In this document: piece by piece, positions 1 to 59,279 of the stretch
Layout of the letters: each line of letters starts with the position of its first letter
How positions within the stretch are numbered: position 1 is the first letter of the stretch
Assembly: GCF_051388935.1 (NCBI RefSeq)
Contig: NZ_JBPKBI010000009.1
Coordinates: 121,073-180,351, forward strand
DNA: 59,279 bases
DNA from: Yinghuangia sp. YIM S10712
GTDB lineage: Bacteria > Actinomycetota > Actinomycetes > Streptomycetales > Streptomycetaceae
Direction of reading: 5' to 3'
Made by a program: the position numbers and the translations under genes
The notes under the pieces: generated by a model
Told to the model about the DNA's origin: nothing
The model's database searches: none
The model's input: only the letters and a program-made list of their open reading frames with translations

Positions 1-468
1 CCGTCGCGGCTGCCCGGGAACTCCAGGACCGTGGCCGTCGGCGCGTCGTCCGACTTGTCCGCGGCCTGCTCCGGGCGGCTGCGCGGCACGACCGCCCGGA
101 CGACCTTGCCGTCCGGGACGGGTAGGACCTCGATTCCTTGCGACAGGCGCGCCACGATCCACAACCCGTATCCGGGTGGGCTGCGCCGCCGTGCGACGCC
201 GAGCCGGTCGGGCCCGGTGTCCTGCACGGCGACGTCGACGGAGTCGGGCTCCACCGCGACGCTCAGCCGACACGGGCCGGGGGCGTGTCGGCAGGCGTTC
301 GCGACGAGCTCGCCCACGACCATGAGCACGTCCCGGCAGATGTCCGGGCCCAGCGGCGGCTGCAGGGCCGCGTCGGTGAGGAACCGGCGTGCTTCGCGCC
401 GGGCACCGCGCACGGACCCCGCGCTACCGTCCAGCTCGACCACCAGGGTCGCGGGTGAATTCTCCATG
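1..468 (-). CDS. Anti-sigma factor / serine-protein kinase of the RsbW/SpoIIAB type (HATPase_c); its C-terminus runs off the window start
   Basis: My own translation of the minus strand from the ATG at 468 gives MENSPATLVVELDGSAGSVRGARREARRFLTDAALQPP...VGELVANACRHAPGP...VQDTGPD...GYGLWIVARLSQGIEV. The N-box and G-box (GYGLWIV) of GHKL anti-sigma kinases are present. It lies 32 nt downstream of the sigma gene on the same strand. It is missing from the ORF track because it has no stop codon inside the window. Confidence 0.7.
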
Positions 469-499
469 GGCACTCTGTATCTTCGCGCAAGCACGCAGC

Positions 500-1438
500 C
501 TACGCTGCGGCTTGGCGAAGCCGCTTCGCCCGGGGGGCGGCGTCCGACTCCAGTTGTTCGCGCAGCCGTGACAGCGTCGCACTGAGCAGCCGCGATATGT
601 GCATCTGCGAGACGCCGAGGCGCTCGCCGATCTCCCGCTGCGGCATGTCCTGCCAAAAGCGCATCTCCAAGATCATCTGCTCGCGTTCGGGAAGGGCGCT
701 GAGCAGGGGTTTCACCGATTCCCTGAAGTCGACGAGGTCGAGCTCGCGTTCTTCGTACGGCAGGAGATCGGCCAGCGGGGTCCGGTGGCGTCCGGAGCTG
801 TCGTTGCCGGCCGGCGCGGCGTCGATCGAGTCGACCATGTAGGCGCGCCCCGCCTCGCGGGCCTCGCGTACGTCCTTGACGTCCATGTCGAGGCACGCGG
901 CGATCTCCGACGCGGTCGGCTCGCGCGAGAGTTCCTGTTCGAGCTGGTGCACGGTGCGGGTGACCGCGAGGAAGCGCTCCTGGAGGGTGCGCGTGACGTG
1001 TACGCCCCACGACGTGTCGCGGAAGAACCGCTTGATCTCGCCGGAGATCGTGGGCAGTGCGAACGACGCGAACTCCGAGCCGCGGTCGACGTCGTAGCCG
1101 TCGATAGCCTTGAGCAGGCCGACGGTTCCGGTCTGGAAGATGTCGTCGTACGGTGCCCGCCGCCGCGCGAATCCGCGGGCGACGTAGTGCACGAGCGCGA
1201 TGTTGAGGTCCACGACAATCGCGCGCAACCGGCCGTACGCCTCGGTCTCGGGCCCGACTTCGCGCATACGGCGCAGCAACTGCTCGGTGAGTCGGCGGAC
1301 TTCGGTTTTGTCCAGGTTGCGCATGTCCTCGTGGCGCAGCGTTTCGAGGGATCGTTCCTCGGGGGAGAGCTGCGCGGCTGTGGACATCGGGACGGAGAGT
1401 TCGCGGGAAGGGACAACAGCGCTGGTGGGCGCGGACAT
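500..1438 (-). CDS. RNA polymerase sigma factor, SigB/SigF/SigG group (sigma-70 regions 2-4)
   Basis: ORF 500..1528 contains TGTVGLLKAIDGYDVDRGSEFASFALPTISGEIKRFFRD (region 2) and REQMILEMRFWQDMPQREIGERLGVSQMHISRL (region 4 HTH). The start was chosen at the internal ATG (MSAPTSAVV) at 1438, which is preceded by a GAGGAG ribosome-binding site. Confidence 0.85.
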   Translation of the reverse strand: MSAPTSAVVPSRELSVPMSTAAQLSPEERSLETLRHEDMRNLDKTEVRRLTEQLLRRMREVGPETEAYGRLRAIVVDLNIALVHYVARGFARRRAPYDDIFQTGTVGLLKAIDGYDVDRGSEFASFALPTISGEIKRFFRDTSWGVHVTRTLQERFLAVTRTVHQLEQELSREPTASEIAACLDMDVKDVREAREAGRAYMVDSIDAAPAGNDSSGRHRTPLADLLPYEERELDLVDFRESVKPLLSALPEREQMILEMRFWQDMPQREIGERLGVSQMHISRLLSATLSRLREQLESDAAPRAKRLRQAAA

Positions 1439-1660
1439 ATTTCGGCTCCTCAAGAGTCCGAAGACCCGCGGCGGTGGCGCCCGGTGCGGCCGTTCGGCCC
1501 CCGGCACCGGCGTGCGCACACGGCACACCGCGGGTGAGGGCTCCGCACATGCCCGGCTTCTTCAGGCGAGCGGTGCCCCGGCACGTGATGCGTGCCTTGG
1601 CGGGCGGCACACATACCGCCCTTTGAGTCGGGCCCGGCAGGCGGACTCGGCGACTCGACC

Positions 1661-1692
1661 GGTCACCTACCCACTTCCCCCACCTGAAACTC
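1661..1692 (-). promoter_or_regulatory. Candidate SigB-type promoter (GTTT-N14-GGGTAG) reading toward the sigma gene
   Basis: The minus strand reads GTTTCAGGTGGGGGAAGTGGGTAGGT. This matches the actinomycete SigB consensus GTTT-N14-16-GGGTAY. It sits about 225 nt upstream of the sigma start. Confidence 0.4.
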
Positions 1693-1824
1693 CGTCACGA
1701 GGGAAATTTTCCGGTCGAGTTCGCATGCCGTCCGCGTGAAGGGCCGGATACCGTCCGTGAGGACCGCGCCGGCGTGTGCCCGGCTCGCGGCGTGTCCCGC
1801 GAACTCGCCTGACGTGACACCGAG

Positions 1825-2271
1825 TCAGCGGCTGCCGCCGATACTCGGCGAGGTGGCGGTGCCGAGGAAGAACGTGTCGATACTGCGCACCGCATGCGTG
1901 AAGTCGTCGAAGTTGACCGGCTTGGTGATGTACGCGTTGCTGTGGTTCCGATACGCGGCGGCGACGTCTTCCGGCGCGCCCGACGTGGTCAGCACGACCG
2001 TCGGGATCATCTTGAAGTCGTCGTCGTTCTTCAGCACGCTCAGCAACTCGCGGCCGTTCATGCGCGGCATGTTGAGGTCCAGAAGGATCAGGTCCGGACG
2101 CGGCGCGTCGGGATCGCGCAGGCGTTCCAACGCCGCCACGCCGTCCGGGACCTGCGCGATACGCCGCGGGGTGAGGCTCTGCGTCAGCGCCTCCTCGATC
2201 AGCAGCGCGTCGGCGATGTCGTCCTCCACCAGCAGGATGTCGTATGGGCGGGCGGGCGGTGCGGCGGGCAT
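1825..2271 (-). CDS. Single-domain response regulator (CheY-like receiver), paralog A
   Basis: MPAAPPARPYDILLVEDDIADALLIEEAL...DLILLDLNMPRMNGRELL...VVLTTSGAPEDVAAAYRNHSNAYITKPVNFDDF carries the receiver acidic pocket (EDD, D in LLDLNMP) and the conserved K in ITKP. The start at 2271 overlaps the stop of the upstream ORF (TGATG). Confidence 0.8.
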   Translation of the reverse strand: MPAAPPARPYDILLVEDDIADALLIEEALTQSLTPRRIAQVPDGVAALERLRDPDAPRPDLILLDLNMPRMNGRELLSVLKNDDDFKMIPTVVLTTSGAPEDVAAAYRNHSNAYITKPVNFDDFTHAVRSIDTFFLGTATSPSIGGSR

Positions 2272-2651
2272 CAGTGTCTCCGCTCGGTGGAAGGGGTTTG
2301 TCCCGGGCGGTTGACACGTGCCGAGGCACCGGCCGCTGCCAGGCCCGGCCATCGGCGCCGGGCGCCCTGCCGGGTGATACGGCACGCCTGGCCGAGCTGC
2401 GGGTAGCCGGCCCCGGCGTGTGCGGCCCTCGCCGCGGTCTCGCTCATCGCCCGCTCCACCGCCCGTTGCAGGAAGGCGAGCGCGCGCAGTGTGGCGAGCT
2501 CGGAGTCCCGGCTGTGCGCGGACGGATCGGCGGGGTCCAGGGGCGGGAACGTCTGCAACACCAGGCGCGCGGCCAGTTCGGTGACCGCGGCGTGCGCTGC
2601 CGCGGCGACCTCTTCTTCGGCGTCGACGGGCGTGACGTGGGAGCCGGGCAT
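2271..2651 (-). CDS. Hypothetical 126-aa protein, helical, with a possible C-terminal HTH, translationally coupled to receiver A
   Basis: ORF MPGSHVTPVDAEEEVAAAAHAAVTELAARLV...GYPQLGQACRITRQGARRRW has a high-GC third-codon-position pattern. Its stop overlaps the start codon of the receiver gene. I recognise no family for it. Confidence 0.4.
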   Translation of the reverse strand: MPGSHVTPVDAEEEVAAAAHAAVTELAARLVLQTFPPLDPADPSAHSRDSELATLRALAFLQRAVERAMSETAARAAHAGAGYPQLGQACRITRQGARRRWPGLAAAGASARVNRPGQTPSTERRH

Positions 2652-2853
2652 TACGCAAGGTTAGGTCCCCCCGCCGCGACGAACAACGCCCGCGCGTCAG
2701 GCGCCTCGGCGCCGACTCCGCGGAGCGCCTTCGAAATCCCGCCGGGGCCGGGCGGCAGGGCACGGCCGCCGACCATGGCGGGTTCCCGCGCGCCGAGTGA
2801 CATTCCGCTGCCGAGAGGTGTCCACCGGGCATGGCCGATCCCACCGACGCGGC

Positions 2854-4095
2854 TTATTGGTCGGTGATCCGTCGCCCCGACGGGCGGCTTTCCGAGCCGA
2901 GCGGGCGCCAGGCCAGGTGCAGGACCGCGAGGTCGTCCGCGTGGCGGCCTCCGTCGAGCTGTTGGGCGGTGGTGACGAGGTGGTCGAGCAGCCGCTCGGG
3001 GTCGGGTTCGTCGGCGCGTTCGATCAGCTCGATCAGACCCGCGGTGCCCAGCCGCCCTCGGCCCGGGCCGACGTGGCCCTCGACGAGGCCGTCGGTGTAC
3101 AGCAACAGGGCGTCGGCGTTCGGCAGTTGCGTGGTCGTCGGACGCCACCCCCGATGGCCCGGCACGATGCCCAGCGCGATGCCCAGCGTCGTCTCCGGCT
3201 CGCGCACCGAACCGTTCGCGCACAGCAGCGGAGGGTGGTGGCCCGCGAGTGTGACCGTCACGACGTTCGCCGCCCGGTCGAGGACCAGCGTGCCGCAGGT
3301 CGCGAACATGTCGGTGCGCAACCGCTCGGCGACCAGCACCTCTTCGAGCAGACCCAGCAGTTCGACGCCGCGCAGTCCCGCCAACGTCAGGGCGCGCCAG
3401 GCGATCCGCAGCGACGCGCCGAGCGCCGCCTCGTCCGGGCCGTGCCCGCTCACGTCGCCGATCACCGCGTGCACCATGCCGTCGGGTGTCTGCACGACGT
3501 CGAGGAAGTCACCGCCGAGCAAGGCCCGCTGACGGCCCGGCAGATAGCGGCTCGTGGCGGTGACACCGGGGTCGGGCAGTAGCGGCTCGGGAAGCAGGCC
3601 GCGTTCGAGGCGCGCGTTCTCCTGCGCGTGGATCCGGTTCTCCAGCAGCTCGGCGTTGGCCTGCTCGGCCTGCTTGCGGTGCATCGCGTAGCGCAGGACC
3701 CGGGCCAGCAGGTCCGGTTCGACCTGCCCCTTGACCAGGTAGTCCTGCGCGCCGCCGGCCATGGCCTGGGTGCCGGCCTGCGACTCCGCGAGGCCGGTCA
3801 GCACCACCACGGCCGCCGACGGACACGCGCTCTGCACCGCACCGACCGCAGCGACGCCCGAGGCGTCGGGCAGGTGCAGGTCGAGCAGCACGATGTCGGG
3901 GCGTCCGCGCTGTATTTCGGTCACCGCGTCGGCCAGGGTCTTCTTCCACCGCAGCGTGTGGCCGAGCCGGGTGTCGGCAAGGAGTTCCTCCACGAGCAGG
4001 GCGTCGCCCGGGTCGTCCTCGATCAGCAGGATGCGGTACGGCGGTTCGGGCTCCGCGCCGGGCCGGGGCACCTGCGAGGTCTCGGGCGCCGTCAT
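2854..4095 (-). CDS. Response-regulator receiver fused to a PP2C (SpoIIE-type) serine phosphatase, RsbU/RsbY-like
   Basis: From the internal start MTAPETSQ at 4095 (GGAGG ribosome-binding site): receiver YRILLIEDDPGDALLVEELL...DIVLLDLHLPDASG, then PP2C motifs GGDFLDV, IGDVSGHG and LLLYTDGLVE. The start codon overlaps the stop of the upstream kinase gene (ATGA). Confidence 0.85.
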   Translation of the reverse strand: MTAPETSQVPRPGAEPEPPYRILLIEDDPGDALLVEELLADTRLGHTLRWKKTLADAVTEIQRGRPDIVLLDLHLPDASGVAAVGAVQSACPSAAVVVLTGLAESQAGTQAMAGGAQDYLVKGQVEPDLLARVLRYAMHRKQAEQANAELLENRIHAQENARLERGLLPEPLLPDPGVTATSRYLPGRQRALLGGDFLDVVQTPDGMVHAVIGDVSGHGPDEAALGASLRIAWRALTLAGLRGVELLGLLEEVLVAERLRTDMFATCGTLVLDRAANVVTVTLAGHHPPLLCANGSVREPETTLGIALGIVPGHRGWRPTTTQLPNADALLLYTDGLVEGHVGPGRGRLGTAGLIELIERADEPDPERLLDHLVTTAQQLDGGRHADDLAVLHLAWRPLGSESRPSGRRITDQ

Positions 4096-5720
4096 TCCTC
4101 CGAACCTCCGTCCGCGGGCAGCGTGAACGAGATGCTGGTGCCGGGGGAGTGGCCGGTGTCCACCGCGATGGTGCCGCCGTGGAACTCGACGATCTTCTTG
4201 CACATCGCGAGCCCGATCCCGGTGCCCGGGTACGCGTCCTTCGCGTGCAGGCGCTGGAAGATGACGAAAACCCGCTCGGCGTACTCGGGATCGATCCCGA
4301 TGCCGTTGTCGGTGACCGTGAACCGCCACAACGGGACGTGCTCGGCGGCCTGGGCGAGCTCGTCGGCCCCCGAGCCGTCGACTCGCTCGTCGTCGACCGC
4401 GGTGACCGACACGTGGATGCGCGGCGGGCTTTCGGGGTCGCGGAATTTGACCGCGTTGCCGAGCAGGTTCTGCCACAGCATGACCATCTGCGTCGGATCG
4501 GCGGTCAGGGTGGGCATCGGGTCGTGGGTGATGACCGCGCCGGACTCTTCCGCGGCGATGCTGAGATTGTCCACCGCGTCGGCGAAGGTGCGTTCCAGGT
4601 CCACCGTCTCATGTTCCCGCCGCGTGCGCCCGACGCGCGAGAAGGCGAGCAGGTCGTTGATGAGCCGCTGCATGCGGTTCGCCCCGTCGACCGCGAACTC
4701 GATGTACTGATCGGCGCGTTCGTCCAGGTTCCCGGCGTAACGCCGTTGCAGGAGCTGGCAGAAGCTGGCGACCTTGCGCAGAGGTTCCTGGAGATCGTGC
4801 GACGCGACGTACGCGAACTGCTCCAACTCGGCGTTGGAGCGCCGCAGATCCTCCGACTGCTCGTCGAGCCGCCGGCGGGCCAGGTCGGCGAAGACCAGTT
4901 CGTCGATCAGCCGCCGGCGCATCCCCTCGACGTCGTTGGCGAGCGCCCGCAGGTCGGCCGGGCCCGTGGTGTCGATGCCGTGGTCGAAGTCGCCGTCGCT
5001 GATCCGCCGTACGTCCGCCCCGAGCCGTTCCAGCGGCACCGTGACACCGCGCCGGAAGCCCTCGGAGACCAGCACCGCGAGCGCCACGATCACGACCGCG
5101 ATCGCCGCCAGGAGCAGGTCGCGCAGTTGCTGCGCGTCGTGCAGGTCCCCGGCCGCGTCTTGGCGGTTGTCCTGGAGGCGGTCCTGCAACGCGGCGGCGG
5201 ACGAGCGGACGGCGTCGAACGAGTCCTTGCCCGCGTTGAGCCGGTTCGTCGCCTCGGCGGTCTGCGTGCCGGCGCCTCCCGGGATGCCCGGCGCCGTCTC
5301 GACGATGGGCCGAGCGGTCGTCACCTGCCATGCCGCGACCTTGTCGAGCACGGCGTCGAGGTCGCCTTCGGCGGCCGTGCCGGCGATCAGCCCGCGCAGC
5401 ACGGCGACGCTGTCCTGCTCCTCGGCAACCCCGCGCCGATACGGTTCGAGGTAGTCGGGCCGACCGGCCAGTGCGTACCCCCGCACCCCTGTCTCCTGGT
5501 TCAACAGCGCCTTCTCCAGGCGCAGCGCCTCGATCAGCGCCGGCGACTCGCGGTCGGTCAGGCGGTCGGTCGCCTCCGAGGCGCGGTACAGCGCCCACGC
5601 GCCCAACGAGCCCAGGACCAGGAGCACGATGAGCGAGCCGACGACTCCGGCGGTCAGCCAGCGCCGAGTCGTCCATGCGGTCCGCCCGGACGGGGTGTCC
5701 TTCAAGCCGGGTGCGGCCAC
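4092..5720 (-). CDS. Sensor histidine kinase with N-terminal CHASE3 sensor, HAMP, HisKA and HATPase domains
   Basis: Transmembrane segment WLTAGVVGSLIVLLVLG is followed by a CHASE3-like region (LIEALRLEKALLNQETGVRGYALAGRPDYLEPYRRG). An H-box FAYVASHDLQEPLRKV and G-boxes DNGIGID and GTGIGLAMCKKIVEFHGG are present. The start is proposed at the GTG at 5720, preceded by GAAGGGAGG; the full ORF extends to 5837. Confidence 0.85.
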   Translation of the reverse strand: MAAPGLKDTPSGRTAWTTRRWLTAGVVGSLIVLLVLGSLGAWALYRASEATDRLTDRESPALIEALRLEKALLNQETGVRGYALAGRPDYLEPYRRGVAEEQDSVAVLRGLIAGTAAEGDLDAVLDKVAAWQVTTARPIVETAPGIPGGAGTQTAEATNRLNAGKDSFDAVRSSAAALQDRLQDNRQDAAGDLHDAQQLRDLLLAAIAVVIVALAVLVSEGFRRGVTVPLERLGADVRRISDGDFDHGIDTTGPADLRALANDVEGMRRRLIDELVFADLARRRLDEQSEDLRRSNAELEQFAYVASHDLQEPLRKVASFCQLLQRRYAGNLDERADQYIEFAVDGANRMQRLINDLLAFSRVGRTRREHETVDLERTFADAVDNLSIAAEESGAVITHDPMPTLTADPTQMVMLWQNLLGNAVKFRDPESPPRIHVSVTAVDDERVDGSGADELAQAAEHVPLWRFTVTDNGIGIDPEYAERVFVIFQRLHAKDAYPGTGIGLAMCKKIVEFHGGTIAVDTGHSPGTSISFTLPADGGSEE

Positions 5721-5946
5721 GCGGCCCTCCCTTCGACCGTTCCGCGTCGGCGACCACGGCCGGAGACGGCCGCCCGCAGGAGCCCGGCACACGATACATG
5801 CGCGCCTGACCACCACTGACAACGATTGTTGTCTCACGGCGCCGTGCGGCCTACTCTGACGGACGCATCGGCCGTCCCCCGCGACCGCGCGTCACGACGC
5901 GGCCCCCCGGCGTATCCGCGCCCCGCCCAGACCGGAGCCCACACTC

Positions 5947-6390
5947 ATGGCCGCGATCGCCGCCCGGCGCCCGTACGAGATCCTCCTCGTCGAGGACGAC
6001 CCGGCCGACGCCGTGCTGATCCAGGAAGCCCTGTGCGAGCAGTCGGCCCGCACGATCACCCGCGTTCCCGACGGTGTCGCCGCACTGGAACACCTGCGCG
6101 ACCCGGAGGTCGCGTGGCCCGACCTGATCGTGCTGGACCTCAACATGCCGCGCATGAGCGGCCGGGAACTTCTCAACGTGCTCAAGAACGACGACGAGCT
6201 CAAAGCCATCCCGGTCGTCGTCCTCACCACGTCGGGCGCCCCTGAGGACGTGGCGGCCGCGTACCGCAACCACAGCAACGCCTACATCACCAAGCCGGTC
6301 AACCTGGACGACTTCACCCACGCGGTCCGCAGCATCGACGCCTTCTTCCTGGAGACCGCGACGCTCCCGGGGCAGGACGACCACCGGTAG
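5947..6390 (+). CDS. Single-domain response regulator (CheY-like receiver), paralog B
   Basis: MAAIAARRPYEILLVEDDPADAVLIQEAL...DLIVLDLNMPRMSGRELL...VVLTTSGAPEDVAAAYRNHSNAYITKPVNLDDF is about 78% identical to the protein at 1825-2271. It is encoded on the opposite strand. Confidence 0.8.
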   Translation: MAAIAARRPYEILLVEDDPADAVLIQEALCEQSARTITRVPDGVAALEHLRDPEVAWPDLIVLDLNMPRMSGRELLNVLKNDDELKAIPVVVLTTSGAPEDVAAAYRNHSNAYITKPVNLDDFTHAVRSIDAFFLETATLPGQDDHR

Positions 6391-6406
6391 CCGGAAGCCC
6401 CGCCGC

Positions 6407-7288
6407 TCAGTGCTGGCGGATCACCGCCTCCTGGACCGCATGCGCGACCAGGACCCCTTCGTGGTCGTAGAACTCGCCGATGGCGAAGCCGCGGGCGTCC
6501 TGCGCGGTGGGGGAGGCCTGCGCGAACAGCAGCCACTCGTCGGCGCGGAAGGGCCGGTGGAACCACATCGCGTGGTCCAGCGACGCCATCTGGAGGTTCT
6601 GCGGATCGGTGACGTGGGGTGCCGCCGCGGTGCCGGCGAGGGTGAGATCGGACATGTACGCCATCGCACACACGTGCAGCAGCGGATCGTCCGGCAGTTG
6701 CTCCGCGGCCTTCATCCACACCCGCTGGTGCGGGACACCGTCGGTCAGGTGCGTGGCCGGCTGACGGTCCTGCGGCACGAAGCGCATGTCCATCACCAGA
6801 CGGGTCTGGGACGCCCCGTAGTGCTCGCGCTCCTTGCCCCGGCGCCCGCCGAACGGGTCCGGCAAGTCCTCGGGCCGCGGCACGTCCGGCATCGCGCGCT
6901 GGTGCTCGGTCGTGGTCTCGGGCACCTTGAACGAAGCCGACAAAGTGAAGATCGTCTCACCGTGCTGGACCGCCGTGACGCGGCGCGTGGTGAAGGAGCG
7001 TCCGTCGCGCACCCGGTCGACCAGGTAGATGATCGGCGACGTCGTCCGCCCGGGGCGTAGGAAGTAGCTGTGCAGCGAGTGAACCGGCCGCTCGGCGGTG
7101 ACCGTGCGCCCGGCGGCGACCAGCGCCTGCGCCGCGACCTGCCCGCCGAACGCGCGCAGCGGCGAACCGGCGTGGCACGTACCGCGGAAGATGTTCTGCT
7201 CGATCTCGTCGAGGCTGAGAAGATCGACGAAGCTTTCCGCCTGCCCGAAGTTGAACCGGGCCGTGCGGCCCTCTGGATGCTCGCTCAC
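6407..7288 (-). CDS. tesB: Acyl-CoA thioesterase II
   Basis: 293-aa ORF with a TesB-like double hot-dog fold. Recognised from FRGTCHAGSPLRAFGGQVAAQALVAAGRT, IYLVDRVRDGRSFTTRRVTAVQHGETIF and FAIGEFYDHEGVLVA. Confidence 0.85.
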   Translation of the reverse strand: MSEHPEGRTARFNFGQAESFVDLLSLDEIEQNIFRGTCHAGSPLRAFGGQVAAQALVAAGRTVTAERPVHSLHSYFLRPGRTTSPIIYLVDRVRDGRSFTTRRVTAVQHGETIFTLSASFKVPETTTEHQRAMPDVPRPEDLPDPFGGRRGKEREHYGASQTRLVMDMRFVPQDRQPATHLTDGVPHQRVWMKAAEQLPDDPLLHVCAMAYMSDLTLAGTAAAPHVTDPQNLQMASLDHAMWFHRPFRADEWLLFAQASPTAQDARGFAIGEFYDHEGVLVAHAVQEAVIRQH

Positions 7289-8565
7289 CGGGTCATCGTG
7301 TCAGACACGCCGCCGAGCGGCGACGCCCGCCGAACCCCGCCCCCGCCCGCGACCACACCGACGAGCTCCCCGTACAACCGCGACGAGGCCGAGCCGAACC
7401 GGAGCGGTCGACGCAAGTCCCGCTCGCCGACGCCCGGTCGGAAACGTCCGAAGCCCCGGCCACGCGCGCCCGAGTCACGGGCGACGACGGCGAAGCAGTG
7501 GGGCGCGTCACAGGATCGGGAGGACGCGATGCTGCGTGCAGCAAGGCGGCGGTCGCGTCGGGAACACCGAAGCCCGGAGGCGATGAGCGGCCTGCGAGTG
7601 CGGTTGTGAGCGCTGAGGCGCGCTATCCCGACGGCATGGTCGCGCGGGCACGACGGGCCCGTCGGGACAGACGGGGCTGACGTCGGGAAGCCCGCGTGAC
7701 CCCGGCGGGGTGCCCACCGCAGACAGGCTCCCAGGAGCGGAATCGGCCGCGGACGACTGTTGTCCGCGGTTTCCTCCGTCGCACCGCGGCCCACGATCCG
7801 GAACAGGCGTCGCACGTCCCGGCACGGTGTGGGCGTCGGCCTCGTCATGTGTGGCTGTCATGTCGCCGAGCGGCGGTGGTGGCGCCGGCTCGTCACTCGA
7901 TGTCTCCGCCGTGGTTCGCCGGGCCCCGCTGGTCGTCGGGATCGCCGGGGGTTCGGGGGCGGGTTGGGATCGCCGGGGTGCTCGGGTCGTGGGTCGGACC
8001 TCCGGGATCGCTGGCAGTGTTCGGGGGGTGCGTCGGGGTCTTCGGAACCTCCGGGGGTACACGGGTCCCGGTTCGGGTTGCTCACGGGGCGAACGCACTT
8101 GCAGGCTCTGCGGTCTCCGCGGCGCAGTGACGGCCCGGTGCCGGTCCGGCGCAGCAGGCGCACACCTGCCCGCGCGCCGCGAGACCGGACGCATTCACCG
8201 CAGACCCGGTCTTTGCACCCGGGGGCTGTTCCACGGATTCCGCAGCGTGTGGTGTGTTCGGGGCCGGACTTCCGTCGCGGCGTACCCGACGCGCGCATCG
8301 CGAAGGGCTCGGGCCGGTGTGCGGCGTGTTCGGGATCGGCCTCGTCGCGACGGTCGGCGCGGTCACCGCAACTCCATCGGCCCGGGGCACGTCCATGCGG
8401 TTTGCGTCTTGGCGTCCATGCGGCCGGAGTCGGACTCCGCCGGTCTCCGACGGCAGCGGTGTGTGGTCGCTAACCTGATCCGCGGCAAGGGGCCGGTGAG
8501 CTTGTCGGTGCGGGCGGGCGACGTGCAACTCCGGTAAATGAAGCGGTAAGCGGGGAGGTTGTCGC

Positions 8566-10005
8566 GTGTTCGGCATCATCAGGCCGTGTCGGCATTCGCT
8601 GGCTGAGGGACTGCGCGACTCCTGGATGGCGCACTTGTGCGGGCTGTGCCTCGCGCTGCGTGACGACCACGGGCACGCCGCACGCGTCGCCACCAATTAC
8701 GACGGGCTGATCATCTCTGTGCTCGTCGAGGCGCAGAACGCAACCGAGGCGGTGAAAAGCGGGCGGCGCAAGGCGGGGCCCTGTGCCCTGCGCGGCATGC
8801 GTACCGCCGAGGTCGCGCGGGGCGAAGGCGCCCGTCTCGCCGCCGCTGTCTCGCTCGTCCTGGCCGCAGCGAAGATGCGGGACCATGTCGAGGACCAGGA
8901 CGGGGTGTTCGCCCGCAAGCCGGTCGCGGGAGGCGCGCGCAGGGTCGCCGCTCGATGGGCCCGGCAGGGCGACAGCACCGGGCATGCGGTCGGTTTCGAC
9001 ACGGCGGTGCTGACGGAGGCCGTGGGCCGCCAAGGCGAGATCGAAGCTCTCGCCGGGCCCGGGACGTCGGTGCTCGTGGTCACCGAGCCCACCGAGACCG
9101 CGACCGCTGCCGCCTTCGCCCACACCGCGACCCTCGCCGGACGCCCGGGGAACGCCGAACCACTCGCCGAGGCAGGCCGCCTCTTCGGCCGGCTTGCGCA
9201 TCTCCTCGACGCGGTCGAGGACATCTGGGAGGACCGCGCGACGGGCGCGTGGAACCCGCTGCTCGCCACCGGGACCGGGCCGGAAGAGGCTTACCGGCTG
9301 TGCCGCGACGCCGCGCACGGCATACGCCTGGCCCTGAAGGACGTCGCGTTCACCGACGCTCGCCTCGCGCACGTGCTTCTGGTGCACGAGGTCGACCAGG
9401 CCGTCGAACGGACCTTCCAGCACGCGGGCTTCCCCGTGAAGTCGCGTCGGCACGGGTGTTCGTCGCACGGCAAATCACATGGCAAGTCCCTGGACACGGC
9501 GGTCGGAACGGGCGGCTTGCCCGCCCCGGGCGCGACAGCGGCGCCCGACGTGCTTCCGCTCGGCGGCCCGATCACCGACGGACGGGCCTTCGCCGACCTG
9601 TCGGGCGGTCCCGCAGGACAGACACCCGCGCCCCTCGAATCGCACTCGCCGCAGAGCCCGCCCGGATGGCAGCCGCCCCCGGCCGACCCCGGCAACCCCT
9701 TCGGCCCCGGGCGCAACCCGAACTGGGATCCCATACACCCCGGGGGCCCCGGTGGTCCCGGGGACCCCGGCCGACCGCCCGGGCGCAGGTACAACCCGCT
9801 GATCGCGTGCCTGATGTGGGTCGGCCTGTGCTGCACCTGCCAGGCGTGCTGCCGCGACGAGTACACCGACCCGTGTACGGGCCGGCAGCGCCAAGGCTGC
9901 TGCAACGACTGCGACGCCGATTGCTGTAGCTGCTGCGACTGCTGCCAGTGCTGCGGCGAAGACGGCGGCTGCTGCGACGGCTGCGGCTGCGACTGCAGTT
10001 GCTGA
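8566..10005 (+). CDS. Hypothetical protein: conserved Cys-motif N-domain (MFGIIRPCRH...HLCGLCLAL), Gly/Pro-rich linker and a hyper-cysteine C-terminal tail
   Basis: GTG start preceded by GGGGAGG. The N-terminal ~290 aa look globular, with C8, C25 and C28. Residues ~350-410 are Pro/Gly rich (PGGPGGPGDPGRPPG). The last 66 aa are LIACLMWVGLCCTCQACC...CCNDCDADCCSCCDCCQCCGEDGGCCDGCGCDCSC, with 24 Cys. The N-domain may belong to the DUF5685-like family; this is from memory and unverified. Confidence 0.7.
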   Translation: MFGIIRPCRHSLAEGLRDSWMAHLCGLCLALRDDHGHAARVATNYDGLIISVLVEAQNATEAVKSGRRKAGPCALRGMRTAEVARGEGARLAAAVSLVLAAAKMRDHVEDQDGVFARKPVAGGARRVAARWARQGDSTGHAVGFDTAVLTEAVGRQGEIEALAGPGTSVLVVTEPTETATAAAFAHTATLAGRPGNAEPLAEAGRLFGRLAHLLDAVEDIWEDRATGAWNPLLATGTGPEEAYRLCRDAAHGIRLALKDVAFTDARLAHVLLVHEVDQAVERTFQHAGFPVKSRRHGCSSHGKSHGKSLDTAVGTGGLPAPGATAAPDVLPLGGPITDGRAFADLSGGPAGQTPAPLESHSPQSPPGWQPPPADPGNPFGPGRNPNWDPIHPGGPGGPGDPGRPPGRRYNPLIACLMWVGLCCTCQACCRDEYTDPCTGRQRQGCCNDCDADCCSCCDCCQCCGEDGGCCDGCGCDCSC

Positions 10006-10078
10006 CGAGGGGAGACGCGTCAGCGCCTGTTCCGGGCCGTGCCGTCGTACTCCCACCCCGCGTCGGTGTTGAGCTCCG

Positions 10079-10206
10079 GTGGGGATTGAGGACACGGCCG
10101 GGCTGATGTGCCTCATGGCCCGCGTGGTGCGGGCGCATTCGGTTGGGGATTGAGGACACGGCCGGGTGATGTGCCTCCTGGGCCCGCGTGGTGCGGGCGG
10201 ATTCGG
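10079..10206. repeat. Tandem direct duplication of a 64-bp unit (2 copies, about 92% identical) in a convergent intergenic region
   Basis: GGTGGGGATTGAGGACACGGCCGGGCTGATGTGCCTCATGGCCCGCGTGGTGCGGGCGCATTCGG is followed immediately by GTTGGGGATTGAGGACACGGCCGGGTGATGTGCCTCCTGGGCCCGCGTGGTGCGGGCGGATTCGG. Confidence 0.6.
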
Positions 10207-10413
10207 TCACGGCCGACGACGCGCGTTCCCGGCGTCGCGGAGGCGGCCGCCGCGCGCTCCGAGCCCAGGTCGAACTGCGCGCCCGGCGCTGCGGTCGCGT
10301 CGGCCGCGAACGGCTTCTCGCGCGCATGGACTGGTCCAAGACACCGGACAGCGGCCCTCGTCGGTCCCGTCGGTCCAGTCGGTCCGACGGGGGCCGTGCC
10401 GGCCGTGACAGTC

Positions 10414-12711
10414 TCAGACCGCAGCCGGTTCGAGACGCACGATCACCGACTTGGACGTCGGCGTGTTGCTGACCTCCGCCGTACTGTCCAGCGGCACCAG
10501 CACGTTGGTCTCCGGGAAGTACGCCGCCGCGCACTCGCGGGCCGTGGGGTAGGCGATCGCCCGGAAGCCGGGCGCGCGTCGCTCGGTGCCGTCCGTCCAC
10601 TCACTCACCAGGTCGACCATCTCTCCGTCGGCGACGCCGAGTTGCGCAAGGTCGGCAGGGTGCACGAAGACGACGCGGCGGCCGGCCTTGACGCCTCGGT
10701 AGCGGTCGTCGAGCCCGTAGATCGTGGTGTTGTACTGGTCGTGGGAGCGAACCGTCTGGAGGATCAGCCGCCCCGCCGGGACGTGCAGCACCTCCAGCGG
10801 ATTGACGGTGAAGTTCGCCTTTCCGTTGACCGTCGGGAACCGCCGTTCGTCGCGGGGGCCGTGCGGCAACACGAATCCGCCCGGTGCGCGCACCCGACGG
10901 TTGAAATCGGCGAACCCCGGAATGACCCGTCCGATGCGGTCCCTGATCAGGTCGTAGTCCTCACGGAAGTCCCGCCAGGGCACGGTCGTCCGATCGCCGA
11001 GGACGCGCTCGGCGAGGCCGCACACGATCGCCACCTCGGAACGCAGTTCCCGGGACGCGGGCGGCAGGTTCCCCGTCGACGCGTGGACCGCGCTCATCGA
11101 GTCCTCGACCGTGACGAACTGGGTGCCCGTCGGCTGGACGTCCGCCTCCGTGCGGCCCAGGCACGGCAGGATGAGCGCGCGCCGCCCGGTGACCGCGTGC
11201 GACCGGTTGAGCTTGGTGGACACCTGCACGGTGAGGGAGGTCCGGCGCAGCGCTGCTTCCGTCGCGGCGGTGTCGGGTGTCGCGGCGACGAAGTTGCCGC
11301 CGACCGCAATGAAGACCTTGACCCGGTCGTCGCGCATCGCCCGGATCGTGTCGACCACATCGTGGCCGTGCGCGCGAGGCGGGGCGAACCCGAACTCGGC
11401 CTCCAAGGCGTCCAGGAACGCCTGGGACGGCTTCTCGTAGATCCCCATCGTCCGGTCGCCCTGCACGTTGCTGTGCCCGCGCACGGGGCAGACGCCGGCG
11501 CCGGGGCGCCCGATGTTCCCGCGCAGCAGAAGGAAGTTCACGACCTCGCGGATCGTCGCGACCGAATTGCGGTGCTGTGTCAGCCCCATGGCCCAACAGA
11601 CCACCACACGGCGGGACTTGAGCACCCGCTGGTGGATGCGCTCGATCTGCTCGCGAGGCAGGCCCGTCGCCGACAGCACCTCGGCCCACGGCGTCGACCG
11701 CACATCGGACGCGAACTGCTCGAAACCCGCGCAGTGTTCGTCGATGAAGGCACGGTCGACGACAGTGCCGGGAGCCGCGGCGTCCGCCTCAAGCAGCAGC
11801 CGGTTGAGCGCCCGGAACAGCGCGAGGTCGCCGTTGACCCGGATCTGCGCGAACTCGTCGGCGAGCGGCGTCCCGGTGCCCGCGATACCGCTCGGCCGCT
11901 GGGGGTTCTTGAACCGCATCAGGCCCGCCTCGGGCAACGGGTTCACCGCGACGATGTGCGCGCCCGCGTGCTTGGCCTTCTCCAGAGCGGTGAGCATGCG
12001 CGGGTGGTTCGTCCCCGGGTTCTGACCGACGACGAGGATCAGGTCGGCTTGATGCAGGTCCTCCAACGACACGCTGCCCTTGCCGACACCGATCGTCTCG
12101 GTCAGCGCCGAACCGCTGGACTCGTGGCACATGTTCGAGCAGTCGGGAAGGTTGTTCGTCCCGAAGGCACGCACGAAGAGCTGGTACACGAACGCCGCTT
12201 CGTTGCTCGTCCGCCCTGACGTGTAGAACGCCGCCTCGTCGGGGGAGGCGAGTGCCGCGAGCTCCTCCGCGACGATGTCGAACGCCTTGTCCCAGGTCAC
12301 CGGCGTGTAGTGCGTGGCTCCGTCGGCGAGGTACATCGGGTGCGTCAGCCGCCCCTGTTGCCCGAGCCAATAGTCGGTGCGTTCGGCCAGATCCGTGACG
12401 GGGTGCGCGGCGAAGAAGTCGGGCGTCACGCGCCGCAGCGTCGCCTCCTCGGCGACGGCCTTCGCGCCGTTCTCGCAGTACTCGCCGATCGGGCTGCGGT
12501 GCTCGCCTTCCGGCCAGGCGCAGCCGGGACAGTCGAAGCCGTCCTTCTGGTTGACCTTGAGCAGCGTCCGGGCGCCCCGGCGCACCCCCATCTCGCGCCC
12601 GGCGTGTTTCAACGTCGACAGGATTGCGGGGATCCCGGCGGCGTATCGTTTGGGCGCGCCGATGGTCATTCCGCTGTCGTCGACATCGCCGACCGGTGCC
12701 TTGTCGACCAT
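10414..12711 (-). CDS. Molybdopterin oxidoreductase of the FdhF/YdeP family (formate-dehydrogenase-H-like)
   Basis: 765-aa ORF. An N-terminal Cys cluster (FDCPGCAWPEGEH) fits a 4Fe-4S/molybdopterin-binding domain. LILVVGQNPGTNHP and CWAMGLTQH are typical of the YdeP/FdhF family. Confidence 0.85.
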   Translation of the reverse strand: MVDKAPVGDVDDSGMTIGAPKRYAAGIPAILSTLKHAGREMGVRRGARTLLKVNQKDGFDCPGCAWPEGEHRSPIGEYCENGAKAVAEEATLRRVTPDFFAAHPVTDLAERTDYWLGQQGRLTHPMYLADGATHYTPVTWDKAFDIVAEELAALASPDEAAFYTSGRTSNEAAFVYQLFVRAFGTNNLPDCSNMCHESSGSALTETIGVGKGSVSLEDLHQADLILVVGQNPGTNHPRMLTALEKAKHAGAHIVAVNPLPEAGLMRFKNPQRPSGIAGTGTPLADEFAQIRVNGDLALFRALNRLLLEADAAAPGTVVDRAFIDEHCAGFEQFASDVRSTPWAEVLSATGLPREQIERIHQRVLKSRRVVVCWAMGLTQHRNSVATIREVVNFLLLRGNIGRPGAGVCPVRGHSNVQGDRTMGIYEKPSQAFLDALEAEFGFAPPRAHGHDVVDTIRAMRDDRVKVFIAVGGNFVAATPDTAATEAALRRTSLTVQVSTKLNRSHAVTGRRALILPCLGRTEADVQPTGTQFVTVEDSMSAVHASTGNLPPASRELRSEVAIVCGLAERVLGDRTTVPWRDFREDYDLIRDRIGRVIPGFADFNRRVRAPGGFVLPHGPRDERRFPTVNGKANFTVNPLEVLHVPAGRLILQTVRSHDQYNTTIYGLDDRYRGVKAGRRVVFVHPADLAQLGVADGEMVDLVSEWTDGTERRAPGFRAIAYPTARECAAAYFPETNVLVPLDSTAEVSNTPTSKSVIVRLEPAAV

Positions 12712-12894
12712 CTGCGCGCCCGTCCTTTCGTGCGACCTTGCCGGTGCCGCGCGCCCGGACCATCAGGCCGGGTTCCACGCGTTCGGCCCCCACCGTACGC
12801 CGGTCCCGCCGCAGGCCCGGAACCCCCATCACCCGTGCGGGGACGCCTCCGCCCCGGTCATTCGAACATGCGTACGGTTGCGCTCACGGCGCCC

Positions 12895-15741
12895 TCACCC
12901 CGTAGTACGTCCGAACTCCGACGCCACGATTTGATTGGATGCCACGGCCGCGGCCATCGCGTCCGTCCCGCCCAACACCGCACGCCCGAATTCGACGAGC
13001 GGGCGTTCGGACCACCCAGGCGCTGCCGGGTACGCGCGCGCACCGGCCAGCGCGGACGCGCCCGCCCGCAGCATCGGATTGGCCCCCTGCGCGGCCTCGT
13101 CGGGCGCGTACGGCGACAGGACCCGACCGCTTTGAGCCAGCTGTGAACGCCACCGCGCCGAAGTGAGGGTGGTCAGCAGGTCCACGGCCGCCGGAATGTC
13201 GCGGCACGTCGAGGAGACCACCAGAGCCGTGCCGCCGAGGCCCACCGCACCCGGCCGGTCGGGAGCGTGCCCGGGCAGCGGGAACGCGTCGAGCTGCGCG
13301 GCGAGTGCGGGCGCGGCCGAGGTCACGGCCGTGTAGAGGGCCTCGCTGCCGATCACCGACGCCGTCTGCCCACGCGTGAAGAGCTCGTCGGGTCGAAGGG
13401 CGGCCTCAGTCGCGTCGCTCACCTCAGGGGCGTACTGCTGCAACTGCCGGAAGAACCGCACCGCGTCCGCCGAACCGGGCAGGTCGAAGGCGCCACGCCA
13501 GGGGTCGTCCAGGTTGTGTCCCTCCGGGAACGCGATCGCCCCGCCGGCCTCCCACATGAACGAGGCCAGCACCGGCCATGCCCGGCCGGGCAGGTAGACG
13601 CTGCGGAACGCCGGGTTCGGCGCGAAGTGTGTGCGGAGGTGTTCGAGGCCGTCCACCCATTCCTCGCGGCTACGCGGCAGCGGCACCCCGGCCGCCGCGT
13701 ACATGCCCCGGTGGCACAGGACGACGGGCACCGACGCGGTCAACGGGAGGCCGTAGACGGCCCCCTGGATCGTCACCGCGGAACGCACGGTCGGCAGCCA
13801 GGTGTCGGTCTCCAAGCGGTCCTGGTAATCCGCCAGGTTCTTTATACGTCGTGCGGCCACATGGCCGGCGAGGGAAAGGAGGTCGACCTCGTAGACGTCG
13901 GGGATCACGTCCTCGCGGTTGAACGCGTTCACCAACTCCTGGCCCAGCGCCTGCTGCGAGCGCAGTTCCACGTCGTACTTGACCGACGTCCCCAAAGCCG
14001 CGGGCAACTCGTCGGACAGCAGCGCGATTTGCCGGGCGTTCCAGGTGCCGTCGCGGAGCCACGCGCGTATCCGGCCCGGCGGGGTGTTGCCGGCAGGGGC
14101 GGGTGCGGAGCCGGGGTCCGTGCGCTTGGACTTTCCCGAGCCGCCGCTGCCCCACAGCACCGCGCCGGTCACGGCTCCGGCGAGCACCGCGCCGCCCGCG
14201 GCGACCCACCGGAGGAAGCGGCGCCTTTCTGCTCCCGACCGGATGATGCGCGCCGACGGGCCCGCCGGGCCCGGCTGCCCCGAGCGCGGGGGCTCGTCCG
14301 CGGGAGGTTCGGACGGGTGGGGAGGCGTGCTCGCGGGCCCGGCCGCATGGGGCGGCGCCGCGCCCGGCACCGGCGCCGCCGGGCGGCCGGGAAGGTCGGT
14401 TTCGCCGGGAGCGGCGGCGGCGGACGCGCGGGGCGGCAACGGCGCGTCGTCGTCGACGAGTTCCGCCTCGACAATCTGACGCTCGACGGTTCCGCGTTCC
14501 GGGCCGTCGGTCGGTGCGTCGGGCGCGGGGCCCGGCCCCGACCGGAAGGCCGAGCCGGGGGTGGACTCGTCCTCGGCGGCGCCCGGTCCGGCCGCCGACG
14601 TGCGCGATCGTCCCGGGCCGGCATCCGCTGCGGAGGAGTCCGGAGCGGATGCCGGCGGGGGGACGAACGGCCGCGCCGTCGTCCGGTCGTCCGCCGTACG
14701 CCTGCGCCGTCGCCCCGAACCGCGGCCGGTTTCCGAGGCGTACGCCCCTGCCTGGCTCGACCCGGGGGTCGCCTCGCCCGCGCGCCCGGAGTCACCGCCC
14801 TGGTGAGCCCCACCCGCCGGCGTACCGCTGCCCGGTCCCCCGGGCATGCCGCCGGACTGTGCCCAGATCGTTGCGGCGCGCTGGGCGACTTCGGCGGCCA
14901 CGCGTGGCGGAAGCCAGCCCGGACCGTCGAGTTCGCTGACGGTGGCGGCCTTGATCTGCGCGGCCGTCGGCCGGTCGGCCGGGTCCTTGGCCAGGCATGC
15001 CACGGCCAACTGCCCCAGCCATGCCGGGAGTCCGCCGAGATCAGGCTTCCCGCGCAGGATCCGTTCGCCGACTCCGGCGTCGCTGTCGTCTCCGAACGGC
15101 CCGGTGCCGCGCGCCGCGTGCACCAGCACAGTGCCGAGCGAGAAGACGTCCGCCGCGAACCCCACGTCGCGACCGGCGAGTTGCTCGGGGGCGCGGAACG
15201 CCGGTGACGTCAGCGTGGTCCCGATCAGCACCCCGTCCTCCTCGACCGACGGTCCGTCAGGGCTGCGGGCCACTCCCAGATCGACGATGCGCGGCCCGTC
15301 GGGTGCGAGGGCGACACCGGACGGGCTGAGCCGACCGTGTGTCAGGTCCTGTGCGTGCAGGGCTTCCAGGCCGGCGGCGAGACCCGCGGCGAGTGTGCGT
15401 ACGGTCTCCGCGGGCAGCGGGCCGAATTTCTCGACGGCCTCCGCGAGTGAGGGCCCGGGAGCGTAGGCGGCGGCGATCCACAGCACCGGGCCGCTTGTCG
15501 CAGCGTCGACGACGGGCACCACGAACGGGCAGTCGACGCGGTGCGCCGCGGCGACCTCGCGGGCGAAACGCGCGCGGAAGGCCGTGTCCCGGGCGGCGCT
15601 GTCGCGCACCGCCTTGACGACGGCCGGGCGTCCCTCGGGCGAAGCGCCCAAGAAGACCTGCGCGGTGGTGCCTTGGCCGAGCAGGGCAGCCAGCCGGTAG
15701 CCGCCGATTTGGCGCGGGTCGTCCTTGTCCAGGGGCCGCAT
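12895..15741 (-). CDS. Ser/Thr protein kinase with one transmembrane segment and a C-terminal extracytoplasmic solute-binding-protein-like domain
   Basis: Hanks kinase motifs are present (AVVKAV, HAQDLTHGRLSPSGV, VDLGVA, SPAFRAPEQ). A long Pro/Ala-rich linker follows, then transmembrane segment FLRWVAAGGAVLAGAVTGAVLWG. The ~400-aa C-terminus resembles ABC family-1 solute-binding proteins. Confidence 0.85.
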   Translation of the reverse strand: MRPLDKDDPRQIGGYRLAALLGQGTTAQVFLGASPEGRPAVVKAVRDSAARDTAFRARFAREVAAAHRVDCPFVVPVVDAATSGPVLWIAAAYAPGPSLAEAVEKFGPLPAETVRTLAAGLAAGLEALHAQDLTHGRLSPSGVALAPDGPRIVDLGVARSPDGPSVEEDGVLIGTTLTSPAFRAPEQLAGRDVGFAADVFSLGTVLVHAARGTGPFGDDSDAGVGERILRGKPDLGGLPAWLGQLAVACLAKDPADRPTAAQIKAATVSELDGPGWLPPRVAAEVAQRAATIWAQSGGMPGGPGSGTPAGGAHQGGDSGRAGEATPGSSQAGAYASETGRGSGRRRRRTADDRTTARPFVPPPASAPDSSAADAGPGRSRTSAAGPGAAEDESTPGSAFRSGPGPAPDAPTDGPERGTVERQIVEAELVDDDAPLPPRASAAAAPGETDLPGRPAAPVPGAAPPHAAGPASTPPHPSEPPADEPPRSGQPGPAGPSARIIRSGAERRRFLRWVAAGGAVLAGAVTGAVLWGSGGSGKSKRTDPGSAPAPAGNTPPGRIRAWLRDGTWNARQIALLSDELPAALGTSVKYDVELRSQQALGQELVNAFNREDVIPDVYEVDLLSLAGHVAARRIKNLADYQDRLETDTWLPTVRSAVTIQGAVYGLPLTASVPVVLCHRGMYAAAGVPLPRSREEWVDGLEHLRTHFAPNPAFRSVYLPGRAWPVLASFMWEAGGAIAFPEGHNLDDPWRGAFDLPGSADAVRFFRQLQQYAPEVSDATEAALRPDELFTRGQTASVIGSEALYTAVTSAAPALAAQLDAFPLPGHAPDRPGAVGLGGTALVVSSTCRDIPAAVDLLTTLTSARWRSQLAQSGRVLSPYAPDEAAQGANPMLRAGASALAGARAYPAAPGWSERPLVEFGRAVLGGTDAMAAAVASNQIVASEFGRTTG

Positions 15742-16549
15742 CGCACTCCTCGTCCATGCCCTGCCCGTGACGCTCGTGCGTCACCGCCTGCGGGGTGGGC
15801 TGCCATCGTGGGAACGGCAACGGCTCGTGATGATGTGCCTGTTCCACCGGATGGGCAGGCAGTCTGCCAGAAATTCGGGGGTGTTCAGGCCGCCGATCCC
15901 TGGTCCCGCCGGGGGTCCGGGCGCGTTTTCACCAGGATTGCGGCGGCTTCGCGCACCCGCCGGCACGACGTTCGGCCGGGGGTTGTACGGCCAAGTACCC
16001 GCTTGTGTCGGGGCGTTCGAGGAAGCACTGCCGGGCAGGTAATCGGGCGTCTTGCCAACGGCGCTGCGGCAGGCGGACGTTGACCGTCATTGCCGAGCGC
16101 TTGGAGTCGGCGTCTGCTCCGGGGGTGGTGCCCCGTCCGCCCTGTCACGATGCGTTCCCGAACGGCATCCATCCGTCAAGTGGTGGTCCCGTGGTTCGCG
16201 GCCGGCCGCTCGCACCGTGGCCACCCATGGTCCTCGCGCGAACACGGAGACACGCGAACACGGAGACAAGGGACCCGTCCGAGCGGGAGACAGGCCCGAT
16301 CTGTCGGCAGGCGCGTAAGTCTCCCGATAGGAAGCCCGACCTGCGGGCAAGGTTCCGCTTGGAGCTCCGAGGGGAAGGTCTCGATCGCGTTACATTACTC
16401 GCTGGTAGGTTACTGGCCAGTCTCCTCTTGAGAGGATCACCGGCGCGAGGGACATATCCGAAAACGGAACGCTCCTGCGGTGATCGGACTCGGTCGACTG
16501 CCGACGAGTCGGTGCAGGCGACGCCGTGGCGAGTGAAGGGAGATCGGTA

Positions 16550-17611
16550 GTGCTGAGGTTCCGCCGCGTGGCATTGGCGCTGGTGTTGCTGCTGGGGGTG
16601 GGCTTGATCGTCTTCCCGCTGGCGGACGGCCTGCCCGAGAAGACCCAGGGCGTCGACAACGTGCAGGACACCTTCCGCGACGCGATGTCCGAGGAAGGGA
16701 TCAAGACCAGCCGGGACGACCTGGTGACCATGGAGCTGATGCTCCAGCAGTTGCAGGCGGAGACGCTGCCCGATCTTGCGGCGGCCAGAGGAGTGTCGCC
16801 GGACCAGCTCAAGCTCCTCCTGGGCGCACGGTTCCCGAGTGTCGGCAAGGGCCTAAGCGAAGTAGGCACGATCATGCCCCGCTTCGAGGAGACCGTCGGG
16901 GTCATGGAGCAGCAGGGCTCCAACTTCCGTGAGGCGGACGAGATTCCGACCGCCCATGTGCCGAACACCGCGGTGACGTATCTCTTCCTGGTGCCCGGCA
17001 TCCTCCTGGTCGTCGTCGGCGGCGTGGGGCTGTTCTTCTCGATCCGCGGCCGGCGTTCGGCGATCCCGACGATCGCACTCGCCACCGCCGCGGCGATCGG
17101 GGCGGTCCTGGTGGTCGGCACGTTCGCGACCGACCAGATCGGCAAGACCAAGGCCGCGGAGAAGATGTTCGATGCCTTCCGCCCCACGTTCACCGAGGAG
17201 CGGTACCAGCAGATGCGGGCCGACATGAACACGCTCGAAGCGTTCGCCACGCAGATGCAGGGGGAGACCATCCCGTTCCTGGCGACCGCCGCCGGCGTGA
17301 GCACCGAGCAGTACACCGCGAAGCTGTCGGCGGACTACCCCGCCGTCGGCAAGGGCCTTCCGCAGACGCAGCGGATCCTCGCGCGCTTCGACGGCCTGAT
17401 CGAGGACATCGGTTCCAACGTCGAGTCGTTCAAGCACGCCGACAGCATCCCCAGCGCCGACACCCCGGTCAGCCAGGTGCCCTGGTACCTGCTGATTCCC
17501 GGCATCGGCCTCATCGTCGTGGCCGGCGCCGCGCTGCTTGCGCCGGGACGCCGCGAGGGCGACGCACCCACCGAGCCCACGGTGTCGAGGGAGACCCCGA
17601 CTCCCGTCTGA
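16550..17611 (+). CDS. Hypothetical membrane protein built from an internal tandem duplication (two ~130-aa repeats, each ending in a transmembrane helix)
   Basis: GTG start preceded by GAAGGGAG. Repeat 1 is ETLPDLAAARGVSPDQLKLLLGARFPSVGKGL...QGSNFREADEIP...LFLVPGILLVVVGG. Repeat 2 is ETIPFLATAAGVSTEQYTAKLSADYPAVGKGL...IGSNVESFKHADSIP...YLLIPGIGLIVVAG. Confidence 0.6.
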   Translation: MLRFRRVALALVLLLGVGLIVFPLADGLPEKTQGVDNVQDTFRDAMSEEGIKTSRDDLVTMELMLQQLQAETLPDLAAARGVSPDQLKLLLGARFPSVGKGLSEVGTIMPRFEETVGVMEQQGSNFREADEIPTAHVPNTAVTYLFLVPGILLVVVGGVGLFFSIRGRRSAIPTIALATAAAIGAVLVVGTFATDQIGKTKAAEKMFDAFRPTFTEERYQQMRADMNTLEAFATQMQGETIPFLATAAGVSTEQYTAKLSADYPAVGKGLPQTQRILARFDGLIEDIGSNVESFKHADSIPSADTPVSQVPWYLLIPGIGLIVVAGAALLAPGRREGDAPTEPTVSRETPTPV

Positions 17612-17690
17612 CCCACCGAGGCCGGTCCCGGCTCAAGCGCAGGCGCGGCCCGCCCTCCCCGCGCCCTGCCGGTGCTGAGTACGAGGCGCC

Positions 17691-17727
17691 GACGGGCGGT
17701 CCCGCACTTCCTGCGGGACCGCCCGTC
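17691..17727 (+). terminator. Perfect 16-bp stem / 5-nt loop hairpin downstream of the membrane-protein gene
   Basis: GACGGGCGGTCCCGCA-cttcc-TGCGGGACCGCCCGTC, followed by GCGTTGATCGG, which is a weak U-tract as is usual in high-GC organisms. Confidence 0.5.
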
Positions 17728-17890
17728 GCGTTGATCGGATGTGACCGCGCGAGTTGGACACCGGTAAGGGACGCACAAGCACCGGTACCTACACAGTGTG
17801 ACGGACGCCACTCGACGCCAAATCGGATATCTGGCATTAAACGAGGCTGATTTGCCGCGTGCAACTTGAGGATGCACGTGCATCCGAGGC

Positions 17891-17942
17891 TTGCAGCTGC
17901 ATAAATCGAGACTGCACGTGCATCTGGTCTTGCACACGCCGT
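17891..17942. promoter_or_regulatory. Array of three 10-bp palindromes spaced about 20 bp apart in an AT-richer stretch upstream of the HATPase gene
   Basis: GATGCACGTGCATC (17891-17904), TGCAGCTGCA (about 17912-17921) and TGCACGTGCA (about 17933-17942). A fourth TGCACGTGCA copy lies at about 19015-19024. Confidence 0.5.
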
Positions 17943-18207
17943 GAGCATCGACATAATGAACAGGGTGCACGCGCAAGGTGGTAAGTGCGTGGATACGCAT
18001 CGACGGGCCGGTTCGATTCGCGGGAGGCATGACGGTGGCCAGTTGTCCCCACCGCGGCACCGGATCGGGCTCGGTGCGCTTACTGAGGACGCGGGTGGCG
18101 CGTCCGAGTCTGCGGCCCGACCGGAGGTGCGCGTGACTGCCGTCAGCGCCACGGGATTCTCCGTGGCAACGCTTTTCCAAGTTGATCCGTCGGGTGGGGA
18201 TTCCCCG

Positions 18208-18666
18208 ATGGCCGAACGCGGGGCCATCACCGACATCGCCGTGCGCGCACTCGCGCCACAGCGCGGGTCGGTCAAGGCAGCGCGGGATTTCGGGCGCGAC
18301 ACGCTGGCGCGTTGGGGCGTCGCCGAGTTGTTCGACGATCTCTCGCTCGTGGTCTCCGAGCTGGTCACCAATGCCCTCTGCCACGGTGTCGGCGGGCCGC
18401 GGACGGACGACGAGTGCGACGGCCGCCCCGCAGGGCATCCGGTGCAACTCGCGTTGCTGCGCAAGGGTTCCCGGGTGATGTGCGCGGTCCAGGATCCGGG
18501 AGACGGCCTGCCGACGCCGCAGGATGCCGGCGACGGCGCCGAGACCGGCCGCGGGCTGCATATCGTCGAATGCTTCAGCAGTTCATGGGGCTGGTTTCCG
18601 TTGGCCGGTGTCGCCGGGCGCGGCGGGAAAGTCGTCTGGGCGATGTTCCAGGTGCCCGGGCAATAG
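18208..18666 (+). CDS. ATP-binding protein (anti-sigma-kinase-like HATPase) of a WhiJ-type cluster
   Basis: MAERGAITDIAVRALAPQRGSVKAARDFGRDTLARWGV...DLSLVVSELVTNALCHGVGG...GRGLHIVECFSSSWGW shows an SpoIIAB/RsbW-like N-box and G-box. The start was chosen at ATG 18208; the ORF extends upstream to 17941. Confidence 0.65.
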   Translation: MAERGAITDIAVRALAPQRGSVKAARDFGRDTLARWGVAELFDDLSLVVSELVTNALCHGVGGPRTDDECDGRPAGHPVQLALLRKGSRVMCAVQDPGDGLPTPQDAGDGAETGRGLHIVECFSSSWGWFPLAGVAGRGGKVVWAMFQVPGQ

Positions 18667-19010
18667 TCGAAGAAATGTCAGCGGAGTAGGGAAGTACGGC
18701 AACCCACCGTGCTTCCCGAACGTATACGGACGGCAACTCGCCGAGCCGTTCCGCTGTTATTCACCGATTCTTCGGCAAGGCCCGTCCGGAAAATTCGACA
18801 ACCGCCCGCGGCGAATGTCCCGAATGCCTGCCCGGCTTTGGGCGATTTGCTGACCGCTGATCGTTGTGAACGATTTCCGCCGCAATCGCGGGGACGTTTC
18901 TCAACCCTTTCTCAGGGGGCCGCGGTAATCGCCGATTTAAGGGCCCCGGACGCTGTGTGACCGCTCGGGGGCGTGCGCTATCATCGCCTCGTACGCTGCA
19001 TTTGCATGGT

Positions 19011-19026
19011 CTGATGCACGTGCAGA
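19011..19026. promoter_or_regulatory. Fourth copy of the TGCACGTGCA palindrome, between the HATPase and DUF397 genes
   Basis: CTGATGCACGTGCAGATAC. Confidence 0.4.
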
Positions 19027-19187
19027 TACAAACAGCGGGACACGGTGGCCGGTTGCCGGGCACGTGGCTTGACCTCTCGGGGAAACGCCGCGGGTGTGGC
19101 GCCGGACGCGACGAACGGCACAGGTGGTACCACCGGGGGTGGGCAATCGTCGCCGGTTCGCCCGGCAAGAGGTCCAGGAGACAAGTC

Positions 19188-19424
19188 ATGCACGGAACGC
19201 ACAACGGGATGCCGGCCGAGTCTTTGCACGGGGTGACGTGGCAGAAGAGTCGACGCAGCAACTCGCAGGGCAACTGCGTCGAGATGGCCGCGCTTCCCGG
19301 CGGAGACATAGCCGTGCGCAACTCGCGGTACCCGGAAGGGCCCGCGCTGATCTACACCCGCGCCGAGATCGTGGCCCTGATCCTCGGGGCCAAAGACGGT
19401 GACTTCGACAACCTCATCGCCTGA
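19188..19424 (+). CDS. DUF397 domain protein (WhiJ-system small partner)
   Basis: MHGTHNGMPAESLHGVTWQKSRRSNSQGNCVEMAALPGGDIAVRNSRYPEGPALIYTRAEIVALILGAKDGDFD is the canonical DUF397 signature (W.KS.S...NCVE...VRDSK.P.GP.L.F....W..F). Confidence 0.75.
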   Translation: MHGTHNGMPAESLHGVTWQKSRRSNSQGNCVEMAALPGGDIAVRNSRYPEGPALIYTRAEIVALILGAKDGDFDNLIA

Positions 19425-19630
19425 GACCGCCTGAGGTCACCCCGGACCGTTCGCCGGAGAGGTCCGACGACCATCGCGCCAGGCACCGCGATCGGGCCGC
19501 GCCGACGCCCCGCGCGACGCGGCCCCACCTGGTCGTCGGCCCGAAGCGGCGACCGACATTCCGGTAGGACGCCACGGTTGACCCCCTGCTCCGCACGGCA
19601 CCGCCCTGCGGACCAGGGGATCAACCGTGA

Positions 19631-20497
19631 TCAGGTCTCCTTGAGGATCCGGCCGAGCAGGTCCACACTGCGGTCCGGCGGCAGGCCGTCGACGCTGAGA
19701 CGCTCCATCACCTCGGTGTACTGGTCGACGTCGTCGCGCTTGTCGAGGTACAGCGCACTGGTCAACTGTTCGAGGTACACGACGTCCGGCAGGTCCGGCT
19801 CCGGGAAACGCAGCAGCGTGAACGGGCCGCCCTCCGCGGCGTGCGCGCCGAAGCGGAACGGCATCACCTGGATCGTCACGTGCGAGTGGGCCGCCGAGTC
19901 GATCAGGTGCTGGATCTGACCGCGCATCACGTCGCGCCCGCCTATCGGCCGTCGTAGGGCCGCCTCGTCGAGGACCGCCCAAAGACGCGGCGGACGCTCG
20001 CGGTTCAGGATGAGCTGCCGCTGCGTGCGCAACCCCACCCGGCGCTCGACCTCGGCCGCGGACGCGTTCGGCTGCCCGGCGACGATGACGGCTCTCGCGT
20101 AGTCCGGGGTCTGCAACAGCCCCGGAACAAATTGCACTTCGTACGTACGGATGACCGACGCCGCTTCTTCCAGGCCCACATATACCTGGAACCAGCTCGG
20201 CAGGATGTCACCGTAACTGTGCCACCAGCCCGTAGCGTTCGCCTCCCGGGTCAGGTTCAGCAGCGCCTCGCGCTCCGTTTCGTCCGTCACGCCGTACATG
20301 GTCAGCAGGTCCGCCACATCGCGGTCTTTGAAGCTGACACGACCCAGCTCCATTCGACTGATCTTCGATTCGGAGGCGCGGATCTCATACCCTGCCTCCT
20401 CGCGCGAAATGCCTTTGGCCTCGCGCAGGCGGCGGAGTTGGGAACCGAGGAGAATACGGCGAACCGTCGAGCCGCTCCCCGGCTGCGCTGTGGGCAT
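19631..20497 (-). CDS. XRE-family HTH transcriptional regulator with a C-terminal DUF5753 (WhiJ/Scr1-like)
   Basis: HTH LGSQLRRLREAKGISREEAGYEIRASESKISRMELGR, then a DUF5753-like body (LLQTPDYARAVI...). The start is at the internal ATG (MPTAQPG) at 20497 with a GGAGGT ribosome-binding site. It is divergent from the DUF397 and HATPase genes, which is the usual WhiJ arrangement. Confidence 0.8.
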   Translation of the reverse strand: MPTAQPGSGSTVRRILLGSQLRRLREAKGISREEAGYEIRASESKISRMELGRVSFKDRDVADLLTMYGVTDETEREALLNLTREANATGWWHSYGDILPSWFQVYVGLEEAASVIRTYEVQFVPGLLQTPDYARAVIVAGQPNASAAEVERRVGLRTQRQLILNRERPPRLWAVLDEAALRRPIGGRDVMRGQIQHLIDSAAHSHVTIQVMPFRFGAHAAEGGPFTLLRFPEPDLPDVVYLEQLTSALYLDKRDDVDQYTEVMERLSVDGLPPDRSVDLLGRILKET

Positions 20498-20927
20498 ACG
20501 TCCTACCTCCGGCAGAATGGACCAGCGCATAGTATGACAGCGCCATCGTGCGTGTCCCCCGAAACGCACGATCAACGGTTGCTTCACGCCATCTTGCTAC
20601 GCCCGTCGATCACGGTACGAGAGCACCGAGCTGACGGTGTGTCGATCCCGGTACTCTCCGTGGCACATTGTTGGCCGCTTTGTGAGACGCACCGCCGGGT
20701 CGAAAAGTTGTGCCGCCATCCCGAGGCATCTTCTCCGGCCGGACGACGAAGTTGCAACTCCCGCTTGTAATAAGCGTCCTCGCGGCGACATCCGGCGAAC
20801 AGCCTTCCGCTTCAGGCGAGTCCGAGCGCGGTGGCTGGAAATCGGGGGAAACCCGGGCGAGATCGGGGCCAGGCCCGGTGCGCGGTACGCACGGTCCGGT
20901 GTCGGTACACCGCCGTACGTTGACGCC

Positions 20928-22337
20928 ATGTCGTCCAGCGTCCAATCCTTCACGTATCTGCGTGCCTCGGCGTTGCACACGCACGAGGGCACCCCGCAAC
21001 TGTCCCTGGAGACGTGCGGCGGCCTCACGTCCCACGGACTCACACCGTTCCCACGCTTCTTCTCCGGATTCCTCACCGCGCCGGAGGCCGCGGCCGGCGG
21101 GCTGCTCGCGGTCGCCGACGTCGCCGCGACCCGGTACCACCAGCCGCAGAACCGCGCTTGGCTCGACCCCGTGGTCACCGGCAACGGCGACCGGCTGCGC
21201 TTCGAGTCCTTCAGCGGCTGCGGCGGCGTGTACGCCCGCCTCGACGTGCTGCCGCCGGGCATCGACGGCGACATGCTCGGCACCGGCACCACGAACGTCG
21301 ATGTCAACGCACCGCTGCGCGCGGCGCTGGCCATGGTCGGCGCCACGGACCCGCTGCACGTGGCGGTCGGCCCCGACGACGTCACGGTCACCACCTTCGA
21401 CGGGCCCGTGGTGGAGAAGAAGGTGCCGCTGCCCGACCGCTGGCTCCGTGGCTTCGCCGAAGTCCAGGTGATCGCGTCGCGGTTCGACCTGCGTGCCGAA
21501 ATCCCCGCGGTGGAGGCCGTGCGTTTCCTGCGCGCACTGCCCCGCAACGGACGCCAAGTGCTGTGGGTACGCCCGTTCGGCCGTACGCTCCGAGTCTCGC
21601 CCGGCCCTGCTCCCGGCGCGGTGTGCCTCGCGGGCCCCGACCGGCTGCGGGCTCTGAACCGAATCCTGCGGCACGCCAAGGCACTTCGTATATACGGCCC
21701 AGCCGTCACCGCCGGCGGCATCGGCGGGGCCGCCGCCGTCGCGTCCGCGTGGGAGATCGAACTGCCGGGAATGCGCCTGACATTGACGCTCTCCCCGGAC
21801 CCGGCACGCGGTTTCTCGGGTGAAGGAGCCGTGCTCGGCGACCTGGCCGCCGACGAGGCCGCGGCCGACGCCGACCTGATCGCCGCGCTGCTCGCGTGGG
21901 AACCCCGCGTCGAGGTCGGCGACCTCGCGCGCGAGGGCGGGCTGACCCCCGGACGCGTCCGCGCGGCCCTGGTCCTCCTCGGTACCGCCGGCCGCATCGG
22001 CTACGACGTCTCGGAGGCGGCGTACTTCCACCGCGAACTCCCCTATGACAGCGGCCGAGCCGAGCGCATGAACCCGCGCCTGCGGGACGCCCGCGCGATC
22101 GTCGACCGCCGCGACGTGACCCCCGACGGCGAACGCTTCCGGGTGGTGGGCACGACGGCCTCATACCACGTGCGGTTGCACGAGGACGGGACGTGCACCT
22201 GCGAGTGGTGGGCCAAGCACCGGGGCGGACGCGGGCCGTGCAAGCACGTGCTCGCCGCGCAGATATACGCGCGCCGCGAATCGGGCGCGGCGACTCCCGG
22301 AACCGCGTCGGCCGAGGCGGCGGGTGCGACGCGATGA
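20928..22337 (+). CDS. SWIM zinc-finger domain protein
   Basis: C-terminal CTCEWWAKHRGGRGPCKHVLAAQIY is a CxC...CxH SWIM zinc finger. The start was chosen at MSSSVQSF; the ORF extends upstream to 20637. Confidence 0.7.
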   Translation: MSSSVQSFTYLRASALHTHEGTPQLSLETCGGLTSHGLTPFPRFFSGFLTAPEAAAGGLLAVADVAATRYHQPQNRAWLDPVVTGNGDRLRFESFSGCGGVYARLDVLPPGIDGDMLGTGTTNVDVNAPLRAALAMVGATDPLHVAVGPDDVTVTTFDGPVVEKKVPLPDRWLRGFAEVQVIASRFDLRAEIPAVEAVRFLRALPRNGRQVLWVRPFGRTLRVSPGPAPGAVCLAGPDRLRALNRILRHAKALRIYGPAVTAGGIGGAAAVASAWEIELPGMRLTLTLSPDPARGFSGEGAVLGDLAADEAAADADLIAALLAWEPRVEVGDLAREGGLTPGRVRAALVLLGTAGRIGYDVSEAAYFHRELPYDSGRAERMNPRLRDARAIVDRRDVTPDGERFRVVGTTASYHVRLHEDGTCTCEWWAKHRGGRGPCKHVLAAQIYARRESGAATPGTASAEAAGATR

Positions 22338-25078
22338 CCGACACATCCACCGGGGAACTCACCTGGGCCAAGGTTCTCGACGTCCACCGGCAACGCGGCA
22401 GCATAGCGATGGTGTCCCTCCTCGCCGAGCACACCGAAGAGGAACGCCGCGCACTCGTCCCCGACATCAGGGCGCACCTCAAAGAGCGCGACGAGGACTG
22501 GCTCCGGTGGGAGCAGGTGACCGCCGACCGCGCGCTGCTCAAGGTGAGCGGCGCCGCATGCCTCGGCGGGCCCGGCGCGATCGCCCAGTGGCTCTCGCGC
22601 GCGGGACTGCGCACCGGCCGTGAACCGTGGGTGCGCGACCGTGTCGTGCAAGCTCTCGCGATCCGGCCCGCCACGTGGCTGCCCGACATCGCGCGCAGGC
22701 TGGCCGACCGGCTCTCGGACACCGCGGACCAGGACGAATGGGCCCTCGTCGACCAGCTCTTCCGCGAGCAGAAACTGCCGCCGCCGACCAACGCGCACTA
22801 CGTACGCGGGTGGTTCGACGGCCACACTTTCGACAGGTCCGCCGCGCACCTGGTGCAACTGCTGCACGCCGACCCCTACACGCCCGCGATGTTGCTGCTG
22901 CTCTTCGAGGTCGACGAGATCGGCCGGCGCATCGACAACAACGACCGGTGGCGCGACGACCGCCCCGAGGCGCAGTGGGCGCACGCCGTGGCCAGTCTCG
23001 TACGCAGCGACGGAATCGACCGTGCGACCGTGGTGGACGCCTGCCTGTCGCGGCTGCTGCGCGGCGTACCCGCGGCCGACGCCCGGGGGTTCGTTCGCGT
23101 GTACCAGGCGCTCGCGGTCACCGACGACGAGGTCGCCGCGCGTACCGTAACGTTTCTGCGCCTGCTGCCGGACGCTCCTTCGACCGTGGCCCAGATCGCC
23201 CAGGCCGCCCTGCGGCGGCTGGACGACGCAGGCAGGTTGTCGGCGGATCAGGTCGTCGAGGCCACCCGCTCGGTGCTGTTCCGACCCGAGAAGAAGCTGG
23301 TGCGCGCGCAGTTCACGTGGCTCGACAAGGCGGTCCCTCGGCACCGCGGCCAGGCGGGGGAACTGCTCGCGGCGGCGACCTCGGTCTTCACGCAGAGCGC
23401 CGCCGACCTGCACGACCGGGCCCTCAAATGCCTGGCGCGGCACCTGCCCAAGCTGACGGATGATCAGACCGTTTCGGTACGGGCCGAGTTGCGGGCGTCC
23501 CTGGACATGCTCGGCGGTCCCGCGCGCATGGAGGCCGCGGCATTGCTCGGCGAGGAGCCGGCGGCCGTATCGGTCGAGGCTCCCGGCCCTCCGCCTTTCG
23601 TACCACGCGAACTCCCGGACGAAATCGGTTCGTTGGACGAGCTGGCCGAGGAGTTCGCCGCGACGATCACCGGCCGGTCGAGCGGCGACTGGTGGTCGCA
23701 GGCCGCGCCGACCGATCCGTGGTCGGTCGAACGCCTCGTCACCGCCGTGCTGCGGGAGAGCGCACGCGACCGCGAGGCACTCGCGGCAGCCCTGGGGCCG
23801 ACGGCGGATCGCTTCGATCCGGTGGTCCACCAGTACCGCGCTTCGCGGGGCGACGCGCCCACCGAGGTCCGCTCCGCCATGTGCCACATCCTTCGGGCCG
23901 CGTGCGGGCAGGGCGGCGGCCAGGGATGGTTCCGCGGCCTCTTCGGAAAGGGCGCGCCGGCCCCGAAGTTCCCGAGCACTCTGAGCGGCCCGCAACGGGC
24001 CCTGATGACGCGGCTGCACGAGATCGCCCAGCGGCTGCGTACGCCCCGCCCCGGCCCGCACCTGGCCCGCCCGGCCACGGCCGCCGGCTGCGTCGACCCC
24101 GCCCGGTTCGTCCGCGAGCTCGAAGAGTACGAGGCGTCGGGGCGCACGCCGTGGGCCGCCGATTTCGAGCAGGCGCTGCTGCGCCTGCCCCGCGACCTCG
24201 ACCCGGATGTGGTCGCCCGCGCCGGCAGGTTGTCGTCCCCGGCCGGCACGACGGCCTGGGAGGTCATGGTGTCCGGCGGCGTGCTCGACCCGAAGGTGAC
24301 GCCCGGGCACGGCCGACGTCCGCTGGGGCTCTGGGAGCGCCGTGACCCGAGCGTCGACGCCGAGCACTACCGCGTCGCGGACATCGGCTCCGTCCCCGAG
24401 CCGTTCGCAAGCGGCTTGCTGGCGCCCTGCCTGTTCGACGTGGACAACGTGGGGCGGGCCTTCGACAGCGGGTTCTTCCACGAGTGGCACTTGGACATCC
24501 GATGCTGGCCGATGGTCATGCCCGGCCACCGCGATGTCGTCGCCGCGCACATGATCTCCGCGCTCATGTGTGCTCCGGCGGGGAGCCAGGGCGGCTGCGA
24601 AGCGCTGCCGTACCTCGCGGAAGCCGACGGGCCGGCCGGCGACGGCCTGGCGACGGCACTCGCCTACGGCCTCGTCGCCCGCACGGCCGAGGACCGGATG
24701 GCCGCCACCGACGCCTTCGTCACGATGGCGTCCCGCGACGACGCCTGGGACGCGGGTGCGGTCGGTGTCGCCGTCGCCGACCTGACCCGACTCGGGCACG
24801 CGAAGGCGAACCGCCTGCACGACTCGCTGCGCCAGGCCGTGGACACGGGGGCGCACGCGGCCGTCTGGCAGGTCATGACCGGTCTGTTGCCGGAGCTGTT
24901 CACCGGCGATGCGAAGGTGACGCGTCTGGGCGACCTCGTGGGGCTCGCCGCCGAGTGCGCCTCGCGCGCGGGTGCCCGCGGCGCCTTGGAGGGTTTGGAG
25001 CGGTATGCGACCCCGAAGGGTTCCTCGCGCGTCGCCGTCGAGGCGCGGCGCCTGCACACGGTGCTGTCGGGGGCGTGA
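22334..25078 (+). CDS. Large (914 aa) conserved hypothetical protein, translationally coupled to the SWIM gene
   Basis: The start MTDTSTGELTWAKV overlaps the SWIM stop codon (ATGA). The protein is long, helical and Ala/Leu/Arg rich. It may be DUF4132-like, by analogy to the E. coli yeh locus, but this is unverified. Confidence 0.65.
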   Translation: MTDTSTGELTWAKVLDVHRQRGSIAMVSLLAEHTEEERRALVPDIRAHLKERDEDWLRWEQVTADRALLKVSGAACLGGPGAIAQWLSRAGLRTGREPWVRDRVVQALAIRPATWLPDIARRLADRLSDTADQDEWALVDQLFREQKLPPPTNAHYVRGWFDGHTFDRSAAHLVQLLHADPYTPAMLLLLFEVDEIGRRIDNNDRWRDDRPEAQWAHAVASLVRSDGIDRATVVDACLSRLLRGVPAADARGFVRVYQALAVTDDEVAARTVTFLRLLPDAPSTVAQIAQAALRRLDDAGRLSADQVVEATRSVLFRPEKKLVRAQFTWLDKAVPRHRGQAGELLAAATSVFTQSAADLHDRALKCLARHLPKLTDDQTVSVRAELRASLDMLGGPARMEAAALLGEEPAAVSVEAPGPPPFVPRELPDEIGSLDELAEEFAATITGRSSGDWWSQAAPTDPWSVERLVTAVLRESARDREALAAALGPTADRFDPVVHQYRASRGDAPTEVRSAMCHILRAACGQGGGQGWFRGLFGKGAPAPKFPSTLSGPQRALMTRLHEIAQRLRTPRPGPHLARPATAAGCVDPARFVRELEEYEASGRTPWAADFEQALLRLPRDLDPDVVARAGRLSSPAGTTAWEVMVSGGVLDPKVTPGHGRRPLGLWERRDPSVDAEHYRVADIGSVPEPFASGLLAPCLFDVDNVGRAFDSGFFHEWHLDIRCWPMVMPGHRDVVAAHMISALMCAPAGSQGGCEALPYLAEADGPAGDGLATALAYGLVARTAEDRMAATDAFVTMASRDDAWDAGAVGVAVADLTRLGHAKANRLHDSLRQAVDTGAHAAVWQVMTGLLPELFTGDAKVTRLGDLVGLAAECASRAGARGALEGLERYATPKGSSRVAVEARRLHTVLSGA

Positions 25079-25222
25079 CCAGGGGTGCCCCGCGCGGCGG
25101 GTCGACGCGACGGCGTTCGACCCGGCGGCGGGACCGCGGCTTGGACCCGGTCGTTCGCGCCCCCGTGACGAAGCCGTCTCCGGTCCTGCGGGACGGCCGC
25201 GGCACGGGGGCGGCGACGCAAC

Positions 25223-25885
25223 CTAGTCGCGCACTCGGGCGAAAGTCAGACCGTCGGCGATCGGGAGGACGACGGCCTCGACGCGCGGGTCGGCGCGGAC
25301 GTGCTCGTTGAAGCGGTGGATCGCCTCGGCAGGGCCGGAGCGGTCGGCCTTGACCACGTCTCCGCTGTAGAGGACGTTGTCGGCCAGGATCAGGCCGCCC
25401 GGGCGCATCCGGGGGACGAGCGCCTCCCAGTAGCCGATGTAGCCGCCTTTGTCGGCGTCGATGAAGGCCAGGTCGATGTGCGGGGACGACTTGAGGCTGT
25501 CGAGGGTCTCGATCGCCGGTGCGATGCGGAGCTCGATGCGGTCTGTGACACCGGCGGCGAGCCACGCCTCACGGGCGGTGCGCGTCCATTCCTCGGACAC
25601 GTCGCAGCACAGCAGCCTGCCGCCGTCCGGGAGGCCGCGGGCGATGGCGAGGGCCGAGTAGCCGGTGAAGGTGCCGATCTCGACCGCGAAGCGCGGGGCG
25701 ATGAGCTTGGTCAGTAGGGTGAGCAGGGTGCCCTGCTCGGGAGGGATCTGCATGACCGCGCTGGGCCCGAGTGACGCGTGGGTGCGTTCGATCAGGTCCT
25801 GCTGGACCGAGTCCGGGGGAGTCGAGTGGTCGAGGATGTACGAGTAGAGCTCTTCGCTCATCGGAACGGTCTTCGACGACGCCAT
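25223..25885 (-). CDS. Class I SAM-dependent O-methyltransferase (caffeoyl-CoA OMT-like)
   Basis: VEIGTFTGYSALAIARGL (SAM motif I), DLAFIDADKGGY and LADNVL are typical of the cation-dependent OMT family. Confidence 0.8.
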   Translation of the reverse strand: MASSKTVPMSEELYSYILDHSTPPDSVQQDLIERTHASLGPSAVMQIPPEQGTLLTLLTKLIAPRFAVEIGTFTGYSALAIARGLPDGGRLLCCDVSEEWTRTAREAWLAAGVTDRIELRIAPAIETLDSLKSSPHIDLAFIDADKGGYIGYWEALVPRMRPGGLILADNVLYSGDVVKADRSGPAEAIHRFNEHVRADPRVEAVVLPIADGLTFARVRD

Positions 25886-25964
25886 GGCGCTCCTCAGCAG
25901 AAGGTCGTGGGCCGATCCTGCCAGAGTCCGACCGCATCGAATCGCCGAAGGACAGGAAGCGACC

Positions 25965-26408
25965 ATGACTGACACACACAACACGCCCGACCAGCCCGAG
26001 CCGTCGAACCGGTCTCAGGCCGACGACACCGACGAAGCGGCGATGCAGGAACTGGCCGCGCGGGTCTTCGCCGCGGCCCGGGGCGGGGACGCCGAGATGC
26101 TGGCGAGCTATGTGGACGCAGGGCTGCCCGTGGACACCGCGAACCAGGCGGGCGACACGCTGCTGATGCTGTCCACGTACCACGGGCACCTGGCGACCGT
26201 GGAGGTCCTCCTGGGGCGCGGCGCCGACCCCAATCGTGCGAACGCCAAGGGCATGACGCCGCTGTCCGGGGCCGTGTTCAAGAACCAGCCGGAGATCGTC
26301 CGGGCGCTGCTGGACGCCGGAGCCGACCCGCACGCCGGCCGCCCGTCCGCTGCCGAAACCGCCCGCTACTTCGGCAAAGAGGACATGCTTTCGCGTCCCG
26401 CCGGGTAA
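25965..26408 (+). CDS. Ankyrin-repeat protein
   Basis: GDTLLMLSTYHGHLATVEVLLGRGADPNRANAKGMTPLSGAVFKNQPEIVRALLDAGADP contains two or three ankyrin repeats. Confidence 0.7.
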   Translation: MTDTHNTPDQPEPSNRSQADDTDEAAMQELAARVFAAARGGDAEMLASYVDAGLPVDTANQAGDTLLMLSTYHGHLATVEVLLGRGADPNRANAKGMTPLSGAVFKNQPEIVRALLDAGADPHAGRPSAAETARYFGKEDMLSRPAG

Positions 26409-26442
26409 ACCGCCTTCGCCGGGGGGCGGGGAGGCGGAAGCG

Positions 26443-27138
26443 ATGGGCGGAAGCGAGCCGGGTGCGTGGGACAGCCTCACGCGCTTCGAGTTCGGTGCGG
26501 GGCTCCTCCACGTACGCTCCGATCTGCCCATCGCGACCGACGGTTCCTTCACGCCCTGGAGCTACCGCTACCACGGACTGGTGCTCCGGGTGCCGGGGAT
26601 CCGCCGGGTCCGCCGCTTCGAGCTCGCCGGAGCCTTCGCGGCCGGCGAGTCCGCCCGGCCCGACCAGGGCGAGCAACTTCCCGATCCCGCGCGGTTCCTG
26701 ACGTTGTACGACCTCAAGCACCCCGCGGTTCTCGACTCGGCGGAGTTCCGCCTCCTGGCGGCGAACGACGGTGCCACGCCCAGCCAGTTGGTGGACGAAC
26801 TCAACGGCACCCGCCTGGTGTGCCGCGAGCGGCGGCGCTGGCCGTCCGTGTCGATCGCCCGGCTCTTTCCGGCGGGCGACAAACTGCTGCACCTCGCGGT
26901 CGGCGGCGAAACGTCGGCTGTGGAGCGCTGGTTGGAGTCCGAGGCGGTGCCGGAGCTGCTGCCGGCGGTCGGGGCGGTCGGCGTCCGGTGGTTCGACGCG
27001 GGCGAGGGCAAACATGTGGTGTTGTGCGAACTCCAGGGGCCCATCTGGCCGTTGCCGCCGAGCGTCGCGCACGACCTGGGGCCGGCGGTGTGGAGTGCCT
27101 ACCGGCAGGAGTACGTGCGCAACGCGCCGGGCGAGTGA
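26443..27138 (+). CDS. Hypothetical protein (231 aa)
   Basis: Protein-like ORF. The sequence GGGGAGG lies just upstream of the ATG. I recognise no family. Confidence 0.5.
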   Translation: MGGSEPGAWDSLTRFEFGAGLLHVRSDLPIATDGSFTPWSYRYHGLVLRVPGIRRVRRFELAGAFAAGESARPDQGEQLPDPARFLTLYDLKHPAVLDSAEFRLLAANDGATPSQLVDELNGTRLVCRERRRWPSVSIARLFPAGDKLLHLAVGGETSAVERWLESEAVPELLPAVGAVGVRWFDAGEGKHVVLCELQGPIWPLPPSVAHDLGPAVWSAYRQEYVRNAPGE

Positions 27139-27149
27139 TCCGCCCCCGG

Positions 27150-28553
27150 TCAGTGTGCGGCGAAGTCGCGCTGTACGCCGAAGCCTTTGCCCTCCAGATC
27201 GGGCACCACGCGGGCCGCGTCGCCCTCCACGACCACGGTCAGGGCGTCCGGACGCAGATACGTCGCCGCAGCCCGGTTGGCCTCCACGGCGTTCGCGGCC
27301 ACGAAGTCGGCGTACTCGCACGTCACATGGTCGTCCGGCAGTCCGTGGACGACCGCCTCCCGCAACCGTGCGCCGATGCCCCGCGGAGTTTGCAGGCGGA
27401 TCGGCATGCTGCCCAGCACGTGCGCCCGCGTCGTCTCGAACTCCTCGTCGGTGACCCCGGATTCGTGCATGCGCCGGATCTCGTCGAGAGCGTCGGCGAC
27501 GGCGTCGGCGGTGACTTCGGTGTGCACGGACGACGCCACGGTGAAGGTGCCGACCCGGCGCCCGTGCGCGAAACCCGCACCGGCACCGTACGTGTAGCCC
27601 TTGACCTCGCGCAGGGTGTGGTTGAGCCGGGACGTGAACGACCCGCCCAACACCTCGGCGAACAGCTCGATCGCGACCAGGTCCGGCGTGGAACGCGGCG
27701 GCGCGGTGTGGCCGATGCGCAGCACCGACTGCACGGCGCCGGGCCGGTCGACCACGAACACCCGCACCTGGGAAGGGTCCTGCGGCGTCGGCGGGGCCGC
27801 CGCACGGTCGTCGGGTCCGTCGGCGCCCGCGAACACCGCCTCGCCCAGGCCCGCCAGGTCGACCGCGTCAAGATCGGCGGCGACCAACAAGGTGCCGGGG
27901 GAGGTCATACGGCGGGCGTGGAACTCCCGGATGTCGTGGGCGGTCACGGCCGCGTTGGACGCGGGGGAGCCGTCGAGGAGGCTGCCGTACCGGCTCTCCT
28001 CACCGAACAACAGTCGGCGATAAGCCTCTTGGGCCCGCGTGCCGGGCTGCGCCCAGGTGTGCTTGAGGGAGCTCGCGACATCGGCGAGGAAGCGTTCGAC
28101 GTCGTCGTCGGCGAACGCCGGCCGGCGCACCGCCTCGGCGAGCATGGCCACGCCGCGTTCGAGCCCGGCCAGGGGAACGTCGATGCCGACGCCCTGCGTC
28201 TCCCAGTCGTGTGTCCATGTCCAGCGCGCGCCGAGGCCTTCGACGGCGAGCGCAAACTCGTCCGCGGTGTAGTTCGCGGTGCCCTCGTCGAGCAGGCCGC
28301 CGGTGACGCGGGCGAGCCCTTCGCGTCCGGCCGGTTCGTGCAGCGCGCCCGCCTCCAGGACCAGACCGGCCCACGCCAGCGCGCGGCCGGGCAGGTGCGC
28401 GGCGACGACCTCGCCGCCGGCGACGTGCAGGCGGCGTACCTCGGGAAAGACGTACGGGCGCGGAGGCGACGCCGGCGGGCGTTCCGCGACGAGGAGTCCG
28501 CCGTCGGGGCGGGCGTCGGCCGGTTCTGTGTGGTCCGGATGTCCGAGGGTCAC
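27150..28553 (-). CDS. M16-family peptidase, probably the non-catalytic subunit of a pair
   Basis: 467 aa from a GTG start that overlaps the stop of the upstream gene (GTGA). It has the M16 fold but lacks an HxxEH motif. Confidence 0.75.
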   Translation of the reverse strand: MTLGHPDHTEPADARPDGGLLVAERPPASPPRPYVFPEVRRLHVAGGEVVAAHLPGRALAWAGLVLEAGALHEPAGREGLARVTGGLLDEGTANYTADEFALAVEGLGARWTWTHDWETQGVGIDVPLAGLERGVAMLAEAVRRPAFADDDVERFLADVASSLKHTWAQPGTRAQEAYRRLLFGEESRYGSLLDGSPASNAAVTAHDIREFHARRMTSPGTLLVAADLDAVDLAGLGEAVFAGADGPDDRAAAPPTPQDPSQVRVFVVDRPGAVQSVLRIGHTAPPRSTPDLVAIELFAEVLGGSFTSRLNHTLREVKGYTYGAGAGFAHGRRVGTFTVASSVHTEVTADAVADALDEIRRMHESGVTDEEFETTRAHVLGSMPIRLQTPRGIGARLREAVVHGLPDDHVTCEYADFVAANAVEANRAAATYLRPDALTVVVEGDAARVVPDLEGKGFGVQRDFAAH

Positions 28554-29890
28554 GCGGCGTCCTCCTGGTCGGTCGGGGCCACGGCGTCCGGGCCGGTGCC
28601 TGCGGCGTCTTCGGGCAGGTAGGTGAGCCGGATGCGGTTGTCGGACCGGAAGGTGTCGGCGGCGACGCGGCGTACGTCGTCCTCGGTCACCGCGTCGAGG
28701 AGTTCGACCCGCGTGCGGATCGCCTCGGCGTCGCCGAAGTGGGTCGCGTACTGCCCGATGGCATCGGCCCGGCCGTTGACGTTCGCCAGCTCGCGCAGCC
28801 AGTCGGCGGTCAACACGGCCCGCGCCCGGTCGAGTTCGCGCGCGGTGATACCGTCGCGCGCGACCTCGTCGCAGACCGCGGTGTACGCCGCCACGACCTC
28901 GTCGGCGCCGACCCCGTCGCGCGGTGTGCACGCCCCCATCACCATCGACGCGTAGTGCATGAGCCCCCACGCGGCCATGAAGCCGCCCTCGGCCTGGGCG
29001 AGTCGCCGCTCGGTCACCAGAGTGCGGTAGAGCCGCGAGCCCCGTCCGCGGCCGAGCGCGGTGGTGAGGATCTCGATGGCCGGGGCGTCGGCGGTGCCCC
29101 ACGCGGGGCCGCGGTGGCACAGGAACACCCGGGGCAGTGGGACCTGCTCGGTCAGGGTGACGGCGACCGCCCGGTCCGCACCGAACTGCCGGGGCAGCGG
29201 CTCCGGTTGAGGTGCGGGGAAGGAGCCGCGGGCCGGGAGGCGCCCGAAGTAGCGTTCGGCGAGGGCCACGACGTGGTCCGGTTCGACGTCTCCGACAACG
29301 GTCAACACGGCGTTGTCGGGTGCGTAGTACGTGGCGTGGAACTCGGTGAAGTCGGCGAGGGACGCGCTGTCGAGCTCGGCCATCGAGCCGATCGTCGAAT
29401 GCGCGTAGGGGTGGCCTTCGGGGTAGGCGAGGCCGACCATGACCTCGGTCCAGCGGCCGTAGGGCACGTTGTCGTACCGCTGCCGCCGCTCGTTCTTGAC
29501 GACCTCGCGCTGGTTGTCCAGCGTCTCCTGGGTGAGTGCGAGCGAGCCCATGCGGTCGGCTTCGAGCCACAGCGCGAGTTCGAGGCTTCCGGACGGCACG
29601 GTCTGGTAGTAGTTCGTGCGGTCGGGGTTGGTGGACGCGTTGATCGCGTCGCCGCCGCACGACTGGATCAGCGCGAAGTGCTCGCTCTTGGCGACGTGCG
29701 CCGAGCCCTCGAACATCAGGTGCTCGAAGAGGTGCGCGAACCCGTGCTTGCCGCGCGGCTCGTGGCGCGCGCCGACGTCGTACCACAGGTTCACCGCGGC
29801 GAGCGGGACGGACGGGTCCGGACTGACCACCACACGCAGGCCGTTGCCCAGCGTCGCCTGATGGAGGGGCCACGGGAACGCAGCGGGCAC
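28550..29890 (-). CDS. M16-family zinc peptidase (pitrilysin-like), catalytic subunit
   Basis: HxxEH zinc motif in GFAHLFEHLMFEGS, followed by the NERRQRYDNVPYG region. Confidence 0.8.
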   Translation of the reverse strand: MPAAFPWPLHQATLGNGLRVVVSPDPSVPLAAVNLWYDVGARHEPRGKHGFAHLFEHLMFEGSAHVAKSEHFALIQSCGGDAINASTNPDRTNYYQTVPSGSLELALWLEADRMGSLALTQETLDNQREVVKNERRQRYDNVPYGRWTEVMVGLAYPEGHPYAHSTIGSMAELDSASLADFTEFHATYYAPDNAVLTVVGDVEPDHVVALAERYFGRLPARGSFPAPQPEPLPRQFGADRAVAVTLTEQVPLPRVFLCHRGPAWGTADAPAIEILTTALGRGRGSRLYRTLVTERRLAQAEGGFMAAWGLMHYASMVMGACTPRDGVGADEVVAAYTAVCDEVARDGITARELDRARAVLTADWLRELANVNGRADAIGQYATHFGDAEAIRTRVELLDAVTEDDVRRVAADTFRSDNRIRLTYLPEDAAGTGPDAVAPTDQEDAA

Positions 29891-30102
29891 GGTTTGTCCT
29901 TCCCCGGTGGCGCCCGGACGCGCGGCACCGAGCCCCGTGCCGGCGGACCCACCTCGACCGTGTGACGGATCACTGACGGTCGATTATCGCAGGTCGCAGG
30001 GCCGCCGGTGCGGGGACGGAGATGTTCGGCAAACCTCGTGCGGACGTGGGCATCCGCTGAAAGGGCCGTCCGGTGAAGGAAGTCGGCGGAACCGGCGGAG
30101 TG

Positions 30103-30537
30103 TCAGGCGAACAACGCCTTGAATTTGCCGAGGGATTCGACCAGCGCTTCCTGCGTGGCCTTGGTGACCTTGCCGGCCATCATGGCGACAGCGCCGCCCT
30201 TGACCTCGGATTCGATCCGGAAGACGGTGGCGTTTCCGTCCTTCGCGGACTCGACGATGAACGACTCGACCATGCTCACGCCCATCGGGCCCTTGCCGTC
30301 GAGGTCGATGCGGACGCCTTCCTCGACGTTCTTGATCGTCCACTTGATGTCCGCCGGGAAGCCCATGAGCTTCATCTTCTCGTCGTACTCCACGCCGGCT
30401 TCGAGCTTGGCCGGGGCACCCGTCGGAAACCCGACATGGGGGGTCATCCACGTGTGGTACTCGTCGAAGTCGGTGAGTCGGGCCCACACCGCGTCGGGTT
30501 TGGCGGCGATCTCGATGTGCTCGTTGATCACGGGCAT
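30103..30537 (-). CDS. SRPBCC / polyketide-cyclase-like (Bet v1 fold) protein
   Basis: MPVINEHIEIAAKPDAVWARLTDFDEYHTWM is a typical SRPBCC N-terminus. The start is proposed at MPV, with AGAAGGA upstream. Confidence 0.7.
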   Translation of the reverse strand: MPVINEHIEIAAKPDAVWARLTDFDEYHTWMTPHVGFPTGAPAKLEAGVEYDEKMKLMGFPADIKWTIKNVEEGVRIDLDGKGPMGVSMVESFIVESAKDGNATVFRIESEVKGGAVAMMAGKVTKATQEALVESLGKFKALFA

Positions 30538-30936
30538 GCGCATGGTCCTTCTGCTCGGCACGGGCGGGCGTGCCGCCGCGTGCGGTGATCGCAGTGGCTG
30601 GTGACACGTGGTGACACGTGGGTGGCGCAGACGCAGGCGGAACGAGAACGGTGCACGAGCGCGGCCCCGAAGGGGACCGGGTGCCGCGAAGCTATCGCCG
30701 ATGCTTGTCACAGTCAATGGTGTCGGTGAGTGCGATCCAACCGGGCGTTACCGCCGTCCGGAGCGGACCCGGTCGTGCTGTGAGGACTGCTCCGTCATCG
30801 GCACCGAGCCTGATCCGACGGGGCGTGAAGACCCGGCCGCGAGGCGGCGTAGTGTGCCCGAAGGACACCGCCGTGCTCGCGGCGCGGCGTGTACGGCCGT
30901 AACGAGCGACGGGCGGCAGGCCCGGATGGGGGCGAC

Positions 30937-31797
30937 ATGACCATCGACGAACACCCGGCACGGCGCCTGTGGGCCGGGATCGAACCCCTGCACGCGATCG
31001 TCTACTTCGCGCCCGAGGTCGCCGACGCGGCGGCCGAAGTCGGGCTCAAGGGCTGGTTCATGAGCTACTTCGCGGGCCGCGCCGCCCCGCTGGGGGCCGT
31101 CGGGCCGGAGGCGGTGACCTCGATGTTCTACGGATTCGCCCCCGGAAAGGTCGCACGGGCGCTGCCGGACGCGTGGGACTTCGCCCCTCCGCGGAAGGTC
31201 CTGGAGTCCCGGCTCGCGTCGGTCGACCGCGCCCTCGAACGGGCGCTGCCACCCGACGCGGATTTGTCGCGTCTCGCCACGCTTCTCGAACACGCCGCTG
31301 CCGCATGCGACTTCGGGGCACGACCGCTTGCCGCCGCATGGTCCGGCGTACGCCTGCCGGACGACGCCCCGCCGCGCCTGCGCGTCTGGCTCGCCGCCAC
31401 CGTCCTGCGCGAACACCGTGGTGACGGCCATGTGTTGGCGTGCGTCGACCGCGGGCTCGACGGGCTCCAGGCGTCCATCACCCACGCCGCCACCGGACTT
31501 GCCCCCGGCCACCGTCTCCAGATCAGCCGCGGATGGACCGAGGAGCAGTGGGAGCGCGCCCTCGTGACGCTGATCGGACGCGGTGTGCTCGACACCGACG
31601 GCAACCTCACCGAGTCGGGGACGGCCCTGCGCATCGCCGTCGAGGAAGCCACCAACCGGCTCGCCTCCGCACCCCTGCGCGCGCTCGGCGAATACGCCGT
31701 CGAGGAGGCCGTCGCGCTGTCGGTGCCCCTCGCCCGCCACCTGATCGACACCGGCGCCATCCCGGTGCCGAACCCCATCGGCGTGACCCGCCCCTGA
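30937..31797 (+). CDS. Conserved hypothetical protein (287 aa)
   Basis: Protein-like ORF (MTIDEHPARRLWAGIEPLHAIVYFAPE...). The long antisense ORF 30748..33750 is rejected in favour of this gene and recD2. Confidence 0.55.
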   Translation: MTIDEHPARRLWAGIEPLHAIVYFAPEVADAAAEVGLKGWFMSYFAGRAAPLGAVGPEAVTSMFYGFAPGKVARALPDAWDFAPPRKVLESRLASVDRALERALPPDADLSRLATLLEHAAAACDFGARPLAAAWSGVRLPDDAPPRLRVWLAATVLREHRGDGHVLACVDRGLDGLQASITHAATGLAPGHRLQISRGWTEEQWERALVTLIGRGVLDTDGNLTESGTALRIAVEEATNRLASAPLRALGEYAVEEAVALSVPLARHLIDTGAIPVPNPIGVTRP

Positions 31798-31977
31798 GTC
31801 CCTGCGGGACGGCCCACGGAAGGGCGGAGTACGGCCGCAGCCGCGCCAGGGCACTCGGCGCGGCTCTGCTTCCCCGACCGACCCACCGACTCCGACCGAC
31901 CCCGACCGTGTGCCACCGACCCCACCGACTCCGGCCGACCACGGCCGCGTGTCCGGCGGACCGGCTAGCCTCCCCGC

Positions 31978-34269
31978 ATGAACGCCGGTACGCGATCGAC
32001 AGCAGCGATGCCGCCCGCGGGGACGGAGCGGCCCGCCGGTGCCCAGGCGTCGCCCGCGCGCCTGGAGGCGGTGCTGGAGCGGATCACGTACCAGAACGAC
32101 GAGAACGGCTGGACCGTCGCGCGGGTGGACACCGGCCGGGGCAGCGGCCTCGGCGACCTGCTCACCGTCGTCGGGCCCCTCCTGGGCGCACAGCCCGGCG
32201 AGTCGCTGCGGCTGTGGGGCCGTTGGGGAAGTCACCCGCAGTACGGCCGCCAGTTCCTCGTCGACGCGTACGAGACCGTCCTGCCCGCGACGGTCCAGGG
32301 CATCCGGCGCTACCTGGGGTCCGGCCTCATCAAGGGCATCGGGCCGAAGATCGCCGACCGCATCGTGGAGCACTTCGGCGTCGCGTCGCTCGACGTCATC
32401 GAGGAGGACGTGCAGCGCCTCATCGAGGTGCCGGGCCTGGGGCCGAAGCGCCGCGACCTGATCGCGGCGGCGTGGGTCGAACAAAAGGCCATCAAGGAGG
32501 TCATGGTCTTCCTCCAGGGCATCGGGATCTCGACCTCGCCCGCGGTGCGCATCTGGAAGGAGTACGCCGACCGCTCGATCGAGGTGGTGCGCACCGAGCC
32601 CTACCGCCTCGCCGCCGACGTGTGGGGCATCGGCTTCAAGACGGCGGACGCCATCGCGCAAGCGGTCGGAATACCGCACGACTCCCCGCAGCGCGTCAAA
32701 GCCGGCCTCCAGTTCACGCTTTCGGAGGGCGCCGACAACGGCAACTGCTACCTGCCGCAGGACCAACTCGTCGACGACGCGGTGAAGATACTGGACGTCC
32801 CCGCCGATCTGGTCCGCACGTGCCTGGACGAACTCGTCGCGGAGGAAGGCGTGGTCCGCGAGGAGATGCCCGGTCCGATCTCGCCGTCCGGCTCGCAGGG
32901 CGACCCCGTCCAGGCGGTCTACCTCGTGCCGTTCCATCGGGCGGAAATCTCCCTCGCGGCACGCCTGCGCGCGCTGTTGGCGGCGCCCGACGACCGCCTG
33001 GCCGGGTTCGCGACCGTGGACTGGGCCAAGGCGCTCGCGTGGCTGCGCGGGCGCACCGGAACGGACCTCGCGCCCGAGCAGGAAGCCGCGGTCAGGCTGG
33101 CGTTGACCGAGAAGGTCGCGGTGCTCACCGGCGGGCCCGGCTGCGGCAAGAGCTTCACCGTGCGGTCGGTCGTCGAACTCGCCCGCGCGCGCAAGGCCAA
33201 GGTCGTCCTCGCGGCCCCCACCGGGCGCGCGGCCAAGCGCCTGGCGGAACTCACCGGCGCCGAGGCCGCGACCGTGCACCGCCTGCTCGAACTGCGGCCC
33301 GGCGGCGACGCGGCGTACGACCAGGACCGGCCCCTGGACGCGGACCTGGTCGTCGTCGACGAGGCGTCCATGCTCGACCTGTTGCTCGCGAACCGCCTCG
33401 TCAAGGCCGTACCCCCGGGCGCGCACCTGCTGTTTGTCGGCGACGTCGACCAACTCCCCAGCGTGGGCGCCGGCGAGGTGCTGCGCGACATGCTGGCCGC
33501 CGACCCCCTGCCCCGGGTGCGGCTGACCAAGATCTTCCGCCAGGCCCAGCAGTCGGGCGTGGTCACCAACGCGCACCGCATCAACGCCGGCCGTCCGCCG
33601 GTCACCGACGGCCTCGCCGACTTCTTCCTGTTCCCCGTGGAAGAAGCCGAGGAAGCCGCCGCGCTCACCGTCGACGTCGTCGCGCAGCGGATCCCCCGCC
33701 GATTCGGACTCGACCCGCGCCGCGACGTCCAGGTCCTCGCGCCGATGCACCGCGGCCCGGCGGGTGCGGGCGCGCTCAACCAGCTTCTACAGGACGCGCT
33801 GACCCCCAGCCGCCCCGGGCTTGCCGAAAAGCGTTTCGGGGGACGCGCGTTCCGGGTCGGCGACAAGGTCACGCAGATCCGCAACAACTACGACAAGGGC
33901 GAGTCCGGTGTGTTCAACGGCACCGGCGGGGTCGTCACCGCGATCAATCTCGACGACCAGAAGCTGATGGTGCGGACCGAGGAAGACGAGGAAGTCCCGT
34001 ACGACTTCACCGAACTCGACGAGCTGTCGCACGCCTACGCCGTCACGATCCACCGCTCGCAGGGCAGCGAGTACCCGGCCGTGGTCGTCCCCCTCACCAC
34101 GAGCGCGTGGATGATGCTCCAGCGCAACCTGCTCTACACCGCCGTCACGCGCGCCAAGAAGCTCGTGGTGCTGGTCGGTTCACGCCGTGCGCTGGGCCAG
34201 GCCGTACGCACGGTCTCGGCGGGCAGGCGCTGGACCGGCCTCGACCACCGCCTCGGCCGCACCCGCTGA
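31978..34269 (+). CDS. recD2: ATP-dependent RecD-like DNA helicase (RecD2, SF1)
   Basis: Walker A LTGGPGCGKS, VVVDEASM and FVGDVDQLPSVGAGEVL are present, with a helix-hairpin-helix N-terminal region (LIKGIGPKIADRIV), a C-terminal SH3-like domain and about 760 aa. The first in-frame start is used. Confidence 0.85.
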   Translation: MNAGTRSTAAMPPAGTERPAGAQASPARLEAVLERITYQNDENGWTVARVDTGRGSGLGDLLTVVGPLLGAQPGESLRLWGRWGSHPQYGRQFLVDAYETVLPATVQGIRRYLGSGLIKGIGPKIADRIVEHFGVASLDVIEEDVQRLIEVPGLGPKRRDLIAAAWVEQKAIKEVMVFLQGIGISTSPAVRIWKEYADRSIEVVRTEPYRLAADVWGIGFKTADAIAQAVGIPHDSPQRVKAGLQFTLSEGADNGNCYLPQDQLVDDAVKILDVPADLVRTCLDELVAEEGVVREEMPGPISPSGSQGDPVQAVYLVPFHRAEISLAARLRALLAAPDDRLAGFATVDWAKALAWLRGRTGTDLAPEQEAAVRLALTEKVAVLTGGPGCGKSFTVRSVVELARARKAKVVLAAPTGRAAKRLAELTGAEAATVHRLLELRPGGDAAYDQDRPLDADLVVVDEASMLDLLLANRLVKAVPPGAHLLFVGDVDQLPSVGAGEVLRDMLAADPLPRVRLTKIFRQAQQSGVVTNAHRINAGRPPVTDGLADFFLFPVEEAEEAAALTVDVVAQRIPRRFGLDPRRDVQVLAPMHRGPAGAGALNQLLQDALTPSRPGLAEKRFGGRAFRVGDKVTQIRNNYDKGESGVFNGTGGVVTAINLDDQKLMVRTEEDEEVPYDFTELDELSHAYAVTIHRSQGSEYPAVVVPLTTSAWMMLQRNLLYTAVTRAKKLVVLVGSRRALGQAVRTVSAGRRWTGLDHRLGRTR

Positions 34270-34277
34270 CCGCGCGG

Positions 34278-35105
34278 CTACTTGACCTCCCGGCGGAGCA
34301 GGCACCAGGCGCCGCCCGCGAACGGAAGCACGGTGAACAACGCCGTCGACGTGGCCATATGCGCCCACTCCGACGCGCTGACGTCGCCCACCTCGCTCAA
34401 CGGCGTCAACGCCCGGCCCGGATCGATCCACGTCATCGTGCCGTCGAGCGCGGAGACCGTGCCGCCGAGGATGCCGAGGACGATCGGCACCGCGTAGAAG
34501 GCCAGGATCGACAGCAGCGGACTGCCCAGCAGCATCCCGAAGGCGACACCGGCGAACACCGCGATCACGCAGTCCAGAACCCGGGTCGCGACGAGGTCGA
34601 GGGGGATCGCCCAGCCGCCGTCGGCATTGCCGGTGGCGATGCCCAGCGCGTGGCCGCCCACGGTCACGACCGCGCTCAGGGCGACCCCGCACACCGCCAG
34701 GATCAGTCCCGCCTGCACCTTCGCCCGGATGATGCGCCCGCGCGCGGGGACGAGCGCGAACGTGATCAGCCCGTCGCGCTGCGACCACTCGGCGGTGACG
34801 GCCACGATCGCGACGACCGGCAGCAGGAGCGACAGCCCTGTCTGGGAGGCGAGGAACAGCTCCGCCGTGGTGCGGTCGCCCGGGTCGGCCGCGAAGACGA
34901 CGAGGCACGTCATGCCGACCATGGTGAGACCGATGACGGCGAGCACCCAGCGTCCCGAACGGGTGTCGGTCATTTTGCGCATCTCGACCAGCGTCAGCAG
35001 CCACGACGACGGCGCGGCCGATGCACAGCACAGCGCCGCCTCGGCCGACGCGGTGTCCGTACGTCTGCCGCCCGCACGCGTCCCGGTGCGCGTTCCCGTG
35101 CTCAT
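34278..35105 (-). CDS. ABC-2 type transporter permease
   Basis: Multi-transmembrane hydrophobic profile. The start overlaps the stop of the upstream ATPase gene (ATGA). Confidence 0.7.
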   Translation of the reverse strand: MSTGTRTGTRAGGRRTDTASAEAALCCASAAPSSWLLTLVEMRKMTDTRSGRWVLAVIGLTMVGMTCLVVFAADPGDRTTAELFLASQTGLSLLLPVVAIVAVTAEWSQRDGLITFALVPARGRIIRAKVQAGLILAVCGVALSAVVTVGGHALGIATGNADGGWAIPLDLVATRVLDCVIAVFAGVAFGMLLGSPLLSILAFYAVPIVLGILGGTVSALDGTMTWIDPGRALTPLSEVGDVSASEWAHMATSTALFTVLPFAGGAWCLLRREVK

Positions 35106-36028
35106 CGCGCCGCCTTCTTCTCGGTCTCCGAGCCGTCGGCCGGGTCGCCGCCCGAGCCGGTCAGGCTCAGGAACAGCTCCTCAAGCCCCAAATCGTCCGC
35201 GCCGCGCAACTCCACGAGGGCGACGCCGCCGCGTGCCGCCGCCCGCCCGACCTCCGCCGGGCCCGCGTCGACCACGAGCCCGCCGTCCGCATTCGTCTGA
35301 CGTACCGTCAAGCCGGCCTCGGCGAGCGCCCGGTGCAACGCCGTACGGTCCTCGGCGCGGACCAATGCACCCGAACGCCCGCGCAGAAGCTCGTCCTTGA
35401 CTCCCTGCGCGACCACCCGGCCGTGTGCGATCATCACGAACCGGTCGGCTACGGCTTCCACTTCGAGCAGCAGGTGGGACGACAGCAGCACCGTCCCTCC
35501 GCGGTCGGCGAAGTCGCGCAGCAACCCGCGCATGCGGTGGATCCCCTCCGGATCCAGGCCGCTTGAGGGCTCGTCAAGAATCAGCACGCTCGGCTCGCCC
35601 AGCAACGCCTGGGCGATGCCGAGCCGTTGCCGCATCCCGAACGAATACCCGCCGACCCGGCGGTGCGCGGCCGATGCAAGGCCGACATCGTCCAATACCT
35701 CGCGCACGCGCGAGCGTTCGACGCCCAGCACCATCGCGGCGAGGGTCAGGGTCTCGCGTCCGCTCCGTCCCGGATGCCGGGCTGCGGCGTCGAGCAGCAC
35801 ACCGACGTGCCGCCCCGGATTGGGCAGCGTTCGATACGGCACACCCAGCACGCCCGACCGACCCGAACTGGGCTCGGTCAGGCCGCAGATCATCCGCATG
35901 GTCGTCGACTTGCCGGCGCCGTTCGGCCCCAGGAAGCCGGTGACCGTGCCCGGCTCGCAGGTGAAGGAGACATCGTCGACGGCACGGTGGTCCCCGTACC
36001 GTTTGCTGAGGTTTTCGACGGTGATCAT
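35102..36028 (-). CDS. ABC transporter ATP-binding protein
   Basis: Walker A GPNGAGKST, signature LSGGMRQR-like (YSFGMRQRLGIA) and Walker B LILDEPSSGLD. Confidence 0.85.
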   Translation of the reverse strand: MITVENLSKRYGDHRAVDDVSFTCEPGTVTGFLGPNGAGKSTTMRMICGLTEPSSGRSGVLGVPYRTLPNPGRHVGVLLDAAARHPGRSGRETLTLAAMVLGVERSRVREVLDDVGLASAAHRRVGGYSFGMRQRLGIAQALLGEPSVLILDEPSSGLDPEGIHRMRGLLRDFADRGGTVLLSSHLLLEVEAVADRFVMIAHGRVVAQGVKDELLRGRSGALVRAEDRTALHRALAEAGLTVRQTNADGGLVVDAGPAEVGRAAARGGVALVELRGADDLGLEELFLSLTGSGGDPADGSETEKKAAR

Positions 36029-36097
36029 GCCGTCGAGCGTGCCGTCGCCGGCCTCGGCCGTGCATCGGCCGGACGTCGATGCCCGGCCGACCAAGGG

Positions 36098-36874
36098 CTA
36101 CCGTCCGGGGCCGGAGGTCGGTCCGCTGTCCTGAGCGTCGTGCACGAGCAACGCGATCTGCACCCGGTTGTTGAGGTCCAGCTTCGTCAGCAGGCGTGAG
36201 ACGTACGCCTTCACCGTCGCGACGCTCAGCGACAACTCGCGGCCGATCTCGGCGTTCGTCGACCCGCGCCCCACCAACGCGGCGACCTCGCGCTCGCCGG
36301 GGCTGAGCCGGGCGAGCAGCGCCCGGGCCCGCTCCTGCCGCGGATCGGCGCCGGTGACCGCGACGAGCTGCATCATGCGGCGCAGTACCGACGGCGACAT
36401 CATCGGCTCACCGGCCGCCACCAGGCGGATCGCCCGGGCGATGTCCGCAGGCGGCGTGTGTTTCAGCAGGAACCCGCCCGCTCCGGCGCGCAGCGCTCGC
36501 AGCACGTGGTCGTCGGTGTCGAACGTCGTCATGACGATGACCTGCGGGGCGTCCGGGCGGGAACGCAGCCGGGCGGTCGCGGCGAGCCCGTCCATGGTCG
36601 GCATGCGGATGTCCATGAGCACGACGTCCGGCCGGTGTTCGCGTACCGCCGCGTCGACCTCGGAACCGTCCGCGGCCTCCCCGACCACGGCGATGTCGTC
36701 GGGCCCGGACAGCATCATCGACAGCCCGGCGCGTACGAGAGCGTCGTCGTCGACCAGCAACACCCTTACGGTGTCGGGGGAATCGGGCCGCCGGTCGCGT
36801 GGCTCGGCGTGCGGCGGCCGGTCGTGGCGCGGTTCGTCGGAACCGGGGTGCGCTGGATTGGTCACGGACTCCAC
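36098..36874 (-). CDS. Two-component response regulator, NarL/LuxR family
   Basis: Receiver VRVLLVDDDALVRAGL...VLMDIRMPTMDG and a LuxR HTH EREVAALVGRGSTNAEIGRELSLSVATVKAYVSRLLTKL. Confidence 0.85.
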   Translation of the reverse strand: MESVTNPAHPGSDEPRHDRPPHAEPRDRRPDSPDTVRVLLVDDDALVRAGLSMMLSGPDDIAVVGEAADGSEVDAAVREHRPDVVLMDIRMPTMDGLAATARLRSRPDAPQVIVMTTFDTDDHVLRALRAGAGGFLLKHTPPADIARAIRLVAAGEPMMSPSVLRRMMQLVAVTGADPRQERARALLARLSPGEREVAALVGRGSTNAEIGRELSLSVATVKAYVSRLLTKLDLNNRVQIALLVHDAQDSGPTSGPGR

Positions 36875-38196
36875 GGTAGCCAGGCGTACAGGCGGAATTC
36901 ACCGTCCGCGACGCCGTGCTCCAGCCCGCCGCCGACCAGGTTGACGCGCTCGCGCAGGCCGATGAGTCCCGACCCGGAACCGGGTATGGGTGGTGTGGCC
37001 GGGGGGTCCGAACGCAGCGGGTTCACGATCTCGATGCACAGGCCCCGGGCGTCGTCGCCGCCCACGCGTACCGAAACCGGCTCGCCGGGCGCGTGTTTGC
37101 GCGCGTTGGTCAGGCCCTCCTGCACGATGCGGTACGCGTGCCGGCCGAGCCGTTCCGGCACGTCCGGGAGCGCCCGGCCGGGCATGCCGTCGCCGCCGTC
37201 GTGCCGGTCGCCGGTGCCGGACGAGGCCGAGCCGACGCGGTCGCCGGCCGCCGCGACGAGCGGCGACGCGGCCTCCGCGGGCGTCTTGACGACCAGGTCG
37301 ACAACCGCCCCCGCGCGCCGCGACTGGTCGACGAGCGCGGGAAGGTCGGCCAGTGTCGGTTGCGGGCGATCGGCGGCACCGTCGTCGGCGCCGTCTCCCC
37401 GTCCGTGGTCGGCCTCCGCGACGGGATCGGCGCGCAGCATCCGGATGACCTCGCGCAGGTCCTCCAACGCGTCGTGCGCGCACTGGCGAATGACCCCGGC
37501 CGCGCGCGCCTCGTCGGGCGAGGCCCCGGCCCGGAACTCCAGCGCCCCGGCATGGACCGCGAGCAGGGAGATCCGGTGGGCCAGCACGTCGTGCATCTCG
37601 CGCGCGATGCGCTCGCGCTCCAGGTGGCGGGCCTCTTCCACCCGCAGGCGCTGCTCGTTCTCCGCCTGCCGGGCACGGTCCGCCCACGAGGCGACGAGCA
37701 TGCGCTGCGAACGGACCAGCATGCCCGTGGTGAGGGCGACAGCGTCGAGGAACAGAAAGGTCCCCACGCCCTGCCAGTAGTCGCTGGGCGACGTGTCGCC
37801 GATGCGGAAAAGGAAGAGGACCAGCGCCGCGTGGGCGCCGGTGACCAGCAGCGCGGTCCTGGCCGGGCGCTGGACGGCCACCCCGAAGAACGCCGCGACC
37901 GCGAGCCCCGAGACGGGCACCACCAGGAATCCGGTGAGGATGCCGGCCACCGCGAGCGCGACCGGGTGGCTGCGCCGGAGGAAGAACAGAAGGATCGCAG
38001 CCACGACGCCGCCCGCCGCCTGTGCGCGTACGTGCTCGCGCACGGCCGGGTCGTCGGACACGGTGGCGAGCAGCAGCAGAAGGCCCACGGCGAGACCGAG
38101 GACCGCCACCGCGGCATCGACGCCCCACTGGCCGCGGTCACGCCGCAGCCGCCGTGCCCACCGTGTGACCCGCGACACCCCGGGGGCCCCGGACAT
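36862..38196 (-). CDS. Sensor histidine kinase, HisKA_3 (NarX/DesK type)
   Basis: Multi-transmembrane N-terminus, an H-box ERERIAREMHDVLAHRISLLAVHAGA and a C-terminal HATPase (GSGSGLIGLRERV). It overlaps the response-regulator start by 13 nt. Confidence 0.8.
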   Translation of the reverse strand: MSGAPGVSRVTRWARRLRRDRGQWGVDAAVAVLGLAVGLLLLLATVSDDPAVREHVRAQAAGGVVAAILLFFLRRSHPVALAVAGILTGFLVVPVSGLAVAAFFGVAVQRPARTALLVTGAHAALVLFLFRIGDTSPSDYWQGVGTFLFLDAVALTTGMLVRSQRMLVASWADRARQAENEQRLRVEEARHLERERIAREMHDVLAHRISLLAVHAGALEFRAGASPDEARAAGVIRQCAHDALEDLREVIRMLRADPVAEADHGRGDGADDGAADRPQPTLADLPALVDQSRRAGAVVDLVVKTPAEAASPLVAAAGDRVGSASSGTGDRHDGGDGMPGRALPDVPERLGRHAYRIVQEGLTNARKHAPGEPVSVRVGGDDARGLCIEIVNPLRSDPPATPPIPGSGSGLIGLRERVNLVGGGLEHGVADGEFRLYAWLPWSP

Positions 38197-38502
38197 CTCC
38201 CGAACTCCCTCGCGTCGTGCCGGTGCGGTACGCGGGCCCAAGCCGTCGGTCGCTCCCGACCCGCCGGATCCCGGTGCGTCGAGCGTAACCGGGCCGTCCG
38301 GCGCGGCGGCAGCGGCGGAAGTCGCTCGCGCAGTCGACTTTGGTCGGTGGCCTCCGGCGCACCGAGACCACCGCAAGGCAGGCCTCGGGCGGCTCGCCGC
38401 CACGTGCATCCGCGGCCCGCTCGCGAACGCCGGAACAAAAAGAGACGGCCCCGGCGGAAACCGGGGCCGTCCACATGTCGCGTACGAAGCGACCGAAGCG
38501 TG

Positions 38503-39402
38503 CTAGCGGATCATGCGTACGCCGATGAACCGTGCGCCGCGCCGCGTCATCGCCATGACCGGAATGCTCAGCGCCAGCGACACCTGGAGGCAGGCGCCCA
38601 TCATCAGCATCGAGTCGCCGCCCGGGGAGTCCGTCGCCCACAGTGTGAGGCAGCTCACGCTGGCCGCGATGAACAGCATCGTCAGAATCGCCAACTTGCC
38701 CTGCGGCTTCGGGTACTCGATGCGGCTGACCATGAGCCATGCGGTCAGCAGGATGCCCGCCGCACCCACCGCGAAGGGCAGGTCGAGCAGCACGATGGAG
38801 ACCACGGTCAACGCGCCCATGGGAATGGGCATGCCCTGGAAGACCCCCGGACGCCCCGGCGTCGACGCGAACCGGGCGAGTCTCAGCACACCCGCGATGA
38901 GCACCGACAACGCGACGAGGACCGCTGGTGTCTTGTCCGGGCCGAGCGGGATCGCCGCCCAGGTGACGACGAAGAACGCGGGCGCGACGCCGAAGGAGAT
39001 GACGTCGGCGAGGTTGTCCAGCTCGGCTCCGAGCGCCGACCGGCGGAACCTGCGCGCGACCAGGCCGTCGCACAGGTCGAACAGCGCGCCGATCAGCATG
39101 AGCACCACGGCCGCGGCCGCGCTGCGCCGGTCGGCGGGCACGCCGTTGCCGTCCATGTGCTGGGCGACGGTGGCCACCGCGAGGAAGTAGACCGCGAGGA
39201 AGCCGCATGCGGCGTTGCCGAGTGTGAGGACGTCGGCCGCGGAGATGCGCGACGACAGCGGAGTCTCCTCCGCGTCCGGGTCGGTACGCGGGATCGGCCG
39301 CTCGTCGCCGTACTCCGCGACCGGAACGATCTTGTCGAACCGGTCGAAGCCGTCGAACCCATCAAAACCGTCGTATCGGTCGAGGCCGTCAGACCTGGTC
39401 AA
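38503..39402 (-). CDS. pssA: CDP-diacylglycerol--serine O-phosphatidyltransferase (CDP-alcohol phosphatidyltransferase family)
   Basis: CDP-OH_P_transf motif GALFDLCDGLVARRFRRSALGAELDNLADVISFGVAP. The N-terminal extension carries DGFDGFDGFDRFD repeats. Confidence 0.8.
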   Translation of the reverse strand: MTRSDGLDRYDGFDGFDGFDRFDKIVPVAEYGDERPIPRTDPDAEETPLSSRISAADVLTLGNAACGFLAVYFLAVATVAQHMDGNGVPADRRSAAAAVVLMLIGALFDLCDGLVARRFRRSALGAELDNLADVISFGVAPAFFVVTWAAIPLGPDKTPAVLVALSVLIAGVLRLARFASTPGRPGVFQGMPIPMGALTVVSIVLLDLPFAVGAAGILLTAWLMVSRIEYPKPQGKLAILTMLFIAASVSCLTLWATDSPGGDSMLMMGACLQVSLALSIPVMAMTRRGARFIGVRMIR

Positions 39403-40057
39403 GGCGCGTCTCCCCGGCTCGTGTCCGCTGGCCGACCGTGACCGCCGGCTCGATGCCCGGCGGAAGGTAGACGTCGACCCGCGACCCGAAGCGGATGAGG
39501 CCGATGCGCTCGCCGACCTCCACCTCCGCGCCCGGTTCGAGGTACGGGACGATCCGACGCGCGACGGTCCCCGCGATCTGCACGAGCTCGATCTCGCCGC
39601 GCGGGGTGTCGAAGATCCACACCACGCGCTCGTTGTTCTCGCTCTCCTTGTTGAACGCCGGGATGAAGCCGCCCGGCTTGTGCTCGACGGACTTGATGGT
39701 GCCCGTCAACGGCGCACGGTTCACGTGCACGTTCAGCGGGCTCATGAACGTCGCGACCCTGGTCCGGCCGTCGGGCCACGGGTCGATGCTCTGCACGACA
39801 CCGTCGGCGGAGGCGATGATGCCGTCTTCGACGGGGGTGCGCTCCGGGTCGCGGAAGAACCACAGCATGCCGCCGGTCAACGCCAGCGTCGGCACGGCGG
39901 CCACGGCCCAGCGCCGGGAGCGGAGCGCCGCACAGCCGGTCACCGCTGCGGTCAGCGCGGTCGGCACCAGCCAAGGGGAAGCCCCCTTGGCGAGGCGCAC
40001 GCGCGTACTGTGCGACGGGTCGACTGAGGAGGTCGGCGCGGGGGAATCGTCACTCAT
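39389..40057 (-). CDS. psd: Phosphatidylserine decarboxylase proenzyme
   Basis: The GTV/LGST-like cleavage region FGSRVDVY and overall similarity to small Psd proteins. It overlaps pssA by 14 nt. Confidence 0.75.
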   Translation of the reverse strand: MSDDSPAPTSSVDPSHSTRVRLAKGASPWLVPTALTAAVTGCAALRSRRWAVAAVPTLALTGGMLWFFRDPERTPVEDGIIASADGVVQSIDPWPDGRTRVATFMSPLNVHVNRAPLTGTIKSVEHKPGGFIPAFNKESENNERVVWIFDTPRGEIELVQIAGTVARRIVPYLEPGAEVEVGERIGLIRFGSRVDVYLPPGIEPAVTVGQRTRAGETRLDQV

Positions 40058-40437
40058 CGAGAACCTTTGTCGGGGGCTTGCCCGTCGGGACCGGGCGGCA
40101 CTCGGCGGATGCTACCTACACGGAGGGTCATTGCGCCTCATGCCTGGTCGAGTCTTTGACCGATGACGCGCGCGCAAATCGCCACAGACTCGTGGTTCCC
40201 GGGTGTATCGCATCCGGGAGCCACGTGTGTTCGTACCGTCAAGGTTGCCCGGCGGATACGCTCGGTGCCAAATCTCCTCCCTCGAAAATCGCTGCTGGAG
40301 GCGGTTATCGGGGACAAAAGCCGTTCTCTTGCAGGTTTTGTGACACAGGCGTGACAAACGCCGGGGGCCGCTGGGCCCGCGGACGCTCCGGCGCACGGCG
40401 GGGTCCGGTCCGTCCATGCCGCCGGCGGTCGTGCGGC

Positions 40438-41145
40438 ATGATCAAGGGCATGAGCTCGCCCACGCCCGCTCCCGACCGCGATGCCGTCCCGCAATTCGTC
40501 CTGCCGCTGGTGGTCCGTATCGAGCGCGACGCCCCGCCGGCCCGGACCGCCGCGCTGGAGGCCGCGGCGCGCGCGGTGCTGACGTTCCTCGCCGACGAGC
40601 GGGCGACGGAGGGGGAGTGGGCCGCGCGGGTCACCGCGTGGACGGACGGGCGGATCCGCAAGGTGGTACGGCGGGCGCGCGGTGCCGAGTGGCGGCGCGC
40701 TTCGGCGCTGGACGGCATCACGCTCGCCCACGAGGGCGCCGAGGTACGGGTGTTCCCTCCCGTGCCCCTCGACGCGTGGCCCAAGGACCTTGCCCGGCTT
40801 CAGGTTTCCGGCACCGATCTCGACGACCCCGCCACGCCGTCCGCGCCGGAATCCGGGGTTCCCGTGCTGTGGACGAACCCGGACCTCGCGATGTCCGCCG
40901 GCAAGGCGATGGCCCAGGCCGGCCACGCCGCCCAGTTGGCCTGGTGGCGGCTCGGCCCCGACGCACGCAAGCACTGGGCGGCGGACGGGTTTCCTCTCGC
41001 CGTGCGCACCGCGTCCGCCGCCGCGTGGCCCGCCTTGACGGCGTCCGGCCTTCCCGTCGTGCGCGATGCCGGGTTCACCGAAATCGCTCCCGGCTCCTGC
41101 ACGGTGGTCGCGGACATCCCCGAATTGCGGGATCCTGCGGGCTGA
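40438..41145 (+). CDS. PTH2-family peptidyl-tRNA hydrolase-like protein with an N-terminal extension
   Basis: VPVLWTNPDLAMSAGKAMAQAGHAAQLAW resembles the PTH2 motif (R.DL.M..GK.AAQ..HA). The C-terminal VRDAGFTEIAPGSCTVVADIP resembles DAG.T...PGT.TVL.IGP. Confidence 0.55.
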   Translation: MIKGMSSPTPAPDRDAVPQFVLPLVVRIERDAPPARTAALEAAARAVLTFLADERATEGEWAARVTAWTDGRIRKVVRRARGAEWRRASALDGITLAHEGAEVRVFPPVPLDAWPKDLARLQVSGTDLDDPATPSAPESGVPVLWTNPDLAMSAGKAMAQAGHAAQLAWWRLGPDARKHWAADGFPLAVRTASAAAWPALTASGLPVVRDAGFTEIAPGSCTVVADIPELRDPAG

Positions 41146-41493
41146 TGCGGAGACACGCGCCGGCCGTAGACCCGTGACGCACCGCAACTTCGGTTCCGGC
41201 ACGGCGACTTGGCGCCATCATGGCGACGCGCGGCGCGTTCCGCGTGCAGCCGGGCGCGAACACCCGTGCTGATAGCACGTCATACGCCTTGCCCGCCAAG
41301 GGATTTGGTACAGCCCGGTGACAGTTTCGGGCAGCAACCGAGACCGGCACGTGACCATGGCGGCCGGCCCGGCCCGACGACCGGCCACTACGGTGGACGA
41401 CGGCCGGGCCTTTCGCCCGGCCTCCGCGCCGCGCGGCCGGGGTTGCGGTCCGCCGGGCGGGGCCCGCCTGCCGACGACCAGGAGCGCCCGCGA

Positions 41494-41874
41494 GTGAATC
41501 TTCAGGTGACCACCGAGGACCGCGAAGGCTGGACCGTGCTTTTCGTCTCCGGGGAGGTCGACTTCGCCGTCGTCCCGGAGTTGGGGGAGAACGTCAGACG
41601 GGCGGTGGCCCAAGGGCGTCACCACTTGATCCTGGAGCTGACCGACGTCGTCTTCTGCGACTCGACCGGGATCGGCGCGCTGGTCGGGGCCCGGCGCCTG
41701 CTGCGCTCGTGCTCGGGCCAGTTGCGGCTGGTGATGCCGCCCAACAAGGAGCACCACGTCAACCGCGTGTTCACCGCACTCGGGCTGCGTCGCCTGTTCG
41801 ACGTGCACCCCACACTCGGCGAGGCCCTCGCCGACGGCCCCGGCGACCGGCAGGTCGAGGCGATCACCGCCTGA
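41494..41874 (+). CDS. Anti-sigma factor antagonist (STAS domain, SpoIIAA/RsbV-like)
   Basis: VNLQVTTEDREGWTVLFVSGEVDFAVVPELGENV...LILELTDVVFCDSTGIGALVGA. The phosphorylatable Ser is in DSTGIG. GTG start at 41494. Confidence 0.8.
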   Translation: MNLQVTTEDREGWTVLFVSGEVDFAVVPELGENVRRAVAQGRHHLILELTDVVFCDSTGIGALVGARRLLRSCSGQLRLVMPPNKEHHVNRVFTALGLRRLFDVHPTLGEALADGPGDRQVEAITA

Positions 41875-41970
41875 ACGCCGAAGGCCGAGCCCCCGCGCAT
41901 TCGTTGCTTCAGTCAAGCGACTGCGCTACGTTGCGGTGCGTATTCGCGTCCGTACACGGGGAGGCTCGGC

Positions 41971-42885
41971 GTGGCACTCGAAGGCTCCAAAATCGTCGTC
42001 ACCGGAGTCACCGGCCAGGTCGCCGAGCCCGTGGCGAGAATGCTCGCGCGCGACAACGAGGTGTACGGAGCCGCCCGCTTCACCGACGACGAGGCCCGCG
42101 AACGCCTTGAGGCGGCCGGAGTCACGTGCGTCCGGATCGATCTGGCGGCCGGCGACGTCGCGGATCTGCCCGCCGACGCCGACTACGTCGTCAACTTCGC
42201 GGTCGCCAAGAGCGGTGCCTGGGGAGCCGACCTGGACGCCAACGCCGGCGGCGTGCTGTGGCTCATGGACCACCACCGCTCGGCGCGCGCCTTCCTCCAC
42301 TGCTCGTCCACGGCGGTCTACCAGCCGGACGGACACCGCACCTTCCGCGAGTCCGACCCGCTGGGCGACAACCACCGGGTCTGGTCGTTCCTGGAGACCT
42401 ACAGCATCTGCAAGATCGCAGCGGAAGGCGCCGCCCGCTGGGGCTCCGCGCGCTACCGCCTGCCGACCACCATCGCCCGGCTCAGCGTGCCGTACGGCGA
42501 CAATGGCGGCTGGCCGGCGATCCACCTGGAGATGATGATCGCGGGCGTGCCGATCCAGGTGCACCCCGACGGCCCGAGCGTGTACCACCCCATTCACGAG
42601 CAGGACGTCGTCGACTCCCTCCCGGCGCTGTTCGCCGCCGCGGCCACCCCCGCGACCACCGTGAACTGGGGCGGCAGCGACCCGGTGAGCATCCGCGAGT
42701 GGTGCGCCCACCTGGGGGAACTGACCGGCCTCGACCCCGAGTTCGAGACCACCGACGAGACCGTAACCGGCGTCGCGCTGGACCTCACCCGGATGCACGA
42801 GCTCATCGGCACGACCGGGGTCCATTGGAAGGACGGCATGCGTCGCATGGTCGAGAAGTTCCACCCGGAACTCCTGAAGGGCTGA
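41971..42885 (+). CDS. NAD-dependent epimerase/dehydratase family protein
   Basis: Rossmann motif KIVVTGVTGQVAEPVARML, a catalytic Y..K (YSICK) and about 300 aa. Confidence 0.8.
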   Translation: MALEGSKIVVTGVTGQVAEPVARMLARDNEVYGAARFTDDEARERLEAAGVTCVRIDLAAGDVADLPADADYVVNFAVAKSGAWGADLDANAGGVLWLMDHHRSARAFLHCSSTAVYQPDGHRTFRESDPLGDNHRVWSFLETYSICKIAAEGAARWGSARYRLPTTIARLSVPYGDNGGWPAIHLEMMIAGVPIQVHPDGPSVYHPIHEQDVVDSLPALFAAAATPATTVNWGGSDPVSIREWCAHLGELTGLDPEFETTDETVTGVALDLTRMHELIGTTGVHWKDGMRRMVEKFHPELLKG

Positions 42886-43429
42886 CCCGAGGGATCGACT
42901 TCCGGGCGCGCTGCCGGAGAGAGGCGAGCACGTCGACGGCCCGGTGCGATGACCACGAGCACGCGCCCCAAGCGACCGCGCGACGGCACCCGAGCGCGTC
43001 GCCGCGCGAGCACTCGCGCTCCGCGCGCCCGGGGGGCCGCGCACCACCCGACTGCGGGCTCCGCGCGTTGCCGTGCGGCGTGCGCATACCTCACGCGCTC
43101 GGCGTGCACGTCGCGCGACACGCCACACTTGCGCCGTCCCGCGACAGCGTGCCGTGCCCGTTTCGGAAGGCCATTCGTCGTTGCCGCCAACACTTCCGCC
43201 CAGCACGGAAGTTCATCTCGCCATCGTTGGCGCCGCGCACCTGTCGACCCGTCACTTTTCCGGTGCCGAGGCGCCCTTGTCGGGCCGTCCAACGGGTGAA
43301 CGCGGGTTTATGCGGCGTTAGGCACCTTGTGACCTGATTGGACCGAATGAGAGTGACTTGTGTGATTAGTGGTGTTCCAATCGATCCATCAACGGACCGG
43401 CCAAAAGGCCGACGGCAAGGCAGGTTTCC

Positions 43430-44530
43430 ATGGAAGACCCGGTGTTCGACGAAATCGCAGACGCGTCCTGCGCGTGCCTCGCCTGCATGGCGGAGAGGCG
43501 CCGGCAGGACCAAGTCCTGCGGTCCGGCGGAAATCCGGCGCGCCGTGCGCGACGAACGGCGGCGTCCGTGGTCATCGCGGGGTTCGTCGCGGCGGGCGTG
43601 GGCCCCGCCGCGGCGAGCGCGATCGACACGGACACGCCTCTCGACGACCAAGGCCATCGGCAACAGACCGACGGCCGCCCGCATGACCGCGGGCAACCTC
43701 CCGAGGAGGAACGCGACGACGGACACGGAACACTCCAGGGACTCCTGGACCAGCAGGCCGCCGGCGGATACCCGCAGGGCGCGCCCGGGCCGCTGCGCTT
43801 CGGGTCGAGCGGCGGCAAGACCGCCACGGCCCCGGCGGCCCTCCGCGCGCCGGCGAAACTCGCGACCATCACGCGCGCCCAAGTGCTGCAACGCGCACGC
43901 ACGTGGGTCGACGCGGGCGTGCCGTACAGCCAGAGCGCGTACAACGGGGGCTACCGCCAGGACTGCTCCGGCTTCGTCGCGATGGCCTGGGCGCTCGGCA
44001 AGAACGCGTGGACCGGAGACCTCGCCAGTTACGGCACGGCGATCTCCAAGAGCGAGTTGAAGGCCGGCGACATTCTGCTGTTCCACAACGCCGCCAACCC
44101 CGCGGTGGGCTCGCACGTGATCATCTTCGAGAAGTGGGCCGACGCGGCGCGCACGAAGTACGTGGGCTACGAGCAGACTCCGCCCGGCACCCAGCACCGC
44201 ACCATCCCGTACGCGTACTTCAACTACGCGTCGAGCTACACGCCGTACCGCTACAAGAACATCGTGGACACCGGGACCACGGCCGCGACGGTCGTCCCCT
44301 TCCCCGGCACGCAGTACTTCGGGCCGGGCAAGTCGAACGCGTACATCACCCAGCTCGGCCAGGCGCTCGTGGCCAAGGGCTACGGCAGCTACTACAAGCA
44401 GGGCCCCGGTCCGACGTGGGGCACCGCGGACCAGCAGGCCACCGCGGCCTTCCAGCGCGCGCAGGGGTGGACCGGCGCCAACGCCGACGGAATACCGGGA
44501 CCGCAGACCTGGTCCCGCCTGATGAGTTGA
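43430..44530 (+). CDS. Secreted cell-wall hydrolase, NlpC/P60-like papain-fold domain plus a C-terminal peptidoglycan-binding domain
   Basis: Arg-rich signal/transmembrane segment RRARRTAASVVIAGFVAAGVGPAAASA. Catalytic Cys in YRQDCSGFVAMAW and His in GDILLFH...GSHVIIF. A C-terminal PG_binding_1-like region follows (LGQALVAKGY...ADGIPGPQTWSRL). Confidence 0.6.
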   Translation: MEDPVFDEIADASCACLACMAERRRQDQVLRSGGNPARRARRTAASVVIAGFVAAGVGPAAASAIDTDTPLDDQGHRQQTDGRPHDRGQPPEEERDDGHGTLQGLLDQQAAGGYPQGAPGPLRFGSSGGKTATAPAALRAPAKLATITRAQVLQRARTWVDAGVPYSQSAYNGGYRQDCSGFVAMAWALGKNAWTGDLASYGTAISKSELKAGDILLFHNAANPAVGSHVIIFEKWADAARTKYVGYEQTPPGTQHRTIPYAYFNYASSYTPYRYKNIVDTGTTAATVVPFPGTQYFGPGKSNAYITQLGQALVAKGYGSYYKQGPGPTWGTADQQATAAFQRAQGWTGANADGIPGPQTWSRLMS

Positions 44531-44612
44531 ACGTGCCGCACGACACGCACGGAACGAAGGCGGAAGTCCGCCGCCAAGGAACGGCGTCGACGACGATGCG
44601 TGAGGAGCTCAA

Positions 44613-45941
44613 GTGACACGCGAAGACTCGACGGGGGAAACGAGGGCACCGCATGCCGCGGGCCCGGACACCAGACCAGCCCCGACCGCGGACCTGCCGG
44701 GAAGCCGGCCCCACCCCAGCACCCCCCGGGTGCAGATGACCGTCATCGAACACGCCACACCCCAGCCACCCGCCGACGCGGGCGCCGTCGACGGCCGCGT
44801 CCTCGACACCGCCGAGGTCCGGGTGCTGAACGCCTCGGGACTCGCCCCCGCGCCCGTCGCGGCGGCCTGGCCCGAACTGCCGCATCCCCAGCAACTCGCC
44901 CGCTTCCCGGACAGGGGCAAGGACACGGTGCAGACGACCGGCGGCACCGCCGTCACCGCGACGGGGATCCCGCCCGCGCCGTACGCCATGCACCCTGCGG
45001 GCGGCCCCGCGCACACCCGGTTTCCGCGCGCCGACCAGGAGATGTGCGAGCACACCGCGCCGTCGCTGGCCGGGTGGGTGGTCGTTCCCGCGGTCCTGGT
45101 GTCGCTGTGCGCGGTCGCGTGGGCCGTCATCGCGACCGGGACCGTCAACGACCGGCTGCCCGGCCGGGTGCGCGGCAACCCGATGCTCGACATCCCCCAA
45201 CCCCTCGCGATCGGCATCGGCGTCTTCGGCGCCGTGCTCGGGCTGCTGCTGATCCTCGGCATGTTCGTCGTGGAAGCCGGCACCGCGCGCGTGCTGAGCC
45301 GCTTCGGCCGCTACCAGGGCACCGTCCGCCGCACCGGACTGGTGTGGGCGCCACCGCTGAGCCGCCGGCACAGCCTCGACGTCGGTATCCGCCATTGGCG
45401 CAGCCGCCCCATGCAGGTGACAGACCGTCAGGGCACCCCGCTCCAGGTCATGGTGCTCGTCGTGTGGCAGGTCCGGGACACCGCCCGGGCCCGTTTCGCG
45501 GTGCGCGACTGCGAGCAATACCTGCGCCAGCAGATCGAGGCGGCGGTCAGCGGCGTCGTCGCGACCCTGCCGTGCGACAGCTTCACGCACGGATCCGCGT
45601 CGCTGCGCGACACCGAGCACGTCAACGACGAGATGACGCGGCGGCTCTCCGGGGCGATGGCCGCCGCCGGCATTCGGGTCTTCACCGCGCAGGTGCTGCA
45701 CATGGACTACGCGCCGCAGATCGCCGACTCGATGCTGCGGCGGCGCATCGCGAGCCTCGACGCCACGACCCGCACGGCGGTGCTCGACGACGTGGTCGAC
45801 ACCGTCTCGCAGGCTGTCGAGCAGTTCTCGCGGCGTGCGCTCGTACGCCTCGACGACGACAGCCGAACGAGCTTCATCCGCGATCTGACCGTCGCGATGT
45901 ACGCGTCACGCACCGCACCCCAGCCACCGATGCTTCCCTGA
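44613..45941 (+). CDS. SPFH (band-7 / stomatin-like) domain membrane protein
   Basis: Transmembrane segment LAIGIGVFGAVLGLLLILG, then an SPFH core (ARVLSRFGRYQGTVRRTGLVWAPPLSRRHSLDVGIRHWRSRPMQVTDRQGTPLQVMVLVVWQVRD). Confidence 0.7.
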   Translation: MTREDSTGETRAPHAAGPDTRPAPTADLPGSRPHPSTPRVQMTVIEHATPQPPADAGAVDGRVLDTAEVRVLNASGLAPAPVAAAWPELPHPQQLARFPDRGKDTVQTTGGTAVTATGIPPAPYAMHPAGGPAHTRFPRADQEMCEHTAPSLAGWVVVPAVLVSLCAVAWAVIATGTVNDRLPGRVRGNPMLDIPQPLAIGIGVFGAVLGLLLILGMFVVEAGTARVLSRFGRYQGTVRRTGLVWAPPLSRRHSLDVGIRHWRSRPMQVTDRQGTPLQVMVLVVWQVRDTARARFAVRDCEQYLRQQIEAAVSGVVATLPCDSFTHGSASLRDTEHVNDEMTRRLSGAMAAAGIRVFTAQVLHMDYAPQIADSMLRRRIASLDATTRTAVLDDVVDTVSQAVEQFSRRALVRLDDDSRTSFIRDLTVAMYASRTAPQPPMLP

Positions 45942-46288
45942 GTGCCAGGGCGCCTCAGGGCGAGGCGGGTGGTTCGCGGCTTTCCGCCGCGGGCCACCCG
46001 CCTCGCTTCTTGGCGAGGTGGAACGCGGCGGCGGCCACACCCGACGCGACGCCCGCGACCAGGCTGATGCGGGTGACGACGAGGTGACCGCGGGCGGAAC
46101 CGCTCCCGGAGAAGAACAGCTTGGCGGCGATCGCTCCGCAGCCGACGACGGCGGTCGTCAGCACCACCCCGACGACGAGGGCGATGACGATGTCGACTGT
46201 CGTCTCATCCCGTGTTCTCGGCACGTCGGCGACCTTTCGATGCCCGGCGGGTGCCCGGACCAGGCGGGCGGGTCGGTTCAGTAACGCA

Positions 46289-46328
46289 AAGAACACCCCG
46301 TGACCGCAAGGCCGCGGGGTGTTCTTCG
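46289..46328 (-). terminator. Strong hairpin immediately downstream of egtD
   Basis: GAAGAACACCCCG...CGGGGTGTTCTTC, an 11-13 bp perfect stem. On the minus strand it is followed by TTTGCGTTA. Confidence 0.5.
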
Positions 46329-46357
46329 GTGTCTGCCGCCGGTACGCGGCCGAACTT

Positions 46358-47341
46358 CTACACGGGAACCGCGAGCGCCACCCCGAAGCGGTTCTCGGCG
46401 TCGGTCCACCAGCGGGTCACGGCGAAGCCGGCGCGTTCGAGTTCCAGCGTGAGCCCGGAGGCGCGGAACTTCGCGGAGACCTCGGTGCGCAGCTCCTCGC
46501 CGTCGGCGAAATCCACCAGCAGGTCCACGCCCCCGACCTTGACCGACTGGTCGCCTTGCGAGCGCAGCCGCATCTCGATCCACTCCTGCTCGGCGTTCCA
46601 CACCGCGACGTGTTCGAACCGTTCGATGTGGAAGTCGGCGTCGAGTTCGCGGTTGAGCACGTGCAGCACGTTGCGGTTGAACTCCGCGGTGACGCCTTGG
46701 GTGTCGTCGTACGCCCGGACCAGGACCGTCGGATCCTTGACCAGGTCGGCGCCCAGCAGGAAGCCGTCGTCAGGGCGAAGCTCGGAACGGACCGAGGCGA
46801 GGAACGCGGCGCGCTCGTCGGGCAGCAGGTTGCCGAGCGTGCCGCCGAGGAAGGCCACCAGCTTCGGGCCGGGTTCGTCGTCGGGGATGCCCAGATGCGC
46901 GCCGAAGTCGGAGACGACCGCGTCCACGGTGAGCCCCGCGTAGTCGCGCAGCAGCGACTCGCCGGCCTCCACGAGGGCGGCCTCGCTGACGTCGACGGGC
47001 ACGTACCGCTCCAACGACCCGATGCCGCGCAGCGCGTCGAGGAGCAGCCGGGTCTTCTCCGAGGAACCCGAGCCGAGTTCGACGAGGCTGTGGGCGGGGA
47101 CGGTTTGGGCGATGTCGACCGCATGGCGCCGCAGGATCTCGCGTTCGGCGCGCGTGGGGTAGTACTCGGGCAGCTTGGTGATCTCCTCGAAGAGCCGGCT
47201 GCCCCGGGCGTCGTAGAACCATTTGGGGGAAAGCCACTTGGGGTCGGCGGACAGGCCGAGGGAGGCGTCGCGCCGCAACGCGTCCGCGAGGTAGCCATCG
47301 GGGAGATGACCGCGCACGTTGAGCCTGGTCGTTCGGGTCAC
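46358..47341 (-). CDS. egtD: L-histidine N-alpha-methyltransferase (ergothioneine biosynthesis)
   Basis: LSPKWFYDARGSRLFEEITKLPEYYPTRAEREIL is the EgtD hallmark. It is the last gene of the egtABCD cluster. Confidence 0.9.
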   Translation of the reverse strand: MTRTTRLNVRGHLPDGYLADALRRDASLGLSADPKWLSPKWFYDARGSRLFEEITKLPEYYPTRAEREILRRHAVDIAQTVPAHSLVELGSGSSEKTRLLLDALRGIGSLERYVPVDVSEAALVEAGESLLRDYAGLTVDAVVSDFGAHLGIPDDEPGPKLVAFLGGTLGNLLPDERAAFLASVRSELRPDDGFLLGADLVKDPTVLVRAYDDTQGVTAEFNRNVLHVLNRELDADFHIERFEHVAVWNAEQEWIEMRLRSQGDQSVKVGGVDLLVDFADGEELRTEVSAKFRASGLTLELERAGFAVTRWWTDAENRFGVALAVPV

Positions 47342-47348
47342 GGGTCCT

Positions 47349-48092
47349 TCAACTCCTTGCCGTCAGCGGGTGGAGGCGGACGGCTCCCCGAGTGGCCGTC
47401 ACGAGCGTGTGGTCGGGAACGGGCGTCCAGCCGCCGTCCGCGTCGGGTTCGGAGGCGACGAACACGCCGTCGGACGTGGTGCGGTGGAAAAGCGTGTCGC
47501 CGTACGCGGTCGCGGTGATCGTCTCGCCGTCCGTCACCAGTAGGTTGAAACGGCCGTCGGATACCGCGGCCGCCTCGGCGACGACAGCGGCCACCGCCCG
47601 GTCGGCCGGCTCGCCGTCGGCCAGGCGGCGGCGCAACAGTGCCCACAACAGGGCCGAGTCACACCGGGATTCGAGTGACAGCAGGTCTTCGGGCGGGAGC
47701 GTCGAGGCCAACGCGCCGAGGCCGTGCGGCCAGGCTTCGAGGCGTCCGTTGTGGCTGAACAGCCAACGGCCGTCGGTGTACGGCGCCGCCGCGTCCTCGC
47801 CCTGCGTGGTCCCGGCGGTGGCGGACCGGACGGCGGCGAGCAGGGCGCGGGTGCGCGTGACGCGTGCGACGTCGGCGAACGACGGGTCCGCCCAGATGGG
47901 TACCGCGCGTCGGTAGCGGGCCGGGCGGGGGTCTTCGTCGGCGTACCAGCCGACTCCGAAGCCGTCCGCGTTGACGGTGCCGTACTTTTGCGCGCGCGGC
48001 TGCCACGACTGCTCGTACAGGCCGTGTGGCGGCGCGACGACGAGTCGGTGGATGTTCGTGGGGGCGCCGACGTACGCCAGGTGACGGCACAT
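47349..48092 (-). CDS. egtC: Amidohydrolase EgtC (class-II glutamine amidotransferase fold)
   Basis: Start MCRHLAYVG, with the nucleophilic Cys2 after Met. 247 aa. The start overlaps the egtB stop. Confidence 0.85.
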   Translation of the reverse strand: MCRHLAYVGAPTNIHRLVVAPPHGLYEQSWQPRAQKYGTVNADGFGVGWYADEDPRPARYRRAVPIWADPSFADVARVTRTRALLAAVRSATAGTTQGEDAAAPYTDGRWLFSHNGRLEAWPHGLGALASTLPPEDLLSLESRCDSALLWALLRRRLADGEPADRAVAAVVAEAAAVSDGRFNLLVTDGETITATAYGDTLFHRTTSDGVFVASEPDADGGWTPVPDHTLVTATRGAVRLHPLTARS

Positions 48093-49417
48093 CAGCGCGG
48101 CCCCGCGTCCCGGGCGGTCCGCACACCCGCGAAGATCTGCCGCCGCTGCGGGAAGTCCCAGTTGCGGAACGTGCCACGGCACGCCACCGCGTCGGTGCCG
48201 AACGAACCGCCGCGCAGGACCTTGTAGTCCCGGCCGAAGAACACCTCGGAGTACTCCTTGTACGGCCAGGCCGCGAAGCCCGGGTAGCCGGTGAAGTCGC
48301 TCGACGTCCATTCCCATACGTCGCCGAGGAGTTGACGTACCCCGTGGGCGGACGCCCCGGCCGGGTAGGCGCCGGCGGCGGCCGGACGCAGGTGGCGCTG
48401 GCCGAGGTTGGCGTGCTCGGGCGTCGGTTCGTCCTCGCCCCACGGGTAGGTGCGCGACAGCCCGGTGGCCGGGTCGTGGCGCGCGGCCTTCTCCCACTCG
48501 GCCTCGGTCGGGAGGCGCCGACCGGCCCACCGGGCGTAGGCGTCGGCCTCGAACCACGAGACGTGGACGACCGGTTCGCCGAGCGGGACGGGTTCGAGGA
48601 CCCCGAACCGCCGCCGCAGCCACGTGCGGCCGTCGCGCACCCAGAAACCCGGTGCCGTCCACTCCTCGCGCACGCGGTGGGCCCAGCCCTCCTCGGTCCA
48701 CAGGCGCGGGTCGTTGTACCCGCCGTCCTCCACGAAGGCCAGGAAGGCGCCGCATGTGACCGGTGTCGTGTCGAGAGCGAACGCGGCCACGTGGACGGCG
48801 TGTGCGGGGCGTTCGTTGTCGAGCGCCCACGGATGCGCCGACGTGCCCATCGTGAACGTGCCTGCCGGGATCACGACTTCCTCGGAGGGGACATCGAACG
48901 CCCGGGGCGGCTCCGGGGCTTCCAGAACGGCCGCGCCGGTGCGGAGCTGATGCGTCGCCAGCATCGTCTCGTCGTGCTGTTGTTCGTGCTGCGCGATCAT
49001 GCCGAACGCGAACGCGTCGCGGGTCAGCGGATCCTCACCCGACGGCACGCGCTCCATCAGGTCGAGGACGCGGTTGCGCACGTCGCGCGCGTAGACGCGG
49101 GCCTCCGCCGGGGCCAGCAGGGGCAGTTGCGGGCGGTCGGCGCGGGCGTGCCGGAATGCGTCGTAGATGTCGTCGATTTCGGGACGCAGCGGCTCCTGGC
49201 GGCCCACAGTGCGCAGCAGCCAGATCTCCTCCTGGCTCGCGATGTGCGCCAGGTCCCACACGAGCGGCGACATCAACGCCGAGTGCTGCCGGACCAGTTC
49301 GGCGTCGTCGACGGCATCGGTCAAAGCGCCGGTACGCCGCCTCGCCCGCTCCATGGCCTGCCGGGCGGCTTCCTGGAACACGGTCGCGGTGCGGTTGTCA
49401 GCGTGCGGGCGCGGCAT
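48092..49417 (-). CDS. egtB: Hercynine oxygenase / sulfoxide synthase EgtB (DinB_2 plus FGE-sulfatase domains)
   Basis: DinB-like N-terminus with H..H..E metal ligands (LVWDLAHIASQEE...HEQQHDE) and an FGE-like C-terminus (GDVWEWT, RGGS). Confidence 0.9.
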   Translation of the reverse strand: MPRPHADNRTATVFQEAARQAMERARRRTGALTDAVDDAELVRQHSALMSPLVWDLAHIASQEEIWLLRTVGRQEPLRPEIDDIYDAFRHARADRPQLPLLAPAEARVYARDVRNRVLDLMERVPSGEDPLTRDAFAFGMIAQHEQQHDETMLATHQLRTGAAVLEAPEPPRAFDVPSEEVVIPAGTFTMGTSAHPWALDNERPAHAVHVAAFALDTTPVTCGAFLAFVEDGGYNDPRLWTEEGWAHRVREEWTAPGFWVRDGRTWLRRRFGVLEPVPLGEPVVHVSWFEADAYARWAGRRLPTEAEWEKAARHDPATGLSRTYPWGEDEPTPEHANLGQRHLRPAAAGAYPAGASAHGVRQLLGDVWEWTSSDFTGYPGFAAWPYKEYSEVFFGRDYKVLRGGSFGTDAVACRGTFRNWDFPQRRQIFAGVRTARDAGPR

Positions 49418-50786
49418 GGCGGGCTCCCTTGGGTGCGCCTCCCGGCGTCAGGTCGTCGCCCGGGCAGCGGCCCCGATCGGTGTAGCGGTAGGCGAACTCG
49501 ACGGCGTCGGTGAACACTTGCGGCGGCACCCCCATCCGTGGCAGAGCGTCGAGGGCGGCGGCGACCAGCGCGCGGGCGGTGGTGCGCAGCAGCGGCTCGG
49601 CGAGTCCGAAGCGGGCCGCGCGCAACCACCACGCGTACGGCGGCGCGGCGGCTGCGGAACGCGCGAGTTGCTCGGTGTGCTCCCAGGCGCGCGCGGACGC
49701 GTTCGGGTCGTCGAGCAGGGCGGCGGTGATGGCCAACGGGATGGTCCAGCCGTCGTTCGGCTGCGCGTCGATCATGCGCATTTCGAGGTGCGTGCCGTGT
49801 GCGCGTACCGGTGGGAACAGGGTCGTGGCGTGGAGTTCGAGGTCGGCGGCGGTCGGCCGGCGGTCCCAGGCGCCGCGGGTCCAGTCGCGGAAGCTGAAGG
49901 CCTCCGCGGGGATCGTCCAGTCGGCTTGCCCGTCGCGGCGTACGCACATCACCGGCGCGTCCATCACGTACCGCGCCCACGCCTCGCGCGGGTCGGTGTC
50001 CTCGGTGTGCTGCGGCGGCCGGGTGCGCGCGGCATCGAGGCGCGACCAGGCCAGTTGGCGCGTCGACGCCCAGCCGGTCGAACGGCCGCCGTGGTGTGGT
50101 GAGTTGGCGAACGCGGCAAGCAGGACCGGGCCGATGCGGTGGGCGAGCGCCCACCGGTGCCGCACCCCGTGCGGGCCGGCGGACTCGTCGCCCGGGTCGA
50201 CACAGACCTGCACCGACGCGGTGCTGCACATCATGATGCGGCCCCAGTGGCCGGTCTTGTCGAAGTACCGCTCCATCGCGGCATAGCGCGGGGTCTGGAG
50301 CGTGCGGTGCGGTGCGCGGTAGGCGTCGACACCCGCGCCGGCGAGGACGAGGCCGGCTTCCGCGGCGGTGTCCCGCAGCAGGGCGACATCGAGCTGTGCG
50401 GCCTCGATGCAGCCGGCGAGGGACGGGCGTACCGCGGAGCTCAGTTCGAGCTGGCCGCCGGGTTCCAGGGTGACCTGGCCGCCGCCGGGCATCGGGGTGT
50501 TCGCCAGGGCCGTGCTCACGCGCTCGCCGGTGACCGGCCAGGCCGGGTCCGACTCGTCGCGCACCAGCCACTCGATCTCGACCCCGACGGGGCCGGGCGG
50601 CCCGGGGCGCAGGCAGGTCGCGGCGGCGAGGGCCTCTGCTTCGTGTTCACTCAGGGGGGCGCCCGACTCGGGCCGGGAGTCGGACCAAGGGTCGAGCGGA
50701 CGTTCGAGCGGGGGGCCGGTGCCGTCGCGGGATATGAGCCCCGGGGCGTCAGGTCCGTGCGCGTGGCGTGCGGGTTCCTGGGACAT
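49398..50786 (-). CDS. egtA: Glutamate--cysteine ligase EgtA (GCS2 family)
   Basis: GVEIEWLV, LEPGGQLELSS and a GCS2-type carboxylate-amine ligase profile. It is first in the operon and overlaps egtB by 20 nt. Confidence 0.85.
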   Translation of the reverse strand: MSQEPARHAHGPDAPGLISRDGTGPPLERPLDPWSDSRPESGAPLSEHEAEALAAATCLRPGPPGPVGVEIEWLVRDESDPAWPVTGERVSTALANTPMPGGGQVTLEPGGQLELSSAVRPSLAGCIEAAQLDVALLRDTAAEAGLVLAGAGVDAYRAPHRTLQTPRYAAMERYFDKTGHWGRIMMCSTASVQVCVDPGDESAGPHGVRHRWALAHRIGPVLLAAFANSPHHGGRSTGWASTRQLAWSRLDAARTRPPQHTEDTDPREAWARYVMDAPVMCVRRDGQADWTIPAEAFSFRDWTRGAWDRRPTAADLELHATTLFPPVRAHGTHLEMRMIDAQPNDGWTIPLAITAALLDDPNASARAWEHTEQLARSAAAAPPYAWWLRAARFGLAEPLLRTTARALVAAALDALPRMGVPPQVFTDAVEFAYRYTDRGRCPGDDLTPGGAPKGARHAAPAR

Positions 50787-50952
50787 TTGGCCGCCTCCTG
50801 GGAGGAATGAGCTGATCGGAACGCGATCCGACCCCCGCCTACCCGTTAGCCCATCCCGACATGCTTAACGGAATCAAACGCACGTCCGAACAGCGGGGGC
50901 GGGCGACATGTCCATCACCGCGCGAACCGCGGCCCCGGCCACGCGATTCGCC

Positions 50953-51594
50953 TCACGATTCGTACGTCGCCGCCAACGGCGGATGGCCGTTCCACGTCAC
51001 GAAAACCGACGATGTCCGGCCGCCGCGGGTGAAGTCCACGCGGAGCCACCGGTGGCCCTCACGGACCTTGACCGCCCACCCCGAACCGGGCGTCGCGGCG
51101 ACCAGCGTCGCCGCGTCCGCGGTGAAGGTGAACACGGCCCGACCGCCCTTGAGCTGGTAGGTCCGCGTCGATCCCGCCTGCCCGTCCGCGGCGTCGATCC
51201 GGAACACCGGCTCCGACCGCGTCTGCGCGGTGCCGCCGGCCGACGGGTCGACCACCGGGCTCGTCGTCGGCGGCGGACCGGACGGCGACGGTCCCGCCGA
51301 GGACGGCACCGCCGATGTGGGGCGCGCCGACGGGGACGCGGGCGGCGGGCTGCTCGACGGCCCCGTAGGCGGCTGCGAAGTGGCCGAGATCGTCACGTCG
51401 GACGCGGGCGGCAGCGACGCCGGGTCCGGGGCCGGGCCGTGTACGGCATCCGCGGCCAGCGCGGGCGCCCGGGGCGGCTCGAAAACCGTGCCGCGCAACA
51501 CCGTCCGCACGCCGTACCACGACAACGCGACAGCCGTCGCCGTCACCGCCAGCCAGGCCGCGAACCTCGTCACCCCTCGTCGCACGGCGCCCAT
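50953..51594 (-). CDS. Hypothetical membrane-anchored or secreted protein with a Pro/Ser-rich linker
   Basis: From the internal ATG: MGAVRRGVTRFAAWLAVTATAVALSWYG (signal anchor), PS-rich linker, then a C-terminal domain ending VFVTWNGHPPLAATYES. It is divergent from the OmpR two-component system. Confidence 0.45.
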   Translation of the reverse strand: MGAVRRGVTRFAAWLAVTATAVALSWYGVRTVLRGTVFEPPRAPALAADAVHGPAPDPASLPPASDVTISATSQPPTGPSSSPPPASPSARPTSAVPSSAGPSPSGPPPTTSPVVDPSAGGTAQTRSEPVFRIDAADGQAGSTRTYQLKGGRAVFTFTADAATLVAATPGSGWAVKVREGHRWLRVDFTRGGRTSSVFVTWNGHPPLAATYES

Positions 51595-51706
51595 CCTGCC
51601 GTGCGGGGCCGGCTGCCGAACGAGGGACCGGTCTTCCAGAGCGCCCGGAAGCTCGCGGAGACCGTCCCGGGGCCTGCGCGGGGCCCGGCCGCCGGATGAC
51701 ACACTC

Positions 51707-51820
51707 GCGCGCCGCGGCCGCGCACGCCCGCAGGGTTGTCGCCGTGCGCGTACGACCGACTGGGCGCGCCGCGGCCGCGCACGCCCGCAGGGTTGTCGCC
51801 GTGCGCCTACCAGCGACTGG
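51707..51820. repeat. Tandem direct repeat, 2 x 57 bp, in the divergent promoter region upstream of the OmpR-type two-component system
   Basis: GCGCGCCGCGGCCGCGCACGCCCGCAGGGTTGTCGCCGTGCGCGTACGACCGACTGG is followed by GCGCGCCGCGGCCGCGCACGCCCGCAGGGTTGTCGCCGTGCGCCTACCAGCGACTGG. Confidence 0.6.
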
Positions 51821-52031
51821 GGACCCCGCCGTGCCCGGCGCGGCCCCTGCCCACACCCGGGGATCGCCCGCGCGCTCGGGAAGCCCGGGGAGGTCGGCGT
51901 CAAAGCCGATGCGACGAGAGTCGGCCAACCGTTCGGATCGCGGTGACGGTCGTATCGGGCGGCCCTCGCACCGGGCGCAATACGGAGGTACCTGGCCGCG
52001 CCCGCGGCCTCGGCCGCTACGGTTTCGAGCC

Positions 52032-52721
52032 ATGGCCCTGGTGCTCGTGGTCGAAGACGACCAGCTCGTGCGCTCCGCGCTGATTCGTCACCTCACCCGC
52101 GAGAAACACGGGGTCCGGGGCGTCGGCACCGCGCTCGAAGCGCTGCGCGAGGTCACCCGGCACCCCTTCGACGTCGTCGTCCTCGATCTCGGGCTGCCCG
52201 ATCTCGACGGCGGCGAGGCGCTCAAGATGCTGCGCGGTATTTCGAACGTCCCCGTCATCATCGCCACCGCCCGCGATGACGAGGCCGAAGTCGTACGGCT
52301 GCTCAACGCCGGCGCCGACGACTACGTCACGAAGCCGTTCTCCGGCGAACACCTGGAGGCGCGCATGGCCGCCGTTCTCCGGCGCGCAGGCGGGCGTGCG
52401 GGCGACGGCGACGCCGGGGACGTGCTGCGCATCGGCGGCCTGCGCGTCGACCTGCGCCGTCGCGTCGCCGATCTCGACGGCACGCCCCTCCACCTCAGCC
52501 GCCGCGAATTCGACCTGCTGGGCTTCCTCGCCGCCCGCGCCGGCTCCGTCGTGCCGCGGCGCGAAATCCTCGCGGCGGTGTGGGGCCAGTCGTACGGCGA
52601 CGACCAGACCATCGACGTCCACCTGTCCTGGCTGCGCCGCAAACTCGGTGAGACCGCCCGGCAGCCGCGGTACCTGCACACCGTGCGCGGCGTCGGGGTC
52701 AAGCTGGAGGCTCCTCCGTGA
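52032..52721 (+). CDS. Two-component response regulator, OmpR family
   Basis: Receiver MALVLVVEDDQLVRSAL...VVVLDLGLPDLDG and a winged-helix C-terminus (RREFDLLGFLAARAGSVVPRREIL...YLHTVRGVGVKL). Confidence 0.85.
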   Translation: MALVLVVEDDQLVRSALIRHLTREKHGVRGVGTALEALREVTRHPFDVVVLDLGLPDLDGGEALKMLRGISNVPVIIATARDDEAEVVRLLNAGADDYVTKPFSGEHLEARMAAVLRRAGGRAGDGDAGDVLRIGGLRVDLRRRVADLDGTPLHLSRREFDLLGFLAARAGSVVPRREILAAVWGQSYGDDQTIDVHLSWLRRKLGETARQPRYLHTVRGVGVKLEAPP

Positions 52722-54109
52722 GGGGCACGCTGGTCCGGGTCGCCCTCGCGGTGACGACGATGGTCGCCCTCGCGTTTCTGATCCCCCTCGGCCTCGTGGT
52801 CCGCGAGATCGCCCGCGACCGGGCCTTCGCCGACGCCGAACGCCAGGCGGCGGCCCTCCAGCCCGCCCTGGTGATCACCACCGACCGCGCCGCCCTCGAA
52901 CCCGCGCTCGCCAGCGTGCCCGCCGGCGTCGAGGGGCGCGTCGCCGTGCACCTGCCCGACGACGCCGTCATCGGCCGCCCTCGGGCCTCTCCGGACGCGC
53001 TCGACCGGGCCCGCGACCGCGCGCAGGCGTTCCGGGTGCGGACGAAAGGCGGCTGGTCGCTTCTCCAGCCCGTCGCGCTCGACCGCGGCCGTGTGACCGT
53101 CGTCGAGGTGTACGTCCCCGACGACGACGTGTCGCGCGGCGTCGGCACCGCGTGGCTGGTGCTGACCGGCGTCGCGGTCATGCTCGTCGGCGGGTCGCTC
53201 CTCGTCGCCGACCGCCTCGGCGCCCGCGTCGTACGGTCCGCGAAAGCCCTCGCCGGAGCCGCCCGCACGCTCGGCGGCGGTGACCTGACCGTCCGCATCA
53301 ATCCCCAGGGCCCGACCGAACTCCGGGAGGCGGCCACCGCCTTCAACACCATGGCGGACCACGTCGAAAAACTCATGGCCGCCGAACGCGAAATGGCCGC
53401 GGACCTGTCCCACCGCCTGCGCACGCCCCTGACCGCGCTGCGCCTCAACGCCGCCTCGCTCGGTGACGGCACGGTCGCCGAGCAGACCCGGCACACGGTC
53501 GCGCAACTCGAGCGCGAGGTGGACCAGATCATCCGGACCGCGCGCCGCCAGACCGCCGCGGTCGAGCAGATCCGGGGGGACCTCGCCGAAGTCGTGCGCG
53601 ACCGCATCGCCTTCTGGTCCGCGCTCGCCGAGGACGAGGACCGCACCTGGCGTCTGGACGGCGCCGACGAGCACGACGGCCCGGTCCGCGTCCCGGTCCC
53701 GCGCGCGGAACTGGCCGCCGCCGTCGACGCGATGCTCGGCAACGTCTTCCGGCACACCCCCGAGGGCACGCCGTTCGCGGTCACACTGCACGTCGGCGGG
53801 CCGGCCGCGGGCGACACCGTCATCCTGCTGGTGGCCGACGGCGGACCCGGCATCACCGACCCGGAGGCGGCTCTGCGCCGCGGGTACGGCGACGGCGGCG
53901 AGGGGTCGACCGGCCTCGGACTCGACATCGTGCGGCGCGTGGCGGAATCGACAGGGGGAGAGGTGCGCCTGGAGCGCTCGGTACTCGGCGGTGCCCAGGT
54001 TTCCGTGCGGTTCGGGGCCGGCAAGCCGACGTCGTCCCGGCGGCGAAGACGGGCGCGCAAGGGCCGTGGCACCGGCGGGGCACGCCGAAGCCCAGCCGAC
54101 GCGAACTGA
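52718..54109 (+). CDS. Sensor histidine kinase (two transmembrane segments, HAMP, HisKA, HATPase)
   Basis: The GTG start overlaps the response-regulator stop (GTGA). HAMP region LTVRINPQGPTELREAATAFNTMADHV, H-box AADLSHRLRTPLTAL and G-box DGGPGI...GLGLDIVRRV. Confidence 0.85.
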   Translation: MRGTLVRVALAVTTMVALAFLIPLGLVVREIARDRAFADAERQAAALQPALVITTDRAALEPALASVPAGVEGRVAVHLPDDAVIGRPRASPDALDRARDRAQAFRVRTKGGWSLLQPVALDRGRVTVVEVYVPDDDVSRGVGTAWLVLTGVAVMLVGGSLLVADRLGARVVRSAKALAGAARTLGGGDLTVRINPQGPTELREAATAFNTMADHVEKLMAAEREMAADLSHRLRTPLTALRLNAASLGDGTVAEQTRHTVAQLEREVDQIIRTARRQTAAVEQIRGDLAEVVRDRIAFWSALAEDEDRTWRLDGADEHDGPVRVPVPRAELAAAVDAMLGNVFRHTPEGTPFAVTLHVGGPAAGDTVILLVADGGPGITDPEAALRRGYGDGGEGSTGLGLDIVRRVAESTGGEVRLERSVLGGAQVSVRFGAGKPTSSRRRRRARKGRGTGGARRSPADAN

Positions 54110-54172
54110 CGCGGACAAAAAAGGGGCGCGGGCGCACCGGGTGGGGGTGGGTACGCCCGCGCCAAGGGGATC

Positions 54173-54192
54173 AATCCCCTTGATGGCACAGA
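54173..54192. promoter_or_regulatory. Perfect 20-bp palindrome downstream of the kinase gene
   Basis: CAAGGGGATCAATCCCCTTG. It is preceded by a second stem, GCGCGGGCG...CGCCCGCGC (about 54127-54172). Confidence 0.4.
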
Positions 54193-54522
54193 CCCTGGGG
54201 GGTTGGGTCGAGCCTCGGCCGCCCGGTGGGGGGGAGCCCCGGCAAATCCGGAACGGCCTGCGCAAGCAACGTTAACCAGATCTGCGGCGCTTGAACACCG
54301 GAACGCCATGATTTAAGGAAGGCTTAAGTCGAAAAGCCCGGGGTTCGCCCTTCCTGCGGTGATCGTCAAGTACGGAACACGCGGCGTAGGCACCCCTGTT
54401 CCGGATGCCGGGGAATGCGTTCGCCCTGGCCGGGGCTGTACGGCGTGAGGCGGCCTTCCGCCCGCGCGCACGTCCGCCGTGCGTGCCACGCTGGAACAAG
54501 CCGCAGGGGAGCGCGAAGTCGT

Positions 54523-55275
54523 ATGTGTTGGAGTGCCACCGCCGATGTGATCGCCGGAACCGCCGTGAGCGCGGTGGGGATTGCAACGCTCGCTTCGGTG
54601 CGGCACGCACGGGATGTCCCGCTGGCGTCGGTTCCCCTTCTGCTCGGCTTCCATCAGCTCGTCGAAGCGGTCGTGTGGCGGGGCGAGGAAGGCAAGGCGA
54701 CCGAGCAGGCGGCCGAACTCGCCCGTGAGATATGGGCGTTCATCGCGTTCCCGCTGCTCCCGTTCCTCGTTCCGCTGGGCGTCCTCGCGGCGGTGTGGCC
54801 GACCGCGGACCGCAGTCGGCGCGTCGCTCTCGCGGCGTTGTCCGGAATCGGCGTCGTGGTCGCGGCGCTGCTGGGCGCCGCCCTCGCCGACGGCCCGGTC
54901 AACGCGCAGGTCAACGGCCACACCGTGCAGTACGCCATAGGGATAGACCACCCGTATCCGCTCATCGGCGGGTACCTGGTGGCCACCCTCGGCGCGCTGC
55001 TGGCGTCCGGCGACCGCATCCTCGTGCTTTTCGGGGCTGTCGGTGCGGTCGGCGCGGGGGTGTGCGGTTGGCTGTGGACAAAGGAGTTCGCGTCCACGTG
55101 GTGCGCGCTCGCGGCGGTGGCGTCGGTGATGCTTCTCGCGTGGGTGCGCTCCAGGGTGAGCGGCGAATCGGCCGAAGCCGTCCCGTCCGACGGCGGCGCA
55201 CGCCGGGGGAGCACCCAGGCCGTCCACGCGAGGCATTCGGGGAACACCGGGCACACAAGCCATCGCCCTGTGTGA
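54523..55275 (+). CDS. Hypothetical polytopic membrane protein
   Basis: About six hydrophobic helices (VIAGTAVSAVGIATL, IWAFIAFPLLPFLVPLGVLAAVW, IGVVVAALLGAAL, and others). The start was chosen at MCWSAT. Confidence 0.5.
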   Translation: MCWSATADVIAGTAVSAVGIATLASVRHARDVPLASVPLLLGFHQLVEAVVWRGEEGKATEQAAELAREIWAFIAFPLLPFLVPLGVLAAVWPTADRSRRVALAALSGIGVVVAALLGAALADGPVNAQVNGHTVQYAIGIDHPYPLIGGYLVATLGALLASGDRILVLFGAVGAVGAGVCGWLWTKEFASTWCALAAVASVMLLAWVRSRVSGESAEAVPSDGGARRGSTQAVHARHSGNTGHTSHRPV

Positions 55276-55407
55276 CAAGGCCCCTTGACGCATCGTCAAA
55301 AGGCGGTGCCGGCAAGCCCGCACGCGTGTGTGCGGGGGCGCCGCGGGCGGTGTTCGGGCAAGATCCACACGGGCGTTCCGGCGTTGTGGGGCCGTACCGT
55401 GGGGAAC

Positions 55408-56202
55408 ATGCGCGTTCTCAACGGCAAAGTGGAGCCGGTCACCCAGGTCAGATACCGGCGTGCCCGCCGCGGCGGCGGCACCGAGAGCGCGCTGCTCACC
55501 GTCGAGAGCCTTCGCGTCGACACCCTCCCCGACGGCGTCGACGCCGTCGTGCTGACCGGCGACCTCCAGGGCATCGCGCCGTCCCCGTACGGCGGCGAGG
55601 ACGTCCTGCTCGGCATCGCGCTGGCCGACCACATGGCCGTGTGGGCGGCCTCCGGCCTGCTGCCGCCCCTCGACCGGGTCGGTGTCGTCCTGGCCGGTGA
55701 CCTCTACTCCGCGCCGCGCGCCAACCGCCGGGGCGCCTCCGGCGAGGTCGTGGACGTCTGGCTCGCCTTCGCCGCGGCCGGCACCGCCTGGATCGTCGGC
55801 GTCGCCGGCAACCACGACCTGCTCACGCCCGAGGACGTTGCCGGACTCGGCGGCGAGGCAGCGCTGCTCGACGGCGACACCGTCGAATACGGCGGAGTCC
55901 GCTTCGGCGGGGTCAGCGGCGTCATAGGCGACCCGCGGCGTACCGACCGCCGTGCCGAAGCCGAGTTCCTGGCACTGCTCGCCGCGGTCGCCCGGGCCGA
56001 CCCCGAGGTGCTCGTGCTGCACGAGGGTCCGGCGGGAGCCCGCCGGGAGCAGTACGGCAACCCCGTCATCGGCGCCCGTCTCATCGACGGTTCCGCCGCG
56101 CTCACCGTGTGCGGGCACGTCCACTGGGACCGCCCGCTGGCCCGCCTCGGCGCCGGCCACGTGGTCAACGTCGACGGCCGCGTGGTGGTCCTGACCCGGT
56201 GA
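55408..56202 (+). CDS. Metallophosphoesterase (calcineurin-like phosphoesterase)
   Basis: AVVLTGDL, GNHD and a GHVHW motif (TVCGHVHWDRP). Confidence 0.7.
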   Translation: MRVLNGKVEPVTQVRYRRARRGGGTESALLTVESLRVDTLPDGVDAVVLTGDLQGIAPSPYGGEDVLLGIALADHMAVWAASGLLPPLDRVGVVLAGDLYSAPRANRRGASGEVVDVWLAFAAAGTAWIVGVAGNHDLLTPEDVAGLGGEAALLDGDTVEYGGVRFGGVSGVIGDPRRTDRRAEAEFLALLAAVARADPEVLVLHEGPAGARREQYGNPVIGARLIDGSAALTVCGHVHWDRPLARLGAGHVVNVDGRVVVLTR

Positions 56203-56330
56203 CGCGCGGCCCGGGCCCCGCGGCGGGAAGACGGAGACGGGACGGGGAGGGGACCGGGAGCAGGCGCAGACCGCGGAGCGGTTGTCGGGCCGGGCCACAC
56301 GAGGCCCGTCCCACCCGGCAGGATGGTGGT

Positions 56331-58835
56331 GTGAACCTCATCGACCGGCTCCCCTCCGACACCGACCCCGACAGCCTCTTCGAGGCCTTCACCGCCTGGA
56401 CCGAAGAGCGCGGGATCAGCCTGTACCCGGCACAGGAGGAAGCCCTCATCGAGGTGGTCTCCGGTGCGAACGTCATCCTCAGCACGCCCACCGGCTCGGG
56501 AAAGTCGATGGTCGCGCTCGGCGCGCACTACTACGCGCTCGCCCGCGGCAAGCGCACCTTCTACACCGCGCCCATCAAGGCCCTGGTCTCGGAGAAGTTC
56601 TTCGACCTGGTCAAGGCGTTCGGGACGTCGAACGTCGGCATGATGACCGGCGACGCCAGCGTCAACGCGACCGCGCCGATCATCTGCTGCACCGCCGAGG
56701 TGCTCGCGCAGATCGCGCTGCGCGACGGGCCGGACGCCGACGTCGGCCAGGTCGTCATGGACGAGTTCCACTTCTACGCCGAGCCGGACCGCGGTTGGGC
56801 CTGGCAGATCCCGCTGCTGGAGTTGCCGCACGCGCAGTTCGTGCTGATGTCCGCGACGCTCGGCGACGTCACGCGCTTCGAGGAGGACCTGACGCGGCGC
56901 ACGGGGCGTCCGACCGCGGTCGTGCGGTCCGCCGTACGCCCGGTTCCGCTGACGTACGAATACGTCACGACGCCGATTCACGAGACGCTCGAAGAACTCA
57001 TGCGCGTCGGCCAGGCGCCCGTCTACGTCGTGCACTTCACGCAGGCCGCCGCCGTCGAGCGCGCCGCGTCGCTGATGAGCATCAACCTGGCCACCAAGGA
57101 GGAGAAGAAGCAGATCGCCGACCTCATCGGCCACTTCCGCTTCACCACCAAGTTCGGCCGCAACCTGGAGCGCTGGGCCAAGCACGGCATCGGCGTGCAC
57201 CACGCCGGCATGCTGCCCAAATACCGCCGGCTCGTGGAGCGCCTGGCCCAGGCCGGCCTGCTGAAGGTCATCTGCGGCACCGACACCCTCGGTGTCGGCG
57301 TCAACGTGCCGATCCGCACCGTTTTGTTCACCGCCCTGTCGAAGTACGACGGCGTGCGCGTGCGCAGGCTCCGGGCGCGCGAGTTCCACCAGATCGCCGG
57401 GCGCGCCGGGCGCGCGGGCTTCGACACCGTCGGCCACGTCGTCGTGCAGGCGCCGGAGCACGAGATCGAGAACCTGCGCGCCCTCGCGAAGGCCGGCGAC
57501 GACCCCAAGAAGCGCCGCAAGGTCGTGCGCAAGAAGGCCCCCGAGGGGTTCGTCTCGTGGAGCGGGGAGACGTTCGAACGCCTGCAGACCGCCGAACCCG
57601 AGCCGCTGACCTCGCGGTTCAAGGTCAGCCACGCCATGCTGCTGTCGGTCATCGGCCGCCCGGGCAACGCCTTCGAGGCGATGCGGCGCCTGCTGACCGA
57701 CAACCACGAGGACAAGGCCGCGCAGCGCCGCCACATCCGCGACGCCATCGCGATCTACCGCTCGCTGCTCGACGGAGCCGTGGTCGAACGCCTGGAGACC
57801 CCCGATCCCGAGGGCCGCGTCGTGCGGCTGACCGTCGATCTCCAGGACAATTTCGCGCTCAACCAGCCGCTGTCCACCTTCGCACTCGCCGCCTTCGAGC
57901 TTTTGGACCGCGAGTCGCCGACGTACGCCCTCGACCTGGTCTCGGTTGTGGAGGCGACCCTCGACGACCCCCGCCAGATCCTGGCCGCGCAGCAGAACAA
58001 GGCGCGCGGCGAGGCGGTCGCGCAGATGAAGGCGGACGGCATCGAGTACGAGGAGCGCATGGAACTGCTCCAGGACATCACGTACGACAAGCCGCTCGAA
58101 GAACTGCTGGAGCACGCGTACGAGGTCTACCGCACCGGGCACCCGTGGGTCGGCGACCACGAGCTGAGCCCGAAGTCGATCGTCCGGACCATGTACGAAC
58201 AGGCCATGACGTTCGTCGAGTTCACCAACTTCTACGAACTCGCCCGCGCCGAGGGCATCGTGCTGCGCTACCTCGCGAGCGCGTACAAGGCGTTGCAGCA
58301 GACCGTCCCGGACGACCTCAAGACCGACGACCTGCTCGACCTGATCGAATGGCTCGGCGAGATCGTGCGCCAGGTCGACTCCAGCCTGCTCGACGAATGG
58401 GAGCAACTCGCCAACCCCGAGGCGGTCGAGGAAGGCCCGAACATCCTGGACGAGAAGCCCCGCCCGGTCACCTCCAACGCCCGCGCGTTCCGCGTGCTGG
58501 TCCGCAACGCGCTGTTCCGCCGCGTCGAACTCGCCGCGCTGCGCAAGTACTTCGACCTCGGCGAGCTGGACGCGGAGACGGGCTGGGACGCGGACCGCTG
58601 GGCCGACGCGATGGACGGCTACTACGCCGAACACGACGAGCTCGGCACCGGCCCGAACGCGCGCGGCCCCAAGATGCTCCTCGTCGAGGAGGAGGAGTGG
58701 AGCTGGCGGGTGCGGCAGATCTTCGACGACCCCGAGGGAGACCACGACTGGGGCATCAGCGCCGAGGTCGACCTCGCCGCGTCGGACGAGGAGGGCCGCG
58801 CGATCGTCCGCGTCACGGGAGTGGACCGGCTCTGA
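56331..58835 (+). CDS. DEAD/DEAH-box (SF2, Ski2/Lhr-like) helicase with a long C-terminal domain (DUF3516-like)
   Basis: GTG start after AGGATGG. Motif I STPTGSGKS, motif II DEFH, motif III SAT and motif VI QIAGRAGRAG are present, with an ~450-aa helical C-terminal extension. Confidence 0.8.
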   Translation: MNLIDRLPSDTDPDSLFEAFTAWTEERGISLYPAQEEALIEVVSGANVILSTPTGSGKSMVALGAHYYALARGKRTFYTAPIKALVSEKFFDLVKAFGTSNVGMMTGDASVNATAPIICCTAEVLAQIALRDGPDADVGQVVMDEFHFYAEPDRGWAWQIPLLELPHAQFVLMSATLGDVTRFEEDLTRRTGRPTAVVRSAVRPVPLTYEYVTTPIHETLEELMRVGQAPVYVVHFTQAAAVERAASLMSINLATKEEKKQIADLIGHFRFTTKFGRNLERWAKHGIGVHHAGMLPKYRRLVERLAQAGLLKVICGTDTLGVGVNVPIRTVLFTALSKYDGVRVRRLRAREFHQIAGRAGRAGFDTVGHVVVQAPEHEIENLRALAKAGDDPKKRRKVVRKKAPEGFVSWSGETFERLQTAEPEPLTSRFKVSHAMLLSVIGRPGNAFEAMRRLLTDNHEDKAAQRRHIRDAIAIYRSLLDGAVVERLETPDPEGRVVRLTVDLQDNFALNQPLSTFALAAFELLDRESPTYALDLVSVVEATLDDPRQILAAQQNKARGEAVAQMKADGIEYEERMELLQDITYDKPLEELLEHAYEVYRTGHPWVGDHELSPKSIVRTMYEQAMTFVEFTNFYELARAEGIVLRYLASAYKALQQTVPDDLKTDDLLDLIEWLGEIVRQVDSSLLDEWEQLANPEAVEEGPNILDEKPRPVTSNARAFRVLVRNALFRRVELAALRKYFDLGELDAETGWDADRWADAMDGYYAEHDELGTGPNARGPKMLLVEEEEWSWRVRQIFDDPEGDHDWGISAEVDLAASDEEGRAIVRVTGVDRL

Positions 58836-58997
58836 CACGCCGACGCTCCACCATTTGGTGGAAAAACATCGGGTTTAGCCCGAATCGCTGGTTTACAAGT
58901 CGATTCACCCTTGTGTCGGTTGTGCGGGCCCGGGTGTGACGTGAACGTGGATCGGGAACCGCCGCTCGGCGGATCCCCACATCCCAAGGAGCAACCA

Positions 58998-59240
58998 GTG
59001 ACCAGTTGGGTCAAGAAGTCGGCCGTGATCGTCGCCGCCGCCGGTGTCATGGCGGGCCTCGGCGCGGGCACCGCGTTCGCCGACAGCGCCGCCGACGGCA
59101 CCGCCACCAACTCGCCGGGCCTGATCTCCGGCAACAACATCCAGGTGCCGATCCACCTTCCGATCAACGCCTGCGGCAACACCGTCGACATCATCGGGCT
59201 TCTGAACCCGACTGCCGGCAACGCCTGCGCCAACGCCTGA
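58998..59240 (+). CDS. Chaplin (short chaplin, ChpD-H class) with signal peptide
   Basis: GTG start after AAGGAG. Signal peptide VTSWVKKSAVIVAAAGVMAGLGAGTAFA. Chaplin domain GLISGNNIQVPIHLPINACGNTVDIIGLLNPTAGNACAN matches the chaplin consensus (G..SGN..QVPV..P.N.CGNT....GLLNPA.GN.C.N). Confidence 0.8.
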   Translation: MTSWVKKSAVIVAAAGVMAGLGAGTAFADSAADGTATNSPGLISGNNIQVPIHLPINACGNTVDIIGLLNPTAGNACANA

Positions 59241-59279
59241 CACCCGTGGGCGGGGGGGTCGACCGGCCGTACGGCCCCC

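Follow-up and report, generated by a model that had tools for sequence, protein, structure and literature searches.

A CHASE3 kinase and receiver-PP2C cassette beside a SigB-type partner-switching operon in Yinghuangia

Introduction

The sigma-B response of Bacillus subtilis has two PP2C inputs, RsbU in the environmental branch and the PAS-containing RsbP in the energy branch. In Bacillus cereus (RsbK/RsbY with RsbM and sigma-B), the CHASE3-containing kinase RsbK acts on the receiver-PP2C phosphatase RsbY, and a STAS antagonist is dephosphorylated. RsbK, a hybrid kinase methylated by RsbM, has a GAF domain and carries a receiver at its C terminus. The closest characterised system to the locus described here, and a better fit than that of B. 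cereus, is RsfS/RsfR (MSMEG_6130/6131) of Mycobacterium smegmatis, which acts on the SigF partner switch (Oh & Oh 2024, PMC10950880). RsfS, a non-hybrid CHASE3 kinase, phosphorylates Asp74 of the REC-PP2C protein RsfR, which in turn dephosphorylates RsfB, a STAS protein (PMC10950880). The design of a sensor kinase and a kinase-controlled phosphatase upstream of a sigma switch is an established one in both Mycobacterium and B. cereus. Here, we describe a locus at the start of a 59,279-nucleotide stretch of DNA (the window) from Yinghuangia sp. YIM S10712, a soil actinomycete.

Results

Profile searches with Pfam and NCBIfam confirmed all of the genes listed in an earlier note on this DNA, on the strands given there (Table 1), and upheld its reading of the region as a partner-switching island of the SigB type that receives RsbK/RsbY-like two-component input. 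The description as one compact island did not hold, since synteny divides it into a sigma operon, which has a promoter of its own, and a 4.6-kb kinase cassette that is optional. The start of the sigma gene was chosen from the annotation of an identical MAG contig (L091) and the conserved ATGTCCGCG start; the kinase start was taken from the annotation of an identical contig.

Table 1. Features of the locus, in window coordinates.
Feature	Position	Strand	Evidence
Anti-sigma serine kinase, RsbW/SpoIIAB-like, N-terminal 155 aa	3..467	-	HATPase_c_2 8.7e-14
SigB/SigF/SigG-family sigma factor, 312 aa	500..1438	-	Sigma70 regions 2, 3, 4 (Pfam)
Conserved structured 5' leader of sigma operon	1439..1662, core 1533-1626	-	alignment and folds
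SigB-type promoter, GTTTCAGG-N-GGGTAG	1667..1690	-	sole GTTT-N13-16-GGGTA match in the 59-kb window
4,643-bp cassette (receiver B, kinase, receiver-PP2C, 126-aa protein, receiver A)	1762..6404		absent from Yinghuangia sp. ASG 101
Receiver A, Rcp1/RcpA-type single-domain response regulator, 148 aa	1825..2271	-	Response_reg 1.8e-19
Conserved 126-aa protein	2271..2651	-	36 homologues, none with a Pfam/NCBIfam match
Receiver-PP2C phosphatase, RsfR/RsbY-like, 413 aa	2854..4095	-	Response_reg 2.8e-15, SpoIIE 2.8e-41
CHASE3-HAMP-HisKA-HATPase_c membrane histidine kinase, non-hybrid, RsfS-like, 542 aa	4092..5720	-	Pfam; CHASE3 2.9e-19
Receiver B, Rcp1-type single-domain paralog, 147 aa, acceptor Asp64	5947..6390	+	Response_reg 3.7e-21

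The likeness to RsfS/RsfR, which is one of architecture, lies in a non-hybrid membrane kinase with CHASE3 between two TM helices and a cognate receiver-PP2C protein with its acceptor at Asp72 (Asp74 in RsfR). In both systems the operon includes an additional receiver gene, STAS and HATPase_c_2 kinase genes are adjacent, the host is actinobacterial and the sigma factor is of the SigB/F/G family. Consequently, the kinase without its own receiver, taken earlier as a departure from precedent, is none, because RsfS/RsfR has the same architecture (PMC10950880). The Yinghuangia locus differs in that the kinase gene precedes the phosphatase gene, whereas rsfR-rsfS has the reverse order, and in that it encodes two single-domain receivers and the 126-aa protein in place of the one receiver protein of M. 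smegmatis, described as receiver plus HTH. Unlike in M. smegmatis, the sigma and anti-sigma genes lie within the same cluster, and the operon includes a second phosphatase. As in B. cereus, the two-component genes adjoin the sigma operon, but the domain searches revealed no GAF domain, fused receiver or methyltransferase.

The sigma factor scored 242.3 bits against TIGR02980 (SigBFG; cut-off 234.35). The anti-sigma gene, with an N-box VGELVANACRH and a G2-like GYGLWIV motif read from the sequence, is truncated by the window edge, and its full length of 228 aa was obtained from the near-identical contig L082 (99.7% identity to the window over a 1,156-bp overlap), where the gene at 690-1376 is 100% identical across the 155 aa in common. 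The operon order in L082 is sigma, anti-sigma, STAS and ANTAR-PAS-PP2C, which puts the last two genes just past window position 1. The STAS protein, encoded directly after the anti-sigma gene, has a DSTG motif with a phosphorylatable serine. The earlier statement that no STAS gene is adjacent is thus correct inside the window, where the only STAS ORF is at ~41494-41871, and incorrect for the genome; the gap is an artefact of a window that starts inside the anti-sigma gene. With this STAS gene and a second PP2C gene in the operon, the puzzle of an unclear direct PP2C substrate is gone. The operon-terminal ANTAR-PAS-PP2C phosphatase is unusual and may merit attention.

Receiver A and the sigma gene are separated by 386 bp that contain the promoter, and a search upstream of the cassette genes found no SigB-type promoter; cassette and sigma operon are therefore probably transcribed separately. 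The same SigB-type motif, with a variable spacer, lies between -221 and -258 in each of the six related operons (seven operons in all), and the promoter is probably autoregulatory. It is followed by a leader for which RNAalifold and single-sequence predictions agreed (z = -2.4), with a predicted RBS-sequestering hairpin immediately 5' of the sigma ATG. Over the ~290-nt alignment of promoter, leader and start codon from the seven operons, mean column identity was 80% (88% in the core), whereas the sigma proteins are only 64-82% identical. The core has 28 pairs (98.8% paired), three of them with compensatory changes. The covariance model matched at these seven operons only in 1.8 Mb, and an Rfam search with the leader gave no match. 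Such a highly conserved structured leader ahead of a sigma gene may merit attention.

Comparison with Yinghuangia sp. ASG 101 (L083) showed that the cassette is a clean indel. By blastn, L083 positions 8768-9681 correspond to window 7318-6405 (87%) and 9686-11394 to window 1761-74 (83%); the flanks are the same, with just 4 bp between the two blocks, and the L083 gene table agrees. Y. seranimata likewise has the sigma operon only. The nine-gene layout is also present in four other Yinghuangia assemblies (YIM S09857 and three more), collinear as receiver B, kinase, receiver-PP2C, receiver A, sigma, anti-sigma, STAS and ANTAR-PAS-PP2C, with flanking genes unlike those of the window. On these data, the locus comprises two separable signalling units, cassette and sigma operon, which on balance probably work together. 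Against linked units counts that the sigma operon has its own PP2C and persists in ASG 101 and Y. seranimata, which makes the cassette dispensable for the switch.

The main competing explanation, which we consider rather unlikely, is that the cassette is an independent module merely located beside the sigma operon, and that its PP2C has a different substrate encoded at another locus, for example a second STAS protein or some non-STAS phosphoprotein. Besides the indel and the operon's own promoter and phosphatase, this is suggested by the closest cassette relatives outside Yinghuangia, the 'type 1' loci (n = 23; Streptomyces, Actinacidiphila, Kitasatospora and Streptacidiphilus). No STAS, anti-sigma or sigma gene was found within 10 kb in 22 of them, and none of the partner-switching genes lies near the relative in Streptacidiphilus (L087). 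Actinomycetes also carry many orphan STAS and HATPase_c_2 genes, exemplified by those at window ~18250 and ~41494 and at L082 7309-9630. However, cassette and sigma operon have stayed adjacent in five Yinghuangia genomes and two genomic contexts, although sigma identity falls to 71%, and RsfR and RsbY each target a neighbouring STAS protein. The wider family is, moreover, strongly associated with partner-switching genes: among 56 loci ordered receiver-PP2C, kinase, receiver (kinase detected in 53), 37 have a STAS, HATPase_c_2 or SigB-like gene within 10 kb, and in Rhodococcus a STAS/kinase pair directly adjoins the module. The closest sampled homologues with this rsfR-like gene order are 50-56% (phosphatase) and ~43-50% (kinase) identical.

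Receivers A and B are 74% identical to each other. Receiver A has the acceptor Asp65 with Thr95 and Lys117 and is 82-84% identical to its orthologues at the four other Yinghuangia loci; receiver B, whose gene is divergent from the kinase gene, is 78-79% identical to the divergent receivers there. By sequence comparison they appear as two lineages, each separately conserved. Both match Rcp1/RcpA phytochrome-associated regulators over the full length (1e-30 to 4e-32; for receiver A, 5te9 at 4e-32 and RcpA/Rcp1 at ~1e-30). Unlike in those systems, there is no phytochrome or other photosensory domain here, and the partner kinase would sense through CHASE3. The presence of a single-domain receiver does not set this locus apart. 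Such a receiver accompanies the module in both layouts found, and the one example checked, from Rhodococcus (L040), is a 146-aa single-domain protein coupled to the kinase; it is thus an ancestral member of the family, and only the doubling is Yinghuangia-specific.

No support was found for a branched or multi-step His-Asp-His-Asp phosphorelay in which the free receivers pass phosphate on from the kinase to the receiver-PP2C, and we regard this proposal as improbable. It would fit two conserved receivers that flank the kinase operon and retain the acceptor Asp, Thr and Lys, one of them translationally coupled to the 126-aa protein (the stop of the 126-aa gene overlaps the receiver A start in TGATG). 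Against it, the Pfam and NCBIfam searches found no Hpt domain in any gene of the cluster, and the kinase is translationally coupled straight to the receiver-PP2C through an ATGA overlap; this overlap and the TGATG one are visible in the nucleotide sequence itself. The 126-aa gene adjoins the receiver in 22 of the 23 'type 1' loci, and its 36 homologues share the invariant motif GAGYPQLGxAxxxxRQGARRRWPG and no invariant histidine. An AlphaFold model of the protein (pLDDT 85) has two long and three short helices, and a fold search with it gave nothing significant. In the mycobacterial system the phosphoryl group passes directly to RsfR. RsfS does not phosphorylate the third gene product, MSMEG_6128, and SigF control does not require it, so this protein offers no precedent for phosphate-sink receivers either (PMC10950880). 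Most plausibly, the Yinghuangia receivers would compete for the phosphoryl groups of the kinase or tune its activity.

The kinase has TM-like segments at ~22-44 and 200-220 on either side of CHASE3, and the H-box SHDLQEPL (His308), N, G1 and G2 boxes were all found. The H-box (SHDLQEPLR) is of a type that we take to be that of phytochrome-class kinases. Alignment of 120 homologues of the receiver-PP2C showed that the REC residues D27, D28, D72, T100 and K122 and the PP2C motifs GGDFLD (194-199), DVSGHG (213-218), TDG (334-336) and DD (387-388) are at least 98% conserved. All metal-binding motifs are retained; loss of the metal-binding Asp residues would, according to the earlier note, have marked a pseudo-phosphatase. 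The top PDB hits of the protein are 3eq2, a REC-PP2C protein of P. aeruginosa, and 3ke6, the PP2C domain of Rv1364c. It is very improbable that the receiver-PP2C is an RssB-like adaptor or pseudo-phosphatase acting on sigma stability or availability by binding: 3eq2 is the best solved structure match (1e-14) and RR_RssB_Pseudo the top NCBIfam match, but the latter scores only 49 bits against a cut-off of 700, the catalytic motifs are intact, and the linked sigma factor is not RpoS but a member of the SigB/F/G family, for which partner switching is the mode of control.

Discussion

The analysis establishes gene content, intact catalytic and acceptor residues, the neighbouring STAS gene, conserved linkage and the promoter. 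The scheme that follows adds inferences on phosphotransfer, on the substrate of the PP2C, on the sign of regulation and on what the receivers do. The sigma operon would be transcribed from its own SigB-type promoter via the long structured leader. By the established mechanism of the family, the anti-sigma kinase would sequester the sigma factor and phosphorylate the STAS protein at the DSTG serine. After dephosphorylation by a PP2C, free STAS protein would capture the anti-sigma kinase, and the sigma factor would be freed. In the receiver-PP2C, Asp72 is the predicted target of the CHASE3 kinase, and its phosphorylation would set phosphatase activity toward the phosphorylated STAS protein, either up, as in RsbY, which phosphorylation activates, or down, as in RsfR, which it inhibits.

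Both Yinghuangia phosphatases may converge on the one STAS protein. By analogy with RsbU and RsbP of B. subtilis, two PP2Cs with distinct sensory N-termini, one with PAS, would then act on a single STAS protein. Unlike in B. subtilis, control of the first phosphatase would come from Asp phosphorylation rather than from an RsbT/stressosome partner, and the PAS phosphatase, unlike RsbP, has an N-terminal ANTAR domain.

The occurrence of the sigma operon without the cassette in two Yinghuangia genomes indicates, at the level of gene content, that the partner-switching operon is self-sufficient and that the kinase cassette adds an optional second input to it. The cassette would supply an envelope- or respiration-linked signal beside that of the cytoplasmic PAS-PP2C.

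Gene Content of the Cluster

The DNA contains ~72% G+C, and reading frames were chosen by third-position GC. The gene list of the earlier note, which described a SigB-type island, proved correct: all of the listed genes were found on the strands stated there, and the domain searches were positive. The features are collected in the table below. The kinase has transmembrane-like segments at residues 22-44 and 200-220 on either side of the CHASE3 domain, and its H, N, G1, and G2 boxes are intact. The domain search revealed neither a receiver nor a GAF domain in this protein, which makes it a non-hybrid kinase. There is no methyltransferase among the nine cluster genes. The anti-sigma gene starts 33 bp after the sigma stop codon, and its small HATPase_c_2 product appears to be of the RsbW/SpoIIAB type. 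The anti-sigma kinase of this strain ends in ~95 aa of charged, low-complexity sequence (window 3-80 (-), L082:1085-1376), a C-terminal tail missing in most orthologues. Four of them are 131 aa long, and those of Yinghuangia sp. ASG 101 and Y. seranimata have 152 and 163 aa. An exact look-up of the receiver-PP2C gave no match, and receiver B and the 126-aa protein matched short MAG contigs only.

Features of the cluster, its leftward continuation in the MAG contig L082, and related loci with a nearby SigB-like sigma gene
Feature	Position	Strand	Remarks
Anti-sigma kinase, first 155 codons	3..467	-	HATPase_c_2 8.7e-14; gene runs past the window edge; full protein 228 aa in L082
Sigma factor, 312 aa	500..1438	-	SigB/SigF/SigG model TIGR02980, 242.3 bits vs cut-off 234.35; regions r2, r3, r4
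Structured 5' leader, ~230 nt	1439-1662, core 1533-1626	-	between SigB-type promoter and sigma ATG
Receiver A, single-domain, 148 aa	1825..2271	-	
126-aa ORF	2271..2651	-	stop overlaps receiver A start as TGATG
Receiver-PP2C, 413 aa	2854..4095	-	Response_reg + SpoIIE; ATG overlaps kinase stop as ATGA
Histidine kinase, 542 aa	4092..5720	-	CHASE3 2.9e-19, HAMP, HisKA, HATPase_c (Pfam)
Receiver B	5947..6390	+	divergent from kinase; 74% identical to receiver A
Acyl-CoA thioesterase gene	6407..7288		flanks cluster
STAS protein, 149 aa	L082 1409-1858		gene right after anti-sigma; Pfam STAS 1.6e-19
ANTAR-PAS-PAS-SpoIIE/PP2C, 900 aa	L082:1851-4553		last sigma-operon gene; ~1.4-4.1 kb left of window position 1; ANTAR 1.5e-18, SpoIIE 2.2e-48
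Loci with nearby SigB-like sigma	L019:12045-13470; L030, L037, L044, L048, L054, L057-L061 at ~15350-16350; L046, L051 at ~8390-9180		

The catalytic state of the receiver-PP2C was judged from an alignment with 120 homologues. The receiver residues D27, D28, D72 (the acceptor), T100, and K122 are kept in at least 98% of the sequences, as are the PP2C motifs GGDFLD (194-199), DVSGHG (213-218), TDG (334-336), and DD (387-388). Judged by these motifs, the enzyme is catalytically intact. The earlier note had regarded loss of the metal-binding Asp residues as the mark of a pseudo-phosphatase; these residues are retained, so the phosphatase assignment holds on this point. Among solved structures, the best relatives are 3eq2, a REC-PP2C protein of P. 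aeruginosa, and 3ke6, the PP2C domain of Rv1364c. An RssB-type adaptor was rejected, with the NCBIfam model RR_RssB_Pseudo scoring 49.2 bits vs a cut-off of 700.

The Sigma Operon beyond the Window Edge

The leftward continuation of the operon was traced via a partial sigma match (P0003) to L082, which is 99.74% identical to window positions 1-1156 and extends past the window edge. In this contig, the anti-sigma gene is followed by the STAS and ANTAR-PAS-PP2C genes, so the sigma operon is a complete four-gene partner-switching unit. The STAS protein has a single STAS domain, and its MDSTGL motif with the phosphorylatable Ser is conserved in six orthologues, in keeping with an antagonist of the RsbV/SpoIIAA type. 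The absence of an adjacent STAS antagonist, reported from the window alone, was therefore a window-edge artefact. The only STAS gene seen at that time, near 41494, is a real ORF but is irrelevant to the question of the PP2C substrate. Since a STAS gene follows so soon after the window edge, the receiver-PP2C has an obvious candidate substrate, two genes past that edge, and the apparent anomaly of a phosphatase without a substrate is removed. Further orphan partner-switching parts were observed in the surroundings. They comprise a GAF-SpoIIE phosphatase gene with a convergent HATPase_c_2 kinase gene ~6 kb past the window edge (L082:7309-9630) and, inside the window, a second HATPase_c_2 ORF at ~18250-18660 (+) and the lone STAS ORF at ~41494-41871 (+).

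Distribution of the Cassette and of the Kinase/Phosphatase Module

In Yinghuangia, the kinase/receiver-PP2C/receiver triad lies immediately 5' of a complete sigma operon with a second phosphatase. Four other assemblies, YIM S09857 (L088) and the SRA-derived L084, L085, and L090, match the window in gene order from receiver B to the anti-sigma gene, except for the 126-aa gene, which all four lack. In each of them, the genes for the STAS protein and the ANTAR-PAS-PP2C come next, and the outer flanks are unlike those of the window. Yinghuangia sp. ASG 101 (L083) has both window flanks, namely the thioesterase gene at one end and the DUF6328, SpoIIE, and HATPase_c_2 genes at the opposite end, and a sigma factor 82% identical to that of the window. 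This strain is without exactly the cassette (window 1762-6404, from receiver A to receiver B), and only 4 bp separate the two homology blocks. Having the same flanks, it represents a natural deletion control for the second input. Y. seranimata has the four-gene sigma operon only, with no cassette. Between the same genomes, the divergence of the cassette proteins is about that of the sigma factors. This similarity fits common descent of the cassette followed by its loss in ASG 101. A less likely alternative is an insertion. The cassette junctions showed neither direct repeats nor features of mobile elements.

A genome scan with the receiver-PP2C as a query gave 80 loci with two layouts. Type 1 (23 loci, 57-62% identity; Streptomyces, Actinacidiphila, and Kitasatospora) has a receiver and a 126-aa gene divergent from the kinase gene, which is followed by that of the receiver-PP2C. 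Any partner-switching gene within 10 kb was found in 1 of the 23. Type 2 (56 loci, 50-56% identity; Streptomyces, Nocardia, Rhodococcus, and others) has the order receiver-PP2C, kinase, receiver, and the kinase was detected in 53 loci. A STAS, HATPase_c_2, or SigB-like sigma gene is nearby in 37/56, with the STAS/kinase pair directly next to the module in Rhodococcus. In the one locus outside both layouts (L079), the phosphatase stands alone. CHASE3 kinase, receiver-PP2C, and Rcp1-type receiver form a triad that occurs widely in Streptomycetaceae, Nocardia, and Rhodococcus, in two gene orders. In 13 of the 80 loci, no more than ~5 kb separates a SigB-like sigma gene from the kinase/phosphatase pair, in at least three arrangements, and the module appears to have acquired its link to SigB-type sigma genes more than once and independently.

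Comparison with Known Systems and Proposed Mechanism

In M. smegmatis, the genes rsfR-rsfS-MSMEG_6128 lie beside rsfB-rsbW2. RsfS is a non-hybrid CHASE3 kinase, and its phosphorylation target in RsfR is Asp74. The substrate of RsfR is the STAS protein RsfB, from which RsfR removes phosphate, with less activity when itself phosphorylated. Respiratory inhibition, salt, and low pH are the stimuli of the RsfSR pair (PMC10950880). The window kinase is likewise a non-hybrid membrane protein with CHASE3 between two transmembrane-like segments, and its cognate regulator is a receiver joined to a PP2C domain with intact motifs. Both are encoded in one operon, and the STAS and HATPase_c_2 genes follow two to three genes downstream (L082). 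The gene order differs, however, with the kinase preceding the phosphatase, which is the inverse of rsfR-rsfS. The M. smegmatis layout itself is that of the type 2 loci, a likeness of gene arrangement judged on Rhodococcus and Nocardia loci.

The earlier note had drawn a parallel with RsbK/RsbY of B. cereus, and this parallel stands as far as the class of two-component input is concerned. The hybrid kinase RsbK has GAF and receiver domains and is methylated by RsbM, and phosphorylation activates RsbY. The window, in contrast, has no GAF domain, no receiver fused to the kinase, and no methyltransferase, and RsfSR is therefore the better comparator. From its genes and domains, the locus is placed among the two-component inputs to SigB/SigF partner switches, in the RsfSR/RsbKY class.

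By analogy, the mechanism most likely follows established partner-switching logic. The anti-sigma kinase would hold the sigma factor and phosphorylate the STAS protein. This phosphorylation could be undone by two PP2C phosphatases, the PAS-containing enzyme of the operon and the receiver-PP2C, and the CHASE3 kinase would set the activity of the latter via Asp72, either up or down. In the main competing explanation, the cassette is an unrelated neighbour with a different substrate. That the cassette is dispensable and that type 1 relatives have no partner-switching linkage supports this explanation, but the adjacency is conserved in five Yinghuangia genomes, the family as a whole is associated with partner-switching genes, and there is experimental precedent for such an input.

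Free Receivers and the 126-aa Protein

Receivers A and B are single-domain regulators of the Rcp1/RcpA type (E ~1e-30), with the acceptor Asp, Thr, and Lys present. The identities are 82-84% for A-to-A, 78-79% for B-to-B, and 68-76% for A-to-B comparisons. A and B are thus separately conserved lineages, which implies that the duplication is older than these species and that both copies have been maintained. Both layouts include a single receiver of this family along with the kinase. In the one type 2 case inspected, Rhodococcus L040, it has 146 aa and is translationally coupled to the kinase. Measured on the receiver alone, the type 2 proteins of Streptomyces, Rhodococcus, and Nocardia (L023, L040, L045, L057, L062, and L071, ~12800-13300 in each) are 77-95% identical. 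This identity seems high for three genera and suggests a strongly constrained interaction. Our best guess is that the receivers act as a phosphate sink or a kinase modulator. In M. smegmatis, the gene product corresponding to the free receiver is not phosphorylated by RsfS and is not needed for SigF control (PMC10950880).

The 126-aa protein has no Pfam or NCBIfam match. It is a member of a conserved family that carries no annotation and shares the invariant motif GAGYPQLGxAxxxxRQGARRRWPG. Its AlphaFold model (pLDDT 85) predicts two long helices and a small three-helix end. A Foldseek search of the PDB with this model gave only weak matches to LuxR/sigma-r4-like HTH folds, the best with E = 2. 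None of the 20 columns that are invariant across 36 homologues is a His. With neither an invariant His nor a significant fold match, Hpt-like or other, the protein was rejected as an Hpt. Two other family members were observed: a homologue in YIM S09857 (L092:10001-10405) stands alone, away from kinase modules, and a 198-aa protein (P0278) joins the C-terminal part of the family to a receiver domain.

Promoter and Structured Leader of the Sigma Operon

The motif GTTT-N13-16-GGGTA, which we take to be the SigB-type promoter consensus, has a single match in the 59-kb window, at 1668-1690(-), ~250 nt upstream of the sigma start. With a variable spacer, it is found at -221 to -258 in six of six related operons, including two without the cassette. 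The motif is absent in front of the kinase, receiver B, and 126-aa genes. A scan of positions 1-7400 gave no sigma-70-like promoter or convincing terminator, and it is of little value at 72% GC.

The leader is more conserved than the gene behind it might suggest. Aligned from the promoter through the leader to the start codon, the columns have a mean identity of 80%, rising to 88% in the core, although the sigma proteins are only 64-82% identical. Folding predicts three hairpins and a further one sequestering the GGAG ribosome-binding site, with consensus and single-sequence folds in agreement. The 28 pairs of the core are 98.8% paired, and three show compensatory changes. The covariation is only suggestive because it comes from six distinct sequences. 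Indels of one nucleotide within the conserved core speak against a small ORF. Rfam gave no match in window 1-7400 at E <= 1, and the covariance model of the leader (R1) detected no instance beyond the seven Yinghuangia operons in 1.8 Mb of related loci. Of the metagenome scans, the first pattern gave 0 matches and a looser one gave 85 stretches. The covariance model found no true instance in the 80 of these fetched as loci (best E 0.4, off the pattern site). The wider scans added no instance of the leader, and the covariation thus rests on the six sequences.

The ANTAR-PP2C Fusion

An ANTAR-target RNA consists of two stem-loops with 2-25 nt between them, both bearing a hexaloop with A1 and G4 (PMC8164766). 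Hairpin 1 of the leader can form a hexaloop, which is ACAGGU in five operons (A1 and G4 present) and AUGUGU in two. It is separated by a 5-nt linker from hairpin 2, whose loop has 5 or 7 nt and lacks A1/G4. The leader partly resembles the dual-hairpin target. The fusion of an RNA-binding antitermination (ANTAR) domain to a partner-switching phosphatase is unusual, and a literature search combining ANTAR, PP2C, and anti-sigma found no paper on such a fusion. A rather improbable scheme would place the sigma operon under three controls: the envelope kinase via the receiver-PP2C, PAS sensing in the second PP2C, and RNA-level feedback in which the ANTAR domain of the second phosphatase binds the leader of its own operon. 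A specialist would find the locus as a whole not very surprising, and something new might come only from the conserved leader and the ANTAR-PAS-PP2C. If the scheme is true, one protein would be both a partner-switch phosphatase and an RNA-binding regulator of sigma expression.
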